From assembly GCA_963788895.1 (NCBI GenBank), contig CAWBJA010000018.1, positions 40,499-104,498 of the forward strand: DNA of 64,000 nt. Direction: 5' to 3'. The notes under the pieces are model-generated. The model saw nothing but the letters and a program-made list of their open reading frames with translations, ran no database searches and was not told the DNA's origin. Shown one piece after another: positions 1 through 64,000 of this stretch. How positions within the stretch are numbered: the first letter of the stretch is position 1; each line of letters starts with the position of its first letter. A program made the position numbers and the translations under genes. Origin of the DNA: an uncultured Actinomycetota bacterium (GTDB lineage: Bacteria > Actinomycetota > Actinomycetes > Streptosporangiales > Streptosporangiaceae).

Positions 1-506
1 GGGAGCGGGTGACCGGGGGCCAGGCGTTGGCGGCGGGCTGGGCCGATCCTGCCGCCGAGGCCGAGATCGCCGCGCTGATGCGGCTGGTCACCCAGGTCCG
101 CCGGTTCCGCTCCGACCAGGGGCTGCGCCCGACCGCACCGGTGCCCGCCGAGCTGACGGGCCTGGAGGCCACCGTGCTGGCCGGCCACGAGGCCCGGATC
201 AGGGCGCTGCTGCGGCTGGCCGCCCCGGCGGACGGGTTCACCCCCACCGCCACCGTGCAGGCCGAGGGGGTGACGGTCCGGCTGGACACCGCGGCGGCCA
301 TTGACGTCGGCGCGGAGCGGCGCAGGCTGGAGAAGGACCTGGCCGCCGCGCGGGCAGAGGTGGAGGCCGCGGAACGCAAGCTGGCCACCCCGTCCTTCGT
401 CGAGCGGGCGCCGGCCGCGGTGGTGACCAAGAACCGGGACCGGCTGGCCGCCGCCCAGACGGCGATCGCCGACCTGGAATCCCGCCTAGCGGCGCTGCCC
501 GCATAG
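1..506 (+). CDS. valS: valine--tRNA ligase, C-terminal coiled-coil end (5' partial)
   Basis: The open frame runs off the left edge. The tail ...ATPSFVERAPAAVVTKNRDRLAAAQTAIADLESRL matches the ValS C-terminal coiled-coil pattern. It sits directly upstream of folC, as in other actinomycetes. Confidence 0.75.
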   Translation, partial: ERVTGGQALAAGWADPAAEAEIAALMRLVTQVRRFRSDQGLRPTAPVPAELTGLEATVLAGHEARIRALLRLAAPADGFTPTATVQAEGVTVRLDTAAAIDVGAERRRLEKDLAAARAEVEAAERKLATPSFVERAPAAVVTKNRDRLAAAQTAIADLESRLAALPA

Positions 507-541
507 GCTGCGTGAATGATCGTCAGCAGCGTTAGGACGCG

Positions 542-2017
542 ATGAGCACCGATCCGCTAGACCGGCTGGCCCAGGCCGAGCAGGAGATCCTGGAGCGGCG
601 GCCTGAGCACGCCATCGAGCCGTCGCTGGACCGGATCACCGCGCTGACCGGGCTGCTCGGTGACCCGCAGCGGGCCTACCCGGTGATCCACATCACCGGG
701 ACGAACGGCAAGACCTCCACCGCCCGGATGATCGAGACCCTGCTGCGCACCCGCGGGCTGCGCACCGGCCTGTTCACCAGCCCGCACCTGGCCACGATGC
801 GGGAGCGGATCCTGGTCGACGGCCAGATGCTCAGCCCGGAGCGGTTCGCTGACGCCTACGACGAGCTGGTCCCCTACCTGGACCTGGTCGATTCCCGCCA
901 GCCGGCCCGGCTGTCGTTCTTCGAGGTGCTCACCGCGATGGCGGTCAGCGTCTTCGCCGACGCACCGGTGGACGTCGCGGTGCTCGAAGTCGGCGTCGGC
1001 GGCACCTGGGACTGCACCAACGTCGCCGACGGCGCGGTGGCCGTGATCACCCCGATCTCCATCGACCATGTGCGGTACCTGGGCAGCACGATCCCGGCCA
1101 TCGCGGCGGACAAGGCAGGCATCATCAAGCCCGGCGCGGTCGCGGTGCTGGCCCAGCAGCCGGTAGAGGCGGCGCAGGAGCTGCTGCGCCGGGCCGCGCA
1201 GGTGGGCGCGGTGGTGGCCAGGGAAGGCCTGGAGTTCGGCGTCACCGGGCGGGAGCTGGCCGTCGGCGGCCAGCTGCTTTCGCTGCACAGCCTGCTGGGT
1301 GACTACGACGAGCTGTTCCTGCCGCTGTACGGGGCGCACCAGGCGGGCAACGCGGCCTGCGCGCTGGCCGCGGTGGAGGCGTTCGGCGGCGGGTCCGCGG
1401 TCAGCCTCGGAGCCGGCGGCGGGCCGGCCGGGCCCGACGGCCCGGACGGCGCGGACGGCACTGACCTGGCCGCCGGGCCGGGCCAGGAACAGGGGGCGCT
1501 CGACCCCGGGCTGGTGCGGCAGGCGTTCGCGGCGATGTCCTCGCCAGGGCGGCTCGAGGTGATCAGGCGCAGCCCGGTGGTGATCGCGGACGCGGCCCAC
1601 AACCCGGCCGGCATGGCCGCCACGGTCGAGGGCCTGACCGAGTCGTTCACGTTCTCCCGGCTGATCGCGGTGCTCGCGGTGAGCGAGGACAAGGACGTGC
1701 CGGGGATACTCGACGAGCTGGAGCCGGTCGCCGCCGAGCTGATCGTGACCGGCAACTCCTCGTCCCGGTCGCTGGCGCCGGCCAAGCTGGCCGAGCTGGC
1801 CGCGGCCGTGTTCGGCCCGGAGCGGGTCACCGAGGCGGCCCGGCTGGACGAGGCGATCGAGATCGCGGTCGGGCTGGCCGACGAATGGGACGCCGGCCGC
1901 GGCCGCGGCGCGGGCCTGCCGGGCAGCGCGACCGTCCTGGTCACCGGCTCGGTGATCACCGCCGGAGACGCCCGGCAGTTGCTGGCCGGGCCGGCCGGGG
2001 GCCAGGCCCGGTCATGA
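542..2017 (+). CDS. folC: bifunctional folylpolyglutamate synthase / dihydrofolate synthase
   Basis: 491-aa ORF with the Mur-ligase P-loop HITGTNGKTST. Position matches the valS-folC synteny. Confidence 0.9.
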   Translation: MSTDPLDRLAQAEQEILERRPEHAIEPSLDRITALTGLLGDPQRAYPVIHITGTNGKTSTARMIETLLRTRGLRTGLFTSPHLATMRERILVDGQMLSPERFADAYDELVPYLDLVDSRQPARLSFFEVLTAMAVSVFADAPVDVAVLEVGVGGTWDCTNVADGAVAVITPISIDHVRYLGSTIPAIAADKAGIIKPGAVAVLAQQPVEAAQELLRRAAQVGAVVAREGLEFGVTGRELAVGGQLLSLHSLLGDYDELFLPLYGAHQAGNAACALAAVEAFGGGSAVSLGAGGGPAGPDGPDGADGTDLAAGPGQEQGALDPGLVRQAFAAMSSPGRLEVIRRSPVVIADAAHNPAGMAATVEGLTESFTFSRLIAVLAVSEDKDVPGILDELEPVAAELIVTGNSSSRSLAPAKLAELAAAVFGPERVTEAARLDEAIEIAVGLADEWDAGRGRGAGLPGSATVLVTGSVITAGDARQLLAGPAGGQARS

Positions 2018-2337
2018 AGCGGCTCTGCGCCACGGTGCTGATCATGGAGGCGGTCGTGATCGGGCTGGCCATCCCGGTCGCCCTGACCATCCAGCACGCC
2101 TCGGCCAGGTCGGCCGGGCTGGCCGGCGGGATCGCGGCGGTGGCGGCGGTGGTGCTGGCCGCGCTGGCCGCGCGCAAGCTCAGGTGGACCCTGATCGGCG
2201 GCAGCGTGCTGCAGCTCCTGGTGATCGCGGCCGGCTCAGTCGTGGTCGTGATGTACTTTCTCGGCGCCATTTTCGCGGCATTGTGGGTTATCGGCATCGT
2301 GCTCGGGTACCGGGCGGAGCAGGTCTGGACCCGCTAG
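2014..2337 (+). CDS. DUF4233-type small membrane protein
   Basis: The ATG at 2014 overlaps the folC stop (ATGA). The 107-aa hydrophobic product (MKRLCATVLIMEAVVIGLAIPVAL...) occupies the conserved position after folC. Confidence 0.7.
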   Translation: MKRLCATVLIMEAVVIGLAIPVALTIQHASARSAGLAGGIAAVAAVVLAALAARKLRWTLIGGSVLQLLVIAAGSVVVVMYFLGAIFAALWVIGIVLGYRAEQVWTR

Positions 2338-2737
2338 GGTCGGCCGCCCGCGGCTGACGGCGTGCCGTCACCTGCTGGCTCCGGCGAGTACCGGTAGGCT
2401 TGCCCGCAGGGGACCAGCTTCAGCGAAGGCCGTAACTGCGAGCTAGCGGAAAGTCGCTGCTGGTAAGGAGATCGACCGGTGCCTGCCACCAACACCAGTC
2501 CTGCCCATCCTGTTGCGCCGCCCGCGGGGAAAGCCGCGGTGCCAGCGGCAAAAGCGGGCACCATCGGCAATGCTCGCGCGTTAAAAGTGCGGATAAAGGC
2601 AGCATTCGGATCGGCCGCCCCGCGTGGCCAGCGGCGACATCAAGATCTTGTTTCCTGACCTTGTTTAGGAAGCTCCCCCCTGGCCGATGAATGACACTGA
2701 GTCGGACTCGGGGGGCTGGGCGCCGGCCGCACAGCGT

Positions 2738-2768
2738 AGCAAGATCATCTGAGCAGCAAGATCATCTG
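2738..2768. promoter_or_regulatory. perfect 14-bp direct repeat AGCAAGATCATCTG x2, starts 17 bp apart, about 30 bp upstream of the mreB start
   Basis: Copies at 2738-2751 and 2755-2768 were read directly. A related CATCAAGATCTTG lies at about 2638. A function as an operator or promoter element is only inferred. Confidence 0.3.
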
Positions 2769-2798
2769 GCAAGACATTCCGGAAGGTTCTCGTTCCAC

Positions 2799-3831
2799 AT
2801 GAGTAACGCGATGGCGTTTCTGGGCCGTGACATGGCCGTCGATCTCGGTACGGCCAACACCCTGGTGTACGTCCGGGGCCGGGGGATCGTACTCAACGAG
2901 CCGTCGGTGGTGGCCCTGAACACCAACACCGGGCAGATTGTCGCGGTCGGGGTCGAGGCTAAACGGATGATCGGCCGGACCCCCGGCAATATCGTGGCCG
3001 TCCGGCCGCTCAAGGACGGCGTCATCGCGGACTTCGACGTCACCGAGCGGATGCTGCGGTATTTCATCCAGAAGGTGCACCGGCGCAGTCACCTGGCCAA
3101 GCCGCGGATCGTCGTGGCGGTGCCCAGCGGCATCACCGGGGTCGAGCAGAGCGCGGTCAAGGAAGCCGGCCACCAGGCGGGGGCGCGCCGGGTCTACATC
3201 ATCGAGGAACCGATGGCCGCGGCGATCGGCGCGGGCCTGCCGGTCAACGAGCCCACCGGCAACATGGTGGTCGACATCGGCGGCGGGACCACCGAGGTAG
3301 CGGTGATCTCGCTCGGCGGCATCGTGACCTCCCAGTCGATCCGGGTCGGCGGCGACGAGCTGGACCAGGCGATCATCACCTTCGGCAAGAAGGAGTACTC
3401 GCTCATGCTGGGCGAGCGCACCGCCGAGGAGATCAAGATGGCGCTGGGCTCCGCGTTCCCGTCGGTGGACGAGCCGAACGCGGAGATCAGGGGCCGGGAC
3501 CTGGTCAGCGGGCTGCCTAAGACGGTGGTGATCTCCGCGGAGGAGATCCGGCGGGCCATCGAAGAGCCGCTGTCGCGTCATCGTGGACGCGGTCAAGACC
3601 ACCTTGGACAAGTGCCCGCCCGAGCTGGCGGGCGACGTGATGGACCGCGGGATCGTGCTCACCGGCGGCGGGGCGCTGCTGCGCGGGCTGGACGAGCGGA
3701 TCAGGGAGGAGACCGGCATGCCGGTCCACCTGGCCGACAACCCGCTCGACTCGGTCGCGCTGGGCACCGGCAAGTGCGTCGAGGACTTCGAGACGCTCCG
3801 CCAGGTGCTCGTGCCCGAGTCCCGGCGCTGA
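2799..3831 (+). pseudogene. mreB: rod shape-determining protein MreB, apparent 1-nt frame break near 3572-3580
   Basis: The N-terminus [38 protein letters not shown] continues to ...[12 protein letters not shown] in one frame. The remainder, [64 protein letters not shown]..., is in the +1 frame (track ORF 3583..3831). Total length is 1033 nt, i.e. 3n+1. Confidence 0.9.
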
Positions 3832-3888
3832 CCACCCTGAGCAACTGACCAGCCGGGCGATGCGGCCCGGGGTGGACGAGGTGATCTT

Positions 3889-4860
3889 GTGCACGACACC
3901 CGGCGGACCCGCCTGGTCCTCGGCGGGCTCCTGGCCACCGCGCTGCTGCTGATCACCCTCGACTACCCCGGCGGCGGGTCCGGGCTGCACGGCCTGCGCA
4001 GCTTCGGCGGCTCGGTGTTCGGCGGCGCCGAGCGCGCGGTCTCCACGGTGTCCAGCCCGGTCGCTGGCCTGTGGCGGTCGGGCAGTTCCGGCGGCCGCGG
4101 CCAGGTCGCCGCGCTGCAGGATCAGGTGCTCAGGCTCCGGTCCGAGCTGAGCCAGGCCCAGCTGAGCCAGGCCGATTACCGCCAGCTCACCCAGCTGCTC
4201 CAGCTGGCCGGGCGGGGCGGCTACCGGATCGTGGCGGCCAGCGTGATCGCGATCGGGCAGGGCTACGGGCAGACCGTGACGCTGGACGCGGGCAGCCAGG
4301 ACGGGGTGCGCGCCCAGGAGACTGTGCTCAACGGCCAGGGCCTGGTCGGGACGGTGACCTCGGTCAGCCCGCAGACCTGCACGGTGGTGCTGGCGACCGA
4401 CGCGACCTCCGTGGCCGGGGTGCGGCTGGCCGCCAGCGGCCAGATCGGCTGGGTCAGCGGGCAGGGCGCGGCCAAGTCCGGCGGACCCGAGTTGAAACTG
4501 CAGGTCCTGAACGCGAGCACCGGGCTGAAGCCGGGGCAGCAGCTGGTCACGTCCGCGTCGGTGCATGACCGGCCGTATGTGCCCGGGGTGCCCGTCGGGG
4601 TGATCAGCCAGGTGCTGAACCGGGCGGGCGCGCTCACCGCGGTGGCCCTGGTCCGGCCGTACGCCCAGTTCAGCTCGCTGAGCGTGGTCGGCATCGTGAT
4701 CGTGCCGCCGCGCCGCGACCCCCGGGACTCGGTCCTGCCGCCCAGCCCGCGAGCCCGGCCGACCCCGACCGTGACCGTCACCGTGACGCCCAGGGCGTCA
4801 GCGCGACCAGGCCAGCCCGGTCAGACTCCGGCCGGCCCGACCCCGGGGCCGGGAGGCTGA
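3889..4860 (+). CDS. mreC: rod shape-determining protein MreC
   Basis: 323 aa with an N-terminal TM segment, a coiled-coil (LQDQVLRLRSELSQAQL) and a beta-rich domain (VLNGQGLVGTVTSVSPQTCTVVLATD). Lies between mreB and mreD. Confidence 0.85.
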   Translation: MHDTRRTRLVLGGLLATALLLITLDYPGGGSGLHGLRSFGGSVFGGAERAVSTVSSPVAGLWRSGSSGGRGQVAALQDQVLRLRSELSQAQLSQADYRQLTQLLQLAGRGGYRIVAASVIAIGQGYGQTVTLDAGSQDGVRAQETVLNGQGLVGTVTSVSPQTCTVVLATDATSVAGVRLAASGQIGWVSGQGAAKSGGPELKLQVLNASTGLKPGQQLVTSASVHDRPYVPGVPVGVISQVLNRAGALTAVALVRPYAQFSSLSVVGIVIVPPRRDPRDSVLPPSPRARPTPTVTVTVTPRASARPGQPGQTPAGPTPGPGG

Positions 4861-4861
4861 G

Positions 4862-5536
4862 GTGCGGCGGATCGTGCTGTCGGCGGCCGCGGTGGTCGCC
4901 GCTCTGGTGCTGCAGCTCACCGTGGTCAACGCGCTGCCCTGGCCCGGGGGCGGCCCGCCCGACCTGGTGCTGCTGGTGGTGGTCGCACTCAGCCTGTGCG
5001 CCAGCCCGGGGGTCGGCGCGCTGACCGGCTTCCTGGCCGGCCTCAGCCTGGACATCGCGCCGCCTGGCAGCTACCTGATCGGCGCGTACGCGCTGGTGTT
5101 CTGCCTGGTCGGGTATGGGTGCGGGCGCCTGCCCGGGCCGCGGAAAGACTCGGTGTGGCGGCCGGTCGGCTGCGCGGTGGCCGCGGCTGCGGCCGGCGAG
5201 GCGCTGCAGGCGGGCCTCGGCCGGCTGGTCGGAGACCCGCAGGTCACCTGGCCGGCCATGGAGCGGGTCCTGCCGTCGGCGGTTCTGGCCGACGCGATCC
5301 TCAGCCCGTTCGTGCTTTACCTGGTCATGCGCGTGCTGGCCTGGGCCGACGAGCTGGGGCCCGCCGCCCAGCTGGCCCAGACGGTTTCCCCGGAACAGGC
5401 CAGGGCGGCCACCGCGGTGCCGCCCGGAGCCGGGCTGCTGGGCGGGGCCGTGGCTGGCCGGGCCCAGCTCGGTCACGGCGGGCCGGGGCCCGGACGGACG
5501 CAGCGGCCCGGCCCGGCGGGTGCCCCGGCTGCGTGA
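4862..5536 (+). CDS. mreD: rod shape-determining protein MreD
   Basis: GTG start 1 nt after the mreC stop. Polytopic hydrophobic product in the expected operon position. Confidence 0.8.
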   Translation: MRRIVLSAAAVVAALVLQLTVVNALPWPGGGPPDLVLLVVVALSLCASPGVGALTGFLAGLSLDIAPPGSYLIGAYALVFCLVGYGCGRLPGPRKDSVWRPVGCAVAAAAAGEALQAGLGRLVGDPQVTWPAMERVLPSAVLADAILSPFVLYLVMRVLAWADELGPAAQLAQTVSPEQARAATAVPPGAGLLGGAVAGRAQLGHGGPGPGRTQRPGPAGAPAA

Positions 5537-6817
5537 AGCCGCGGCCCGGTCCGGCGACGGCTGGATCGGGTTCGGGCCGTCGTCCTGGCGGACGCCCGCG
5601 CGGCGCCCGGCGGGCCGGACCCGGCGGCTGCGGCCCGGGCGCGGTCAGGCCGGGTCGGCCGCCGCCGTCAAGATGCGCCAGGCACCACCCCGGCGCCCGG
5701 TCAAGCTCCGGCTGGGCCCGGGCCGCCGCCCGCCCGGCCGCCGCCGCCCGGCCTGGCCCGCAGGCCAGTCCGCAGGTCAGTCCGCAGGCCTGGCCGGACG
5801 CAGCCGGGCCGGCAGTTCCGGCCCAGCCGGGTCGGCGTTCCGCGGCCCGAGGGCCCCGGTCCGCCGGGGCCGGCCTGCGGGGTGCCGGTTACCTGCGCGG
5901 TGCCGGTTACCTGCGCGGTGCGGGCCACCCGCGCGGTGCCGGTTACCGCCGGCGCGCCCAGGGCACCTCCTGGCGCGGCGTTCCGCGGCCCGCGCCCGCG
6001 CCCGAGCCGGACGGCGATCCGCCGCCCGCGCGGGTCGGCGTTCCGGACCGCGGGCCCCGGCCGGGGCGGGTCGGCGTTCCGGGGCCCGGGGGCCCGGCCG
6101 CCGCTGGCCGGCTCCGGCACCCGGGCCAAGGCGCCCAAGTTCCGGCTGGATACCCGCAAGCCCGGGGGATCGGCGTTCAGCTCGCCGCTGCGTCGGGCCA
6201 GGCCCGGTCAGCCGGCCAGCCGGCGGCTGCGCGCCCCGCGCCGCCGGGACGGCACTGTGGGCGGCAGCCTGGCCCGCCGCGGGCCTGGGGGCCGCAGGCC
6301 CGCGAGCAGGCCGGTCCGGCTCCGGCTGGGCAGCATGCGCCGCCGGGATGGCACCGTGGGCGGCACTGTGGGCGGCACTCTGGGCGGCAGCCTGGCCCGC
6401 CGCGGGCCTGGGGGCCGCAGGCCCGCGAGCAGGCCGGTGCGGCTGCGGCTGGGCAGCATGCGCCGCCGGGATGGCACTGTGGGCGGCACCCTGGGCGGCA
6501 GCCTGGCCCGCCGCGGGCCTGGGGGCCGCAGGCCCGCGAGCAGGCCGGTGCGGCTGCGGCTGGGCAGCATGCGCCGCCGGGATGGCACTGTGGGCGGCAC
6601 CCTGGGCGGCAGCCTGGCCCGCCGCGGGCCTGGGGGCCAAAGGCCCGCGAGCAGGCCGGTGCGGCTCCGGCTGGGCAGCATGCGCCGCCGGGACGGCACC
6701 GTCGGCGGGCTGGCCCCTGGTCAGCTGCGCCGGTCCACCCGGCGGGCCGCGCCCCGGTTCCGGGCCGGGTTCGGCGGCCGGATGGCGCTGCCCGGCCGGC
6801 GGCTCGGGGTGAGCTGA
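5537..6817 (+). other. Arg/Gly/Pro-rich repeat-coding region between mreD and PBP2; either a separate disordered repeat protein or an mreD extension, with the reading frame uncertain
   Basis: The mreD frame stays open for 1281 nt past its TGA. The frame-2 product contains 37-aa tandem repeats (GSLARRGPGGRRPASRPVRLRLGSMRRRDGTVGGTLG), and third-codon positions are about 90 percent G/C when counted by eye. The repeated nucleotide string GGGTCGGCGTTCCG (peptide GSAFR) is in frame 3 at 5829 but in frame 2 at 6032. Confidence 0.35.
6235..6715. repeat. tandem 111-bp (37-codon) repeat, about 4 copies (first copy 123 bp)
   Basis: Unit starts were read at 6263, 6386, 6497 and 6608. Copies 2 and 3 are identical. 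The period is divisible by 3. Confidence 0.85.
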
Positions 6818-6939
6818 GGCAAGCAGCTCAGGTTCCGCTCCAGTCACCGGTCCATGCTGTCGGCGTGGACCGGCGGCCGGCTGGGCTCCCGGTCGGCGGT
6901 CTGGCGGATCGGTAACACCAGGCGGACAGGGAGACCGTC

Positions 6940-9162
6940 ATGATCCCGGCTTCACGACGGCGGCTGGCCGTCCTGCATATCGTGGTCGCCGCGCTGCTGA
7001 TCGGCCTGGGCTGGCGGATCTGGAACGTGCAGATCGCCTCCGGCGCCTCCTACCGCAGCCTGGCCAGCCAGGACCAGGTCAGGAGCGTGATCGTGCCGGC
7101 CGTCCGGGGCGAGATCCTGGACGACAGCGGTCATCCGCTGGTCGACAACCAGTCCACCCTGGTGGTCGCGGTCGACATGGCCGAGGTGTCCCAGCAGCCC
7201 GACGGTGGCGCGGCCGAGCTGAGCCGGCTGGCCGCCCTGCTGCACATCCCGGACCAGACCATGCGGCTGAAGGTGCGGCTGTGCACGGCCGGGGTGAAGC
7301 AGCCCTGCTGGCCGGGGTCGCCCTACCAGCCGATCCCGGTGGCCGAGCACGTCTCCGACCAGGTCGCCGTGCAGGTGCTGGAGAGCCAGCGTCGAGTTCC
7401 CCGGCGTGACGGCCCAGGTGCAGCCGGTGGTGCACTACCCGCAGCCGGTCGGCACGGACGCGGCCCAGGTGCTCGGCTACCTGCAGCCGATCACCTCGCA
7501 GGAGGTCAAGCAGTTCGGCCTGCCGGTGACCGGCTTCTCCGGCGTCGACCTGGTCGGCCAGTCCGGCCTTGAGCAGCAGTACGACCGGCAGCTGCGCGGC
7601 CGCACCGGGGAAAGGCAAGTCTCGGTCAACGCGGCGGGCGAAGTCACAGGGACCATCAAGCAGACCGCGGCCCGGCCCGGCGACGACCTGGTCACCAGCA
7701 TCAACACCCGGGTCCAGCAGGACACGCAGACCGCGCTGGCGGCCGCGATCCACCGGACCGAAGGCCAGGGCAACGGCGGCGCCGACAGCGGCGCCGCGGT
7801 GGTCATGACGACCAAGGGCCGGGTGGTCGCGATGGCCAGCTACCCGACCTACAACCCGAGCGTGTGGGCCGGCGGCATCTCCGGCAAGGAGTTCACCGCG
7901 CTATTCGGGACCAGGAACTCCGAGCCGGTGCTCAACCGGGCTACCCAGGGCCAGTACGCGCCCGGCTCGACCTGGAAGGTCACCACCACGGCCGCCGCCG
8001 TGGCCGACGGGTACTCGCTGAACTCCGACTACAGCTGCCCGGCCACGGTGAACATCGACGGCCATCGTTACGCCAACGACGGGAGCCCCGGCCTGGGCCA
8101 GATGAGCCTGCGGCAGGCGCTGGTCGTTTCCTGCGACACCGTGTTCTACAACCTGGCCTACCAGATGTGGCGGCGCGACAACGTCAAGGCCGACAACGTC
8201 AAGTCAGCCAAGGCGCCGGTGCAGAAAATGCAGAAAATGGAGCTGGACTGGGGCTTCGGTAAGAACACCGGCGTCGACCTGCCGGCCGAGATCCCGGCAC
8301 CGTGCCCACCCGCGAATGGCTCTACTACTTCTGGAAGGACAACGCCCACACCGGCCAGAACTGGTGCAAGTACGGCAAGGCCAACGGGTCCTACATCCAG
8401 CAGATCGAGTACGACGACTGTCACAGCGCCAACGTGTGGACCCCGGGCCAGGCCGTGATCGCCTCGATCGGCCAGGGCTACGTGACGGTCACCCCGCTGC
8501 AGCTGGCCCGGGCCTACGCGGCGCTGGCCAACGGCGGCACCGTGTACAGCCCGCGGATCGGCCGGGCGCTGCTCAGCCCGGACGGCAAGAAGGTGCGGAC
8601 AATCACGCCGCCGGTGGTCGGGCACATTCCGGTGTCCAAGGGCACGCTGGGCTACATCAGGAGCGCGCTGAGCGGCGTGGTGACCTCGGGTACCGCGGCC
8701 GGGGCGTTCGGCGGCTTCCCGCTGGGCAAGGTCTGCGTGGCGGGCAAGACCGGTACCGCGCAGGTCCTCGGCGGGCTGGCGACCTCGGTGTTCGCCTCGT
8801 TCGCCCCCTGCCATAACCCCAAGTACGTCGTGGTCATGATGATCCCCAAGTCGGGTTACGGCGCCGACGTGTCCGCCCCGGCGGTCCGGCAGATCTGGGA
8901 CGGGATCTTCGGCCTGGAGGGCCACCGGGCCGCGCTGCCCGGCGGGGTCACGCCGCCGCTGCCGCACATCAACCAGGCGGGCCAGGTCGTCACCACCGGC
9001 TCGCCGCCGGGTAAGGCCGCCCGCGGCCACAAGTCCGGTGCCGCCCGCCCGGCCGGCCCGGCTGGCCCGGGCGGGTCGCCGCCCCCGGCCGCCTCGCCCA
9101 GCCCCGGCGCGCAGAATGTGCCGGGCGCTGCCGGGCCAGCCGGGCCCGGGAGGAAGCCATGA
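6940..9162 (+). pseudogene. mrdA: class B penicillin-binding protein PBP2 (elongasome transpeptidase) with two compensating frame breaks, at about 7390 and about 8293
   Basis: Three consecutive track ORFs (6940.., 7406.., 8302..) join into one PBP with an N-terminal TM segment and the motifs STWK, SCD and KTGTA. At break 1, GAGAGCCAG[C]GTCGAGTTC carries one extra nucleotide. Break 2 looks like one C lost from GAGATCCC(C)GGCACC. Confidence 0.88.
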
Positions 9163-9360
9163 GCCTGCTGCGGGATATCCGGCGGCGGTCTGGGCCCGGC
9201 GCGCAGAATGTGCCGGGCGCTGCCGGGCCAGCCGGGCCCGGGAGGAAGCCATGAGCCTGCTGCGGGATATCCGGCGGCGGTCTGGGCCCGGCGCGCAGAA
9301 TGTGCCGGGCGCTGCCGGGCCAGCCGGGCCCGGGAGGAAGCCATGAGCCTGCTGCGGGAC
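9109..9360. repeat. 92-bp tandem triplication spanning the PBP2 stop / rodA start junction
   Basis: Copies at 9109-9200 and 9201-9292 are identical. The third copy (9293-) diverges after CTGCGGGA. Each copy carries GGAGGAAGCCATGA, i.e. an SD, an ATG and an overlapping TGA. Confidence 0.9.
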
Positions 9361-10720
9361 TCCCGGCGGCGGTCCAGGCCAGGCGCCGCGCCCGGGCGGC
9401 CGGGCGGCTACGGCAAGCTGCCCCCGGTCCGGCCGAGCGCCTGGCGCGGCGCGACGAGCTACAAGCTGCCCAAGGCCCGGCCGGGCACCCGGCGCGGGCT
9501 GGGCAAGCTGCCCCCGGTCCGGCCCGCCGGGCACTCGCCCGGCTCGCCGCTGGGCCAGATCGCCCCGCGCAAGTCGCCGCTGCGCCGGGCGCTGGGCCGC
9601 GACTCGCCGCTGCGCCACCTGGACTACATCCTGCTGGCCGCGATGCTGGCCCTGAGCCTGGTCGGGACCCTGCTGGTCTGGTCGGCCACCACGCCCGCCC
9701 TGGTGCACTCGCACGCCGACCCGCGCACCTACCTGTACAAGCAACTGCTGAACATCGCGATCGGCCTGATCTTCCTGGGCGCGGTCAGCCTGCTCGACTT
9801 CCGCCAGTTGCGGCTGTACGCGCCGTTCCTCTACGCGGTGTCGGCCCTGGGCCTGGCGGTGGTGCTCACCCCGCTAGGCAGCATCGTCAACGGCGCCCAT
9901 TCCTGGATCTCGCTGCCCGGCGGCTTCCAGATCGAGCCGTCGGAGTTCGCCAAGCTGGCCATCATCCTGACCACCGCGATCATCCTGGGCGAGCTGCGCC
10001 AGGGCGAGACCAGGCCGCGGCTGCGGACGGTGGGACTGGCCGCGGGCGTCGCCGCGCTGCCCATCGGGCTGGTCGTGCTCGAACCCGACCTCGGCGTAGT
10101 GATCTTGATGCTGGCGCTGGTGATCGGCCTGATCGCGCTGTCCGGCATCCGGCTGTGGTGGCTGGCTCGGCCTGCTGGCCGGGGGCACGCTGGTGGCCAT
10201 CTCCGCGCTCCAGCTGCACCTGCTCAAGGCCTACCAGCTCGACCGGCTGACCGCGTTCGCCAACCCGTCCGCCGACCCGCGCGGCACTGGCTACAGCGCC
10301 GCCCAGGCCAAGATCGCGATCGGCTCGGGCGGGCTGTTCGGGCAGGGCCTGTTCCACGGCCAGCTGGTGGCCGGGAACTTCGTGCCCGAGCAGCACACCG
10401 ACTTCATCTTCGCGGTGGCGGGGGAGGAGCTTGGTTTCGCCGGCACGGTCCTGATCATCGCCCTGCTGGCCGTGCTGCTGCTGCGCGCGCTGCGGATCGC
10501 GGCCCGGGCCGACGACCAGTTCGGGATGCTGGTCGCAGCCGGGATCGCGATCTGGTTCGCGGTCCAGTCGTTTATCAACATCGGCATGACGGTCGGCATC
10601 ATGCCGGTGACCGGGCTGCCGCTGCCGTTCGTGTCCTACGGCGGGTCAGCCATCTTCGCCGACATGATCGCGGTCGGGGCGCTGATGGCGGTGCACCGCC
10701 GCCACACGGTCTTCACCTAG
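9343..10720 (+). pseudogene. rodA: SEDS-family peptidoglycan polymerase RodA, apparent frame break near 10153
   Basis: The ATG lies in the third repeat copy. An Arg/Pro-rich N-terminal tail is followed by TM segments (LDYILLAAMLALSLVGTLLVWSAT...). The C-terminal half (GLFGQGLFHGQLVAGNFVPEQHTDFIFAVAGEELGF...PLPFVSYGGSA) is in the +1 frame (track ORF 10193..10720). Length is 3n+1. Confidence 0.88.
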
Positions 10721-10755
10721 CCAGGTTCACTCCGCCGGGGTTCAGATGGCCGGGT

Positions 10756-11754
10756 TCAGCCTGGCCGGTGTTCACCTCTGGGCTGCGGAGCGTCCGGGCT
10801 GGGCGTCAGGTCCGGGGCAACGCTTGGCTCGGGGCCGGGCGCGTCAGCCGGGCCCGCTGAGCGGGCCCGGCCAGCCCCGGACTTCCCGTTCTGCCATGGT
10901 TTGGCCAGGCTCAGCCAGGTCAGCGCGGCGGCCAGCAGCACCGCGCACAGCACCCAGCCCAGGGCCGTGGTGCCCACCCCGACGTACTTCAGCCCCGACG
11001 CGAAGATCACGAACGTGATCGCGGGCCTGATGTAGCGGTCCGGGGCGTAGGACGACAGGAACGAGCCCACCAGGACGGCCGGGACGCTCCCGATGATGAT
11101 CGAGGTAGTGACCGCGAACTCCACGTGGCCGAAGGCCAGCGCGCCCAGCGCGGCGGCCAGGGTCAGCGGCACCGCCTGGGTCAGGTCGGTCCCGACCAGC
11201 TGGTTAGCGCCGAGCACCGGGTACAGGAACAGCAGCAGCACGATCATCAGCGAGCCTGAGCCCACCGAGGTCATCCCGACGATGATCCCGCCGGCCATGC
11301 CGATGGCCACGGTGAGCAGCGGCCGGCTGGCCACGTCGGCCACCACCCCCTGGCGCCGGTGCCCGCCGCGCAGGTCCAGGCCGTAGCGCAGCACCATGGC
11401 GCCCGCGCCGACCAGCAGCGCCGCGCCGAGCACCTGCTCCACCCGGTCCTGGGCGGCGGCGGCATTGCCGATCAGGTGGAGCAGATAGGAGCCGAAGAAC
11501 GCCATCGGCACCGAGCCCAGCACCATCCAGCCGACCAGCCGCAGGTTGACCGTGCCCTTGCGCAGGTGCACCGCCGCGCCGACCGGCCGCATCACGACCG
11601 CGGCGACCAGGTCGCTGGAGATCGCGGTGGACGGCTTCACCCCGAACAGCAGGATCAGCATCGGGGTCATCAGCGCTCCGCCGCCCGCCCCGGTCAGGCC
11701 GACCAGCAGCCCGACGACCGCGCTGCCGATCACGATGTAAGGATCGACGTGCAA
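10756..11754 (-). CDS. TauE/SafE (TSUP, DUF81) family sulfite/anion exporter
   Basis: 332 aa and polytopic. The N-terminal pattern GLLVGLTGAGGGALMTPMLILLFG is typical of this family. Confidence 0.8.
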   Translation of the reverse strand: MHVDPYIVIGSAVVGLLVGLTGAGGGALMTPMLILLFGVKPSTAISSDLVAAVVMRPVGAAVHLRKGTVNLRLVGWMVLGSVPMAFFGSYLLHLIGNAAAAQDRVEQVLGAALLVGAGAMVLRYGLDLRGGHRRQGVVADVASRPLLTVAIGMAGGIIVGMTSVGSGSLMIVLLLFLYPVLGANQLVGTDLTQAVPLTLAAALGALAFGHVEFAVTTSIIIGSVPAVLVGSFLSSYAPDRYIRPAITFVIFASGLKYVGVGTTALGWVLCAVLLAAALTWLSLAKPWQNGKSGAGRARSAGPADAPGPEPSVAPDLTPSPDAPQPRGEHRPG

Positions 11755-11926
11755 TCCGCACCTCCGGAGGCGCTGGCGCGCGGCCTGGGCCTGACCGGCG
11801 CGGGAGCCGCACGGCGGGCGGCCGTGACGGTCTGAATTTCACTCCCCTTCTATCACGATCTGATAGCTAGGAAACCGATATGCCCGGACTGGCCGCGGCG
11901 TGACCCGCGCGCCGGCTCGGTAGGCT

Positions 11927-14032
11927 GTGACGATGCCAGTGCGTTCGGTGTACCCCGAGCTTGAGCCGCTGCTGCCGCGAGTCCGCAAGCCCGTGCAGTA
12001 CGTGGGCGGTGAGCTGAACTCGGTCGTCAAGGACTGGGACGCGGCGCAGGTGCGGTGGGCGCTGATGTATCCGGACGCGTACGAGGTCGGGGTGCCGAAC
12101 CAGGGCGTGCAGATCCTCTACGAGGTGCTCAACGGCTGCCCCGACGTACTGGCCGAGCGGACCTACAGCGTCTGGCCGGACCTGGAGGCACTGATGCGGG
12201 CGCACCAGATCCCGCAGTTCACCGTGGACGCGCACCGGCCAGTCGGCGCTTTCGACGTGCTCGGGGTGAGTTTCGCCACCGAACTGGGCTACACCAACCT
12301 GCTGACCGCGCTCGACCTGGCCGGGATCCCGCTCAGCGCGGCCAGCCGCGGCGATGACCACCCGCTGGTGCTGGCCGGCGGGCACGCGGCGTTCAACCCC
12401 GAGCCGATCGCGGAGTTCATCGACGGGGCCGTGCTGGGCGACGGCGAGCAGGCCGTACTGGCCATCACCGAGCTGATCAGGGCCTGGAAGCGAGCCGGGC
12501 GGCCCGGCGGGCGCACCGGCCTGCTGCTGCGGCTGGCCGCCGACGGCGGGGTGTACGTGCCGCGGTTCTACGACGTCAGCTACGCCGCCGATGGCCAGAT
12601 CGAGCAGGTCAGCCCGAACCGGCCCGGCGTACCGCGGACGGTGGCCAAGCACACCGTGATGGACCTGGACTCCTGGCCTTACCCGCGCAAGCCGCTGGTG
12701 CCGGTGGCCGAGTCGGTGCACGAGCGGTTCAGCGTGGAGATCTTCCGCGGCTGCACCAGGGGCTGCCGGTTCTGCCAGGCGGGCATGATCACCCGGCCGG
12801 TCCGGGAGCGGTCGGTGACGACCGTGGGCGAGATGGTGCAGGCCGGGCTGGGCGCCAGCGGGTTCAGCGAGGTAGGGCTGCTGTCGCTGTCCAGTGCCGA
12901 CCACAGCGAGATCAACGAGATCGCCACCGGCCTGGCCGACCGGTACCAGGGCACCAACACCGGGCTCTCGCTGCCCTCCACCCGGGTGGACGCGTTCAAT
13001 GTGACGCTGGCCGACGAGCTGAGCCGCAACGGGCGCCGGTCCGGGCTGACCTTCGCCCCGGAAGGCGGCACCGACCGGATCCGCAAGGTGATCAACAAGA
13101 TGGTCACCGAGGACGACCTGATCCAGACGGTGACCACCGCCTATGCCAGCGGCTGGCGGCAGGTGAAGCTGTACTTCATGTGCGGGCTGCCCACCGAGAC
13201 CGACGAGGACGTGCTGGCCATCGCTCGGGTGGCCCGGCGGGTCATCGAGGCGGGCCGGGCCGCGACCGGTCGGCGTGATATCCGCTGCACCGTATCGATC
13301 GGCGCGTTCGTGCCCAAGCCGCACACCCCGTTCCAGTGGGTCGCCCAGTGCGATCACCAGACGGTCGACGCCCGGCTGCGGGCGCTGGGCCAGGCGCTGC
13401 GCGCGGACCGGAACTACGGCAAGGCCATCGGCTTGCGCTACCACGAGGGCCAGCCGTCGATCATCGAGGGCCTGCTGTCCCGCGGTGACCGGCGGGTGGC
13501 CAAGGTGATCAAGGCGGCATGGCTGGCCGGCGCCAGGTTCGACGGGTGGAGCGAGTACTTCAGCTACGACCGGTGGGCCACGTGCGCGGAGGAAGCGCTG
13601 GCCGCCGACGGCGTCGACCTGGCCTGGTACACCACCAGGGAGCGGGGCTACCGCGAGCTGCTGCCCTGGGATCACCTGGACTCCGGGCTGGACCGGGACT
13701 GGCTGTGGCAGGACTGGCTGGCCGCCATCGACACCAGCGGCGCGGCCGAGGTCGAGGACTGCCGGTGGACCCCCTGCTTCGAGTGCGGCGTCTGCCCGGC
13801 GATGGGCACCGAGATCGAGACCGGGCCGACCGGGGCCAGGCTGCTCCCGCTGAGCGTGGCGGGCGGGCCAGCGGCCGGCCGGACCGAGCCGGCGCCGGTG
13901 GCGGGCGGGCCAGCGAGCGGCCGGACCGGCCTTGCGCCGGTGGCGGGCGGGCCGCCAGCCCCGGGTCCGGGCCAACCCCGGGCGGGACTAGGGAATGAGA
14001 CAGGCCACGGGAGACGTTCCCGTTATAAGTAA
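11927..14032 (+). CDS. radical SAM protein of the TIGR03960 type with a B12-binding-like N-terminal domain
   Basis: 701 aa with the CxxxCxxC cluster motif FRGCTRGCRFCQAG. Conserved partner of the next gene, upstream of rne. The start may instead be the ATG at 11933. Confidence 0.85.
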   Translation: MTMPVRSVYPELEPLLPRVRKPVQYVGGELNSVVKDWDAAQVRWALMYPDAYEVGVPNQGVQILYEVLNGCPDVLAERTYSVWPDLEALMRAHQIPQFTVDAHRPVGAFDVLGVSFATELGYTNLLTALDLAGIPLSAASRGDDHPLVLAGGHAAFNPEPIAEFIDGAVLGDGEQAVLAITELIRAWKRAGRPGGRTGLLLRLAADGGVYVPRFYDVSYAADGQIEQVSPNRPGVPRTVAKHTVMDLDSWPYPRKPLVPVAESVHERFSVEIFRGCTRGCRFCQAGMITRPVRERSVTTVGEMVQAGLGASGFSEVGLLSLSSADHSEINEIATGLADRYQGTNTGLSLPSTRVDAFNVTLADELSRNGRRSGLTFAPEGGTDRIRKVINKMVTEDDLIQTVTTAYASGWRQVKLYFMCGLPTETDEDVLAIARVARRVIEAGRAATGRRDIRCTVSIGAFVPKPHTPFQWVAQCDHQTVDARLRALGQALRADRNYGKAIGLRYHEGQPSIIEGLLSRGDRRVAKVIKAAWLAGARFDGWSEYFSYDRWATCAEEALAADGVDLAWYTTRERGYRELLPWDHLDSGLDRDWLWQDWLAAIDTSGAAEVEDCRWTPCFECGVCPAMGTEIETGPTGARLLPLSVAGGPAAGRTEPAPVAGGPASGRTGLAPVAGGPPAPGPGQPRAGLGNETGHGRRSRYK

Positions 14033-14054
14033 AGCGAGAGGAAGCGGGGCGTAG

Positions 14055-15011
14055 ATGCAGCGTCCTGCGCCGTCCGGCCCGCCCCCCGCGCCGGTGGCCC
14101 AGCGAATGGTGATCCGGTACGCCAAGCGCGGCAAGATGCGCTTCGCGAGCCACCGGGATATCGCTCGGGCGGTCGAGCGGGGCGTGCGGATGGCGGGCCT
14201 GCCCGTCGCGTACTCGGCCGGCTTCTCGCCGCACCCGAAGATTTCGTACTCCGGCGGCGCGCAGACCGGCGTCGCCAGCGAGGCTGAATACCTGGAGATC
14301 GCGCTGACCGGCGCGTGCGCGGCACCGGAGGTGCGGGACCGGCTGGACGCCGCCCTGCCCCACGGTATCGACGTGGTCGAGGTATATGAGCTGGTGGCGG
14401 GGGACCGTGCCGAGCGGGGCGGGTCATCCACCAGGCCAGCGGGCGCCGAGACGGCGACCGCGGGCCCGCTCCAGCTGGAGGCGTCGCTGTGGCGGGTGGA
14501 ACTCCCTGGGGTCGGGGCCGATGAGACGGCCCGGGCCATCGAGGTGTTTCTCGCCGCGGACCGGATTGAGGTGGATCGCCTCACCAGTAAGGGGACCAGG
14601 CGGCTGGACGCCCGTTCAGCCGTGCTCACGCTGGAGCTAGACCGGCGTGCCGGTGAAGGCCCGGACACCGGATGTGCGATACTTCGAATGGTTGTTCGGC
14701 ACATGACACCTGCCGTCCGACCCGACGACATCCTGGCCGCGCTTGGCCATGTGGCGGCCCTCGCGCCGACGTCACCCGCATTGGTGACGCGGCTGGCGCA
14801 GGGGCCGACCGGAATGGTGGCTGCTGCCGCGAGGACCGGGGCGCCTGGTACCACCGGGCCGCCCGGCTCCTCCGGGCTGGCTGGACCCGCTGGGTCCACG
14901 CCGTCCGCTGCGGCACTGCCCCATCCGCCCGCGCCGAGCGCAGGACAGGGACAGGAAAAGGCAACGCGCCTGGAAGCGGAGGACGCCGGATGGCGAGCAC
15001 CGCACCAGTGA
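14055..15011 (+). CDS. radical SAM-associated protein of the TIGR03936 (DUF2344) type
   Basis: The N-terminus RYAKRGKMRFASHRDIARAVERGVRMAGLPVAYSAGFSPHPKISY is the family signature. Synteny also supports the call. Confidence 0.8.
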   Translation: MQRPAPSGPPPAPVAQRMVIRYAKRGKMRFASHRDIARAVERGVRMAGLPVAYSAGFSPHPKISYSGGAQTGVASEAEYLEIALTGACAAPEVRDRLDAALPHGIDVVEVYELVAGDRAERGGSSTRPAGAETATAGPLQLEASLWRVELPGVGADETARAIEVFLAADRIEVDRLTSKGTRRLDARSAVLTLELDRRAGEGPDTGCAILRMVVRHMTPAVRPDDILAALGHVAALAPTSPALVTRLAQGPTGMVAAAARTGAPGTTGPPGSSGLAGPAGSTPSAAALPHPPAPSAGQGQEKATRLEAEDAGWRAPHQ

Positions 15012-15095
15012 GCGCGTATGGACAGCTCTCGCGCGGCGCGGCGGGCCGGAAACCCGGCCCCAGCGCCCGGGAGCCTGACGGGAGAGATTGCCCGG

Positions 15096-18000
15096 ATGCT
15101 CGACAACGAGCGACACAACGAGGAACGAGACCATGACGGGTCTGCGAGCGCCAGCCAGCCAGCTGCGGTAAGCAGCCCGGCGCCAGCCAGCCCTCAGCCA
15201 GCGAGCACGGGGCCAGCCAGCACCGGGTCAGCCAGCACCGGGTCAGCCAGCAGCGGGCCAGCCAGCAGCCGGTCGGCGAGTAGCGGGCCAGCGAGCGGCG
15301 AGTCGGCTGGCGGTGACCCAGCGCAGGCCCCAGGCCGCCGGGTCCGGCGGACCCGGAAGGCGGCCGTCCGGCCCGCGGGCGCCCCAGCCGAGGAGCCGTC
15401 TGGCCCCGCCGGTGCGGCGGGCCCTGAGCAGGCGGACCAGCCGCCCGCGAAGACCACGCGGCGCCGGCGGACCGCCAGCGCGTCGGCCGAGGTCGCCGCT
15501 GAGCCTGGCCGAGTCAGCCGGCCCCGCGACGGCGCCCGCGCCGCAGGCCGCTGGCCCAGCATCGGGCAGCGGTTCCGCGAAGGCGAGCGGCTCCGCGCCA
15601 GGCGGCAGCTCAGAGACGGGCAGCGGTTCCGCGAAGGCCAGCGGTTCCGCGTCGGGCGGCGGCTCTACGTCGGGCAGTGGCTCACGGACGGGCAGTGGCT
15701 CAGGGACGGGCAGTGGCTCAGGGACGGGCAGTGGCTCCGCGCCGAGCGCGCCGGCGGCGGTGTTCCAGCCCCCGCTGGTCATCTTCCAGCCGCCGGACCT
15801 GGCCGCGGCCAGCGCGGCCCGGCCGGAGGACAGCGACGAGGCCAGCCCGGCCCGGCGCCGGACCAGGTCCGCGCGCGGGTCCAGCGCGGCGGGCGGCTCC
15901 GGCGGGTCGGGCGGCGGCGGGCAGGCGGAGACCGCGACCGCCGGGTCCGGTGACGGTGCCGGCCCGGCTGGTGCCGGCTCGGGCGGTGCAGGCTCAGGCG
16001 GTTCTGGCTCAGGCGGTTCTGGCCCGGATGGCGACGGCGAGTCCGGCGGTCCGTCGAGCCGGCGCAGGCGCCGGGGTGGCCGTAGCCACGCCAAGGGCCG
16101 GGCCGAGGACGGCGCCGACAACGGCGCGGCCGACGGCCACGGTGCGGCCGGCTCGGCCCGCGACGGCGAGCCCGACGCGGCCGAGTCCGGCGGCGGCGCT
16201 GATGGCGGGGCCAGCCAGGACGGCGAGTCCGGCGAGGGCGCGGCCGGCCGGCGGCGCAGGCGGCGGCGGCGCAGCGGAACGGCCGGCGAGCCGGACCAGG
16301 CCGCGTCCGACGACCCGCCCAACACGGTCGTGCACGTCCGGGCGCCCCGGACGGCCGAAGACGCCTCGAGCGACGTCAGGTCGGTGAAGGGCTCGACCCG
16401 GCTGGAGGCCAAGCGGCAGCGCCGCCGCGAGGGCAGGGAGTCGGGCCGGCGCAGGCCGCCGATCATCACCGAGTCGGAGTTCCTGGCCCGCCGGGAGGCG
16501 GTGGAACGGGTCATGGTGGTCCGGCAGACCGGCGACCGGACCCAGATCGCGGTGCTGGAGGACGACGTTCTCGTCGAGCACTACGTGGACAAGGCCAGCA
16601 GCCAGTCCTACGTCGGCAACGTGTACCTGGGCAAGGTGCAGAACGTGCTGCCCTCGATGGAGGCCGCCTTCGTCGACATCGGCAAGGGCCGCAACGCGGT
16701 CCTGTACGCCGGCGAGGTCAACTTCGACGCCAGCGGGCTGGAAGGGGAGTCGAAGCGGATCGAGTCCGCGCTGAAGTCCGGGCAATCGATCCTGGTCCAG
16801 GCCACCAAGGACCCGATCGGCCACAAGGGCGCCCGGCTGACCAGCCAGGTCAGCCTGCCCGGCCGGTACCTGGTGTACGTGCCAGGCGCCTCGATGACCG
16901 GGATCAGCCGTAAGCTCCCCGACACCGAGCGCACCCGGCTCAAGCACATACTCAAGCAGGTCATGCCCGAGCACGCGGGCGTCATCGTGCGGACCGCCGC
17001 CGAGGGGGCCGCGGAAGAGGAGCTGGCCAGGGACGTGGCCCGGCTGGCCGCCCAGTGGGAGGCGATCGAGCGCCGGGCCAAGTCGGCGACCGCGCCCGAG
17101 CTGCTCTACAGCGAGCCGGACCTGACCATCCGGGTGGTCAGGGACATCTTCAACGAGGACTTCAGCAAGCTCGTCATCGCCAGCGACGGCGAGTGGGACA
17201 TCGTCGATGAGTACATCAGGTACGTGGCCCCGCACCTGGCCGACCGGCTGGAGCGCTGGCAGGACGACGACGGCGACGTGTTCGCGCACTACCGGATCGA
17301 CGAGCAGATCGGCAAGGCGCTGGAGCGCAAGGTCTGGCTGCCCAGCGGCGGCTCGCTGGTCATCGACACCACCGAGGCGATGACCGTCATCGACGTCAAC
17401 ACCGGCAAGTTCACCGGCCAGGGCGGCAACCTGGAGCAGACCGTCACCAGGAACAACCTGGAGGCCGCCGAGGAGATCGTCCGGCAGCTGCGGGTCAGGG
17501 ACGTCGGCGGCATCATCGTGATCGACTTCATCGACATGGTCCTGGAGAGCAACAGGGACCTGGTGCTGCGGCGGCTGCTGGAGTGCCTGGCCCGGGACCG
17601 GACCAAGCATCAGGTGGCCGAGGTCACTTCGCTGGGCCTGGTCCAGATGACCAGGAAGCGGGTCGGTTCGGGGCTGCTGGAAGCGTTCTCCGTGTCGTGT
17701 GAGCACTGCAACGGCCGGGGCGTCCTGGTCTCGCTGGAGCCGGTCGATCACGCGCACGCGCCGTCGGGCCGGGACGAGCGGGGCCGCGAGGACCGCGGCG
17801 GCAAACGGTCCCGCGGCGGCGACGGTCGTGGCAGTGACGCTCGTGGCGGGGATGCTCGTGGCGGGGATGTTCGTGGCGGTGACGCTCGCGGCGGCGAGGC
17901 CCGGGGTGATGAGGCCCGGGGCGGGGACGGCCGTGACGGTGACGCTCGCGGTGGCGAGGCCCGGGGCGGCGGCGAGGACACCGGCCCGGCGGAGACGGCC

Positions 18001-18651
18001 AGCCCGCGCAAGCGGTCCCGGTCCGGCTCAGCCAAGGCCAAGAGCGATCAAGCCAAGAGCGATCAAGCCAAGGGTGATCAAGCCGAGGGTGATCAAGCCG
18101 AGGGCGATCAGGCGCCGCACGACCAGCGCCAGGGCGACCGAACGCAGGGCGGCCAGCGCCACGGCGACGGGCCTCAGGGTGACCGGGCGCAGGGCGATCA
18201 AGGGCAGCCGGAGCACGCTCAGGGCGGGCTGGGGGACGGCGGGCCTGGCGACGGCACCGGGCCGGACGGCCGCGGCCCAGGCGGCGGCACAGGGACGGCT
18301 GAGCAGGCCGGCCCGGACTCCCGGCGCGACGGTTCGCTCGCCGGCGGCTCAGCCAACGGCAACCAGGCCGAGCAGCCGGCCTCGGGTGGCCGTCGGCGCA
18401 GGCCAGCGGCCCGGCGCGAGCAGGCCCCGCCCGCGCCCGAGTACACCGTGGACCGCTCGGCCGACACTTCAGGACCAGGAACCGGCGGCGGCTCAGCCGG
18501 CCGCGGCACCGGCTCGGATGACGGGGCGGCCGGTACCGCCGCGGCCCGGGCTGAGGCCGGCGCCGGGCCCGGCGAAGGTGACGGGCGACCGGGCGATGAC
18601 GGGCAGGCTAAGGTCGAGGAACATGCCGCGGTCGCGGTCCGTTCGGTCTGA
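15096..18651 (+). CDS. rne: ribonuclease E/G family endoribonuclease (RNase E) with long disordered N- and C-terminal regions; an apparent +1 frame change at about 15470-15540
   Basis: The catalytic core is unambiguous: S1 domain GNVYLGKVQNVLPSMEAAFVDIGKGRNAVLY, then ...VIDVNTGKF..., then GGIIVIDFIDM. An SD (GGGAGAG) plus the ATG at 15096 opens a plausible N-terminus (MLDNERHNEE...RRVRRTRK...) in frame 0, whereas the core is in frame 1 (track ORF 15313..18651). Length is 3n+1. A start inside frame 1, for example near 15313-15412, is the alternative. Confidence 0.85.
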
Positions 18652-18798
18652 TACTCTTTGTGGTCGGCGCATCAGGCGAATCCTCACGGTCAAATCACGC
18701 GATGATCGCCAGCTAAACGCAGGCGAGCCCGTTCGCGCCATGGTGGAACGACTCCGCGGATCTCGCGGCGGGCCCGCATAAGGGAGAGAGAGTACTCG

Positions 18799-19140
18799 GT
18801 GTACGCGATCGTGCGCTGCGGCGGCAGGCAGGAGAAGGCGTCGGTTGACGATGTCCTGACCGTGGACAAGCTCACTGGTGAGGTCGGGTCCAGCATCAAG
18901 CTGGCCGCCGTTCTCGTGGTCGACGACGGCCAGGTCATCAGTGACCCGGCCGAAGTGGGCCGGTACGAGGTCACTGCCGAGATAGTGGGGGCGGCCAGCG
19001 GCCCCAAGATCAACATGATCCACTACAAGAACAAGACCGGTTACCGGCGCCGGAAGGGTCACCGGCAGAAGTACTCGCAGGTGAAGATCACCGGCATCAG
19101 CGGCGGCAAGGCCCGGGCCAGCTCAAGGAAGAAGGGCTGA
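18799..19140 (+). CDS. rplU: 50S ribosomal protein L21
   Basis: [25 protein letters not shown]...; 113 aa; rplU-rpmA-obg synteny. Confidence 0.95.
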
Positions 19141-19141
19141 G

Positions 19142-19417
19142 ATGGCACACAAGAAAGGCGCGTCGTCCAGCCGGAACGGCCGCGACTCCAACGCCCAGCG
19201 GCTAGGCGTCAAGCGCTTCGGCGGTCAGCTGGTCGGCGCGGGCGAGATCATCGTGCGCCAGCACGGCACCCACTTCCACCCCGGCCTCGGGGTCGGGCGT
19301 GGCGGGGATGACACCCTGTACGCGCTGGTGAGCGGGAAGGTCCAGTTCGGCACCCGGCGCGGCCGCCGGGCCGTGAGCGTCATCGCGGCCGAGCCGGAGC
19401 CCGCCCAGGCGGGCTAA
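19142..19417 (+). CDS. rpmA: 50S ribosomal protein L27
   Basis: [29 protein letters not shown]... is the canonical L27 N-terminus. Confidence 0.95.
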
Positions 19418-19518
19418 GCCCGCCGCGGATACTCAGGCAGCGGCAGGGCAGACCGGCGCTCCGGTCCGCCCTGCCGCTGTCGTGTGAAGAGCCATCGCTA
19501 TTGAGGAAGGAGCGTGCC

Positions 19519-20883
19519 GTGGCTGAGTTCGCCGACCAGACTCAGCTGCGCGTGCGAGCCGGTGACGGCGGGCACGGCTGCGCCTCCATCCACCGGGAGA
19601 AGTTCAAGCCGCTCGGCGGGCCCGACGGCGGCAATGGCGGGCGCGGCGGCGACGTCATCATCGAGGTCGACCCCAGCGTGGCCACGCTGCTGGACTTTCA
19701 CCGGCGGCCGGTCCGCCGGGCCGGTAACGGCAAACCGGGCTCGGGCTCGAACCGGAGCGGGGCCGAAGGCGCTGACCTGATCCTGCGCGTCCCGGACGGG
19801 ACCGTGGTGAAGACCGAAGACGGGACCGAGCTAGCCGACCTGATCGGCGCCGGGACGCGCCTGGTAGCGGCTCAGGGCGGCCGTGGCGGCCTGGGCAACG
19901 CGGCGCTCGCCTCAGCCCGGCGCAAGGCCCCCGGGTTCGCGCTGCGCGGCGAGCCCGGCGTCGAGCTGCAGCTGACCCTGGAGCTCAAGACCGTGGCCGA
20001 CGCCGGGCTGGTGGGATTCCCCAACGCCGGGAAGTCCTCGCTCATCTCGGCCATGTCCGCGGCCCGGCCCAAGATCGCGGACTACCCGTTCACCACGCTG
20101 ATCCCCAACCTGGGCGTGGTCGAGGCGGGCGAGGTCCAGTTCGTGGTGGCCGACGTGCCCGGCCTGATTCCCGGGGCCAGCCAGGGCAAGGGCCTGGGCC
20201 TGGATTTCCTCCGGCACGTGGAGCGCTGTTCGGTGCTGGTGCACGTGCTCGACTGCGCCACTGAGGAGCCGGGCCGCGATCCGCTCACCGACCTGGACGT
20301 GATCGAGGACGAACTCGCCGCCTACGGCGCCGCGACCGGCGCGAACTTGCAGGACCGGCCCAGGATCGTGGTGCTCAACAAGCTTGACGTGCCGGCCGCG
20401 CGCGAGCTGGCCGAGCTGGTCGCGCCCGACCTGGCCGAGCGCGGCCTGACCGTCTGCCAGGTGTCGGCCGCCACCCGGGAAGGCCTGCGCGATCTGGCCT
20501 TCACCATGGCCGCCGTTATCGCCGCCGCGCGCGAAGCCGCGCCCGTGCCCGAGCCGACCCGGCTGGTGATCCGGCCCGAGCCGGTGGCGGGCCCGGAATT
20601 CGAGGTCGTCCAGACCGGCGAGAACCAGTACACGATCCGGGGCGAGAAACCGCGCCGCTGGATCCTGCAGACCGACTTCAGCAACGACGAGGCGGTCGGC
20701 TACCTGGCCGACCGGCTGGCCCGGATCGGCATCGAGGAAGCGCTGGCCGGCGTGGGCGCGCAGTCCGGGGCTGAGGTGCTGATCGGCGCGGACGACAACG
20801 CCGTGGTATTCGACTGGGATCCGGAGCTGCCCGCTGGTGCCGGGTTCGGGCCGCGCGGCACCGACTCTCGGCTGAGCCGCTAG
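19519..20883 (+). CDS. obg: GTPase Obg
   Basis: Obg fold signature [32 protein letters not shown], with G1 GFPNAGKSS and G3 DVPGLI. The GTG at 19519 is preceded by the SD AGGAAGGAG. The track ORF starts at 19501. Confidence 0.9.
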
Positions 20884-20950
20884 CTAATCTTCGCGTTCAG
20901 ATTGGGCGTGTCGCTCCGGTTGGAGCGGGTCAGCATCGGGCAAAATACGA

Positions 20951-20985
20951 CGAGGCCCCTCCATGTATGAGATGGAGGGGCCTCG
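20951..20985. terminator. perfect 13-14 bp GC-rich hairpin between the convergent obg and M48 peptidase genes (putative bidirectional terminator, no U-tract)
   Basis: GAGGCCCCTCCAT-GTATGAG-ATGGAGGGGCCTC read directly at 20952-20984. Flanking C20951 and G20985 can add one more pair. Confidence 0.55.
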
Positions 20986-21360
20986 CCAGGCTCAGCGGCG
21001 TTTTAGCGGCCGATTGCTCGGCTGCTGCGCGTCGCAGCGCCCGCCACCACTACCAGCCACGAGCGAGAATTGCCGGGCGCCCAGCCCTTCCCGCGTTCCC
21101 GGTGACGTCCCCGGGACTGATGGCCTCCTGCGCTGATCGATCCCGGAGTTGCCCCCAGGGCCAGTCACCGCGCCGCTGATCGAACCCGGAGTCACCCCCG
21201 GGGCCGGTCACCGTGGTGGTGATCGGTGGCCCCGAAGTCGCCTCCGGACCGATCCCCACCTGTGGTGGTCATGCAGTTCTACTGCCTCGCGGCCAGCGCG
21301 CACAACCCCTCAAGCGCAGCAAATTCATGATTCTTTGGCCATGCACAGGCCACCGGGTTG

Positions 21361-21413
21361 TTATCCCCCGTTAAGGTCAGTTATCCACGGGACTATCCAC
21401 AGAGCTGTGCACA
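21361..21413. promoter_or_regulatory. cluster of DnaA-box-like 9-mers in an AT-richer patch
   Basis: TTATCCCCC (21361), TTATCCACG (21381) and CTATCCACA (21393) are in the same orientation, and CTGTGCACA lies at 21405. The reference consensus is TTATCCACA / TTGTCCACA. Function is not established. Confidence 0.25.
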
Positions 21414-21469
21414 GGGGCCCCAGGTCAGGGCCTAGAACGCGATCCGCGAGCCGGCCGGACTGGCTAGTG

Positions 21470-22495
21470 CTAGTCGTCTTCGCCGTCGTCGTGCCGGGTG
21501 AACCGGCTGAACAGCCGCTCCCCGGCCCCGACCGCCGTCTCGGCCACACCGCGCACCGCGCCGATGAACGGGTCGCTGCTGCGGCTCCAGGACTCCTGGT
21601 AGGCCCGGGCCGCGGCCTTGACCTCATCGCTGACCGACGCCGTCGAGTCGTCCTCCCGGCGCAGGTACTGGCGGGCCAGGATGTCGGCATAGTCGCCGCT
21701 GTCGGCCCACCGGTCCAGCTCAGCGAAGCGCACCACAGTGAACGGGTGCGTCGTGCCCTCCAGTTGAAGCAGCTTGAGCAGCCCTTCCCGCACGTCAGGC
21801 ACCGCGTCGTACTCCTGCGCCTGCTGGTGGAAGTCGTCGTGGCTCAGCTCGCCCATCCGGGAGCCTCCGGCCAGCTTCATCAGCCCCCGGCGGCCCGCCT
21901 CGACGTCCTGGCCGGCCAGCAGCCCGGCCCGGTCGCAGGACAGCTCGCTCTTGCGATACCACTCCTCCAGCGCCCAGATGATGGCCCGCAGCCCCAGGTA
22001 GCCGATCGGCATCCAGGCCACCCTGCGGGCCAGGTTGATCAGGTGGAAGAGCATCGTGCGGTACACGGTGTGGCCGGAAAGGATATGACCGAGCTCGTGC
22101 CCGACGGCCCAGCGCATCTCCTCTTCGTCGAAAAGGTCTACCATCCCCGTCGTAATGACTACGAATGGCTTATCGGATCCCAGCGCCATAGCGTTCACTA
22201 TGGGCATTTGCCAGATGTAGAGTTCCGGCACCGTGGGCAGGTCAAGTACGTATGCGCCGTCCCTGAGGGCCTTGTAGAGCTGCGGGAACTGCGTCTCGGA
22301 GGCGCGTACCGAGCTCGCCAGGAACATCAGCCGCAGGCTCCGGTCGTTGAACAGTCCGGCCAGGCGGCGCAGAAGCACGTCGAAACCGGTAAGTTTGCGC
22401 ATCGCCACCAAAGCTGAGCGGTCGGCAGGATGCTCGTAAGCCCGGGAGCTGATGCCGGGCAGACGCACTCGGGAGCGTTCGGGCACAGTTGTCAT
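21470..22495 (-). CDS. M48 family zinc metallopeptidase
   Basis: HExxH motif in WAVGHELGHILSGH. The likely start is MTTVPERSRV at 22495; the track ORF extends to 22582. Confidence 0.8.
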   Translation of the reverse strand: MTTVPERSRVRLPGISSRAYEHPADRSALVAMRKLTGFDVLLRRLAGLFNDRSLRLMFLASSVRASETQFPQLYKALRDGAYVLDLPTVPELYIWQMPIVNAMALGSDKPFVVITTGMVDLFDEEEMRWAVGHELGHILSGHTVYRTMLFHLINLARRVAWMPIGYLGLRAIIWALEEWYRKSELSCDRAGLLAGQDVEAGRRGLMKLAGGSRMGELSHDDFHQQAQEYDAVPDVREGLLKLLQLEGTTHPFTVVRFAELDRWADSGDYADILARQYLRREDDSTASVSDEVKAAARAYQESWSRSSDPFIGAVRGVAETAVGAGERLFSRFTRHDDGEDD

Positions 22496-22533
22496 ACCGT
22501 CATCGTAAGCGTACCCGGGAGAGGCCGAACCAG

Positions 22534-23874
22534 ATGCCGCAAGAGCAGGGGCCCGGCATTTTCGAGCCGGAGGCGGAATCAATTCCGCCGGACAAGCTCG
22601 CCGCGCTGCAGCAGCAGCGGTTGCAGGCCATGATCGACCGGCTGATCACGGTGGGCGGCGTGCAGGGGAGCCGGCTGGCCGAGGCCGGCCTGCGCAGCGG
22701 CGACGACGTCACGCTGGCCGACCTGCCGCGGCTGCCCACGACGAGCAAGCAGGACCTGTGGGATGGCTACCCGTTCGGGATGCTGTCGGTGCCGCGTTCC
22801 GATGTGGTCGCGGTGCACGGCTCCAGCGGGACCGGCGGCCGTCCGACGCTGGTCGGCTACACCCGTAACGACCTGCGGCTGTGGGCCCGGATGTGCGCTC
22901 GGGCGCTGGCCGCCGCCGGGGCCACCAGGAACAGCATCGTGCACAACGCCTACGGTTACGGCCTGTTCACCGGCGGCATGGGCATCCACCAGGGCGCGGT
23001 CGAGCTCGGCGCTACCGTCATCCCGGTGTCGGGCGGGATGACGCCGCGGCAGGTGACCCTCATTTCCGATCTCCGGCCGGACATCCTGACCTGCACGCCG
23101 TCCTACGCGGTGCGGCTGGGCGAGGCGCTGCGCGCGGCCGGGCTGCGGCCGGGCGCAGGCCTGAGGCTGCGGGCGGGCGTGTTCGGCGCGGAGCCGTGGA
23201 CCGACTCGCTGCGGGCCAGGATCGAGGAACTGCTGGGCCTGCGGGCGCTGGACATCTACGGCCTGTCCGAGGTCATCGGACCCGGCGTGGCGGCGGAATG
23301 CCTGGTAGCAGCGGACGGGCTGCACGTGAACGAGGATCACTTCATCGTCGAGGCGGTGGACCCGGTGACCGGCGCGGGCGTGCCCGACGGCACGCCGGGG
23401 GAGCTGGTGTTCACCACCGTGACCAAGGAGGCGCTGCCGCTGCTGCGCTACCGCACCGGCGACATCGCCGCGCTGAGCCGGGGCAGCTGCCCGTGCGGCC
23501 GGACCCTGGCCAAGATGAGCCGGATCACCGGGCGGCGTGACGACATGCTGGTCATCCGGGGCGTCAACGTCTACCCGAGCGAGGTCGAGCGGGTGCTGCT
23601 GGCCGACTCGACGCTGGCGCCTGACTACCTGCTGGTCGTTGACCAGCGGGAGCCCCAGGCCCGGCTGATCGCGTGCTGTGAGTACCGCACGGGCATCATC
23701 GGGCGGCTCCCGGCGGAAGAGGAGATCCAGGCCCGGCTGCGGGACGCGCTGGGACTGGGCGTGCTGGTGCGGGTGCTGGCGGCGGGGACGGTTCCGCGCA
23801 GCGAAGTCGGCAAGGCGGTCCGGGTCGTCCGCTGGTCGGACGGCGAGCCGCCGCTGCCCGGCCTGACCGGCTAG
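22534..23874 (+). CDS. phenylacetate--CoA ligase (PaaK / coenzyme F390 synthetase) family adenylating enzyme
   Basis: The [13 protein letters not shown]-binding loop and [27 protein letters not shown] are typical of the PaaK family. The start is taken at [13 protein letters not shown]. Confidence 0.8.
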
Positions 23875-23941
23875 CCCGGCTGGTCGCGGGGCCCGGACCG
23901 CTAGAATTGGGCAATCGGACAGGCCACGACCGGGGGCGCAG

Positions 23942-24721
23942 ATGCGGATCGGCGTGATGGGCGGGACGTTCGACCCGATCCACCATGGCCACCTGGTGGC
24001 GGCCAGCGAGGTCGGGCACTTTTTCGAGCTCGATGAGGTGATCTTCGTACCCACCGGCCAGCCGTGGCAGAAGGGGGCACGTAAGGTCTCCGAGGCCGAG
24101 GACCGGTACTTGATGACGGTGATCGCCACTGCGTCTAATCCCCGCTTTGCGGTCAGCCGGGTAGATATCGACCGGCCGGGGGATACCTACACCATCGACA
24201 CGCTGCGCGACCTGCACGCCGCCCGAGGGCCGGCTGAGTTCTTTTTCATCACCGGCGCCGACGCGCTGCGTCAGCTGATGTCCTGGCAAGATGCTGACGA
24301 ATTGTTCAAACTCGCGCATTTCGTCGGGTGCACCAGGCCCGGGCACCAGCTGACCGGAGACGGTCTGCCGCTGGAGCAGGTCAGCCTGATCGAGATCCCG
24401 GCGCTGGCGATCTCCTCGACGGCCTGCCGCGACCGGGTCAGGGCCGGCCAGCCGATCTGGTACCTGGTTCCGGACGGGGTCGTCCAGTACATCGCGAAAC
24501 GCCGGCTCTACCAGGCCAGGCCGGACCCGGGCCAGCCTCGGCGGCCTGGGCTGGGCGGGTCCACGGGACTGGGCACGGGCGGGTCCCTAGGGCTGGATGC
24601 GGGCGGGTCCCTGGGGCTGGATGCGGGCGGGTCCGGAGGGCTGGGTACGGGCGGGTCCATGGACCGGGAGCCGAGCGCATTCCGGGAGCCGGAGCCAGGG
24701 CGGGTCGCGAGTGGCGAGTGA
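23942..24721 (+). CDS. nadD: nicotinate-nucleotide adenylyltransferase with a Gly/Leu-rich repeat tail
   Basis: The N-terminus [18 protein letters not shown] carries the (H/T)xGH motif. The C-terminal tail [27 protein letters not shown] comes from 27-bp repeats. Confidence 0.9.
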
Positions 24722-24859
24722 GGCTCCGGCCAGGACGCCGCAAAAGGTCGGTGGGGCAGGTTACCCTGAATTGGCTTCGTCCTGCTGCCAGCGGGGACGT
24801 GAGAGTGTAGGACATAGGGCTCAGCCGAGATGCTCAGCCGAGGAGGACAAGCAGCACAC

Positions 24860-25276
24860 GTGACAGCCACGGATCGGGCCGTCGAGCTCGTTGGGATCGC
24901 CGCGGGGGCGGCAGCCGACAAGCTGGCCTCAGACATCATCGCCTATGACGTGAGCGAGCAGCTTGTCATCACCGATGCGTTCCTGCTCTGCTCGGCATCC
25001 AACGATCGCCAGGTGAAGTCGATCGTTGACGAGATCGAGGAGAAGCTGAAACGGGTCGGCGCGAAGCCGGTCCGGCGTGAGGGCGAGCGGGAAGGCCGCT
25101 GGGTCCTGCTCGACTACCTTGACGTCGTCATCCACGTGCAGCACGCCGAGGAGCGGGTCTTCTACGCCCTGGAGCGGTTGTGGAAGGACTGCCCGCTGAT
25201 CGCCCTGCCCGAGCCGGTCAGCGCTGGCCCGCCCGGTCCTGGCGGCCCGGGAGCGAACCGGGCCGGACCTCGCTAA
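24860..25276 (+). CDS. rsfS: ribosome silencing factor RsfS
   Basis: The segment DIIAYDVSEQLVITDAFLLCSASNDRQVKSIVDEIEEKL...WVLLDYLDVVIHVQ is the RsfS pattern. The GTG at 24860 is preceded by the SD AGGAGGA. Confidence 0.85.
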   Translation: MTATDRAVELVGIAAGAAADKLASDIIAYDVSEQLVITDAFLLCSASNDRQVKSIVDEIEEKLKRVGAKPVRREGEREGRWVLLDYLDVVIHVQHAEERVFYALERLWKDCPLIALPEPVSAGPPGPGGPGANRAGPR

Positions 25277-25279
25277 CCG

Positions 25280-25966
25280 ATGGCTCAGGCGGATCAGAGC
25301 CCCGGCGCCGGGGAACGTAACGCGGCCCGCGGGCCGGGCCAGGACGCTGTGTACATCGTGCTCTGGCGGCATGGCCAGTCCATCTGGAACGCCGAGGGCC
25401 GCTGGCAGGGCCAGAGCGACCCCAGCCTGTCCCCGCTCGGCGAGCAGCAGGCGCGGCACGCCGCCCGGCTGCTCGCCGCGCTCCAGCCGGCCGCGATCTA
25501 CGCCTCGGACCTGCACCGAGCCTCCGACACGGCCGGGCAACTGGCCCGGGTAACCGGCCTGCCCGTCCAGCTGGACAAATCCCTCAGGGAGCGCGGCGGC
25601 GGCTCCTGGGAAGGTCTCACCGGCGCCGAGATCCAGGCTCGGTACCCGCAGGATTGGGCGGCCAGGTTCCCGTCCGACGGCGAGTCCCTCAGCCTGGTCG
25701 CCGACCGGGTGGCCGAAACCATCGAGCGCATCGCCGACTCCCTGGCCGGGGGCGCATGCGCCATCGTGGCCAGCCACGGCGGGGCGCTCAATATGGGAAT
25801 GTCGCGGTTGCTCGGTTTGCCGCAGGACGCCCGCGTACTTGGCGTTCTGGGTAACTGCGCCTGGTCCGTGCTCGGCCGCCAGGCTGGCCGCTGGCGCCTG
25901 CTGGAGCACAACGTGGGAACTCTGCCGGAGCCGGTGCCGGACCGGCCTCCCGGACACGGGGACTAA
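25280..25966 (+). CDS. histidine phosphatase family protein (phosphoglycerate mutase-like)
   Basis: RHG catalytic motif in VLWRHGQSIWNAEGRWQG. Conserved position after rsfS. Confidence 0.8.
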   Translation: MAQADQSPGAGERNAARGPGQDAVYIVLWRHGQSIWNAEGRWQGQSDPSLSPLGEQQARHAARLLAALQPAAIYASDLHRASDTAGQLARVTGLPVQLDKSLRERGGGSWEGLTGAEIQARYPQDWAARFPSDGESLSLVADRVAETIERIADSLAGGACAIVASHGGALNMGMSRLLGLPQDARVLGVLGNCAWSVLGRQAGRWRLLEHNVGTLPEPVPDRPPGHGD

Positions 25967-26020
25967 CTGGTTTCTTGTACACTAGCGAGGCGCCGCGGTC
26001 CGTACGCCACGGCTCCCCGA

Positions 26021-26093
<73 letters not shown>

Positions 26094-26819
26094 CACAGGT
26101 CAGAGGCATTATTCGAACAGCTAAGCCAGGCCCTGAGGCGGCGTACAGCAGCAAAGTACCGCAACGCGATTGCCTCAAGCGCCATACATCGTTTCGAGCT
26201 GCGCTTTCCTTCCGCCTGCGATGGCTGCTGGCACGGCGTGCCCGCGCTGGACACTGTGGAGAACTACGGTCCTCTGGCCAGGAACAATGCCTGTTCTAGC
26301 CGCTGTGTGACCCTTGCCCTGCTGCGGATGCCTGGCTTGGCTGACCCGGCCGGAGCCAGGATTGGTGCCGTTGACTGTTGCCGGGTTTGCAATGGCAGAA
26401 CTGGTTCATTCCGGGGTCCTCGGCCCGGCGGGTCCGGCAGTGCCAGGCTCCGCCGTCTACCCCGGGGGGTGGCATGCGCGGGTGCTGAAGGCGCACCTGC
26501 GCGCGGGGTCTAGCCGGCGGCGCCGGCGCCGCGCCGGGATGCGCCGCCCGTGGCCGCGGTGGGCTCAAGGATGCGCTGCGGCGCTAAGGCGGCGTGCCGG
26601 TGGCGCCTGTCAAGGGCGCGGGGGCGCGAGCAGGCGCGCGTGCCATGGCGCCGATCGGGTTTGATGCTTGCCGGGGGCCGGTGAGCGCATGGCTGGCGTT
26701 CTCGGTGAGATGGCCCTGCCAGCGGCTCGGTGACAGTGCCGGCCAGGGCAGCGCCCACCTCAGCGTCGCCAGGGTGCGGGTGCGGCAGGGCCAGCACGGC
26801 GGCGCACTCGGTCACTAGG

Positions 26820-28320
26820 GCACCCTCTTTCTCAAGGGCACCACTACGGTGCTCGTTGTAGGGACTCGGCGGGAGCCGGGGTGACGGTCTGTTGCGGTCG
26901 CCGGTAGACGGCCTGCATGACACCACCGCCCCCGGTTTCTCCGGGGACACGGACTGGCAACAGGGAGACGCGCCGCAGAGCGCCGGTTAGTGACCGCCCG
27001 GTAGCTGTCCTCCTCGCCGAGTTGCCGTCGCTGCCACCCTGAGGAGCTTCTGTGTCGTTTGCGCTGCCTGATGCGCTGTTTTTCACTGGGATCGACTGGG
27101 CCGCGGAGGTCCATGCCGTGTGCGTGATGGACGCCGCAGGGAAGATCGCGGCGAGTTTCTCCATCGAGCACTCGGCGGACGGGATCGCGCTGCTGATCCG
27201 CCGGCTGGCAAGGTATGGCGAGGCCGCCTGCATGCCGGCCGCGATCGAGCGCCCGGATGGCCGCCTGGCGGACCTGCTGCTGGAGGCCGGGCACCCGGTC
27301 GTGCCGGTCAGCCCCAATGCGATCAAGACCTGGCGGGAAGGCGAGGTTCTGTCCGGCGCCAAGTCCGACGCCGGGGACGCCGTGGTGATAGCCGAGTACC
27401 TGCGGCTGCGCGCGCACAAGCTGCGGGTCGTGCCGCCTTACTCCGATGAGACCCGGGCGCTGCGCACCGTTGTGCGCACCCGCGGCGACCTGGTCGAGAT
27501 GCGGGTCGCGGCCACCAGCCAGCTGCCGGCGCTGCTGGACGCGCACTGGCCCGGCGCTAAGGCCATCTTCGCTGACGTCGAGTCGCCGATCAGCCTGGAG
27601 TTCCTCACCCGCTACCCGACCCCGGCCGCCGCCGCGCACCTGGGCGAGAAGCGGATGGCCGCGTTCTTGATCAAGCACGGTTACTGCGGCCGCCGCACCC
27701 CCGCTGAGCTGCTCGCCCGGCTGCGTGCCGCACCGGCGGGCACCGGCCTGCAGGCACTCGGCGAGGCGCTGCGCGACGCCGTGCTCGCCGCCGCCGGCGT
27801 GCTGGCAGCCCTGAACGCCTCGGTGAAGAACCTCGACCGCTCCGTCGCCGCCCACCTCGGAGAGCACCCGGACGGCGCGATCTTCACGTCGCTGCCAAGG
27901 TCGGGTCAGGTCAACGCCGCCCAGGTGCTCGCCGAGTGGGGCGATGCCCGCCCAGCCTACGAGCACCCCGACTCCGTCGCCGCCCTCGCCGGGGTCACCC
28001 CCGTCACCAGGCAATCCGGCAAGCACCGCTCCGTGAGCTTCCGCTGGGCCTGCAACAAGCGGTTCCGCGCCGCGATCACCACCTTCGCCGACAACAGCCG
28101 CCACGCCAGCCCCTGGGCCGCCAAGATCTACAACGACGCCCGCGCCGCCGGCAAAGACCACCCCCACGCCACCCGCATCCTCGCCCGCGCCTGGATCCGC
28201 ATCATCTACCGCTGCTGGCTCGACGGCGTCCCCTACGACCCATCCAGGCACGGAGCCGCCGCCGCACTCGCCGAACAACCGACTAAGCAAATCGCGGCCT
28301 GAGGTTGACACAGGGAGTGT
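26820..28320 (+). mobile_element. IS110-family insertion sequence (left boundary approximate)
   Basis: The transposase CDS is preceded by a non-coding leader of roughly 230 bp and followed by a very short 3' end, as is typical of the IS110 group. A truncated TPR gene begins immediately after it at 28321. Confidence 0.7.
27052..28302 (+). CDS. IS110 family transposase (DEDD recombinase)
   Basis: 416 aa. The N-terminal FTGIDWAAEVHAVCVMDAAGK belongs to the DEDD_Tnp_IS110 type. The C-terminal LAGVTPVTRQSGKHRSVSFRWACNKRFR belongs to the Transposase_20 type. Confidence 0.9.
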   Translation: MSFALPDALFFTGIDWAAEVHAVCVMDAAGKIAASFSIEHSADGIALLIRRLARYGEAACMPAAIERPDGRLADLLLEAGHPVVPVSPNAIKTWREGEVLSGAKSDAGDAVVIAEYLRLRAHKLRVVPPYSDETRALRTVVRTRGDLVEMRVAATSQLPALLDAHWPGAKAIFADVESPISLEFLTRYPTPAAAAHLGEKRMAAFLIKHGYCGRRTPAELLARLRAAPAGTGLQALGEALRDAVLAAAGVLAALNASVKNLDRSVAAHLGEHPDGAIFTSLPRSGQVNAAQVLAEWGDARPAYEHPDSVAALAGVTPVTRQSGKHRSVSFRWACNKRFRAAITTFADNSRHASPWAAKIYNDARAAGKDHPHATRILARAWIRIIYRCWLDGVPYDPSRHGAAAALAEQPTKQIAA

Positions 28321-28824
28321 CATGCCCGCCAGTCGCTGGCGGCGTTCACGGCCGCGGGTGACCGGGCCGGCCAGGCCGGCGCGCTCAACGCGGCCGGCTG
28401 GTATCAGGCACAGCTGGGCGAGCACGCGCAAGCCCTAGAGCTGTGCCGGCAGGCGCTGGCCATCCAGCAAGAGCTTGGCCACCGGGTCGGCGAAGCTGAG
28501 ACCTGGGACAGCCTCGGCTTCGCTCATCACCACCTCGGCCACGCCGCCCGGGCGATTCACTGCTACCAGCGGGCGCTTGGCTTGCGGCGCGAGCTCGGCC
28601 ACCGGTTCAGCCAGGCGGTCACGCTGGCCCGGCTCGGCGACGCGCACGAGGCGTTCGCCGACCCGCGGGCGGCCCGTGACGCCTGGGCCGAGGGCCTGGC
28701 TATCCTGGACGAGCTGCGCCACCCGGACGCGGCAAGGCTCCGGTCCAAGCTCGGCCCGGCAAACGAATGCGACGATCGCCGCGAGCAGCGCCATGGCAAT
28801 TCGCCGCTGGAAGCTAATTGCTAG
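28321..28824 (+). pseudogene. 5'-truncated tetratricopeptide-repeat protein, the C-terminal end of an AfsR/SARP- or NB-ARC-TPR-type regulator
   Basis: An open frame with no start codon reads ...AGWYQAQLGEHAQALELCRQALAIQQELGHRVGEAETWDSLGFAHHHLGHAARAIHCYQRALGLRRELGHRF.... These are classic TPR units, and the frame abuts the IS110 end. Confidence 0.6.
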
Positions 28825-28854
28825 CCGAGGCCAGTAGCCTCGCGAGGAGTTCCC

Positions 28855-29796
28855 GTGTCCGCATCGCTGATCCGGGCCCGGCGGCGGGGGCGGGTGTGCC
28901 TGCCCTCCCTGGGCGTGGCCGCGGTCACCGCTCTGATTGTGTGGATCGCCGTCGACACGCTGCTCCGGCAAGGCCGCCTTTCCCAGGTGCTGTCGGCAGG
29001 CCGGGCCGAGCTGGCCGCTCCGCTGCTGATCGGCCTGGTGGTCGGGACCGGGATCTGCGAGCGGATCTGGCCAGCTGAGCGTCGGCCGGTGCTGGCCGGC
29101 GGCCACGTCCAAGACGTGGCGTTCCTGGCCCTGCACGCGGTCGTCGTCATCCCGCTGATGACCCTGCTCAGCGTCGGCGCGGCGACGCTGCTGGAGCAGC
29201 ATGCGCCGTGGTTTGAGCTGCGCGCGACGCAGGACTGGCCAGCCTGGCTGCTGTTCCCGCTCACTATCGTGGCCATGGACGCGGCCAACTGGCTGGCGCA
29301 TTATGCCGATCATCGGCTCGACGCCCTGTGGCGCTTCCACGCCCTGCATCACAGCCAGGAAGAGCTGAGCGTCTTCACGTCCTTCCGCGCCCACCCGCTC
29401 ATGCACACCACCGGGTTCCTGCTGGCGACGGTCCCGGTCGTGGTCCTGATGCCGGCCCGCCCGATCGCCCCGGTGCTGATCACCATCTACATCTGCATCG
29501 GCACCTTGCAGCACGCCAACCTCCGCTGGGCCTTCGGCCCGGTCGGCAAGGTGATCGTGAGCCCGGCCTACCACCGGTTCCATCACGCACCGGACGTCCA
29601 GGGGGACAACCTCGGTGTCGTGCTCACCGTCTGGGACGTGCTGGCCGGCCGCGCCCGGTTCCCGAACCGGGCCAGCGCCGCCGGGCACACCGGCCTGAAC
29701 GGCCGGCCAGTCCCCGTCGAGCAGGACGCGGCGGCCCGGCCGGTGCCGCTGCTTTTCGCCGAGCAGCTCCTAGAGCCGTTCCAGGCCAGGTTTTGA
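28855..29796 (+). CDS. fatty acid hydroxylase / sterol desaturase family membrane protein
   Basis: Histidine boxes HYADHRLDALWRFHALHHS and YHRFHHA, several TM segments, and a GTG start preceded by GAGGAG. Confidence 0.75.
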   Translation: MSASLIRARRRGRVCLPSLGVAAVTALIVWIAVDTLLRQGRLSQVLSAGRAELAAPLLIGLVVGTGICERIWPAERRPVLAGGHVQDVAFLALHAVVVIPLMTLLSVGAATLLEQHAPWFELRATQDWPAWLLFPLTIVAMDAANWLAHYADHRLDALWRFHALHHSQEELSVFTSFRAHPLMHTTGFLLATVPVVVLMPARPIAPVLITIYICIGTLQHANLRWAFGPVGKVIVSPAYHRFHHAPDVQGDNLGVVLTVWDVLAGRARFPNRASAAGHTGLNGRPVPVEQDAAARPVPLLFAEQLLEPFQARF

Positions 29797-29889
29797 CGGA
29801 CCAGCCAGCGCCAGCGGGCCCGATCTCGGTCTTCGGGGTGCCCGAGACCGCGCTGATCACTCTCTACGGGCGCGGTACCGAGGCAGCCC

Positions 29890-30290
29890 GCCCGGACCGG
29901 CTGCAGCGTGGTGGCTGGGGCTGTTGCATGACGCCGGGAAGGCGTCCTGCGGATGGCAGGACCGGCTGCGTGGAGTGGCAGGTACGGACCGGCCGGTCGG
30001 GCTTGATCACAAACTGCTGGGTGCGCGCCTAGCGCAGGACCGCGGGCTGGCTGCGTTCGCAATGGCGGTGGCTGGGCATCATGGCGGGCTGACGTCCCGG
30101 GCGGATTTAGCTGGACGGCTGAAGGGGCTGACGGATGCTGAACGGGTCCGTGAGGCCGATGCGCTGGTGAGCTTGGACCGGGCGCTGCCTGAGCTAGCTG
30201 ATGGCAGTGCTGTCTCGTGGCCGGATTCGTGGAGGCAGCCGCTGGTCGGGGAGATGGCCTTGCGGCTGTCACCGCTGATGACTCTGCCGC
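29890..30290 (+). pseudogene. remnant resembling a Cas3-type HD nuclease domain
   Basis: The frame-2 translation WWLGLLHDAGKASCGWQDRL...LDHKLLGARL...AVAGHHGGL fits the HD-domain motif series (HDxGK, H, GHHG) seen in Cas3 HD domains. There is no start codon, and the frame switches near 30220. No helicase domain, other cas genes or CRISPR array are present in the window. Confidence 0.3.
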
Positions 30291-30339
30291 GGCGTCAGCG
30301 CCCGCGCCGGCTGCTGCCGGCCGGACGGCGGGCAAGCGC

Positions 30340-30831
30340 CCGGCGGGGGTGTCGCGGTGGGTGAACGCGAACGGCAAGATCTCCCTGGCCGGGTTCTCCT
30401 GCCATGTCGGCGCGGCCTATGCCGGGGAGCCGGTCGAGGTCGTGGTGGCTGGCGGCCTGGTGGACATCCTGCACGCCGGGGTGGTGGCCGCCACCCACGC
30501 GCAGCGGATCCGCGAGGACCAGGCTGACCGGCTGCCCCGCGCCCCGGTGGCCCGCCGCGCCCGGGACGCCACCGCCGGGATCACGGTGACCCGGCTGGCT
30601 GACGGCGCCGGGGTGGTCTGCTTCGCCGGCGCGTCCTACGCGTGCGGCAGGCGGTGGGCCCGTACCGCCATCGACGTGTCGATCGTGGCCGCCTCGGTGC
30701 AGCTGTCCAAGGACGGCAAGGTCATCCGGGTGCACCCGATCCGCCACGACCGTTCCCGCGAGCTCGGCGCCTTCGCTAACCCCAAAGGCCGCCCCCGGCG
30801 CAAGAACTCCGCCCTCGGCAACACCGCCTGA
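30340..30831 (+). pseudogene. C-terminal fragment of an IS481-like (rve / Mu-transposase-C type) transposase
   Basis: ...RWVNANGKISLAGFSCHVGAAYAGEPVEVVVAGGLVDILHAGVV...SVQLSKDGKVIRVHPIRHDRSRELGAFANPKGRPRRK matches the tail of actinomycete IS481-family transposases. No catalytic core is found upstream. Confidence 0.55.
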
Positions 30832-31299
30832 CCGGCAGCACCGCCTGACCGGTGCGGGTCAGCTGCCCGGTGCCGCCAGGGCGGGCGGCCGCGGCAGCAT
30901 ACGGGGCCGCCCCTCCCTCGTCCAGGGTGCTGCGCATCGCTGCGCGACGGCCTGCGGCCGCCCTGGACAAGCGAGCCTCCGCGGCCCCTCCGGGCAGGCA
31001 TCCGGCGGCCGGGCAGCAGCCCGGCCCGGGCCCAGCACGCGCCCGCCCGCCCCAGCTCCCCGCCCCGTCGGCTGATGCCAGAAACCTCCAAGGCCGCTCC
31101 GCGGCTCACCACCAGCCCCCGCCTGCGGCGGTACCACTGTCGCCCAGCTACCGGAACTCACCTGTCGCCCGGGTACCCGAACTTGACAGCTCGTCAGTCC
31201 GGGAATTAGTTGATCATGGTGGCCGGACGCCCGGTGAGGCCCCCTGTCGATGGTTATACACAGCGTGACATCTGGCGAGAAGGCACAGGTAGAGGGCTC

Positions 31300-31422
31300 G
31301 CTGCTGACGCGGCTCGCGGGAGCGACCGGGTGCCCAGCTGGCCGTCATGGTCCTGCGCGGCGGGGGGCCGCTGCTGACGCGGCTCGCGGGAGCGACCGAG
31401 TGCCCAGCTGGCCGTCATGGTC
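31300..31422. repeat. 53-bp direct repeat, two copies, 1 mismatch, 17-bp spacer
   Basis: GCTGCTGACGCGGCTCGCGGGAGCGACCG(G/A)GTGCCCAGCTGGCCGTCATGGTC at 31300-31352 and 31370-31422. Confidence 0.85.
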
Positions 31423-31680
31423 TCTGCGCTCGGGCGGCTGCTATGCCTGGATCGCCAGCCTGGTACACGCCAGGTCCATCGCGGGTACATGCCAGGTCGG
31501 TGCCAGGCGGAAGTCGCCGGGCAAAGGGTCGGTGGCGGTGATGCCATATCGTGTGGCCTGGATCAGGCCGGTGCGGCTGTGGGCGAGCGGTCCTGCGTGC
31601 CCGGCACTGACCACCTTAGTCACCACCTCCGGGCGGTTGCGGAAGTGGTGACCAAGGCCTGGCTCAGCGGACGGCTGGCC

Positions 31681-32346
31681 TTATTCCTCGATGTAGAGGA
31701 TTCCGGCGTCGATGGTATCGCCGCAGTTGGCCGTCGAGGTGCCGTCGCCGGTTACCAGGTTGCCGAACGCCTTGCCGAAGTCGCCGCATACGACCTTCAG
31801 GTGCCACACCTGGGTGGCGGGCCTGCCGGTGCAGCCCAGCGCCAGGCTCAAGCCGCCCAGCCAGGTGAACGAGCAGTCGGACGGGATGTTCCCGGGCTCG
31901 ATCAAGCCCGTGCCCGTGCTATTCGTAATCGTGATCGGCGTCGTGGTGCCGGTGATCACGACGGTGAAGGACCTGGTGGCGCCGAACAGCCCGGCGTCGA
32001 GCAGCGGTATCGACAGGGTTGCGGTGGTCTGGCCGGCCGCGATGACTTCCTCACCTGTCGCCGGGGTGCTGAAGTCCACGCCGTTGACGGCGGTGCCGTT
32101 GACGACGTTGTAGAAGATGCCGAGCGACGAAGCAGTCGAACCGGTCCGCCCGAACGCTATGTTCATAGTGCCCGTTGTGATCGTGTTGCAGGTGCTCGCT
32201 GATGCGCAGGTCACGTTGTACTGCGTTTTGACATCGCTCCGGACAAACGCGGTCGCAGCGGCGGCGTTCGCGGGAGCGGCGGCCAAGACGCTGCCCGCCA
32301 CCAGAACCGCACTCAGAGCAGCAGTTAAAGTCAGCCCGATACGCAT
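31681..32346 (-). CDS. secreted protein with a Calx-beta-like domain and a Cys-containing C-terminal domain
   Basis: Signal peptide MRIGLTLTAALSAVLVAGSVLAAAPANA. The segment NGTAVNGVDFSTPATGEEVIAAGQTTATLSIPLLD fits the Calx-beta pattern. Local GC is visibly lower than in the flanks. Confidence 0.55.
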   Translation of the reverse strand: MRIGLTLTAALSAVLVAGSVLAAAPANAAAATAFVRSDVKTQYNVTCASASTCNTITTGTMNIAFGRTGSTASSLGIFYNVVNGTAVNGVDFSTPATGEEVIAAGQTTATLSIPLLDAGLFGATRSFTVVITGTTTPITITNSTGTGLIEPGNIPSDCSFTWLGGLSLALGCTGRPATQVWHLKVVCGDFGKAFGNLVTGDGTSTANCGDTIDAGILYIEE

Positions 32347-32602
32347 GATGGTGTCCCTTCATCGCGGCCATAGCCGAGGTCTTATTCCAGCTCTGGCTGG
32401 GGTCGCTGTGGTTCCCTGGCGAACCACAGCGAAGAGTTGTTGTCTTTGGGGGTTTGAGCTGGTCTTTCGCTGGCAGATTGTGGCTCGCGGAGCGAAGAGC
32501 GGCGAATGGCTGGCCCGCCACCGGTGAACCGACATGCCGCCGCATTCGTCAGGGGAGCAGGGAAGCGGGTTGCTGAGCGGCGGGTTGCTGGGAGGTGACG
32601 TT

Positions 32603-35600
32603 ATGCGGTCCGAGCGGGGACAGGCTGACCTGCCGCCGGGTCCGGTCCGGGAGCTTGCCGATCTGTTCCGGCGACTGCGGCGCCAGCGGCCGCTGTCGGT
32701 CGGCCAGATCGCGGTCGCGACCAGCTTGTCGCCTAGTCATGTTAGTGAGGTGCTGCGGGGGTGGAAGACGCCGAGCCCTCAAGCCGCCGACGCGATAGCC
32801 CGCGCGCTGGGTGCTGGCGCTGAGGAAGCCGCCAAGGCGCACCGGATGGCTGAGCAAGTCCAGGAGCTGAAGCGCTATCTGCGCACGCACAGCGCACCGC
32901 CCGGGGCAGGTCGCCAGCCATGGACGTGGCATTCCCTGCCTGTCCCAGCCGGTGACGGGCACGGGCATCTGGCACGGTTGACGCGTTCGGGGGCAGCCGG
33001 TGACGAGGATCTAGGGTCAGCGGCGTGCTATGAGCCCGTGGTGGAGGTATTCCCGGTGGCGATCGGCCATTACACCGATCCGGGCATGGCAGATCTGGGA
33101 GGCGTCGAGGCGCGGGTGGGGCGGCTGGTGGACCTGCTGGCCGTGTTCGGTGGCCGGCACCGGCCCTGGGCGCAGCCGGCCAGGGAGCGGGGGGCCAGCG
33201 CTGTCCAGCGTCGGCTGCGGGACTGGTCGCGGCCTCCCGCTGCGGCAACTGATACGGGCCGGCGGGCTGGTCTTGGGCTTAGCCCGCCACCTGGGTCGGT
33301 GCTGTACTGGGTGGGGCATGGCTGGTCGGATGGCTTCCGGGCGGTGCTGGCGCACGCCGAAAGCCCGGCGACGGTTGGCGGGTGGGGGCTGGAACCACAG
33401 CAACTGGCGCAGGCCATCCGCGCGCGGCAGGCGGCGATCCCGGCTGGTTGGCAGGGGGCGGGGGCAGGAGGCTGGGCGCTGGTGGTGCTGGACACCAGCC
33501 ACGCCACCCAGGTCGCCGACGCCGTCATGGCGGCGTTGCATGGCCCGGACGCCCCGGGGCGGCTGCTGCTGGTCGCCGTCCCGCATGACGACGCCGCGCC
33601 AGCGGCCGGGTTCGGCGACGTGCTGGCGGCTCTACTGGCCAGCACGTACCGGGCCGAGCGCCAGATCCTGCTGCGTGACCTGGCCAGCCAGCTGGAACGG
33701 GTGCTGGGCCCGGGCAACGTGTATCAGCGGGGCTTGGGTGAGGCGGCGCTGGTGCGGACCTACCCGCCTGTGGCGTCGTGGATGTCAGCGCCGGTGGATA
33801 CCATCCGCCACCTCGAAGAGGTCCTGGCGAGCCTGCCCGCCGATGAGCGCAGCCATTTCGTGGGCAAGGCGCAGGGTGCCGAACAGGGCGAGTTGTGCTG
33901 GTTCTTCGAAGGCCGCCAGCAGGAAGCCGGGCAGATCAGCACCTGGCTGCACCAGGCCCTCTCCGGCATGCTGGTGGTCACCGGACGCGCCGGATCAGGC
34001 AAGTCCGCGCTGCTCGGCAGCGTGCTGGTGCACTCGCTGCCCGGCCTGCGCGACGCGCTGGCCCGCCGCGGGCTGATCACCATGCCCGGGCCCGCCAGCC
34101 TGCCCCCCGACGGAGTGTTCGACGCTGTTATTCATCTCAGCGGCCTGACCCTGCAGCAGGCCACCGGCCGGGTGGCCGCCGCCGCAGGCCTGGGTCGGCT
34201 GCCGTCGCAGACCGACTCTGCCCTGGGGGTGGCCAACGACCTGGACTGGCTAACCGACCGCTTGCCGGCGATGCTGGAGGGCCGGGGCCGACCGCTGACG
34301 ATCCTGGCCGATGCCCTCGATGAGGCCATCGACCCGCTGGATACCGCCCGGGCGCTGCTAGCCCGGCTCGCGGCTCTGCCCCAGGTGCGGGTGCTGGTGG
34401 GAACCCGGGCCTCCACCAGCGAAACCCCTGACACCCCCGCAGGCGATAACGATCTACTGCGCGCTTTGAGCGCCGATCTCCCCTCGCCAGGTGCGCAGGG
34501 CGGCCCGGGACTGGTGCGGGTTGGCCGCGACAGCCAGGCGATCAGCCGCTATGCGGCCCGCCGTCTGCGGCACGCCCGCGACTACGGCCTGGGCGGGGGC
34601 GCCATTCCCGCCATGACTCACGTGCGTGATGCCGACATTGACCGGGCCGCTGGGGCCATCGCCGCCCGGGACCGGGAATTCCTGTTCGCCCGCTTGGCGG
34701 TCTACGAGCTGATCGAGGATCCCACGTTCCTGCTGCCCGGTCGGGCCGCTTCCTTGGATCAGCTCCTGCGCGGCGATCACCAGGACCTGTTCGCCAAGGC
34801 CCTGGACCGCCTCGCCCGCCTCGATGACCACTACGAGCCGCTGATCCAGGCCCTCGCCCTGGCCCGCGGCCGCGGCATCCCCGAGGCCGATGGCATCTGG
34901 GCCACCATCGCCGCCGCCTTCACGACAACGCCCGGGCACCCCAGACCCCCCGGGGATCCCAGCACCAATGGCCTGGCACCCCGGGCGTGGGCGCGCGCCA
35001 TCCAAGGCCTGCTCAGCCATGCCGCCGCCTACCTCGTGGTCGATACCGCAGACGAGGGGCAGCGCGCAACGGTCTACCGGCTGGCACACCGCACCTTCGT
35101 GGAGTACTTCACCAGGACCCGGCAGGCCAGCACCGCCCACCGGGACCGGCAACGCCACGCGGCCAAGGCATTGCTAGACCGAGCGCGTCAGATCGCGGCT
35201 GCCGATCCCGGCGGCATGCCTGCCTATCTAGCCCGGCATCTGACTGGGCACATCGGCGATGCCAGGCTCTGGGACAGCCTGGCCGCTACCCCCCGCGTCC
35301 TGGACGGCCTCCATCCCGCCGCGGTGACCACTGATGCCCTGCGCACTCTATTCGGCCGCCGGGCCATCCCCGCGCCCATCGCCGGGATCATCGGCGCCCG
35401 CGACGACCTGCTCACCGCCTCACCCGCAGACCGCGCGGCCTGCGGCAACTCGCCAGCACCACCCATAGCCCCCGGCGCGTTCCCGGCGAGCCTTGCCACC
35501 AGTGGGGGATCGCAGCCGCTCAGGCCGGGCAGGTCAGTATGCACATCCGGCTCACCGGCCACACCGCTCCCGTCGCCGGTGTGTGCGTCCTGCCGCTGCC

Positions 35601-38553
35601 CGGCGGGCGCACCTCGGTCGCCTCCGCCAGCGACGATGGCACCATCCGGCTGTGGGACCCTCAGACTGGTGCGCCCATCGGAGCACCGCTGACCGGCCAC
35701 ACCGGCACCGTCGAGGGTATCTGCGCCATTTCGCTCCCGGACCAGAGCACGGTGCTGGCCTCAGCCAGCAGCGATGGGACGGTGCGGGTCTGGGATCCGG
35801 TCACCGGCCGGCCGGTCGGCGGGCCGCTTACCGGTCACGCCGGGCCTGTGCTCGGGGTGTGCGCGGTGCCGGGGACTGGCGGGCCGGGCGGGCGGACCTG
35901 GATCGCCTCCGCCGGGACCGATGGGACGGTGCGGGTCTGGGATCCGGTCACCGGCCGGCTGGTCGGCGGGCCGCTGACCGGTCACGCCGGGATCGTGGCC
36001 AGCGTGTGCGCGGTGCCGGGGACTGGCGGGCCGGGCGGGCGGACCTGGATCGCCTCCGCCGGGGATGACGGGGCGGTGCGGGTCTGGGAGCCGGTCACCG
36101 GCCGGCTGGTCGGCGGGCCGCTGACCGGTCACGCCGGGCCTGTGCTCGGGGTGTGCGCGGTGCCCGGGACTGGCGGGCCGGGCGGGCGGACCTGGATCGC
36201 CTCCGCCGGGACCGATGGGACGGTGCGGGTCTGGGATCCGGTCACCGGCCGGCTGGTCGGCGGGCCGCTGACCGGTCACGCCGGGACTGTGCTCGGGGTG
36301 TGCGCGGTGCCCGGCGGCTGGCGGGCCGGGCGGGCGGACCTGGATCGCCTCCGCCGGGACCGATGGGACGGTGCGGGTCTGGGATCCGGTCACCGGCCGG
36401 CTGGTCGGCGGGCCGCTGACCGGTCACGCCGGGACTGTGCTCGGGGTGTGCGCGGTCCCGGCGGCTGGCGGGCCGGGCGGGCGGACCTGGATCGCCTCCG
36501 CCGGAGCCGACGGGACGGTGCGGGTCTGGGATCCGGTCACCGGCCGGCCGGTCACAAGGCCCTTGGTATCCAATCACGTCGGCGCCGTGCGCAGCGTGTG
36601 CGCGGTCCCGGCGGCTGGCGGGCCGGGCGGGCGGACCTGGATCGCCTCCGCCAGAGCCGACGGGACGGTGCGGGTCTGGGATCCGGTCACCGGCCGGCTG
36701 GTCGGCGGGCCGCTGACCGGTCACGCCGGGACTGTGCTCGGGGTGTGCGCGGTCCCGGCAGCTGGCGGGCCGGGCGGGCGGACCTGGATCGCCTCCGCCG
36801 GGGATGACGGGACGGTGCGGGTCTGGGATCCGGTCACCGGCCGGCTGGTCGGCGGGCCGCTGACCGGCCACGCCGGCGGCGTGCGCAGCGTGTGCGCGGT
36901 GCCGGGGACTGGCGGGCCGGGCGGGCGGACCTGGATTGCCTCCGCCGGGGATGACGGGGCGGTGCGGGTCTGGGATCCGGTCACCGGCCGGCTGGTCGGC
37001 GGGCCGCTGACTAGTCACGCCGGCGGCGTGCGCAGCGTGTGCGCGGTGCCGGGGACTGGCGGGCCGGGCGGGCGGACCTGGATTGCCTCCGCCGGGGATG
37101 ACGGGGCGGTGCGGGTCTGGGAGCCGGTCACCGGCGGCTGGTCGGCGGGCCGCTTACCGGTCATACCGGGCCTGTGCTCGGGGTGTGCGCGGTGCCGGGG
37201 ACTGGCGGGCCGGGCGGGCGGACCTGGATTGCCTCCGCCGGGGATGACGGGGCGGTGCGGGTCTGGGAGCCGGTCACCGGCCGGCTGGTCGGCGGGCCGC
37301 TTACCGGTCATACCGGGCCTGTGCTCGGGGTGTGCGCGGTGCCGGGGACCGGCGGGCCGGGCGGGCGGACCTGGATCGCCTCCGCCGGGACCGATGGGAC
37401 GGTGCGGGTCTGGGATCCGGTCACCGGCCGGCTGGTCGGCGGGCCGCTGACCGGTCACGCCGGGCCTGTGCTCGGCGTGTGCGCGGTGCCGGGGACTGGC
37501 GGGCCGGGCGGGCGGACCTGGATCGCCTCCGCCGGGGATGACGGGGCGGTGCGGGTCTGGGATCCGGTCACCAGCCGCCCGGTCGGTGAACCACTGACCA
37601 CTTCGCAGGCTCCCGTGGCAGCGCTGCAGCCACTCAGAATCACAGACGCGGCCTGCGCAGTCGTGCGCTCGGCCGGATACCTGCACCTATGGAAGCCCGC
37701 CACCGGCACGCTGACCCCCGCAGCGACCCCGACCCCGCACGTGTCAGCGTTCGCCGAACTCACCACCAAGACCAACTCCCCCCGCGTGTGGATCGTCGCC
37801 GATCCCAGCGGCCTGCTGACCCTCATCACGCCTACCCGGGGCGCCCCGTCCCGCACTACCCGCCTCGGCGACACCATTCTTAGCCTGCTGTCCATCCCCG
37901 GCCAGCCACCCCAGCTTGCCTGCGCCAGCCGCAACGGGACCATCGCTCTCCTGCACGCCGACACCCTGCGCCCGGCCGGGCCGCCGCTGACCGGCCATGA
38001 CGGTCCTGTGCGCACCCTGTGCTTGCTGACCACCCCTAATAGCCCTGCCATCCTCGCCTCCGCTGGACACGACGCCGCCATCCGGCTCTGGGATCCCAGC
38101 GGCAGAACCGCCATCGGAGGGCCGCTGACCGGTCACGACGGCTGGATCTGGGCACTAACCGCCATTCCCGCCACCAGCCCGGACACCACCCTGCTCGCGT
38201 CCGCGGGCGCCGACGCGACGATACGGATTTGGGATCCCCGCACCGGCGAAGCCGCCATGCCGCCGTTGACCGGCCACACCGGCCAAGTCCGAGCCCTCAC
38301 CCTCGCCGTGGCCGCAGACGGCAGCACGCTCCTGCTGTCGGGCGGCCACGACGGCACGATCCGGCTCTGGCACCCCGTCACCGGCCAGGCCATCCACGCC
38401 ATCCCGCTCGGCGTGCCGGTCCATGCTCTGCTCCAGCAACCCCTTGACCACCGCTCCCGCCAGCGCACCGCCAACGGGGCAACCATCGTCGTCGGCCTGC
38501 GCACGGGCATTCTCAGCCTCGACCTCAACCGGTCGATGTTCCCCGTACGATAA
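32603..38553 (+). pseudogene. NLR/STAND-type protein of about 1980 aa with domain order HTH, caspase-like domain, NACHT-type P-loop NTPase, about 20 WD40 repeats; interrupted by three single-nucleotide frame changes
   Basis: SD GGGAGG plus the ATG at 32603. XRE-like HTH (SVGQIAVATSLSPSHVSEVLRG). Caspase-like dyad context: LYWVGHGWSDG (GHG at 33314-33322) and ALVVLDTSHA (33491-33505). Walker A GRAGSGKS at 33983-34006 and Walker B LTILADALDE. WD units carry the LTGH...VRVWD signature. The frame changes lie at about 35440-35530, about 36312 (+1) and about 37130 (-1). Confidence 0.8.
35824..37590 (+). repeat. array of 12 near-identical 147-bp (49-codon) WD40 repeat units
   Basis: The unit is LTGH(A/T)G(P/T/I/G)V(LG/AS/RS)VCAVP(GT/AA)GGPGGRTWIASAG(T/D/A)DG(T/A)VRVW(D/E)PVTGRLVGGP. 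The nucleotide copies are nearly identical. Divergent WD units flank the array on both sides. Confidence 0.9.
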
Positions 38554-38835
38554 GCCGCAGCAGTGCCCGCACCACCTCACCCGGCACCACCGCACCAGCC
38601 AGCGCGCCCCGCCACGCGGGAAAAGCAGGCGAAAAGAACAAGAACATGGCGGGCCGCTCACAGCCCGCCACCCATGCGAACCACACTCTGCGCAGGGGCC
38701 GACGCCGGTTTCAGGCGTCTTTCCGGCGGGTGTCATCCGCACCTTCTGGAAACTGGGATTCAGGCAATCCAGCGTGGGGTGGACTGCCCGGCGAGGTCCC
38801 GAGTTCATGCTGGATGAACCCAGGCAGCCTCCCCC

Positions 38836-39800
38836 CGAACCTGTGCCGCTCGTAACTAGGATTCTGGCCTTGACCTGGGTCTTTTCGGTCTTCAGGCGGC
38901 TCGCTCGTACTCGTTGATCAGGCCGCCCAGGACCGGTTTTGGGCGGATCCGACAGGTGCCGAGGTCTGCTGCGGTGATGGGAGCGGGGTCAATGTCCGGG
39001 ACGCGCTGGCCGATGCCCTGATGGGGACGAGCGGTGTTGTAATGCTTCTGGTATTCGGCCAGGACGAACCGCAGGTGTGCCCGGTTGAGGATCAGGGTCC
39101 GGTCGAGGAGCTCACGGCGCAGGGTGCCGATGAGGCGCTCGCAGATCGCGTCATCCGTGGCGACTGGACGGCGGTGCGCACGATGGTGGTGCCGGTGGCC
39201 TGGAAGACGGCGTCGAAGGAGGCAGTGAAGTTCGAGCCGCGGTCGCGGATCAGGAACCGGAAGTCCCCGAACCGTCCGCCGAGTTCAAGGGCCAGGTTGC
39301 GGGCCTGTTGCACCGTCCAGGCGCCGGTTGGGTGGGCGGTGACGCCGCCGATGTACATCCGGCGAGTGCCGTGCTCGATGAACACCAGGACGTACAGCCT
39401 GGTCAGCATCACGGTGTCGACGTGCAGGAAGTCGACGGCGAGGACCCCGGCGGCCTGCAGGAACTGCCGCCAGGTCGGTCCGTCCCGGCGCGGCGCCGGG
39501 TCGATGCCCGCCGCGCGAGGATCTCATAGGCGGTGGACGCCGCGACCGCGGCGCCAAGCTTGGTCAGCTCGCCGTGAATACGCCGGTAGCCGCAGAAGGG
39601 GTTCTCGTGCGCCAGGCGGATGGCGAGCCGGGCGATGCTCCGGATCGTCGCCGGCCGGCCGGGCCGCCGCCGCTTGCTACGGCCACCCGCCCGTGGCTCA
39701 TGGGCGCGGCGACCCGCAGGCCGCGGCCGGCCTCGGGCTCACCACTGCCGCCCGTGCCTTTCTTGAGCGGGTGCATCAGTACTGGTGCGGCCAGTTCGGG
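38836..39800 (-). pseudogene. rve-integrase type IS transposase (IS481/IS3-like), 5'-truncated with several frameshifts (copy 1)
   Basis: The minus-strand translation gives ...RRIHGELTKLGAAVAASTAYEIL..., then FLHVDTVMLTRLYVLVFIEHGTRRMYIGGVTAHPTGAWTVQQARN..FRFLIRDRGSNFTASFDAVF.., then MNAICERLIGTLRRELLDRTL...LINEYERAA*. These pieces are spread over different frames. One example is the loss of an A in ATGA(A)CGCG. Confidence 0.7.
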
Positions 39801-39807
39801 GCCGTCA

Positions 39808-40755
39808 TCACAGGAGCCGGGTAATGTCGGCGAAGAGCCGTTCGGCGGCTTGTGCCGCGGCAGGTGAGACGGTGTCGAGGGTGAGGAAGCCGTGGATCAT
39901 CTTGGGCTCGCAGCGGTGCTGGACGGGCACTCCCGCGGCGGCCAGGCGGGCGGCGTACAGGTCGCCTTCGTCGCGCAGTGGGTCGTGCTCGGCGGTGATG
40001 ATGACGGCGGGGGGCAGCCCGCTGAGGTCGGTGGCGTGCAACGGGCTGACGTTGGGGTCTGCTCGCAGGGCCGGGTCGGGGACCCATAGCTCCGCGCCCC
40101 AGGCGACATCGTCGGCGGACAGGCCCCAGCCGGTCGCCTTCTCGGTGACGCTGGGCTGCGACAAGGTCAGGTCGGTGTTGGGGAAGGCCAGGACCTGGGC
40201 TGCGGGCAGGGGGGCGCCTTCGTCACGCAGTCGCAGGCAAGACAGCGCGGCCAGGTTCGCGCCGGAGCTGTCACCGGCGATGACGAGGGGGCGATCGGTC
40301 CCGGTCAGCTTCGCCTGGTGCTCGAAGGCCCACCGGACGGTATGGGTGACGTCCTCGACGGCTGCTGGCCACGGGTGCTCGGGGGCTCGCCGGACGTCCA
40401 CCGCGAGTACGGCTGCCTGTGTGCTGGCCGAAAGCCGGCGGCAGGCTCGGTCATGGGAGTCCAGATCGCCGATTGTCCACATGCCGCCATGCACGAATAC
40501 CACCAGCGGGCGGGGCCCGGACGCCGGCCGGTAGAGCCGCACCACAACGCCGCCCGGAACCACCAGGTCCTGCACTGCGGCCAGCTCGGGGCCACGGGGT
40601 CTGGCTTCGACTCGTTTGCGCTGGGCTTCCCGCAGTGCGGCCGGCCCCAGCTGCCGGGCGGACGGCCCTGGTGTTTCGCGCAGGCCTTCCACAAAGGCCG
40701 CTAGCTCAGCGTCAGCGAGCAGGCCGGCCAGCGAGTCAGACATCTGACCCAGCAT
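39808..40755 (-). CDS. alpha/beta hydrolase, hormone-sensitive-lipase-like esterase family
   Basis: Oxyanion motif VFVHGGMW (HGG type) and nucleophile elbow GDSSGANLA (GDSAG type); 315 aa. Confidence 0.8.
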   Translation of the reverse strand: MLGQMSDSLAGLLADAELAAFVEGLRETPGPSARQLGPAALREAQRKRVEARPRGPELAAVQDLVVPGGVVVRLYRPASGPRPLVVFVHGGMWTIGDLDSHDRACRRLSASTQAAVLAVDVRRAPEHPWPAAVEDVTHTVRWAFEHQAKLTGTDRPLVIAGDSSGANLAALSCLRLRDEGAPLPAAQVLAFPNTDLTLSQPSVTEKATGWGLSADDVAWGAELWVPDPALRADPNVSPLHATDLSGLPPAVIITAEHDPLRDEGDLYAARLAAAGVPVQHRCEPKMIHGFLTLDTVSPAAAQAAERLFADITRLL

Positions 40756-40759
40756 GCCA

Positions 40760-40988
40760 CTTGCGGCCGCTGTTGCCAGCCAGGTCCCCGGCGTGCTCGG
40801 CGATCGTCCAGCAGTTCTTCCGGCAGGTCAGCCAGCAGCCCCCGCACGAACGCCGCCGCCCGCCGCCTTGGCTCCACCCGGCCGAACCGGCCCGCGATCC
40901 GGCCCATCAGATCATCGAGCAGCCTCTGCCAGCGAGCAGGATCTACGCTATGGCACGCGGCCATCGCGAGATCTTCATGAGTTGTCAC
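40760..40988 (-). pseudogene. N-terminal fragment of an IS701-like DDE transposase
   Basis: ...ARWQRLLDDLMGRIAGRFGRVEPRRRAAAFVRGLLADLP is followed, after a frame slip, by KNCWTIAEHAG. This is the typical IS701-family N-terminus, and it is cut off at the esterase start. Confidence 0.45.
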
Positions 40989-41109
40989 AAACCAGGTTGA
41001 TCAAGCGGTGGCCGCGTCACGTCCAGCACCGCCACGCCGCAAGATCATGAATGTGCATGCCGTGGACGCTGGCCGGTAACGCGCGGCGGCGGTCCAGAAA
41101 AGGGAAGCC

Positions 41110-41451
41110 ATGGTGAGCCGGATCGAGGAACTTGAGGCACGGCTGGACACGCTGACTACCGTGATCCTGCCGCCCGTGCGAGCGTCAAAGCACGTCGACC
41201 ACCTTGCACTCGACAACCTGAACATGCTTGTCGACGACCTGATCAGGGAACTCGGAGGCTCACCCGCGATCCCGCGCCGCCTCGCCGGGAAACTGTGGTT
41301 CATCTTCACCCAGATGCTCACCGAAGCAGACCATTCAAGATCACCCGGAGAGATCTTGAGCAGAGCATGGAGCTACCAGGAGCAACTGAGGAAGCTATTC
41401 GGCCCCTGGTTCGGGCAAGGAGAACCAACTCCCGGAGTGCCAAGATACTGA
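41110..41451 (+). CDS. hypothetical protein (113 aa) in a low-GC patch
   Basis: The ORF has an ordinary amino-acid composition (MVSRIEELEARLDTLTTVILPPVRASKHVDHLALDNLNMLVDDLIRELGG...). I recognise no family. Confidence 0.4.
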   Translation: MVSRIEELEARLDTLTTVILPPVRASKHVDHLALDNLNMLVDDLIRELGGSPAIPRRLAGKLWFIFTQMLTEADHSRSPGEILSRAWSYQEQLRKLFGPWFGQGEPTPGVPRY

Positions 41452-41668
41452 CTGGCGGCACCCCAGCGCGCCGCAACCCAGACCACTACCGCGACGGACT
41501 CCACCGTGCCGCAGACCACCAAGCTGAGCGACATCACAATCTCCTGCTGGAGTACTAGGTGCTGGTGTTCGTGCTGGTCAGGGGCTGGCAGGGGTGAGCT
41601 GGTGAGCTTCCCCCCGTAGCACGACACCCGACCTGACGTGACCACCGATCACCAGGAAGGATGTCCTG

Positions 41669-41746
41669 ATGCCTGCACCACACCCCCCGGAGTTCCGGCA
41701 GCGTGCCGTGGAACTCGCCCGCCAGGGCACCACACCGGTTTCCCGG
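41669..41746 (+). pseudogene. N-terminal stub of an IS3-family OrfA transposase
   Basis: MPAPHPPEFRQRAVELARQG matches the usual IS3 OrfA start. The similarity is lost after about 25 codons. Confidence 0.4.
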
Positions 41747-41754
41747 AAGCACTG

Positions 41755-42105
41755 TTATGCGGCGGCGCTCGGGGTGGTGTCGCTGACAGGCAGTCGTACG
41801 GTTCGGTCGCCGAAGTCGGCGACTAGGTCTAGACGCCCTCCCAGGGCCTCTACGTACCGGGCGATGACCTCAAAGGAGGTCACCTCGCCGTGCTCGATCT
41901 GGGACACGCGGGCTACGCTCACGCCCATCGCGCTGGCGATGCTTCTTTGCGCCAGGCCCAGGTGCTTGCGGGTCTCGGCGAGCTGGTGCCCGCGGGCCAG
42001 GGCGAGCAGCTGGCGTGCCCCTGCCTCGATCTCGCCGGGGGAGACGCCGGCCGCGTGAAGTTCCCGCTCTAGGGTTTCCCAGTCCTGCGGGGTGCGCTTC
42101 GGCAT
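41755..42105 (-). CDS. XRE-family HTH antitoxin (HigA-like)
   Basis: 116 aa. The HTH is KHLGLAQRSIASAMGVSVARVSQIEHGE. It starts 5 bp downstream of the toxin gene stop. Confidence 0.7.
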   Translation of the reverse strand: MPKRTPQDWETLERELHAAGVSPGEIEAGARQLLALARGHQLAETRKHLGLAQRSIASAMGVSVARVSQIEHGEVTSFEVIARYVEALGGRLDLVADFGDRTVRLPVSDTTPSAAA

Positions 42106-42110
42106 ATTCC

Positions 42111-42473
42111 TTACTCCTGGTCTTCGGCGGTGTAGTCGAGGTACAACTGCTCGGCGAGCGGGATGTTCTCGCGGTACCACCGCTGCCAGTTGCCGGCCTT
42201 GTCGCCGCCGAGCAGCAGCAGCGCCGACCGGGCGGGGTCGAACGCGAAGATGATCCTTATCTCGGACCGGCCTCGCGATCCGGGACGCAGTTCCTTCAGG
42301 TGGTGAATCCTGGCGCTCTTGAGCCGGTCTACAAGGGGACGGCCGAGCGTCGGCCCCTCCTCGCGCAGGGCCGCGACCGCCTGGGCCACCTGGACCGCCG
42401 ACCCGAGATCCTCCTTGATCAGCAAGGTGAACCACTCGGCATACTCGTCAGTGACCTTCACCGCCCAAGCCAA
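42111..42473 (-). CDS. RelE/ParE-superfamily toxin, HigB / Gp49-like
   Basis: 120 aa. The segment IHHLKELRPGSRGRSEIRIIFAFDPARSALLLLGGDK fits the ELR...iRiiF...vlL..gdK toxin pattern. Toxin-first gene order, as in higBA. Confidence 0.7.
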   Translation of the reverse strand: MAWAVKVTDEYAEWFTLLIKEDLGSAVQVAQAVAALREEGPTLGRPLVDRLKSARIHHLKELRPGSRGRSEIRIIFAFDPARSALLLLGGDKAGNWQRWYRENIPLAEQLYLDYTAEDQE

Positions 42474-42775
42474 GCAACCCTCCTGAATTCAAGGCACAGC
42501 TTAACTTTAGTTGCCGATGCTACCTGATGCAACCGAAGGGCACGGCAGACTCGCCCGGCAACTCAAGCGCCCCAGCAGCGAGGCCGATGGCATCACCGAA
42601 CCCGCCGAAGCTTCCGTAGCGAGCGGCGACGCCAACGACGTCCGGGCCCGCACCGACCATGCGCGGGTCGCTGAATGCCGCAATCATCGGCATCGCCCAG
42701 ATTCGCCATTCTGCGTGGCCAGGACCGCAGGCAAGTGGCACTCTGGGCCGATCAGAGCGGCGGATTGGACGTTTA

Positions 42776-43125
42776 TGCCACTCGACGTTACCTGGGCGTC
42801 CCAGCAGGTGGTGCATCCGACCGAGGCGAGGAATCCGAATACCGTGTCGAAGGCGTACCGGGAGCTGGAGACCAAGGGCCTCGCGGTCGGGCGTCCCGGC
42901 CAGGGGACGTTCATCGAGGCCACGCTCAGTCAGGTGGCGCTGCCCGAGCTCACCGAGCTCCGGCGCGCTCTTATCTCCTGGGTGGCAGCCGCGGATGCAG
43001 CGGGGCTCGACGACGACGCGATCGCAGCGCTCGTCGCGAGCGTGCTGCGGGAGGTCCGTGACCGCCGGGAGGGTACTGCCGGCCGGCGTGGCGCGGCGCG
43101 CGGCGAGGCGGAGGGGGCGGCATGA
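42776..43125 (+). CDS. GntR (YtrA-like) family regulator, N-terminal wing/HTH apparently truncated or degenerate
   Basis: NPNTVSKAYRELETKGLAVGRPGQGTFIE aligns with the intact paralog at 61571 (NAATVLKAYRELEMSGLAESRQGSGTFV). About 35 residues of the upstream HTH are missing. Confidence 0.5.
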
Positions 43126-44039
43126 ACGTCATCGAGACCCGTGCCCTCGCCAAGTCCTACGGCTCGACCCGGGCACTGCGCGACTGCACGCTGGCGATCC
43201 CCGAGGGGCATGTGGTCGCGCTCGTCGGGCCGAACGGCGCCGGGAAGTCGACCTTGCTGAATCTCGCGGTCGGGCTGGCCACGCCGAGCGCTGGCGAGGT
43301 GACGGTGCTCGGCGGGCTCGCCGCCGGTTCGCCGCCGGCCCTCGACGGGATCGCGTTCGTGGCGCAGGACACGCCGCTGTTCAAGAACCTGTCGGCGGCT
43401 GACCTGATCCACATGACCCGCAACCTCAATCTCCGTTTCGACCAGGGATACGCCGAGCATCGCCTGGGCGAGCTCGGCATCGGCCTGCGGCAGAAGGCGG
43501 GGAAGATGTCGGGCGGCCAGCAGGCCCAGCTCGCGCTGACACTGGCGCTGGCCCGCCGCCCGCAGCTGCTCGTGCTTGATGAGCCGATGGCGATGCTCGA
43601 TCCGCTCGCCCGGCATGACTTCATGGCCACGGTGATGACGGCAGTCGCGGACGACGGCGTCTCGGTGGTGCTGTCGTCCCACGTCCTCGCGGAACTCGAG
43701 CGGGTCGCTGACTATCTCGTGCTCGTCTCACGCGGGCGCGTTCAGGTCGCGGGGGAGGTGAACGATCTTCTCGCCACCCATCGTGTGCTCACCGGCCCGG
43801 CAGCACAGGCCGGGCGGCATGTGCACCACTGGGACGTCGTGCACGCCAGCCGGGCCGCCCCGCTCGCCGAGGTGCTCGTCCGCGGTCATGTCGCCTGCGA
43901 GCCGATGCCGCCCGGATGGCAGGCCCATTCGCTCACCCTCGAGGAGCTGACCCTTGCCTACCTGCGCGAGCCGGACGCCGCGGCGCTGCCCGGCCCAGCG
44001 CGCACACAGTCGCCCGACGCGAAGGAGGCAGCGAAGTGA
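43122..44039 (+). CDS. ABC transporter ATP-binding protein
   Basis: Walker A GPNGAGKST, signature MSGGQQ, Walker B LLVLDEP. The start overlaps the stop of the regulator gene. Confidence 0.9.
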   Translation: MNVIETRALAKSYGSTRALRDCTLAIPEGHVVALVGPNGAGKSTLLNLAVGLATPSAGEVTVLGGLAAGSPPALDGIAFVAQDTPLFKNLSAADLIHMTRNLNLRFDQGYAEHRLGELGIGLRQKAGKMSGGQQAQLALTLALARRPQLLVLDEPMAMLDPLARHDFMATVMTAVADDGVSVVLSSHVLAELERVADYLVLVSRGRVQVAGEVNDLLATHRVLTGPAAQAGRHVHHWDVVHASRAAPLAEVLVRGHVACEPMPPGWQAHSLTLEELTLAYLREPDAAALPGPARTQSPDAKEAAK

Positions 44040-45091
44040 CGACGGCTGCAACGTCTTCCGTGCCCCGCCGGGAGGAGGCCCGTGCACGGCGGGTTCCGTG
44101 GCGGCGGATGGCGTGGGTGATCTGCCGCCAGCACCGGCTCGCGATCGCCGGTGTGCTCGCGCTGTTCGCCGCGGCGGCACTGGTTGTGGTCGTCGAAGGC
44201 GTCCAGCTCCATCACGCGTACGCTGCGGTCACCGCCTGCCGACCGGCGGGCTCGGGAGCCTGCCAGCAGGCAGTGAGCAACTTCTCCGACGACTACTCCG
44301 CCACTGCGGGAATCGCTGCGGCTTTGCTCCAGTCGGTGCCGGCGCTGATCGGCGCGTTCGCGGGGGCACCGTTGCTCGCGGGCGTGTTCGAGAGCGGCAC
44401 GTTCCGCTACGTGTTCACCCAGGGCTTCGGCCGCACCCGGTGGGCTACGGCGAAACTCGTGTCGCTCGGCGTGGTAGTGGCGGTCGCGGCCGGGGCGTTC
44501 AGCCTGGTGTTCTCGTGGGCCTACGGACCGCTCCTGGGCATGAAGGGCTACGGCTACAGCTCGCTCTACCCGCTGTTCTTCGACCTGCGGGGCATCGCGC
44601 TCGCCGCCTGGACGCTCGCCGCATTCGCCATCGGCGCGCTCGCGGGCGTGCTGATCCGCCGGGTCCTGCCCGCGATGTTTGCCACGCTTGCCGCGTGGTC
44701 GGGACTCGTGCTCGCGACGGCGCTGCTCCTTCGCCCGCACTACCGGGGAGCGCTCCAGACCACCAACCCGGACATCGGGCCGCCCGCTCAGGTCATCAGC
44801 CAGTGGTGGACACTGCACGGCAACCCCGCCGGCCTGCCCGCGCTCAGCACCGCCCTCAGACCGGTCGATGTGCGCGTGGTGACCTCGGGAGTCTTCCAGC
44901 CCGGCCCGTCCACACCGGCCAACTTCGATCCCGTTCACTACCTCCTGGCGCACGGCTTCAGCCTGGTCGCGCGCTACCAGCCCGGCAGCTGGTTCTGGCC
45001 CTTCCAGTGGATCGAGGGCACATGGCTGCTAGTGCTCTCCGTGCTCCTCGGCGCCTCGGCCATCTGGCTGGTCCGACGACGGGCGACCTAG
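44036..45091 (+). CDS. ABC-2 type transporter permease
   Basis: GTGA overlap with the ATPase stop, SD GAAGGAGG, and multiple TM segments. Confidence 0.7.
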   Translation: MTTAATSSVPRREEARARRVPWRRMAWVICRQHRLAIAGVLALFAAAALVVVVEGVQLHHAYAAVTACRPAGSGACQQAVSNFSDDYSATAGIAAALLQSVPALIGAFAGAPLLAGVFESGTFRYVFTQGFGRTRWATAKLVSLGVVVAVAAGAFSLVFSWAYGPLLGMKGYGYSSLYPLFFDLRGIALAAWTLAAFAIGALAGVLIRRVLPAMFATLAAWSGLVLATALLLRPHYRGALQTTNPDIGPPAQVISQWWTLHGNPAGLPALSTALRPVDVRVVTSGVFQPGPSTPANFDPVHYLLAHGFSLVARYQPGSWFWPFQWIEGTWLLVLSVLLGASAIWLVRRRAT

Positions 45092-45831
45092 GCACACCGG
45101 GAACGGAACGGGGGCATCGATCGCCAGGCGTGCGCAGATCGCCCACTCTGGTGCCCGGCAGCGATCACGCCTTCCAGACAAGGAACCGCCCATAACGGCG
45201 GCTACGTGCGCGCCTCCACCATGGAACGCCCTCATACCAGGTAATCGCGCTGGCCGCCACCGGGCAGCTCGGCATGGCCGCCGCTGGGCAGATCCGGCTG
45301 CCCGTCGTCAGCCGCGTGCCGTCGTTAACGGTCAGGGCAGCAGTCTCCCGCATCGGGCACCAGCCGCTCGTCACCTCCTGTCGCGTGGCCGATCGTGAGT
45401 TGAACCGGATGCGCTGGCTTGATACCTGTGACGGAGTTGAGCGTCCATCGGTGGTCAGAAACCTAAGGCAGACCGACGCAGGTTCATCGCTGTCCTCGCA
45501 CCCGGCAGACGATCGCGTGCGGATCGTGTCGTTGAAGTGCTGCACGCGACTCAAGGCCGCCGGAAGTCTTTGCACCACGATTCTGGCTAGCCGGCGTACG
45601 AGTTACGTGCAGTACAGGTCACACGCGGCCCGGCACGGCACGGCACCGCCCGCGCGGCCCGGCTCGCCGGGCATGTCCGCCCCGCAGCTGGACACCCGCC
45701 CCCGGTTCCAGCGTCGTTTCAGCGTCGTTTCAGCGCTGTGTTCTAGCGTGCAGCGTCATCAGGCACTACCGAAGCTGGCGCCGCGATCGGCGTGACAGCC
45801 GGCGGCCCGGCGGGCGGCAAGGACGAAGGGG

Positions 45832-46401
45832 ATGGCGATGAGACTGCGCAGACTGGCGCTTGTGCTGGCGGCCGGTGTGCTGGCGGCCGGGATGAGCGCC
45901 GGCACCGGCGGGACGGCACAGGCGGCGACGGCCGACCTGGTGTCGCCAAGCCCTGGTTCCACGGGCGCCTGGTACGAGATCTATGCACCGCTGATCAACC
46001 ACTCCAGCTTCTACCAGTGCCTGGATGTGCCGTACGCGTCCGTTCAGCCCTATCAGGCCGTACAGGCGTATCACTGTCATGGCTACGATTCCAGCGGCGC
46101 CAACCAGCGCTGGAAGTTCTGGCCGAACGGTGACGGCACGTACCAGATCCAGAACGTGAACAGCCAGCTGTGCCTGGAAGCCTTCGTGTTCGGGGTTCCG
46201 CCGGTCTGGCAGTACTACTGCGACGGGTTGCAGGATGAGCGCTGGCGGATCATTTCCGGAATCGGCGGCCAGTTCGAGCTGACCATCCTGACGTCGCCCG
46301 GATATTGCCTGGCCGTGCACAACGTCTCAGGCGATTCGAGCGCTGTCTGGCTCCAGCCCTGCAACCCGGGCGGCGCCCTGCTGACCTGGCAGCTCGGCTA
46401 G
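45832..46401 (+). CDS. secreted ricin-type beta-trefoil lectin domain protein
   Basis: Signal peptide MAMRLRRLALVLAAGVLAAGMSAGTGGTAQA. Three Q/E-x-W-type subrepeats (NQRWKF, DERWRI, LTWQL) with conserved Cys. Confidence 0.7.
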   Translation: MAMRLRRLALVLAAGVLAAGMSAGTGGTAQAATADLVSPSPGSTGAWYEIYAPLINHSSFYQCLDVPYASVQPYQAVQAYHCHGYDSSGANQRWKFWPNGDGTYQIQNVNSQLCLEAFVFGVPPVWQYYCDGLQDERWRIISGIGGQFELTILTSPGYCLAVHNVSGDSSAVWLQPCNPGGALLTWQLG

Positions 46402-46596
46402 CACCGGACACGGCCGGCCCGGCATCTGGTGGCGGCCACCATATTCGAGGCCCGGTCGCGTCGGCAACCTCGCCTCGCCAGGTACTTCGTGGTAACGATC
46501 TCACGCCTTGTAACCACCACCATTAAAGATCTTTAGCTCGTAACTCCACGATCAGCAACGCTGCTGACGATCCGCCGGGATGGCCGTGGAGTGATG

Positions 46597-47211
46597 TCAG
46601 AGCACCGAGAAGCCCGCGGGCAGGCCCGGCCGGCCGGTGACAGCAAGCAGCAGCGGGCCGGCCAGGCCATCAGCGACGGCGAGGTCGGCAACGATGGTCA
46701 GCGCCTGCGCGGCGGCGGCTGCGGGGACTTTCGGGGGCACGCCGAGCACTATGGCGAGATCGGCGGTATGGACGGCCAGTTCGAACGTCCGCGTGGGAAG
46801 ATAGTCCGCCAGCCTCATGCCGCCGGCGATCGTCATCACCAGTGTTCCGCCGTCCTGGGTATCTACCAGCGCCACAACGCGTGCGGCGATCTGCGCCACC
46901 GCGGCAGCGGGATCGCTGCCCAACGCGGTCCCGGCGTCGCGTCCACGGGCTGCGACAGCGGGCTGGGCGGCCGCCGCGCGCGTCGCCCGGAAATAATCGG
47001 CGGCGGAAGCGACCTCAGCGGCTGGAGCAGGGCGAGCAAGGTAGCTCTCGACCGTCAGCAACGCGCGACTGGTGTGGCCGACCAGGGAGCGCACATCCCA
47101 CTCGCCCAGGCCCGGCCGGTCCCACCGGTCACCTGCAAGGGCCGCCGTCCGCACGAACCACCCCGCGGCATCGGCGAACGCCGTGCAGGAGTTGTCCCAC
47201 GAAAAGGTCAT
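46597..47211 (-). CDS. DinB / mycothiol-dependent maleylpyruvate isomerase N-terminal domain family protein
   Basis: 204 aa. The segments WDRPGLGEWDVRSLVGHTSRAL and TFELAVHTADLA fit the MDMPI_N / TIGR03083 pattern. The remainder of the 462-aa track ORF is a shadow of the next gene. Confidence 0.65.
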   Translation of the reverse strand: MTFSWDNSCTAFADAAGWFVRTAALAGDRWDRPGLGEWDVRSLVGHTSRALLTVESYLARPAPAAEVASAADYFRATRAAAAQPAVAARGRDAGTALGSDPAAAVAQIAARVVALVDTQDGGTLVMTIAGGMRLADYLPTRTFELAVHTADLAIVLGVPPKVPAAAAAQALTIVADLAVADGLAGPLLLAVTGRPGLPAGFSVL

Positions 47212-47454
47212 GCACCCGAGGCTAGGCGCCCGGCGGACATAATGACCCTCGGGCACCGCCTGAAAGCCCATCCCGGCTTCAAGATCGCCGCGCCGAACGG
47301 CGGATAGTTCGTCGCGCTTTCCTGATCGGGTAGTCACATGGAGTGGTCTCTGGCCGTCGGGTGGCGCAGGTAGCCGTTGTCCCGGGCGGCAGTGGGATCG
47401 TTCCCCGCGCCGCGCGCTGTCCGCGGTGCCGGATACTGGACTGGGGAGGTCGCC

Positions 47455-48147
47455 ATGCTGGAGGAGTTCGCGGATCTGTCCACTGCGCTGGTGGCTGATG
47501 CGTGCGTGCGCTGTGGTATTCCGCTGCGGGCCGCCCATCCGGGAATCGGGGCGGTCGTGGCCGGCCAGCGGATCGCTGGGCGGGTCCTGCCGGTGCGGCA
47601 CTACGGCAGCGTGGACGTGTTCCTGGAGGCTTTCGGCCGGGCCGAAGCCGGCGACGTGCTGGTCATCGACAACGGCGGCCGCCTGGACGAGGCCTGTGTC
47701 GGCGACCTGGCGGTGCTGGAGGCCCGGGCCGCCGGGGTGGGGGGCCTGGTCGTGTGGGGCCTGCACCGCGACACCCCGGAACTCGCCGCGATCGGCCTTC
47801 CGGTCTTCAGCTACGGCAGTTACCCGGCCGGGCCGGTGCGGCTGGACGAGCGGGAGCCCGAGGCGCTGGTCACCGCGCGGTTCGGGTCGCACCTGGTCAG
47901 CGCCGGGGACACCGTCTTCGCCGATGACGACGGCGCGTTGTTCGTCGCGGCACAGCACGCCGGGCAGGTGCTGGCCGCCGCGCACCAGATCTGGCAGACC
48001 GAGCGGGACCAGGCCCGCTGGATCCGGGAAGGGCAGACACTGCGCGAGCAGACCGGTTTCGGTGACTACCTGGCCCGGCGCGCCACTGACCCGTCATACA
48101 CTTTCCGGCGGCATCTGCGCGGCATCGGCGGAGCCATCGAAGAATAG
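47455..48147 (+). CDS. RraA family protein (regulator of RNase E activity / 4-hydroxy-4-methyl-2-oxoglutarate aldolase family)
   Basis: LSTALVADACVRCG...GDVLVIDNGGRLDEACVGDLAVLEARAAGVGGLVVWGLHRD is the RraA-like pattern. SD GGGGAGG precedes the ATG at 47455. Confidence 0.7.
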   Translation: MLEEFADLSTALVADACVRCGIPLRAAHPGIGAVVAGQRIAGRVLPVRHYGSVDVFLEAFGRAEAGDVLVIDNGGRLDEACVGDLAVLEARAAGVGGLVVWGLHRDTPELAAIGLPVFSYGSYPAGPVRLDEREPEALVTARFGSHLVSAGDTVFADDDGALFVAAQHAGQVLAAAHQIWQTERDQARWIREGQTLREQTGFGDYLARRATDPSYTFRRHLRGIGGAIEE

Positions 48148-48607
48148 GATCTCCCGGGCGCCGGGCACCAGCCCGCTCAGGGCCTGGCGCCGGCCATAAA
48201 CCGCGCCGGATCACGCAGGCCGGATCCGGCGACGGCCATCTTCGGGCACCCGCGATGTGCGGCGACGGTCCGGGAAGATGCAGCCGGACGAGAGGCACCG
48301 TCATCCCGCCCGGCCGCGGGCTGCCAAGATCACTCGATGCCATCGTCTTGGCCGCTGCCCTCACACACAGTCGCAGCACAGCAGCAACCACGCTGCCGCT
48401 GACAGCCGCCCGGGAAACCCGCCCGCCAGCGGACTCAGAATGACCATCCGGGACCGCGTAGCTCGCCATTCCGGCCGGTCCGACCCAGCGCCAGATCGGC
48501 GGGACAAAACGACGACCGGGGACTCCGGTTTGTGAACGAGGGCCGGTAGGCTCGCGGTCGGCGCGGCGAGGTCGCGTCGTGACATGACGGATAGAGGACT
48601 TGAACTG

Positions 48608-48676
48608 ATGGCAACAGGAACCGTGAAGTGGTTCAACGCCGACAAGGGCTTTGGTTTCATCGCTCCCGATGACGGG
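48608..48676 (+). pseudogene. cold-shock protein (CspA family), first 23 codons only
   Basis: [23 protein letters not shown] is the canonical Csp N-terminus with the RNP1 motif. It ends 5 bp before the IS21 terminus at 48682. Confidence 0.65.
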
Positions 48677-48681
48677 ACGAC

Positions 48682-48702
48682 TGTCAACGGCCAAGTTGCG
48701 GT
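48682..48702. mobile_element. outer tip of the IS21 terminal inverted repeat, separated from the rest of IS21 by the ISL3 insertion
   Basis: Rejoining 48682-48702 to 54414 onward gives TGTCAACGGCCAAGTTGCGGTCCCCGCTGGTGGCCAGATAAAAGTCCCCATCCCTCG. This is an imperfect inverted copy of the right end that terminates at 56831. Confidence 0.6.
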
Positions 48703-48791
48703 GGCTCTGGCTCAATTGTCGTGAGGCGGTCTGCCCGGCGTGTCCGGTGGCGTCGTGATCATCATGTTTGTGATCATGCGGGGCGTGCGAT

Positions 48792-49436
48792 CTTGAGGTT
48801 CTCACCGTCCTGCTCCCGCACCTGGCCGGCCTGGCGTTCGAGGGTGCCGTCACTGCGGGCAGGTCGGTGCATGTGCTGGCCCGGGCCTGTGCCAGCGGGG
48901 CAGCCTGCCCGGGCTGCGGCGTGGTGTCGCGGCGGGTGCACAGCCGATATGAGCGGAGGCTGGCCGATACCGCGAGCGGCGGCCAGGAGGTGCTCATCTG
49001 CTTGCAGGCCCGCCGGTTCTTCTGCGGTAACGACGCGTGCGTGAAGGCTACGTTCGCGGAGCAGGTACCGGGCCTGACCACCCGCTATGGCCGGCGCACC
49101 CGCGGCCTGGATGGCGTGCTGCAGGCGGTCGCGCTGGCCCTGGGCGGCCGGGCCGGTGCCCGGCTCACTGGCCGGCTGGCCTGCTCAGCGAGCCGGTCCA
49201 CGCTGCTGCGTCTGATCCGTGCCGCGCCTGACCCTGATAGCGGGACCGTGCTGGTGCTGGGCGTTGATGACTTTGCCCTGCGCAGGGGGCATGTCTACGG
49301 CACCGTGCTGGTCGATATCGAGACCCGGCGGCCGGTGGACATCCTCCCGGAGCGGTCCGCGGAGTCCTTCCGGTCATGGCTGGACGCCCACCCGGGCACG
49401 GAGATCATCTGCCGGGACCGCGGTGGCTGCTACGCC
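48792..49436 (+). pseudogene. ISL3 family transposase, N-terminal part (interrupted; start codon unclear)
   Basis: ...[40 protein letters not shown]...[42 protein letters not shown]...[10 protein letters not shown] stops abruptly at 49436. Confidence 0.85.
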
Positions 49437-49564
49437 AACCCTCGGGAATTGCATCTGACGGGCGTGTTTTCGCTGGTCGCCTGATGAGGGGCGTTCCGCA
49501 ATAGCCGCGGGCCGCTGGTGAGCGATGCTGTCTGACCTCGCCGGTTGCGTGATGATCCCGTCTG

Positions 49565-50710
49565 GTGAATGATCCTGCCTTCAAACGGAAGAGATTTGAG
49601 GGGCTGGAGGGCGGGTTGGGGCGAGACGAGCTGGCTGGCGCGGCGCGCCTGGAGCTGGTGTCCGGGGTGGCTCAGCTGCGGCCCGAGGATGCGATGCTCG
49701 ACGCGATGCTGCGGGGCTGGCGGGCGCAGCAGAAGTCGCGGGGGATGCGAGATGAGACGGCCGGCGACCGGGAACGGCTGGTCCGCCGGTTCTGCGAGTT
49801 CACCAACGAGTATCCGTGGCGCTGGACGGCCGGTCACGTGGATGAGTGGTCGGCGTACCTGACGGGCGAGCGGCACCTGGCACCGTCCACTATCCGCGCT
49901 TACCAGGGCGATGTGCGGTTGTTCACCGAGTTCCTCATCGACGCCCGCTATGGCTGGGGACCGGCATGCGAGGAGGCCTTCGGCACCTACCCGGTGGCGA
50001 TCTGTCATGAGTGGAACACCCTGGCTCATCTCAACGACTATGAGGGCAGCCCGGAGGCCAGGCCGTTCACCCGCGAGGAGCTGCAGCGTTTCTTTGACTA
50101 CGCCGACGAGCAGGTCGAGCGGGCGGTGCGGTCCGGGCGCAAGGGCGCCCTGGCCGCCTACCGGGATGCCACCATTTTCAAGGTCATCTACGGGTGGGGG
50201 CTGCGCCGGAACGAGACGGCCAGGCTGGATGTGGCCGACTTCGGCCGCAACCCGCGGGCGCCGCAGTTCGGCCGGTACGGCACGCTCAACGTCCGCTATG
50301 GCAAGGCGAAGAAGGGCCAGCCTCCGCGGCGCCGGAACGTGCTGTCGGTGATGGGCTGGGCGGTGGAGGCCGTCGCTGACTATGCCGAGAACGTCCGTCC
50401 CCGGTTCGGTTACGCCGATCATCCGGCGCTGTGGGTCACCGAGCGGGGCAGCCGGGTCAGGCCGTCGGAGATCAACGCCCGGTTCGTGGCCTACCGGGAC
50501 GCGCTAGGGCTGCCCGCCGCGCTGACGGTGCACTCTGAGCGGCACGCCTACGTCACGCACCTGACCGAGGACGGCGTTGACCGGCGCTTCATCCAGCAGC
50601 AGGTCGGCCACGAGTGCGACAGTTCCACCGCCGTCTATACCCACGTCAGCGATGACTTCATGAATACGGCCCTGAGCAGGGCACTGGCTCCGGCATTCGC
50701 CGGCGTGTGA
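49565..50710 (+). CDS. tyrosine-type recombinase/integrase (381 aa)
   Basis: Catalytic pattern GLRRNE (Arg), HSERHAY (H-x-x-R), VGHECD (His) and AVYTHV (Tyr). Confidence 0.85.
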   Translation: MNDPAFKRKRFEGLEGGLGRDELAGAARLELVSGVAQLRPEDAMLDAMLRGWRAQQKSRGMRDETAGDRERLVRRFCEFTNEYPWRWTAGHVDEWSAYLTGERHLAPSTIRAYQGDVRLFTEFLIDARYGWGPACEEAFGTYPVAICHEWNTLAHLNDYEGSPEARPFTREELQRFFDYADEQVERAVRSGRKGALAAYRDATIFKVIYGWGLRRNETARLDVADFGRNPRAPQFGRYGTLNVRYGKAKKGQPPRRRNVLSVMGWAVEAVADYAENVRPRFGYADHPALWVTERGSRVRPSEINARFVAYRDALGLPAALTVHSERHAYVTHLTEDGVDRRFIQQQVGHECDSSTAVYTHVSDDFMNTALSRALAPAFAGV

Positions 50711-51069
50711 GGAGGCGAGCCTGGATGGGCGGCAAGCTGGATTACCGCTGGCACCTGCGCAAGGTCATGGCGGACCGCGGGATGTTCTCCACGACCGACC
50801 TGATCCCGCTGCTGGCCGACCGCGGGATCACCTTGTCTTCGAGCCAGGTCTACCGCCTGGTCGTGGAGCGGCCCGAGCGATTGGGCCTGAAGATCCTCAT
50901 GGCGCTGCTGGACATCCTGGACTGCACGATGGATGACCTCATCGAACCCGTCGCCGCACCTGGCGCCGCCCAGCGGCCTAGGAAGGCCGCGGCCGGCGGA
51001 ACGGCGGACGCCGCGGGCGTCGGTGCCCTGCGCCCGAAGCGGGCGCGGGTCACCGGGACGCCGCCGTGA
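50707..51069 (+). CDS. small helix-turn-helix (XRE-like) protein
   Basis: Overlaps both neighbouring genes by 4 nt. The segment LRKVMADRGMFSTTDLIPLLADRGITLSSSQVYRLV is HTH-like. Confidence 0.6.
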   Translation: MRRRAWMGGKLDYRWHLRKVMADRGMFSTTDLIPLLADRGITLSSSQVYRLVVERPERLGLKILMALLDILDCTMDDLIEPVAAPGAAQRPRKAAAGGTADAAGVGALRPKRARVTGTPP

Positions 51070-53057
51070 CAGGCAGCTCCGGCAGGCCAGCTTCGGGTGA
51101 TCCGGTCGATGGCCTGCTCACCTTGCTGTCGGAGCTGGAACCGGTCCTGAGCCCGGAGGTGGTCTTGGAGGCCCTGGGGCAGGCGGCTGCCCGCCCCGAC
51201 GGGCGGCGCCGCATCGCCCGGTCCGTAGCGGACCGGCCCAGCCTGCTCACCGGCCAGGGCGCTCGCGCCGAGTTCCCGGGCGTCTTGCGGTTCATCAGCG
51301 CCCTGGTCAAGGCTGGCGCTGTCGCCGTGATCGAGCCGCCGTGTCCGCGCTGCGGCAGGCACATGCAGCTCAGCGCCCTGGTCGACGGACTGCGCCTTTG
51401 TGCCGGGTGCGTCAAGAAGGCGCGGGCACTGCGCTGCGGCCGGTGCGGCGCGGTGAGGTCCCCGGCTCGCCGCAACGACAACGGGCAGGCCATCTGCCAG
51501 AACTGCTGGCGCCGGGACCCGCGCAGCTGGAAACCTTGCGCCAGGTGCGGGAACTGCCGGCGCGTCGCCGCGATCACCGGGGCCGGGCCGGTCTGCCAGA
51601 GTTGTCGGCCGGGTCCCGCTGTTGCCTGCAGCATCTGCGGGTTAGCCGGCAGCCGGATCGGCATGTCACGGGCGACCGGCACGCCGGTATGTGAGCGGTG
51701 CCGCAAGCGCTGGATCACCTGCTCGCGCTGCGGCAGCGGGGCGCCGCTGAAGGGAGGCACGCTGGGCGAGCCGTTGTGTGCGCACTGCCTCAACCCCGAC
51801 CCTGCCTTCTGGAAACGGTGCGCGGTCTGCCAGGTGACCTGGCAGCTGTCGGCAGCTGAGTGCACGCGCTGTTCCCTGGACCGGAAACTGAAGCAGATCT
51901 GCACCCCGCCCGGCGGCACCGCCGCACCGGAGCTGGACCGGCTGCGCGAGGCCCTTGTCCGCGTCGACCGTCCCGACCTCATGCTCGACTGGCTGAAGAC
52001 GGCCGGCGTCCGCTGCGCCCTCCAGGCTGTCGCAGCCCACCGCGCCATAACGCACGAGGCGCTCGACACGCTGCCGCCGGGCCGCACCCTGGTCCACCTG
52101 CGGTCGATGCTGGTCGCCACGGGCGCGCTCCCCGCCCGGGACGAGCGCCTGGTCGCGCTGGAACGCTGGATCGGCCAGGTCATCGCCGAGCGCACGTCTC
52201 CCGAGCACCGGCGCGCCCTGCACGGATACGCCGTCTGGCACCAGCTGCGCCGGCTGCGCAGCCGGCTCCAGGCCCAGCCCGCCTCCCGCCAGCAGGTGAA
52301 AAACGTCCGTGACCAGGTCACCGCCGCCGCAGCGTTCCTGGACTGGCTAGAGGCGCGCGGGCTGACCCTGGCCGCCTGCACCCAGGCCGAGCTGGACCGG
52401 TGGCTGGCCGGGAACTCTAGCTACCTGGCCCGGTCGGCGAACTTCGTGCGATGGGCCGTGGCCCGCCGCCACGCCTCCCGCCTCACTGCCCCGTCATCAC
52501 GCTGGACCGGCCCAGCCGGGCCGCTTGACCAGGACCGCCGGTGGGCAGACGCGCGCCGGCTCCTGCACGACGACACCTGCCCGGCCGCCGACCGGGTCGC
52601 CGGGCTGCTGATCCTGCTCTACGCACAGAAACTCAACGTCATCACGGCGCTGACGATCCAGCATGTCCTGCACCAGGACGGCCGCACGCTCCTGCGCCTG
52701 GGCAGCAGGCCCATCGTGCTGCCCGCCCCGCTGGACGCCCTCGTCGGTGCGCTTGCGGCCGGCCGCAAGGCACCGGGCACCAGCCTGCTCGACGTCCCTT
52801 CCTCCTGGCTGTTCCCGGGACGCCGGCCAGGAAGCTCGCTGACCGAAGACGCGCTCGCCCAGCGGCTCCATGCCCTCGGGATCAGCCCGCGCCAGAGCCG
52901 TAACACAGCCCTGTTCACCCTGGCCGCCGACGTCCCGGCCGCGATCCTGGCCAAGACGCTCGGCATCCACATCAAGGCGGCCATCCAGTGGCAGAAGATC
53001 TCCGGCGGGGACTGGGCCGCCTACGCCGCCGACGTCGGCAGCCGCCTGGAACACTGA
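51066..53057 (+). CDS. large integrase-like protein (663 aa) with six tandem 4-Cys zinc-ribbon units and a divergent C-terminal recombinase-type domain
   Basis: Twelve CxxC pairs lie between residues 93 and 269 (nt 51342-51872). The C-terminus is WLFPGRRPGSSLTEDALAQRLHALGISPRQSRNTALFTLAADVPAAILAKTLGIHIKAAIQWQKISGGDWAAY. This resembles the end of actinomycete integrase-like proteins, but the canonical R-H-R-Y residues are hard to place. Confidence 0.6.
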   Translation: MTGSSGRPASGDPVDGLLTLLSELEPVLSPEVVLEALGQAAARPDGRRRIARSVADRPSLLTGQGARAEFPGVLRFISALVKAGAVAVIEPPCPRCGRHMQLSALVDGLRLCAGCVKKARALRCGRCGAVRSPARRNDNGQAICQNCWRRDPRSWKPCARCGNCRRVAAITGAGPVCQSCRPGPAVACSICGLAGSRIGMSRATGTPVCERCRKRWITCSRCGSGAPLKGGTLGEPLCAHCLNPDPAFWKRCAVCQVTWQLSAAECTRCSLDRKLKQICTPPGGTAAPELDRLREALVRVDRPDLMLDWLKTAGVRCALQAVAAHRAITHEALDTLPPGRTLVHLRSMLVATGALPARDERLVALERWIGQVIAERTSPEHRRALHGYAVWHQLRRLRSRLQAQPASRQQVKNVRDQVTAAAAFLDWLEARGLTLAACTQAELDRWLAGNSSYLARSANFVRWAVARRHASRLTAPSSRWTGPAGPLDQDRRWADARRLLHDDTCPAADRVAGLLILLYAQKLNVITALTIQHVLHQDGRTLLRLGSRPIVLPAPLDALVGALAAGRKAPGTSLLDVPSSWLFPGRRPGSSLTEDALAQRLHALGISPRQSRNTALFTLAADVPAAILAKTLGIHIKAAIQWQKISGGDWAAYAADVGSRLEH

Positions 53058-53061
53058 CCAG

Positions 53062-53403
53062 ATGCCAGGTCTGCCTGAACTCGACATCGCCCGCGTCCGC
53101 CGCTGGTGCGGGCAACGCGTCCCTGAGCATGCCCGCGACCAGGTCCGGGTGGAATGCGACATCGCCCCGCGGCACCTGACGATCGTCGAGTGCCGTCCGC
53201 CGTGGCGCCAGGGCACCGGCCCGGAATGGACACGGTTCCCCATCGCCCGGCTCCGCTACACCCAGGCCACCAGGACCTGGACCTTGTACTGGCGCGACCG
53301 TAACCTGCGCTTCCACCTCTATGCCCAGCTCGAGCCGTCACCGGAAGTTGGTGACCTGCTGGACGAGATCGACGGCGATCCAGTCGCGATCTTCTGGGGA
53401 TAG
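53062..53403 (+). CDS. DUF3024 domain protein
   Basis: RVRRWCGQRVPEHARDQVRVECDIAPRHLTIVECRPPWRQGTGPEWTRFPIARLRYTQATRTWTLYWRDRNLRFHLY matches my recollection of the DUF3024 signature. Confidence 0.6.
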   Translation: MPGLPELDIARVRRWCGQRVPEHARDQVRVECDIAPRHLTIVECRPPWRQGTGPEWTRFPIARLRYTQATRTWTLYWRDRNLRFHLYAQLEPSPEVGDLLDEIDGDPVAIFWG

Positions 53404-53454
53404 CCCGTCCAGGCTGAGGCATTCAGAGTGTTTCAATACCTGACTGTGCCATTA

Positions 53455-54378
53455 GAAGGCGCCACCGCGGGCGCGCCGCTGGCCATCCAGGTCGCCGACC
53501 GGTGGCATCTGTGGCACAACCTGGCCGAAGCGGTCGAGCGTGCCGCCGGCCGCCACCGCCCCTGCCTGCAAGAATCACCACCTGCCCACCCCGGCCCCGA
53601 GCCGGCCCCGGCTGCCCCGCGGGCTGCTGAGGCAGGACTGGCCGCGCGGACGCGGGCCCGCCATGGCGAGGTTCACGCCGCGCTGGGCCGCGGGCTGACC
53701 ATCACCCAGATCAGCCGCACCCTAGGACTGGAACGCAAGACCGTGCGCCGCTACGCCACCGCCGCCACCCCAGACCAGCTGATCTCCGGCACCCGCCTGA
53801 CCCGGCCGGGGCTGCTCGGCCCCCACCAGGCCTACCTGCGCCAGCGCTGGGACGAAGGCATCCGGAGCACCGAACGGCTGCACGCCGAACTGCGCGAACG
53901 CGGCTACCGCGGCAGCCTGCGCACCCTGCGCCGGCTCACCGCCCAACTGCGCCAGCACACTGCCATCCCGGCGCCGCCGCCAGCGCCTGCGGCCAGGAAA
54001 GTGGCCAGCTGGATCCTCACCCCGCCCGGCAAGCTCGCCGACGCTGACCGCGCCGCGCTCGCGCAGATCACCGCCCGCTGCCCCGAACTCAGCGCCACCC
54101 GGGAACTGGTCCGCGACTTCGCGGACATGCTCTGCCACCGCCACGGCGAGTGCCTGGAAGCCTGGGCTGCGCAGGCCGAAAGCAGCCCGGTCAGCGAGCT
54201 GCGCAGCTTCAGCAAAGGACTCCGCAAAGACTGGGCCGCCGTCACCGCCGGGCTCACCGTCCCCTACAGCTCGGGCCCGGTAGAAGGCCACGTCAACCGC
54301 ATCAAGATGATCAAAAGACAGATGTACGGCCGGGCGAAACCCGACCTGCTCCGAAAACGCGTCCTGCTCGCCAACTGA
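53455..54378 (+). pseudogene. ISL3 family transposase, C-terminal part
   Basis: EGATAGAPLAIQVADRWHLWHNLAEAVE...GPVEGHVNRIKMIKRQMYGRAKPDLLRKRVLLAN is the canonical ISL3 DDE C-terminus. Confidence 0.85.
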
Positions 54379-54455
54379 GCCCGTCACGACAATTGAGCCA
54401 GAGCCGTTGCGGTCCCCGCTGGTGGCCAGATAAAAGTCCCCATCCCTCGGGTTGA

Positions 54456-55232
54456 TCATTTCTTGTTCAGGGCGGTTCCTCCTCGGGCTCGGGCCTGGCG
54501 CATCCGGTACGAATCGCCGTCTGTGACCACGACGTTCGCGTGATGGAGCAGGCGGTCCAGGAGGCTGACGGCGGTGGTGTGCTCGGGCAGGAACCGGCCC
54601 CAGGACTCGAATGGCCAGTGGCTGGCGATGCCGAGGGCGCGGCGTTCGTAGGCGGCGGAGACGAACCGGAACAGCAGCTGGGCGCCGGTGTCGTCGAGCG
54701 GGGCGAAGCCGACTTCGTCGACCAGGATCAGGTCGTTGCGGAGCAGGTTCTCGATGATGCGGCCGGCGGAGTTGTCGGCCAGGCCGCGGTAGAGGGTCTC
54801 AGTCAGCTCGGCGGCGGTGAAGTAGCGGACCTTGTGCCCGGCGTGGACGGCGGCGGCGCCGAGGGAGACCAGGACGTGGCTCTTGCCCGTGCCGGCCGGC
54901 CCGACCAGGCACAGATTCTCTTTGGCCCGGATCCATTCCAGGGTGGCGAGGTAGTCCAGGGTCGGGCCGGGGATGGAGCACGCGGACCGGTCCAGCTCAT
55001 CGAGGGTCTTGATCACCGGGAACGCGGCCGTCTTCATCCGGGTCCGGGCGCTGGACGCCTCGCGGGCGGTGATCTCGGCGTCGATCAGCGTGCGGAGCAG
55101 TTCCTCCGGCGCCCACCGCTGGGTCCTGGCGGTGATCAGCAGTTCGGGGGCGAGCTGCCGGATGGCGGACAGCTTGAGCCGCCGCAGCCCGGCGGCGATG
55201 TCGGGTGCCAGCGGCGGCGGCGCCGCGATCAT
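54456..55232 (-). CDS. istB: IS21-like element helper ATPase IstB
   Basis: 258 aa with Walker A GPAGTGKSH and Walker B LILVDEVG. Overlaps the istA stop. Confidence 0.9.
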   Translation of the reverse strand: MIAAPPPLAPDIAAGLRRLKLSAIRQLAPELLITARTQRWAPEELLRTLIDAEITAREASSARTRMKTAAFPVIKTLDELDRSACSIPGPTLDYLATLEWIRAKENLCLVGPAGTGKSHVLVSLGAAAVHAGHKVRYFTAAELTETLYRGLADNSAGRIIENLLRNDLILVDEVGFAPLDDTGAQLLFRFVSAAYERRALGIASHWPFESWGRFLPEHTTAVSLLDRLLHHANVVVTDGDSYRMRQARARGGTALNKK

Positions 55233-56692
55233 GACAGCCCGCCGATCGCGTAGTCGGCCAGCGGGCGGACCGGGACGGCGGGCAGGTCCAGGTTCAGCGT
55301 GTCACCGGGGAAGCGGGGCTCAGGCACGCCCGCCCCGGCGGCCAGGATCGACCGCACGTCGGCGGGCCGCCACCGGCAGAACGCGACCGCCCGGTCCAGC
55401 GCGGCGAGGAAGTCCTGATCGCCGTGCGCCGCGCGCAGCGTGTTCAGCTCGGCCAGGTCGGTGCCGAGCCGGGTGCTGCCGGCTGCGGCGGCACCTGTGA
55501 TGAACGCCTCGGCGACCGGGCCGAGCGAGCAGAACTCCTTCTCCGCCGCGGTCTTCGGCCGCGCCGCACGACGGGGCGCGGCCCGCGGCCCGCCGTAGTG
55601 CTCATCACGGACCGATGCCTCACCGGGCGCGACCAGCAGGTGCTCAGCCACAACCTCCCCGGCGCCGTCGCTGATCGCCAGCAGCCGGCCGTCGCCGGCG
55701 CGCAGCCTGACTTCGGTGCCGATCAGGCGGACGGGCACGGAGTAGCGAGCCGATCCGAACCGGACGCAGGACAGCCGGTCGACCTTGCGGCTGATCATCT
55801 TGCCGGCGCTGGCCCGCAGCGACGGCAGCGTGCCCAGCAGCTCCCGCTCGGCCACCAGCCGCTCCGCCGGAACCGCGCAGATCTCGCTATGCACCGCGCC
55901 GTTGACCTCGGCACACCACGCCGCCGCGGCATCGTTCGCCGCGGCCAGGTCACCGAACGGCGCCTGCGCCGCCATCAGGTCGGCCTTGGCATAGCCGACC
56001 AGGTTCTCAACAATTCCTTTCGATTCCGGATCCGCCGCCTCGCAGAAATCAGGCCGGAACCCGTAATGACTGGCGAACCGGACGTACTCCGCCGTGGGCA
56101 CCACGACATTGGCGACCACGCCGCCCTTCAGGCAGCCCATCCGGTCGGCCAGCACCTTGCCCGGCACCCCGCCGAGGACCTCGAAGCACTCCGCCAGCAT
56201 CGCCAGCGTCGTCTCCGACTTCTCATCAGCGGCGAACCGCACGAACCGGACCCGCGACCACGCCAGCACCGCGCAGAACACGTGCAGCCCGCCCTCGGCG
56301 CCCCAGTCGATCACCAGATGCTCACCCGGCGACCACACCGCCGGCCGCCGGCCGCGGTGATGCTCACCGCGCCACGCCTGCTTGCACTCCGCGACCAGCC
56401 GCCGCAAGTTCCGCGCCGACCCCGCATAGCCGGCCGCCTGCGCAGCCGGCAGCAGCCGCTTCGCCGAGATCCGCCCCGCCGTCGCCTTCACCCGCCCGGC
56501 AACCAGCTCCGCGACGGCGTCATAGTTATGGCCACGGCTGGCCCGCCCGGGAGCACCACCGCCGGCCTCATGCCGCGCGATCACCCGCTTCACGGTCTTG
56601 TGCGTCGTGCCGCTGATCACAGCGGCGCCACGGTACGTGCCCACCTCCCGGTAGGCCGAAATGATGTCCATCCGTTCCCTCGCAGACTTCAA
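55229..56692 (-). CDS. istA: IS21 family transposase IstA
   Basis: 487 aa with an N-terminal HTH (MDIISAYREVGTYRGAAVISGTTHKTVKRVI) and an rve-type core (HLVIDWGAEGGLHVFCAVLAWSRVRFVRF). Confidence 0.9.
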   Translation of the reverse strand: MKSARERMDIISAYREVGTYRGAAVISGTTHKTVKRVIARHEAGGGAPGRASRGHNYDAVAELVAGRVKATAGRISAKRLLPAAQAAGYAGSARNLRRLVAECKQAWRGEHHRGRRPAVWSPGEHLVIDWGAEGGLHVFCAVLAWSRVRFVRFAADEKSETTLAMLAECFEVLGGVPGKVLADRMGCLKGGVVANVVVPTAEYVRFASHYGFRPDFCEAADPESKGIVENLVGYAKADLMAAQAPFGDLAAANDAAAAWCAEVNGAVHSEICAVPAERLVAERELLGTLPSLRASAGKMISRKVDRLSCVRFGSARYSVPVRLIGTEVRLRAGDGRLLAISDGAGEVVAEHLLVAPGEASVRDEHYGGPRAAPRRAARPKTAAEKEFCSLGPVAEAFITGAAAAGSTRLGTDLAELNTLRAAHGDQDFLAALDRAVAFCRWRPADVRSILAAGAGVPEPRFPGDTLNLDLPAVPVRPLADYAIGGLS

Positions 56693-56831
56693 TGGAAGCT
56701 CCCCGGGCGGTGCGGTGACTGGCTGACACCGCCACCGTCACCGCCCGGGCCTCAACCTCCGGGACGACACGACGAACGAGGGATGGGGACTTTTAACTGG
56801 CCACCAGCGGCGACCTCGACCCGGCCACACA

Positions 56832-57316
56832 CGGGGACTTTCTCACGGCCATGGACAGCCTGGCCGAGCGGTCCGGGGATTTCCGGTTTCCTGGTCCGTG
56901 ATCGCGGTTCGAATTTCACCCGCTCCCCCGATGCGGTCTTCCAGGCCGCGGGTGCCACGATCTTGCGCACTTGCTGTGCAGGCGCCGCGGATGAACACGA
57001 TCTGCGAGCGCCTGGCCGGCACCTTGCGCCGTGAGGTCCTGGACCGGACCCTGATCCCGGGCCAGGCGCACCTGCAAGCCGTCCTGGCCGAATACCAGGA
57101 GCATCACAACACCGCCCGGCCACACCAGGGCATCGGCCAGCGCATCCCGGACGCAGAACACCACGATCCCCGCATCGCCAACGCAGACCCCGAAACGTGG
57201 CAGATCCGCCGAAAACCCGTCCTGAACGGCCTGATCAACGAATACGAGCGGGCCGCCTAAAGACCGTGAAGGCCCAGGTCAAAGCCATAATCCTATTTTC
57301 GAGCGGCACAAGATCG
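56832..57316 (+). pseudogene. rve-integrase type IS transposase, C-terminal fragment (copy 2), cut by IS21
   Basis: ...DSLAERSGDFRFLVRDRGSNFT...MNTICERLAGTLRREVLDRTL...HHNTARPHQGIGQRIP...LINEYERAA*, with one frameshift. The roughly 55 bp after the stop are conserved with copy 1 (AAGACCG..CCCAGGTCAA.GCCA.AATCCTA.TT.CGAGCGGCACA). Confidence 0.7.
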
Positions 57317-57733
57317 CTCCCCGAAGTGCAGGTCACAGCCGCTGGCCGACTATTGACACCCCACAGGCATCTTCCTGGCGTCGCGGAACCCGGCGGGTGC
57401 CTGGCAGGCCGTACAGAATTCCTGTCCAGCAAACTCCAGCGCCGGGCAGATCATTGGAGCCCGTTACTGGCCACGGAATGCCCTATTCGCTGGGACGAAA
57501 ACAGAGTAGTATAAAGGTAACGCTCTGGACCCAGGCAGCTGTAACCGCATTTTTAAAATCGTGGTTGCGCGGCAGGGCCCGGATTTTTTTTCGTGCACGG
57601 AACGGTGCAGGCAAGACGCCACAAGCCAAGGGACGTGAGCAACCCTCGGGAGAATTACTTCTCCTACAGCGATCTACCCGGCATGACTGACTACCGCGTG
57701 CGTCAACTCGTCGCTGACCAAAGGGAGTCGGTT

Positions 57734-58030
57734 ATGGGAATCATCGCCTGGATCGTTCTGGGCCTGGCCGCCGGGCTGCTCGCCAGCATGCTGGTCCCCG
57801 GCCGCAGATCACAGGGCCTCATCCTTACGTGCGCGATCGGTGTCGCAGGTGCGCTGCTGGGCGGCTGGGCTGCCACCCGGCTGTTCCACATCCACAGCCT
57901 GCAGGGGTTCTTCAACCTGTCCACCTGGCTGACGGCTATCGCCGGGGCGGCCATCTTGCTGTTCGCCTACCACCTGGTCACCGGGCAGACGGGCCGGTCC
58001 CGCCGGTCCCGCTGGTTCGCGCACCGCTAA
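57734..58030 (+). CDS. GlsB/YeaQ/YmgE family stress-response membrane protein
   Basis: MGIIAWIVLGLAAGLLASMLVPGRRSQGLILTCAIGVAGALLGGW is the family signature. SD AAGGGAG. Confidence 0.8.
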   Translation: MGIIAWIVLGLAAGLLASMLVPGRRSQGLILTCAIGVAGALLGGWAATRLFHIHSLQGFFNLSTWLTAIAGAAILLFAYHLVTGQTGRSRRSRWFAHR

Positions 58031-58110
58031 GACCGGCCACCGGCGGGGTCTTCCGCCGCGGCCCGGGCGCGCAGTCCTCCATCAGAAAGCAGGCGAGAAT
58101 TGTGTCAACC

Positions 58111-58689
58111 ATGACCATCGCGGCCATCGTGGCCGCCGTCATCGTGGCCGGTGCCCTGGTCGCCGGCGTACTGGCCGTCATGCGGCGCCGGCGGCTTCAG
58201 CAGCGCTTCGGCGCGGAATACGGCCGGCTGGCCGGCGAACGCGACAGCAAGCGCAAGGCCGAAGCTGAGCTGACACAGCGCGAGCGGCGAGTGCGGGGTC
58301 TTGACATCCGCCCGCTCACCGACGCCGCGCGCGCGGGTTATGCCGATCAGTGGGCTGGCATCCAGGAGCGGTTCGTCGACGCCCCGGCCGACGCTGTCGC
58401 AGGCTCGCAGTTGCTGGTGGCGGCGGTGATGACCGAACGGGGCTACCCGGTGCAGGAGCCTGATCAGGTTCTGGCGGACCTGTCCGTCGGGCACGCCAGC
58501 GTCCTGGACAGCTACCGGGCGGCCGAGGAAGTCAGCCGCAGGGCCGATTCAGGCACGGCTTCCACCGAGGACCTGCGGCAAGCCATGATCAACTACCGGG
58601 TGCTCTTCGCTGACCTGCTCGGCGGCGCGGCTGATGCAGACTCCGGGCCAGCCACCGCCGAACTTGCGCCGCCTGGCCGTCCCAGATGA
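58111..58689 (+). CDS. hypothetical single-pass membrane protein
   Basis: N-terminal TM segment (MTIAAIVAAVIVAGALVAGVLAV) followed by a charged helical region. It shares the motif W..IQ..FVD.P...TEDLR.A...YR with the next ORF. Confidence 0.5.
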   Translation: MTIAAIVAAVIVAGALVAGVLAVMRRRRLQQRFGAEYGRLAGERDSKRKAEAELTQRERRVRGLDIRPLTDAARAGYADQWAGIQERFVDAPADAVAGSQLLVAAVMTERGYPVQEPDQVLADLSVGHASVLDSYRAAEEVSRRADSGTASTEDLRQAMINYRVLFADLLGGAADADSGPATAELAPPGRPR

Positions 58690-58812
58690 CACAGCGCCGG
58701 GCACCAGTGACACGCAGGTTACTGAATCTCAGCCCGGCCTGGCCGCCAGCGACCCCGTCGCTGACCGCGCGAACCAGTCACTCGATGAATCAGACGTCAG
58801 GGAGATGACCAG

Positions 58813-59340
58813 ATGACCTCACTTAGTGAGACCACCGCCGAAGACCAGATGTTCACCGCAAACGCCCCGATCGCGCCGGCCGAGTCCCCGGGCCCGGCCG
58901 TGGTGATAGCCGCCGATGAGTCTCAGCTGTCCAGTCCCGCAGTCTGGGAATACCAGGACGTCACCGCACCCGGCAGCCCTGCCGAAGAGCCGGGTGCCTG
59001 CGGCGAAGCGGAAGCTGAGACCTCCCCGGACGCTGCGGCGCCAGATGCGGCGCCTGAGCCCAGTCCCGGATCACCTGGCGCCAGTGACGGCACAGGTCCC
59101 GCGGTGCGCTGGCCCGAGATCCAGGCCACGTTCGTCGACGATCCGCGCGCCTGCCTTGAACTGGCCGCCCAGGTCACCGGCGACAGCGCCGAAGCGCTCA
59201 CCGCATCCATCCAGGAACAACAGCACACACTGCTCTCAGCCTGGCAGCACGACGACGCCAGCACCGAAGACCTGCGCGTCGCGCTCCAGCACTACCGCAC
59301 GTTCTGGAACCGCCTCGAAGACATCACCCGCGCACCCTGA
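58813..59340 (+). CDS. hypothetical acidic protein, C-terminal domain paralogous to the preceding ORF
   Basis: WPEIQATFVDDPRACLELAAQV...STEDLRVALQHYRTFW parallels WAGIQERFVDAPADAVAGSQLL...STEDLRQAMINYRVLF. Confidence 0.5.
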   Translation: MTSLSETTAEDQMFTANAPIAPAESPGPAVVIAADESQLSSPAVWEYQDVTAPGSPAEEPGACGEAEAETSPDAAAPDAAPEPSPGSPGASDGTGPAVRWPEIQATFVDDPRACLELAAQVTGDSAEALTASIQEQQHTLLSAWQHDDASTEDLRVALQHYRTFWNRLEDITRAP

Positions 59341-59739
59341 CCACCCGCCAATGAATGCATCCGCCGCCCGCGATTTCTCCCCAGATAGCCAGACCAGCCA
59401 CCCGTCCTGCGGGTCGGTGCAATAAAGACAGGAGCTACCGATGTTTATCGGGGTCTTCGAAGTTAGCCGGGGCCAGGTTGCCGTCCGGTTACCAGATGTG
59501 ATCGCTTGAGCCCGTACCCGGCGTCGCCGAAGCGGTCGCGGCGGCCGTACCTGGCCCGCACGACGCGCTGCTGGACGTCCCTGGTCATATCGGCAGCGAG
59601 CTGCACGGATGGAACAAGTCCACGACCAGCCGGGCGGCTGGGGATGGGGGGCCGGCCGCGGCGGTGCTCAGTCCCCTTGCATGGCACTGCGGTGGCGCTC
59701 CTCAGGTAGCCGCATCACGGGGCGCACGGCGCGATCTCG

Positions 59740-60528
59740 TCACGCACGGCGGACAGGCCACGAGCTATTCCGAGATAGCCGTGCAGTGCGGGGCCAGGAT
59801 GATCTTGATATGCCCGGAGCGCCGAGCACGATGTAGTACTCATGGCTCGCGGAGACCGTCCAGGCGTGACCGGTCAGGTCAGCGGACCCGCGCGCGTCGG
59901 TCATGCCGGCTGCCCAGGTATGGACGGCGGCGTTGCCGGCGCAGTCGGCCCCGAACAACTCGTACCTGGAATGCGGCTGCCCGCCGGTGATCTGGGCGGT
60001 CACGATGACCTGCGCCGGCCCGGCAGACGAGCGGACCGCGAACACGGTCACCTGGCCTGCCAGCGGCCCGGGTGACGGGAGTGCCTCAGTGCTGCTGGAG
60101 AGTGCCAGTGCGGGGCCGGGGGGAGCAAGCGCGCGGTTTGTGCGCAGCTGCCGATGCAGTGATGCCGCCTCACCGCGGTAATGCACGGCGGCGAGGATCG
60201 CCCCGGTCAGTGCCGCCGCGACCAGCACCAGCGCCGTCGGCCAGGCGACCCGGCGCGAGAACGTCCGCGGGTCAGCGGTGATTACGTCAGCTGGCCGTGT
60301 GGGCTGCACATGGCAATTAGAGACCGGCAGCAACAGCCCGTCAAAACAGTCGCCAGAGCCCGGGCGGTTGTGCCGCATGCGCGCCAGAACCGGCCGGCGC
60401 GGTCTGACGGGCGCGAGCTCAGCTCCGGCGCCCGTCCAAGGCGATCTGATAAAGAGGGGTAACCGGGCGAGGCCAGGAGGAAGCTGGTCCCGAATCCGGC
60501 GAGGACATCGACGCCGGTGATCGCGCAA
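59740..60528 (-). CDS. hypothetical single-pass membrane protein with an anti-sigma-factor-like extracytoplasmic domain (start uncertain)
   Basis: TM segment VAWPTALVLVAAALTGAILAAV followed by a beta-rich domain (GQVTVFAVRSSAGPAQVIVTAQITGGQPHSRYELFGAD...). The family assignment is only a resemblance. Confidence 0.35.
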   Translation of the reverse strand: MRDHRRRCPRRIRDQLPPGLARLPLFIRSPWTGAGAELAPVRPRRPVLARMRHNRPGSGDCFDGLLLPVSNCHVQPTRPADVITADPRTFSRRVAWPTALVLVAAALTGAILAAVHYRGEAASLHRQLRTNRALAPPGPALALSSSTEALPSPGPLAGQVTVFAVRSSAGPAQVIVTAQITGGQPHSRYELFGADCAGNAAVHTWAAGMTDARGSADLTGHAWTVSASHEYYIVLGAPGISRSSWPRTARLSRNSSWPVRRA

Positions 60529-60848
60529 ACCTCACCACGAGCTTGCGGGCCGCCATCGGCGCGACAGATGCCAGGTCTGCCTCGGCCAGCGGCCGGGCAG
60601 GCGACGCAGGGCCAGTCGCAGCGTCGGCAGATTCTTTGCCGTCGCCGCGAAACCGGGCCGGCCGCGACAAGTCGATCTTGCCGCCTCCTGGCGTGGCAGC
60701 TTTACGGGTCTTCGGAAGCTAGCCCGGGTCGGGTTGGCGTCCCGTTAGATGTGATCGCCGTGGTGTGACGGCCGGTGACCGCCGGGCGGTTCGGGTGCAT
60801 GCGGTCCGGACGCGGCGGCGCTGGTTCGCCGGGTTGCGGAAGGAATAG

Positions 60849-61235
60849 GCCAGCGACCCGCCGACTCCAGTCCCCGAACCGTTCGCCGCGATGCTCACCG
60901 AACTGGCCGCCAACCGCGTGAACATGAACACCGCCGCCAATCCTGGCTGCCAGTGGCTGTTCCCCGGCCAGCGCGCCGGCCAGCCCCTCATGCCCATCGG
61001 GCTCCGCCGACAGCTCCACGAACTCGGCATCCCGCTCACCCAGGCAAGGACAGCAGCGTTCCGCCAGCTCGTGCTCCAGGCCCCGCCTCCGGTCGTCGCC
61101 CGCTCCCTCGGCTTCGACTACGGCACCGCCACCGAACACGCCATCGCAGCAGGCGGCACCTGGAACCGCTACCCGGCCGCGCGCAGGGACAGCACCCTGG
61201 CGCCTCTGCACCCCAGCCGGGGAGGGGCGCCTTGA
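60849..61235 (+). pseudogene. C-terminal remnant of a second copy of the large integrase-like protein
   Basis: CQWLFPGQRAGQPLMPIGLRRQLHELGIPLTQARTAAFRQLVLQAPPPVVARSLGFDYGTATEHAIAAGGTWNRY aligns with residues of about 580-655 of the 51066..53057 product. An in-frame stop lies just upstream. Confidence 0.5.
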
Positions 61236-61570
61236 CCAGCCGTCTGACCGCTGTGCTCCGCGCGGCCGCTGACGGCCTGCCCGCCGGTGAGGCAGCCCAG
61301 CTCACCATCACACGCAGTGATCGGGTTCGCTGGGCCTCGGCCGTGCAGTATGCCACGGCTTGGGCTGCATCCAGCACCGGACTTCTCTGAGCAACGGCTG
61401 TCCCGCAGGCACAGGCTCCGTCTACAGGTGGTCCGCGGCCCGCCTGAATTCGTCCTTACCTGGCTGCTGTGCCGTATCGCGAGTGATCGGCTTGCGCCCG
61501 CAAATCATTCAGTGTTATACATAACCATAACAATCTTTCGGCCGGTCCAGTCCGGGAAGGGACGTGCAGT

Positions 61571-62041
61571 GTGATCGACTTCCATGTCGATAAGGCGGGC
61601 AGCGTGCCCGTCTATGCGCAGCTGGTGCGCCAGGTGCGGGAGGCGATGCGGCTGGGTCTGCTGCATCCCGGTGACCGGCTGCCAACCGTGCGAGAGGTCG
61701 TCACCTCGTGCACAGTGAATGCGGCCACCGTGCTCAAGGCGTATCGCGAGCTGGAGATGTCCGGGCTCGCCGAGTCCCGGCAGGGTTCTGGGACGTTCGT
61801 CACCGGCACTCTGGGATCTGCTGATCCCCACGTCATGGCCCGGCTGAGGGGCGGCTTGTCACGCTGGCTGGATCAGGCGCGCGAGGCAGGACTCGAAGAC
61901 GAGGACGTCCAGGCGCTTGTGGCCTCCGTGCTCGCCCAGCAGGCAGCGGGCGCGCCACGAGCCGGAGATCCCGGTCCGGCACGGCGGGCCGCCGGTGCAG
62001 AAGTGGCACCGCGTGCCGCCGGGATCGGAGGTGCGGCGTGA
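61571..62041 (+). CDS. GntR family (YtrA-like) transcriptional regulator
   Basis: Winged HTH VPVYAQLVRQVREAMRLGLLHPGDRLPTVREVVTSCTVNAATVLKAYRELEMSGLAESRQGSGTFV. The stop overlaps the ABC gene start (GTGA). Confidence 0.8.
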   Translation: MIDFHVDKAGSVPVYAQLVRQVREAMRLGLLHPGDRLPTVREVVTSCTVNAATVLKAYRELEMSGLAESRQGSGTFVTGTLGSADPHVMARLRGGLSRWLDQAREAGLEDEDVQALVASVLAQQAAGAPRAGDPGPARRAAGAEVAPRAAGIGGAA

Positions 62042-62952
62042 GCGAGGAGCCGAGCGCCCTGGAGGCCAGGGGCCTGACCAAGCGCTACCGCGACGTGGTG
62101 GCGCTGAGCGAGTGCAGCTTCCAGCTGCCCGCGCACCGCATCATCGCGCTGGTCGGGGCCAACGGCGCGGGCAAGTCCACGCTGATGAGCATCGCCGCCG
62201 GGCTGCTGCCGGCCACCAGCGGTGAGGTCCTGGCCGGCGGGCAACGCGTTGACCCGCACCGCCGGCCCCGCCCGGCCGACACCGCGCACCGGGTCGCCAT
62301 CCTCGCCCAGGACAAGCCGCTCTACCGCGACTTCACCGTCGCCGACATGCTGAAGTTCGGGCAGCACACCAACCGCGTCTGGGACCAGCGGCGGGCGGTG
62401 AACTGGCTGGATCGCTTCGAGGTGCCGCTCCAGCGGCGCTGCGGCCGGCTGTCCGGCGGGCAGCGCGCCCAGGTCGCCCTCGCGGTCGCGCTCGGCGGCT
62501 GCCCCGATGTGCTGCTGCTGGATGAGCCGCTGGCGAATCTGGACCCCGTCGCCCGCAGCGAGGTCACCGGGGAGCTGATAGCCGAGGTCGCCGACAGCGG
62601 CATGACCGTGACGATCTCGACCCACATCGTGGCCGAGCTCGCCGGGGTAGCTGAGTACCTGCTGCTGCTGGCTGCTGGCCGGCCGGTGCTGGCCGGTGAC
62701 ATCGAGGAACTGCTCACCGGCCATGTGCGGCTGGCTGGCCCCCGCGCGGACCTGCCACCGTGCCCCGGCGAGATCGTCCGGGCCCAGCACACCGAGCGCC
62801 AGTCCACCTTCATCGTCCGGCTACCCAGCCAGGCCGTGCCCTCCGCTGTCGCCCCGGGGTGGAGCAGCGGGCCGGTGACCCTCGAGCAACTGACCATCAC
62901 CTACCTCAAGACGTCCGCGAAGCCGCCCCGAGTCCTGGAGGCCGCCGTATGA
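62038..62952 (+). CDS. ABC transporter ATP-binding protein
   Basis: Walker A GANGAGKST, signature LSGGQR, Walker B LLLLDEP. Confidence 0.9.
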   Translation: MSEEPSALEARGLTKRYRDVVALSECSFQLPAHRIIALVGANGAGKSTLMSIAAGLLPATSGEVLAGGQRVDPHRRPRPADTAHRVAILAQDKPLYRDFTVADMLKFGQHTNRVWDQRRAVNWLDRFEVPLQRRCGRLSGGQRAQVALAVALGGCPDVLLLDEPLANLDPVARSEVTGELIAEVADSGMTVTISTHIVAELAGVAEYLLLLAAGRPVLAGDIEELLTGHVRLAGPRADLPPCPGEIVRAQHTERQSTFIVRLPSQAVPSAVAPGWSSGPVTLEQLTITYLKTSAKPPRVLEAAV

Positions 62953-63998
62953 GCGCACTGAGCACACCCGGTTCTACCACCCCTGCGGCGTATCGCGGCC
63001 GGGGACGCGGCGGCGCGCGCCTGGCCGACCTGGTCTGGCTCACCTGGCGTCAACACCGCGCGGTCATCGTCGCGGGCCTGGCAGTCGCCGGGGTGGTCAC
63101 CGGTTCCATGCTCTACGTCGCTGCGCGCATCGCGACGATCAACCAGGAGTGCAAGAACACGGCCTGCCCGCCCGGCTCGGCCCAGGCCGCGTCCCTCACA
63201 GGCCTCTTCGGACTCACCAATCTGTCGATCTACCTCACCATCATCGTGTTGTTCCTGCCGTTGCTGACCGGCGTGTTCCTCGGCGCCCCGCTGCTGGCCC
63301 GCGAACACGAGCAGCGCACCCTGCTGCTGGCCTGGAGCCAGGACATCACCCCGCAGCGCTGGCTGTGGACCAAGTTCGCGCTGCTCGGCGTCCTGACCGC
63401 AGCGGCGGGAGCGGCGGTGTCCGCCGCTGCCGGGCACCTGGCCCACATGGTGAGCATCGCGACCGGGCGGAGCTTGTTCTCCCTGTTCTCCGGCGCCGGG
63501 TTCCTGGTCACCGGCATGCTGCCGCTGGTGGTGCAGACCGTGGCGTGGCTCGCCATCGGTGTGGCGCTGGGCGCCGCGTACCGCCGCACCCTGCCCGCCA
63601 TCTTCACCGCGCTCACCGGGTACATCGCCGTCCTCTTCCTTGTCGTGTGGCAGTATCCGTCCCTCATGACGCCGCTGACAGCCCTGGTCCCCATCAGCGG
63701 CAACCAGGACTTCACCTCCCGGCTGGGCGCCAGCATCCTGGTCGTCCACCAGGGCATGGACACGATCTACGACGCGTCCGGCCACGCCATGAACCGCGCC
63801 TCCGTGCAGTCGCTATGCCCGTCAGGGAACAGCGACTGCCCGGCGCAACACCACCTTATGGAAGCCCTGCGCTATCAGCCGGGGAGCCGGATTCCCGACT
63901 TCCACCTCATCCTGGCCTGCGGCTATTTCGCCCTCGGCGCGATCGCCGTCGCCGTCGTGTGGTGGCTGGTCCGGCGCACCAGCCTGAGCGCTGGCTAA
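62949..63998 (+). CDS. ABC-2 type transporter permease
   Basis: ATGA overlap with the ATPase gene. Six or more TM segments. Paralog of 44036..45091. Confidence 0.7.
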   Translation: MSALSTPGSTTPAAYRGRGRGGARLADLVWLTWRQHRAVIVAGLAVAGVVTGSMLYVAARIATINQECKNTACPPGSAQAASLTGLFGLTNLSIYLTIIVLFLPLLTGVFLGAPLLAREHEQRTLLLAWSQDITPQRWLWTKFALLGVLTAAAGAAVSAAAGHLAHMVSIATGRSLFSLFSGAGFLVTGMLPLVVQTVAWLAIGVALGAAYRRTLPAIFTALTGYIAVLFLVVWQYPSLMTPLTALVPISGNQDFTSRLGASILVVHQGMDTIYDASGHAMNRASVQSLCPSGNSDCPAQHHLMEALRYQPGSRIPDFHLILACGYFALGAIAVAVVWWLVRRTSLSAG

Positions 63999-64000
63999 CG

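Follow-up and report, generated by a model that had tools for sequence, protein, structure and literature searches.

The unusual part of the locus described here is an HTH-capped NLR-like protein of roughly 1,980 residues with a caspase domain that has no catalytic cysteine. It raises the question whether this domain is an inactivated fold or a protease with serine as nucleophile, two options that a sequence-only reading of the window (the whole stretch of 64,000 nucleotides of DNA from an uncultured actinomycete that was analyzed) had left side by side.

Results

The gene extends from 32603 to 38553 on the plus strand, with an alternative ATG at 32534. It is present as four overlapping plus strand ORF pieces (32534-35692, 35539-36807, 36371-37450, and 37174-38553), the frames of which are 2, 1, 2, and 1 along the gene. 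Comparison with the units of an internal tandem array and with two related loci, L001 and L002, revealed that the three frame breaks are single-base indels. After bridging of these indels the gene encodes 1,983 aa from the ATG at 32603, in a single frame as had been claimed before; the only stop in this repaired frame is the terminal one, and the other two frames hold 34 and 36 stops. Past the frame breaks the codon bias is intact (GC3 of 0.85-0.89). The product consists of an XRE HTH, a caspase-fold domain of 266 aa, a STAND NTPase, and about 21 WD40 blades, in this order, and both the whole-gene architecture and the C-terminal tail agree with the intact 1,909-aa ORF in L001. The product of this actinomycete locus is an NLR-like STAND protein on one polypeptide, with the tripartite STAND organization of an N-terminal output domain, a central NTPase, and C-terminal repeats. 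All features listed in the sequence-only reading were found where it had placed them, and it was right about the NLR-like order of effector, NTPase, and repeats. The closest relatives of the locus are found in Streptosporangiaceae, and the best match among the GTDB species representatives is 60-67% identical.

The XRE-type helix-turn-helix at the N-terminus (32651..32833, plus strand) is recognized by the Pfam model HTH_31 with an E value of 6.3e-11 and 42.9 bits at a cut-off of 27, which bears out its earlier description as XRE-like; the Pfam model HTH_3 matches the same region (E 1.5e-4). HTH_31 is above the Pfam cut-off also in the homologs P0038 and P0039.

The domain that follows (residues 143-408; 33029..33826, plus strand) has no nucleophile Cys and was assigned to the caspase fold by AF2 models, Foldseek, and its homolog family. 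Direct sequence searches of this middle domain against Pfam, NCBIfam, and PADLOC, by phmmer against the PDB, and with profile A1 against the PDB gave no match, and neither did the query match the Pfam models Peptidase_C14 and CHAT. The fold emerged only through structure prediction. The top 50 PDB matches of the AF2 model in Foldseek all belong to the caspase family (probability 1.00, TM about 0.5), with MALT1 first (E 2e-5), followed by CED-3, caspase-9, -4, -3, and -7, Dronc, a metacaspase, and GSU0716. The MALT1 matches return with a second, better AF2 model. The predicted domain has the caspase-hemoglobinase alpha/beta fold, so that the earlier call from motifs was upheld. Sub-threshold Peptidase_C14 matches in relatives (17.6-18.2 bits, cut-off 21.4) span both dyad sites. 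A phmmer search of the PDB with the Cys-bearing family member P0131 returned only PsbQ and YopM, which were discarded as spurious.

The motif GHG (33314..33322, plus strand; GGGCATGGC) puts His239 at the position of the catalytic His, and the homologs have a near-invariant YWVGHG. In the AF2 models a DSSP strand at domain residues 89-95/96 runs directly into G96-H97-G98. The motif DTSHA (33491..33505, plus strand) contains Ser299, encoded by AGC at 33497-33499, at the position of the catalytic Cys, exactly as noted before; the homologs have DxC[RQKHG]S. In a weak alignment with a CHAT-protease PDB chain (E 0.74) GHG falls on GHG and DAC on NAC. The probable equivalence of the two sites to the caspase dyad is supported by family conservation, by their strand-end positions in the models, and by this alignment. 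The query has no complete catalytic His-Cys dyad, with His239 present and Ser299 in place of Cys. In caspases, a change of Cys to Ser is the standard inactivating mutation.

The family of the caspase-fold domain comprises 392 cluster representatives. It is a sizeable actinomycete family, the usual member of which has the His-Cys dyad and forms the very N-terminus of a STAND-WD40 protein. The two sites that had been proposed as the dyad are indeed the two positions conserved throughout the family: His and Cys occur together in 143 of the 181 aligned homologs, next to His with Ser (22), Gly (3), Thr, Glu, or Ala (1 each). Cys dominates the family. Among the roughly 30 copies without it, Ser is the most frequent residue (22 copies). 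At the genomic loci His and Cys are present in 39 of 41 cases, the exceptions being L002 (His and Ser) and L001, where the intact ORF has Arg instead of His and Ser at the Cys site. In P0025 the catalytic His is replaced by Tyr. Most of the dead copies have nevertheless kept the His and its GHGWSDG context.

In a neighbor-joining tree, which was calculated without support values, all Cys-less copies including the query fall into one small clade. HTH-fused P0039, which retains the Cys, is placed near its base; in other Cys-bearing relatives the protein begins at the caspase domain and has no HTH. The dead domain also occurs without an NTPase, in fusions to DNA-binding regulators of the SARP type. 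These SARP fusions, in which ETSHA is well conserved, are nested inside the Cys-less clade. The tree indicates that the clade of the query gained its N-terminal HTH first and lost the Cys afterwards, and the dead domain appears to have been copied onto the SARP regulators. Because the Cys site is occupied by Ser, Gly, Thr, or Glu in this clade and an intact relative has no His, the domain of the query is best classified as a pseudo-protease, a dead derivative of an active family. The inactivated fold is therefore the favored one of the two earlier options, and the Ser nucleophile is not. The conservation of His in GHGWSDG and of ETSHA could mean that binding or another activity was retained, beyond a mere scaffold.

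The central domain (33827..35437, plus strand; pLDDT 85.9) is a STAND-type, Apaf-1-like NTPase, in which a nucleotide-binding P-loop domain with Walker A and Walker B is followed by helical and winged-helix domains. In alignment A4 the G, K, and S columns of Walker A (GRAGSGKS, 33983..34006, plus strand) are invariant, and the D..DE columns of Walker B (ILADALDE, 34301..34324, plus strand) are invariant or nearly so. The top Foldseek match is Apaf-1 (1z6t, E 3.8e-8); MalT (8bob), CED-4, SAMD9, and NLRC4 are also matched, and NLRC4 and NAIP5 rank 19-23, after Apaf-1, MalT, and CED-4. The Pfam matches are nSTAND1, NPHP3_N, and AAA_16. The nSTAND1 model (PF20703) gives 24.6 bits over 170 residues at a cut-off of 27.1 (27.4 bits in the sister P0038), and NPHP3_N gives 25.2 bits (cut-off 24.8) over the 33 residues of the P-loop only. 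The domain had been called a NACHT NTPase; the P-loop and both Walker motifs were verified, and we take DALDE to resemble the D-G-x-D-E motif of NACHT proteins. However, the NACHT label is not secure, because the Pfam NACHT model (PF05729) has no match in the query, the nSTAND1 and NPHP3_N signals are borderline, and Apaf-1 is the best structural match.

The WD40 region (35539..38553, plus strand; WD40 E values of 1e-26 to 1e-39) contains about 21 blades (roughly three propellers), in good agreement with the earlier estimate of about 20. Two blades are divergent, 12 are near-identical units of 49/50 aa, and the six to seven C-terminal ones are again divergent. TRF detects a tandem array of 147-bp units at 35772..37586 on the plus strand (12.3 copies, 92% identity), which encode internally highly conserved WD40 repeats. 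Amino acid changes are confined to 11 of the 49 codons of the unit, with variable patches at positions 17, 19-20, 26-27, 41, and 44. Because near-identical units vary at only a few positions, unequal recombination and diversification are implied.

Discussion

We propose that the gene encodes a sensor with the order HTH, dead caspase, STAND, and WD40, that its output has been rewired to transcription, that the caspase domain serves as a scaffold, and that the indels are errors. We give this reading a probability of about 0.6. The WD40 propellers, with the variable patches in a recombining tandem array, would be the sensor. Ligand binding would release autoinhibition and, on the model of Apaf-1 or MalT, lead to nucleotide exchange by the NTPase and to oligomerization. 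In relatives that have kept the Cys, the N-terminal caspase would thereby become active through induced proximity. In the clade of the query, the output would pass instead to the HTH, and thereby to DNA binding and a transcriptional response, and the dead caspase domain may be retained as a spacer which, by dimerizing or as a scaffold, brings the HTHs into pairs. Around L001 and L002 no conserved partner gene or candidate operator was found. It has been described that effector modules can be HTH domains (PMC7159879, PMC8195603).

Of the alternatives, the one that survives best, although it seems unlikely to us, gives the dead domain a partner. It might bind peptides as a decoy, serve as a sensor, or, like cFLIP, pair in a dominant-negative manner with Cys-bearing paralogs or SARP-pseudocaspases, and the NLR would be coupled to other effectors via homotypic contact. 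The occurrence of the dead domain on separate SARP regulators resembles the logic of shared "effector-associated domains" (PMC8195603), dominant-negative or peptide-binding roles have been proposed for inactive caspase domains (PMC7159879), and the pocket-side His motif is conserved. However, a second copy of the caspase-fold domain was not found within the window, and at the one SARP fusion examined the gene is accompanied by NRPS-type genes and not by an NLR.

It is less probable still that the three frameshifts are genuine and that this NLR-like gene is a true pseudogene, in decay within IS-rich accessory DNA. Three breaks within 6 kb of such DNA do give it the look of a recently dead gene, transposase fragments flank it, and L002 is likewise frame-broken, near its 3' end. 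All three breaks lie on the plus strand. At the first one, one base is missing at 35440..35441 (GGCC^TG, between ADRAA and LRQLAS), where the orthologous stretch in L001 and L002 is ADRPGLRQLATT. The other two lie within the tandem array: at 36309 one extra base makes a unit of 148 bp instead of 147 bp (GTGCCCGGCGGCT versus GTCCCGGCGGCT in the next unit), and at 37135..37136 one C is missing from a unit of 146 bp instead of 147 bp (GGC^GG versus GGCCGG in every other unit). However, single frame breaks also hit conserved genes of the same window, mreB (near 3576) and, twice, PBP2 (near 7395 and 8300). Because these are broken at comparable density, the three breaks are probably assembly errors rather than signs of gene death. 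The freedom of the repaired frame from internal stops and its intact codon bias also speak against decay, as does the colinearity of the product with the intact L001 ORF down to the last residues.

A further reading, which we consider improbable and rank below the pseudogene, is that of an anti-phage sensor of the Avs/bNACHT type. The HTH would then be no more than an add-on for autoregulation or DNA sensing, and cells would be killed by another route. The NLR-like architecture and the hypervariable repeats, which are typical of conflict systems, would fit, and the sensing of phage proteins is known from related STAND families (PMC13581612). The gene also lies in accessory DNA, and its IS-rich setting, pointed out before, was corroborated: it is surrounded by an IS110 transposase (27043-28302), a Mu-transposase fragment (30202-30831), a rve fragment on the minus strand (39092-39523), and, farther downstream, ISL3, IS21, and an integrase. 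The low-GC secreted protein gene that had been reported to adjoin the locus was not identified; a ricin-lectin ORF (45796-46401) is the candidate closest to it. However, the PADLOC defense models match at noise level only (HTH_VI E 0.007, capH 0.012, PDC-M16A 0.07), a Pfam NACHT match is missing, and with a dead caspase the protein would have no recognizable toxic effector.

The idea of an active protease, in which Ser299 would be the nucleophile and pair with His239, can hardly be upheld: His239 and its GHGWSDG context are kept, Ser is the most frequent substitute, and the ETSHA/DTSHA motif is conserved, but we rejected it since close relatives have Gly, Thr, Glu, or Ala at the equivalent position, the His is lost to Arg in the intact L001 and to Tyr in P0025, and Ser-bearing pseudo-orthocaspases and Trypanosoma brucei metacaspases are regarded as inactive (PMC6426788).

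Beyond the proposed sensor, one might tentatively envisage, though we would not count on it, an apoptosome-like NLR lineage that changed its output from proteolysis to transcription: an HTH was gained, the caspase died and was kept for assembly or as an adaptor, and it then spread onto SARP regulators of antibiotic clusters. If true, bacteria would have an equivalent of the cFLIP-type pseudo-caspases, through which gene regulation, and perhaps secondary metabolism, would be tied to NLR-like sensing. The clade represents a natural series of an active caspase without HTH, an HTH with an active caspase (P0039), an HTH with a dead one (the query and L001), and SARP with a dead one, and it allows one to ask what a caspase domain does after cutting stops. 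It may show how NLR-like sensors come to control transcription instead of killing. The findings are of modest practical value, and nothing points to a new biochemical activity.

Both caspase-STAND-WD40 proteins and dead bacterial caspase homologs have already been described (PMC13581612, PMC8195603, PMC7159879, PMC6426788). The former, reported as caspase-Apaf-1-like-WD40 proteins (PMC13581612), are bacterial look-alikes of the animal apoptosome; experimental work on the actinomycete family was not found in the literature. The Cys-bearing majority of the family fits their description directly. The query shares the order of caspase fold, STAND NTPase, and WD40 repeats, and Apaf-1 is the best match of its NTPase, but it differs by the additional XRE HTH in front, by the lost catalytic Cys, and by a borderline nSTAND1/NPHP3_N rather than NB-ARC signal in Pfam. 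Likewise, a caspase fold that selection has preserved although the dyad was lost is known from pseudo-orthocaspases (PMC6426788), from vWA-MoxR systems, in which inactive caspase domains take effector positions (PMC7159879), and from animal cFLIP, and in pseudo-orthocaspases and inactive homologs the Cys has repeatedly given way to Ser, as in the query. However, these inactive homologs are mostly stand-alone p20 proteins (cyanobacterial Tyr-Ser dyads) or parts of ternary systems, whereas the dead domain described here, which has kept the His in most copies, has an HTH on one side and a STAND NTPase on the other. MalT, GutR, and AfsR (SARP, NB-ARC, and TPR) also couple a DNA-binding domain to a STAND NTPase and to repeats that act as the sensor. 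In contrast to the query, the DNA-binding domain of MalT is C-terminal and that of AfsR is a SARP domain, and both have neither a caspase fold nor WD40 repeats. The fungal NLRs HET-E, -D, and -R (PMC13449251) differ in kingdom, in N-terminal domains, and from the 49-aa unit of the query, but they share with it the tandem array of near-identical WD40 units that vary at only a few positions.

The caspase fold and its dyad sites

The plus-strand gene at 32603-38553 had been proposed to encode a caspase-like domain between its HTH and its P-loop, and the comparison of an AlphaFold model with the PDB bears this out. The model of residues 143-408 (pLDDT 73.6, pTM 0.78) had only caspase-family structures among its top 50 matches, the best being MALT1 (E 2e-5, TM 0.53), CED-3, caspases-9, -4, -3, -7 and -11, Dronc, a yeast metacaspase, and bacterial GSU0716. 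MALT1 was matched again by the caspase-fold part of a second model, which covered residues 143-945 and used a deeper alignment (pLDDT 85.9, pTM 0.87). Pfam gave no match for residues 100-450. Sequence methods reached only the twilight zone, yet they agree with a caspase fold. Peptidase_C14 gave sub-threshold matches in three relatives, of which P0082 and P0148 were inspected closely and have matches that span both motif sites; the CHAT-protease chain 8tl0 and the family (E 0.74) aligned as ILHFIGHG/VLYWVGHG and VVLNACCT/VVIDACRS. The middle domain is thus, as modelled, a caspase fold.

Residues 97-452 as a query retrieved 37 close homologues, and when 1.84 billion cluster representatives were searched with a profile, 392 had E <= 1e-3 and 160 of these E <= 1e-30. 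Most relatives from the profile search carry the domain at the extreme N-terminus of a protein of 1,300-2,000 amino acids. Another architecture of the family is found in P0035 (488 aa), in which a Cys-bearing domain (DTCRS) is joined to a C-terminal TIR domain, and an NTPase is lacking.

The two sites that had been singled out from the sequence, GHG at 33314-33322 and DTSHA at 33491-33505 (Ser codon AGC at 33497-33499), are exactly placed, and they are the conserved His and Cys positions across 181 aligned homologues. In both models the His follows a predicted beta-strand (89-95/96 in domain residues) and the Ser the next core strand (149/150-155/156), presumably the canonical caspase arrangement. 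His and Cys occur together in 143 homologues and in 39 of the 41 loci from species-representative genomes; His is paired with Ser in 22 and with Gly in three, and H+T, H+E, H+A and Y+S occur once each. All sequences without the Cys are closely related to the query, and in a neighbour-joining tree without support values they form one clade, in which the Cys position is taken by Ser, Gly, Thr or Glu. Among genomic relatives the nearest is L001, which comes from a MAG of the Streptosporangiaceae and has an intact ORF of 1,909 amino acids with the same architecture and C-terminal tail. Its motifs read LYWAGRGW and IIVETSHAT, so that both His and Cys are lost while the whole protein is kept. A second relative, L002, also from a MAG of the Streptosporangiaceae, reads ETSTHAT with one inserted residue. 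An inactivated fold and an enzyme with a Ser nucleophile had both been considered. The variability of the site within the clade and the missing His of L001 speak against the enzyme, and the Ser is best read as a loss and not as a new nucleophile. The exchange of Cys for Ser is a routine inactivating mutation of caspases. Dead caspase homologues with Ser at this site have been documented in bacteria and protozoa (PMC6426788).

The NTPase and the putative WD40 sensor

The P-loop had been labelled NACHT, and the DALDE Walker B does look NACHT-like; this label found support neither in Pfam nor in the fold ranking, and the module is not securely NACHT. Walker A (GRAGSGKS, at 33983-34006 exactly as first read) and Walker B (ILADALDE, 34301-34324) occupy columns that are invariant across the family. 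Pfam matches were weak and comprised nSTAND1 (24.6 bits versus a cut-off of 27.1, over 170 residues), NPHP3_N (25.2 versus 24.8, over 33 residues), and AAA_16. In the model a nucleotide-binding domain is followed by helical and winged-helix domains, and ADP-bound Apaf-1 ranks first among the PDB structures (1z6t, E 3.8e-8, 574 aligned columns), ahead of Cdc6/Orc1, MalT, CED-4 and SAMD9, with NLRC4 and NAIP5 further down. Based on the Walker motifs, the modelled domain order and this ranking, the NTPase is securely STAND, and it resembles Apaf-1 and nSTAND1. The nearest sequence model, nSTAND1, was defined in effector-STAND-repeat conflict proteins, caspase fusions included (PMC8195603).

Strong Pfam WD40 matches extend throughout the C-terminal half, and NCBIfam and PADLOC searches added nothing to the Pfam modules. 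Twelve of the about 21 blades are near-identical units of 49/50 amino acids that stem from a 147-bp tandem array (35772-37586, 12.3 copies, 92% identity). The units are 86-98% identical to one another. In 11 in-register units, amino acid differences are found at 11 of 49 codons, mainly in patches at positions 17, 19-20, 26-27, 41 and 44, and nine further codons vary only synonymously. Similar arrays are present in L001 and L002, and the array has the appearance of a sensor surface that recombines and diversifies.

The reading frame

Four overlapping ORF pieces, alternating between frames 2/1/2/1, cover 32534-38553 on the plus strand. Comparison of tandem units with one another and three-frame reading over each junction placed the three breaks: one base is missing after 35440 (between ADRAA and LRQLAS), one is extra at 36309 (unit of 148 bp), and one C is missing after 37135 (unit of 146 bp). 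As had been claimed, the frame is readable once they are bridged, and the product has 1,983 amino acids from the ATG at 32603. The bridged frame contains only the terminal stop, the other two contain 34 and 36, and GC3 downstream of the breaks is still 0.85-0.89.

Core chromosome makes up the window's first 26 kb (mreB, mreC, mreD, PBP2, radical SAM, rne, rplU, rpmA, obg, nadD), and breaks are found there as well. The mreB gene (2800-3831) has a single one near 3576, after which the conserved C-terminus carries on in another frame. The PBP2 gene (6946-9162) has two, near 7395 and near 8300; at the latter a run of C is one C short, which interrupts the transpeptidase domain at profile positions 142/152. 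With these three breaks, the conserved cell-shape genes are hit as densely, over about 7 kb, as the target gene, and the breaks indicate an assembly with indel errors throughout. Two of the three target breaks lie within the tandem array, which has 80% G+C and is the hardest kind of place for consensus calling. Because of the equal density and this location we regard assembly error as the explanation of the target breaks, with a probability of roughly 0.8; a real, very recent pseudogene, which the three interruptions taken at face value would represent, is unlikely. A frame change near the 3' end of the WD40 region was also seen in L002 (14688-15572), where the conserved C-terminal tail lies in another frame.

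Genomic setting

Mobile-element remains are numerous in the accessory region at whose edge the gene is located, and the IS-rich surroundings noted before were found again. They include an IS110 transposase (27043-28302), a Mu-transposase fragment (30202-30831), an rve fragment on the minus strand (39092-39523), IS21 istA/istB, and an ISL3 transposase gene whose N-terminal (48774-49484) and C-terminal (53404-54378) portions are separated by an insert. Carried on this insert are a tyrosine integrase (49556-50710), an HTH_26 gene (50656-51069), and a 692-aa ORF (50982-53057) that matched no Pfam family. Directly after the IS110 transposase, a TPR-only ORF of 171 amino acids (28309-28824) may be what is left of a further repeat-bearing, perhaps STAND-type, gene that the insertion truncated. 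On the minus strand at about 41800-42488, a Gp49/HigB-like toxin ORF (42111-42488) followed by an XRE-HTH antitoxin-like ORF is likely a toxin-antitoxin pair of the HigB/HigA type. An ORF with a ricin-type beta-trefoil lectin domain (45796-46401) is possibly the secreted protein that had been placed next to the gene, yet it is 7 kb away. The gene shares no conserved neighbour with the L001 or L002 loci, and therefore the protein seems to function alone.

DNA-binding fusions and a possible mechanism

The N-terminus matches HTH_31 (E 6e-11). Cys-bearing relatives start directly with the caspase domain, and their apparent upstream extensions are non-coding read-through. An HTH is fused in the query, L001, L002, P0034, P0038 (Glu at the Cys site), and P0039, which has kept the Cys and branches close to the base of the dead clade in the neighbour-joining tree. 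Nested within this clade are proteins of about 550 amino acids (P0003-P0032) in which a SARP module (Trans_reg_C and BTAD) precedes a C-terminal Cys-less domain (ETSHA), and which lack the NTPase. The one SARP fusion locus examined (L042, 4674-6299) adjoins NRPS-type genes (Condensation, MbtH), an MFS gene and a second SARP gene, a setting that suggests a cluster-situated antibiotic regulator with a pseudo-caspase module. In the simplest history the HTH would have been gained, the protease would then have become dispensable and died, and the dead domain would later have been reused with another DNA-binding domain. What most deserves further work is the link between HTH or SARP gain and loss of the caspase nucleophile.

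If the protein works like Apaf-1, MalT and bacterial Avs proteins, its WD40 propellers may keep the NTPase in a closed state as long as no ligand is bound; ligand binding would then lead to nucleotide exchange and to oligomerisation, which would gather the N-terminal domains in one place. In Cys-bearing relatives this assembly should activate the caspase by proximity, and in the dead clade the HTH would be the only plausible output left. The caspase fold works as a dimer in active relatives, and its dead version could pair or space the HTHs, so that DNA binding would depend on assembly. A role as decoy, as peptide-binding module or in a dominant-negative manner, as suggested for other inactive caspase domains (PMC7159879), is also possible, and the retained GHGWSDG motif would be compatible with it.

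Taken as a whole, the observation made in the sequence-only reading was confirmed, and its interpretation is supported with three changes, namely a caspase domain read as dead instead of as a Ser enzyme, a STAND NTPase, and frame breaks that are probably artefacts. Judged by the repeat pattern, from which we infer the likeness, the array resembles the repeats of fungal NLRs, which are internally conserved to a high degree, and the Cys-bearing majority of the family fits the published description of bacterial caspase-STAND-WD40 proteins.

Follow-up and report, generated by a model that had tools for sequence, protein, structure and literature searches.

The window, i.e., the whole stretch of 64,000 nucleotides analysed here, contained a forward-strand gene with a product of approximately 2005 aa. 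The product was composed of an XRE-type HTH, a caspase-fold domain, a STAND P-loop NTPase and approximately 21 WD40 blades, with a helical region between the P-loop NTPase and the blades. The domains followed a tripartite order, in which the HTH and the caspase fold preceded the P-loop NTPase and the WD40 repeats came last. As assembled, the gene consisted of four overlapping ORFs resulting from three 1-nt indels, all of which had escaped the preliminary description of this DNA. The features are listed below, where u1 to u12 denote the units of the WD40 array.

32534..35437, + strand: N-terminal non-repeat part, about 968 aa, up to the first frame break (ORF 32534-35692)
32651..32833, + strand: XRE-type helix-turn-helix, aa 40-100 (Pfam HTH_31, E=6e-11, 42.9 bits, cut-off 27)
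33011..33889, + strand: caspase-fold domain, aa 160-452 (AF2 pLDDT 87.7 and Foldseek)
33902..34414, + strand: STAND-type P-loop NTPase core, aa 457-627, Walker A GRAGSGKS (Pfam)
35437..35438, + strand: frame break 1, a G run that is one G short, where homologues read ...SPADRAGLRQLA... (frame comparison, homologue junctions)
35530..35796, + strand: WD40 blades 1-2, which have diverged from the core unit (59% aa identity)
35797..37563, + strand: twelve homogenised 49-aa WD40 units, blades 3-14 (TRF, motif spacing, unit alignments)
36309..36309, + strand: frame break 2, u4 lengthened to 148 bp by an additional G (+1)
37135..37136, + strand: frame break 3, u10 shortened to 146 bp by the loss of a C (-1)
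37564..38553, + strand: C-terminal non-homogenised WD40 region, with about seven blades, degenerate or divergent, followed by the stop codon

The homologues of the N-terminal part shared 50-71% identity with it, and many of them were fused to WD40 repeats; NCBI names the relatives nSTAND1 or NACHT-WD proteins. The HTH was swapped for SARP or TIR/SEFIR domains in relatives, in line with the modular build of NLR-like proteins. For the N-terminal part, the NCBIfam profile search gave no match, the PADLOC defence models gave weak HTH matches only, and the PDB profile search returned nothing significant, the NTPase having no sequence relative in the PDB. The top Foldseek matches of the caspase-fold domain were the MALT1 paracaspase (E=1.3e-6), caspase-9, caspase-7 and a metacaspase, and the matches ranged from E 1e-6 to 1e-3 with TM values of 0.45-0.6. 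The fold was assigned from structure comparison only, and neither the window domain nor its Cys-bearing relatives matched any caspase family in Pfam. The catalytic His (YWVGHGW) was invariant in 26 relatives. The position of the catalytic Cys was occupied by Ser in the window (VVLDTSHAT) and by Cys in distant relatives; the His of the His-Cys dyad was thus present and the Cys replaced. The NTPase scored 25.1 bits with NPHP3_N (cut-off 24.8), 24.6 bits with nSTAND1 (cut-off 27.1) and 22.1 bits with AAA_16, and its match to NACHT (PF05729) had an E value of 0.57; NACHT-type Pfam models were reached only at or below threshold. No defence-island context was found among the neighbouring genes, and no Bell or amyloid-motif partner gene adjoined. 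An IS110 transposase and a Mu-transposase fragment were located upstream of the gene.

The WD40 array and its homogenisation

One tandem array was detected by TRF at 35772-37586, with a period of 147 bp, 12.3 copies, 92% matches and 1% indels; it is the same array as the twelve near-identical 147-bp units placed at 35824-37590 in the preliminary description. The GTGCGGGTCTGGGA motif occurred 13 times in the array, at spacings of 147, 147, 147, 148, 147, 150, 147, 147, 147, 146, 147 and 147 bp. The unit register was defined as PVTG...VWD, which placed u1 at 35797-35943 and u12 at 37417-37563. The Pfam WD40 model (PF00400) matched 14 stretches with 307.9 bits against a cut-off of 27, and the DHSW tetrad (H14, S38, D42 and W48) was present in 12/12 units. 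The unit u6 (36533-36682) carried a divergent head or patch, one extra codon, and NH where the other units had GH. The pairwise DNA identity among units had a mean of 0.91 and a range of 0.77-0.98, the low values all involving u6; the mean protein identity was 0.876, and the minimum pair (0.694) also involved u6. The flanking blades were 54-67% identical to the core unit in DNA and 34-59% in protein. Hence, the contrast between the homogenised core and its ordinary, divergent flanks, which had been pointed out previously, is real. The C-terminal WD40 region was collinear with the C-terminus of the intact relative P0012.

The synonymous sites provided direct evidence of recent homogenisation. 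The pS within the array was 0.12, whereas the corresponding values were 0.37 against the units of P0008, 0.40 when blades 1-2 were compared and 0.45 over the NOD region. The within-array value was far below the 0.37-0.45 to the closest relative, indicating that the units were homogenised or re-amplified recently and bearing out the concerted evolution postulated earlier. The best identity was 0.84 within the array versus 0.67 to any blade of a relative; the units thus grouped by gene or species and not by position, as expected under concerted evolution. The opposite pattern, in which a relative's blade was closer than the gene's own units, was found in the family members L003, L007 and L008. 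Arrays of approximately 12 units were kept in relatives from several genera while the unit sequences were lineage-specific, which points to homogenisation in place under a constraint on blade number. In the relative L044, two arrays 6 kb apart were as alike as each array's own units. The scan of species representatives yielded relatives only, at no more than 62% identity, and the metagenome scan for the GGPGGRTWIASAG-coding pattern gave 0 matches. The closest database relatives, P0003 and P0006, were of no use for the array comparison because they were NOD-only genes without WD40. No very recent whole-unit duplication was found in the array, in which the longest exact repeat was 139 bp, and the similarity of adjacent units was not significantly higher than that of distant units (P=0.13).

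Variable codons and their predicted placement

The distribution of the differences among the units was explored codon by codon. The alleles were A/T at unit position 15, P/T/I/G(/A) at 17, L/A/R at 19, G/S at 20, GT/AA at 26-27, T/D/A at 41, T/A at 44 and D/E at 49. Every variable residue listed in the preliminary description was recovered in the unit alignment; positions 6 (L/P) and 13 (G/S) were variable too. The accompanying statement that variation was confined to a few codons was too strong, as nucleotide-level variation was found in 20/49 codons, 9 of which varied synonymously only, but the concentration itself was significant. Codons 15, 17, 19, 20 and 41 (the hot codons, 15 nt) held 11/29 variable nucleotide columns (hypergeometric P=2.4e-6, over 11 units with u6 excluded), indicating that the variation was non-random. 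Exactly three codons of the unit, 17, 19 and 41, were multi-allelic. The pN at the hot codons was 0.36-0.45, whereas the other 44 codons had a pN of 0.024 and a pS of 0.088; the low pN outside the hot codons indicates purifying selection. Inside the hot codons, pN/pS was approximately 1.2, calculated on only about 4 synonymous sites. The hot-codon alleles differed by 2-3 nucleotides each, and the residues encoded were small (P/T/G/I/A, L/R/A and T/D/A), with only 8 distinct combinations in the 12 units. Singletons made up 9/29 variable columns, and the remaining 20 were common to at least two units, in consistent blocks. In the four-gamete test, 41/136 informative site pairs were incompatible; the units were mosaic, which suggests shuffling among units, as had been supposed from the sequence pattern.

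The top-face hotspots of WD40 propellers can be assigned from sequence by a published rule (Wu et al., 2012; PMC3419727). According to this rule, V18-L19-G20-V21 gave R1 = 19, R2 = 20 and R1-2 = 17, and D-1 was position 41, directly before Asp42 of the DHSW tetrad. The three multi-allelic codons 17, 19 and 41 are therefore the predicted top-face contact positions R1-2, R1 and D-1. The structure was predicted with AF2 for the longest in-frame stretch, which covered 5.6 units (pLDDT 88, pTM 0.88). Strands A (18-25), B (34-40) and C (44-49) were resolved in each unit and strand D partly; residues 15-17 were placed in the D-A loop, 26-33 in the A-B loop and 41-43 in the B-C turn. The Foldseek matches of the array model were propellers of the WD40 type, among them Rsa4, LIS1, WDR5 and PkwA (E ~1e-15 to 1e-13), as well as designer 7-blade proteins. 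The highest mean entropy over seven homogenised arrays (the window and six relatives) was found at positions 41, 19, 17 and 15. The residues just after GH and around the Asp had been ascribed to the top face; this assignment was retained for 17, 19 and 41, but the GT/AA pair in the A-B loop and the D/E residue following Trp on the C-D side were predicted on the bottom face. Similarly, the 7-residue insertion claimed for each unit corresponded to additional length in the A-B loop, of 5-7 residues and modelled with low confidence. Blades 1-14 probably form two seven-bladed propellers, in a 7+7+7 layout of the approximately 21 blades. In favour of two propellers, the strand-D head of the eighth repeat was the least consensus-like in the window, P0008, P0010, L006 and L034.

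Comparison with known systems and proposed function

Highly repetitive WD40 arrays with variable hotspots have already been published for prokaryotes and for fungal NWD/HET-E, and the window gene is a real and clean further example of this described fungal and bacterial NLR-like pattern. The Highly-Repetitive (HR) WD40 proteins of prokaryotes and fungi have an internal repeat identity of at least 0.7, and most of them are read as young duplications (Hu et al., 2017; PMC5587647). The window array had the repeat identity (0.876) and the low synonymous divergence between repeats that characterise this class, together with many repeats, full DHSW tetrads and residual diversity at predicted top-face hotspot sites. 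However, the catalogue of Hu et al. (2017) is one of proteins in which the window family was not treated, and the window array differs in its 49-aa unit, its enlarged A-B loop and its HTH, caspase-like and STAND context.

A parallel in codon positions is found in the NWD/HNWD genes of Podospora anserina (het-e, het-d and het-r), in which the selected codons 7/9 and 25/27 flank conserved residues (Paoletti et al., 2007; PMC1805685). These codons correspond exactly to 17/19 around V18 and 41/43 around D42 in the window, which confirmed the previously noted resemblance to fungal NWD/HET-E. Three of these four flanking positions, next to the Val of strand A and the Asp in the B-C turn, were hypervariable in the window array, whereas position 43 was an invariant Gly. 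In both systems, a STAND NTPase is joined to WD40 repeats that evolve in concert and whose units are mosaic. The unit has 42 aa in the fungi and 49 aa in the window; the N-terminal domain is HET in the fungi and an HTH with a caspase-like domain in the window. Moreover, exchange among approximately 10 paralogous loci is documented in the fungi, whereas one locus was visible here. To our knowledge, a role in allorecognition has not been reported from bacteria.

NLR-like proteins with internally conserved WD/TPR repeats have been described in filamentous Actinobacteria and Cyanobacteria, and rapid diversification was explicitly suggested for these repeats (Dyrka et al., 2020; bioRxiv 10.1101/2020.01.06.895854). 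The window gene shares with these proteins the taxon, the tripartite architecture and the repeat identity of 80-90%. It differs in having no adjoining Bell or amyloid-motif partner gene and in an NTPase that is nSTAND1/NPHP3_N-like and not a clear Pfam NACHT or NB-ARC. Bacterial Apaf-1-like STAND proteins, compared by architecture, have the same domain order of caspase fold, STAND NTPase and WD40 propellers. In contrast, the window gene has Ser for the catalytic Cys, an extra N-terminal XRE HTH, and no defence-island context or PADLOC match.

These observations make it probable that the array forms the sensor region of a single large NLR-like STAND protein in an actinomycete, itself probably related to the Streptosporangiaceae. 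Blades 3-14 are kept near-identical in DNA by recent events within the array, whether duplication of units, gene conversion or unequal exchange, and differences persist preferentially at the top-face contact positions R1-2, R1 and D-1. The variation at the hot codons may alternatively reflect relaxed constraint combined with protection from conversion. The top faces of the two seven-bladed propellers predicted for blades 1-14 would bind a ligand, and reassortment of unit variants could change the binding specificity, as proposed for fungal NWD/HET-E. Ligand binding may license NTP-dependent oligomerisation, with an output through the N-terminal module of HTH and caspase-like domain (Cys to Ser). 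The array may be regarded as a clean, quantified bacterial counterpart of the fungal HET-E/NWD repeat system. Seven independent arrays from actinobacteria were variable at the same codons and the same structural positions, which lends support to the view that multicellular bacteria and fungi have hypervariable repeat sensors of NLR-like proteins in common, and positions 17, 19 and 41 (and 43 in relatives) are candidates for specificity-swapping.

Alternative explanations and the frame breaks

The array could also result from the young amplification of one unit, with the differences arising by neutral drift, of which exposed loops are more tolerant. The low pS within the array, the hot-codon pN/pS (compatible with neutrality), the proportion of singleton columns and the reading of most HR WD40 proteins by Hu et al. 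(2017) are in line with this explanation. However, the pN at the hot codons was higher than the background pS of these units (0.088) by a factor of 4-5, and the alleles there were 2-3 nucleotides apart. The same three positions also led the variability ranking in independent arrays, the size of approximately 12 units was conserved across genera with lineage-specific unit sequences, and the units were mosaic. Young amplification is therefore considered unlikely.

A more far-reaching extension of the sensor account was rated as similarly doubtful. Filamentous actinomycetes would possess a receptor-repertoire system of the fungal type, in which WD40 units are exchanged within and between paralogous STAND genes and the four contact codons are actively kept diverse. 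The two arrays of L044, as alike as their own units, fit this extension. The output in the window clade would be transcriptional, via the added XRE HTH, and no longer proteolytic because the caspase Cys was replaced by Ser; an NLR-like sensor would thus have been rewired into a regulator.

Returning to the sensor account, which presumes an intact gene, the frame breaks were evaluated against a decaying pseudogene, in which the three frameshifts would be real and the array a relic free of selection. The four overlapping ORFs and the upstream IS110 transposase and Mu-transposase fragment would suit such a relic, and the database relatives P0007, P0008, P0010 and P0011 end in out-of-frame WD40 translation. 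Nevertheless, mreB, PBP2 (twice) and rodA were split by similar single-base indels in the same window, within 8 kb, which points to assembly error, and the assembly had approximately one indel per 2 kb. Hence, the three frame breaks are most likely assembly indel errors, not pseudogenisation, and the gene is most likely intact in the organism. After repair, the gene had no in-frame stops, the pN outside the hot codons indicated selection, and the relatives in isolate genomes were intact. The blades lay in a single frame, isolated stray matches aside, in 41/45 loci with detectable blades; frame changes were seen in the window itself, in the loci L001, L005 and L014, all three from MAGs, and in L031, where a second gene is present. 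A pseudogene is accordingly very unlikely. Frame break 1 (-1) lies upstream of the array. Programmed frameshifting was rejected as well, given that the breaks were opposite in direction, lay at unrelated sites and were matched by the breaks in housekeeping genes.

An assembly artefact, in which the copy number and unit order would stem from a collapsed or expanded repeat or from reads or strains mixed in the consensus, is most unlikely. In its favour, the assembly is demonstrably indel-prone, exact repeats reach 139 bp, and the additional G at 36309, located where GT-type and AA-type units differ, might therefore be a polishing hybrid. Against it, the twelve detectable units match independent relatives, complete genomes included, 20 variable columns are common to at least two units in consistent blocks, and the array is in frame save for two 1-nt indels. 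Given this indel-prone assembly, the nine singleton substitutions are provisional, as is, in principle, the number of copies. In long-read and MAG assemblies, frame breaks in such arrays should not be equated with pseudogenes before nearby housekeeping genes have been checked.

The WD40 array and its variable positions

A single array was detected via Tandem Repeats Finder at 35772-37586 of the NLR-like STAND gene (32534-38553, + strand), with a period of 147, 12.3 copies, 92% matches and 1% indels. The 14-mer GTGCGGGTCTGGGA, which codes for VRVWD, occurred 13 times at spacings of 147, 147, 147, 148, 147, 150, 147, 147, 147, 146, 147 and 147. The twelve 49-aa units (u1-u12, blades 3-14, 35797-37563) had a mean aligned DNA identity of 91% (pairwise range 77%-98%) and a protein identity of 87.6%. 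The top pair was u8/u9 (98%), and u6 was a member of every pair with the lowest identities (down to 77%). No exact duplication of a whole unit was found, the longest exact repeat being 139 bp. Blades flanking the array in this gene were only 34-59% identical to the core unit in protein and 54-67% in DNA. The preliminary description had proposed twelve near-identical 147-bp WD40 units at 35824-37590 between divergent flanks, and every residue alternative that it listed was present. Because repeat finding, unit identities, flank identities and residue alternatives agreed, the array is real, lies at the position proposed and is clearly set apart from its flanks.

The sole strongly divergent unit was u6 (36533-36682, the eighth WD repeat), which had at least 12 differences and one extra codon, with the divergence located in the strand-D/D-A loop head. 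Among the 11 typical units, numbered from the Pro after WD, the amino acid varied at positions 6, 13, 15, 17, 19, 20, 26, 27, 41, 44 and 49, and nine further codons varied synonymously only. Three or more states were observed only at positions 17 (P/T/I/G), 19 (L/A/R) and 41 (T/D/A), where the alternatives differed at two or three nucleotides. Under the WD40 hotspot rule, strand A starts with two bulky residues that enclose R1 and R2; R1-2 is two residues ahead of R1, and D-1 is the residue ahead of the tetrad Asp (Wu et al., 2012, PMC3419727). When the rule was applied to the unit, V18-L19-G20-V21 gave R1 = 19, R2 = 20 and R1-2 = 17, and D42 gave D-1 = 41. The three multi-allelic codons coincide exactly with the three canonical top-face hotspots.

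This placement agreed with an AF2 model of 5.6 units (pLDDT 88, pTM 0.88), in which strand A covered 18-25, strand B 34-40, the turn 41-43 and strand C 44-49. The confidence was lower for the A-B loop (26-33), where the extra length of the unit relative to its relatives (44-48 aa) was located. A Foldseek search with the unit model returned canonical WD40 propellers. Because the top face of a WD40 propeller is built from the D-A and B-C loops and the bottom face from the A-B and C-D loops, positions 15, 17, 19, 20, 41 and 44 are predicted to lie on the top, and GT/AA (26-27) and D/E (49) on the bottom. The top-face location previously suggested for the variable residues thus held for the former set and failed for the latter two. 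A synonymous change at codon 24 accompanied the GT/AA pair, which resembles a hitch-hiking haplotype block rather than a selected site.

Frame breaks and assembly quality

The gene as assembled comprised four overlapping ORFs, a feature overlooked in the preliminary description. Three single-base repairs gave one 2005-codon ORF with 0 internal stops. The breaks were as follows:

~35437, upstream of the array: 1-nt deletion
36309, u4 (148-bp unit): extra G
After 37135, u10 (146-bp unit): missing C

At ~35437 the window has ...SPADRAACGN..., where ...SPADRAGLRQLA(S/T)T(T/I)HS... is found in the +1 frame and in every homologue. When GC3 was plotted by frame across the window, the same type of frame switch was seen inside the mre operon. 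Pfam domains ran on across every break of that operon, each gene being split mid-domain.

Pfam domains split by frame breaks in the mre operon (profile positions upstream; downstream)
mreB, ~3550: MreB, 2-252; 250-326
PBP2, breaks at ~7390 and ~8300: PBP dimerisation domain, 2-98; 96-179
PBP2, breaks at ~7390 and ~8300: PBP transpeptidase, 1-142; 152-297
rodA, ~10165: RodA, 5-179; 182-354

Four single-base breaks in three essential cell-wall genes (mreB, PBP2 and rodA) within 8 kb (2691-10860) are not plausible as biology. Hence, indels occur in the assembly about once every 2 kb, as in a long-read or MAG consensus. Almost all of the 52 related loci, including those of every isolate genome, had their blades in one frame, stray isolated matches aside; frame changes inside one gene occurred only in the window and three MAGs. 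The three breaks in the gene are most likely assembly errors, and the gene itself is very probably intact in vivo, because the housekeeping genes were split alike and the blades of the relatives were in one frame. Single-unit substitutions, which made up 9/29 variable columns, should be taken with some caution.

Homogenisation, probable exchange between loci and divergence at the hot codons

The synonymous divergence inside the window's array was 0.12, and that between its units and those of P0008, the closest full-length relative, was 0.37 (minimum 0.28). The divergence from P0008 was 0.40 for blades 1-2 and 0.45 for the non-repeat NTPase (NOD) region, and that inside P0008's own array was 0.31. 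The best match of a blade was within its own array for the window and loci L010, L027, L034 and L044, and in another species for L003, L007 and L008, which would therefore carry orthologous blades without homogenisation. Arrays of ~12 detectable units recurred across several genera (periods 132-144 bp, 70-88% matches), suggesting that blade number is conserved and homogenisation is lineage-specific.

The units were mosaics of a 5' block, a hotspot block, a loop block and a 3' block, and 41/136 informative site pairs failed the four-gamete test. L044 (Actinokineospora bangkokensis) had two arrays on opposite strands, 6 kb apart (3246-4026 and 10327-11969), and the identity between them (86-89%) was the same as that inside each. 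Inter-locus exchange, like that in the fungal NWD family, therefore probably occurs in this bacterial family. A weaker version was observed in L027 (~80% between arrays, 84-88% within).

The hot codons (15, 17, 19, 20 and 41) held 11/29 variable columns in 15 nt (P = 2.4e-6).

Nei-Gojobori proportions among 11 units
Five hot codons (15, 17, 19, 20, 41): pN 0.36, pS 0.29
Three hot codons (17, 19, 41): pN 0.45, pS 0.38
Other 44 codons: pN 0.024, pS 0.088

Replacement divergence at the hot codons was 4-5 times the background synonymous divergence, an excess that simple relaxation cannot yield if all sites share one history. The pN/pS within the hot codons was only ~1.2, because pS was also raised there (0.29-0.38 on ~4 sites). 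The proposed combination of homogenisation and diversification is supported overall, positive selection at these codons being possible rather than formally established.

Per-codon entropy was compared after blades from 15 related loci were cut and aligned. The highest mean values across the seven homogenised arrays (the window, L006, L010, L012, L027, L034 and L044) were at positions 41, 19, 17 and 15; position 43 was also among the high-entropy positions in L027, L034 and L044. These positions reproduced the fungal NWD pattern, in which the selected codons 7/9 and 25/27 flank conserved residues (Paoletti et al., 2007, PMC1805685).

Gene architecture and related systems

Domains of the gene
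aa 40-100: XRE-type HTH (Pfam)
33011-33889, between HTH and NTPase: unannotated caspase-fold domain (predicted structure and Foldseek)
aa 457-627: P-loop NTPase (Pfam NPHP3_N, nSTAND1 and AAA_16, at or near threshold)
14 stretches: WD40 (Pfam)

The interval between the HTH and the NTPase had no Pfam match and was predicted to adopt a caspase-type alpha/beta fold (pLDDT 87.7), with MALT1 paracaspase, caspase-9, caspase-7, caspase-3 and a metacaspase as the best Foldseek matches. The catalytic His, in YWVGHGW, was invariant among 26 relatives. At the place of the catalytic Cys, past the following core strand, the window has Ser (VVLDTSHAT); the nearest clade has Ser or Glu there, and more distant relatives retain Cys (DTC, DSC or DAC). 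The domain could be either a pseudo-protease or a variant with Ser as nucleophile.

By inspection, the WD region contained ~21 blades (2 divergent, 12 homogenised and ~7 degenerate C-terminal). The strand-D head of the eighth repeat (u6) was the least consensus-like, likewise in P0008, P0010, L006 and L034. This suggests that two seven-bladed propellers may meet at u6 and that its divergent segment may be shielded from homogenisation.

Among relatives, the HTH was swapped for SARP or TIR/SEFIR modules, or WD40 was absent, which is typical STAND/NLR modularity. P0009, P0013 and P0018 had the same caspase-like and NTPase core, with SARP (BTAD + Trans_reg_C) or TIR_2/SEFIR replacing the XRE HTH. 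The closest relatives among species representatives were Streptosporangiaceae MAGs (61-62% identity). For the N-terminal part, the nearest relatives in the database (67-71% identity) were NOD-only genes without WD40 on two JGI metagenome contigs (L053, 1684-4188; L054, 8001-10412), each followed on the opposite strand by a conserved YcaO/nitroreductase/ThcOx-type cluster.

Highly-Repetitive WD40 proteins, defined by an internal identity of at least 0.7, numbered 305, about half of them prokaryotic, with low dS and hotspot sites that stay diverse (Hu et al., 2017, PMC5587647). In filamentous Actinobacteria and Cyanobacteria, the WD/TPR repeats of NLR-like proteins show 80-90% internal identity, and fungal-type diversification was proposed for these proteins (Dyrka et al., 2020). 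A 2026 survey described bacterial STANDs whose sensors are WD40 propellers and whose N-termini carry caspase-like proteases (PMC13581612). The present locus matches all three descriptions. Only details set it apart: its unit is 49 aa long with a larger A-B loop, its caspase-like domain has Ser in place of Cys, and it has an additional HTH. The kind of system is already described, and the locus is a further case. Its significance would rise only if strain data revealed that a repertoire is actively generated, or if output through the HTH and pseudo-caspase were a new signalling mode.

An IS110-family transposase (DEDD_Tnp_IS110 + Transposase_20) and a fragment with a Mu-transposase C-terminal domain lay 2-5 kb upstream of the gene (27052-28302 and 30217-30831), a region that may be mobile or rearranged. 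Two further tandem repeats were found in the window: 111 bp x 4.0 copies (90%) at 6250-6708, within ORF 4996-6915, and 92 bp x 3.1 copies (96%) at 9103-9386, between PBP2 and rodA, with a period that is not a multiple of 3.
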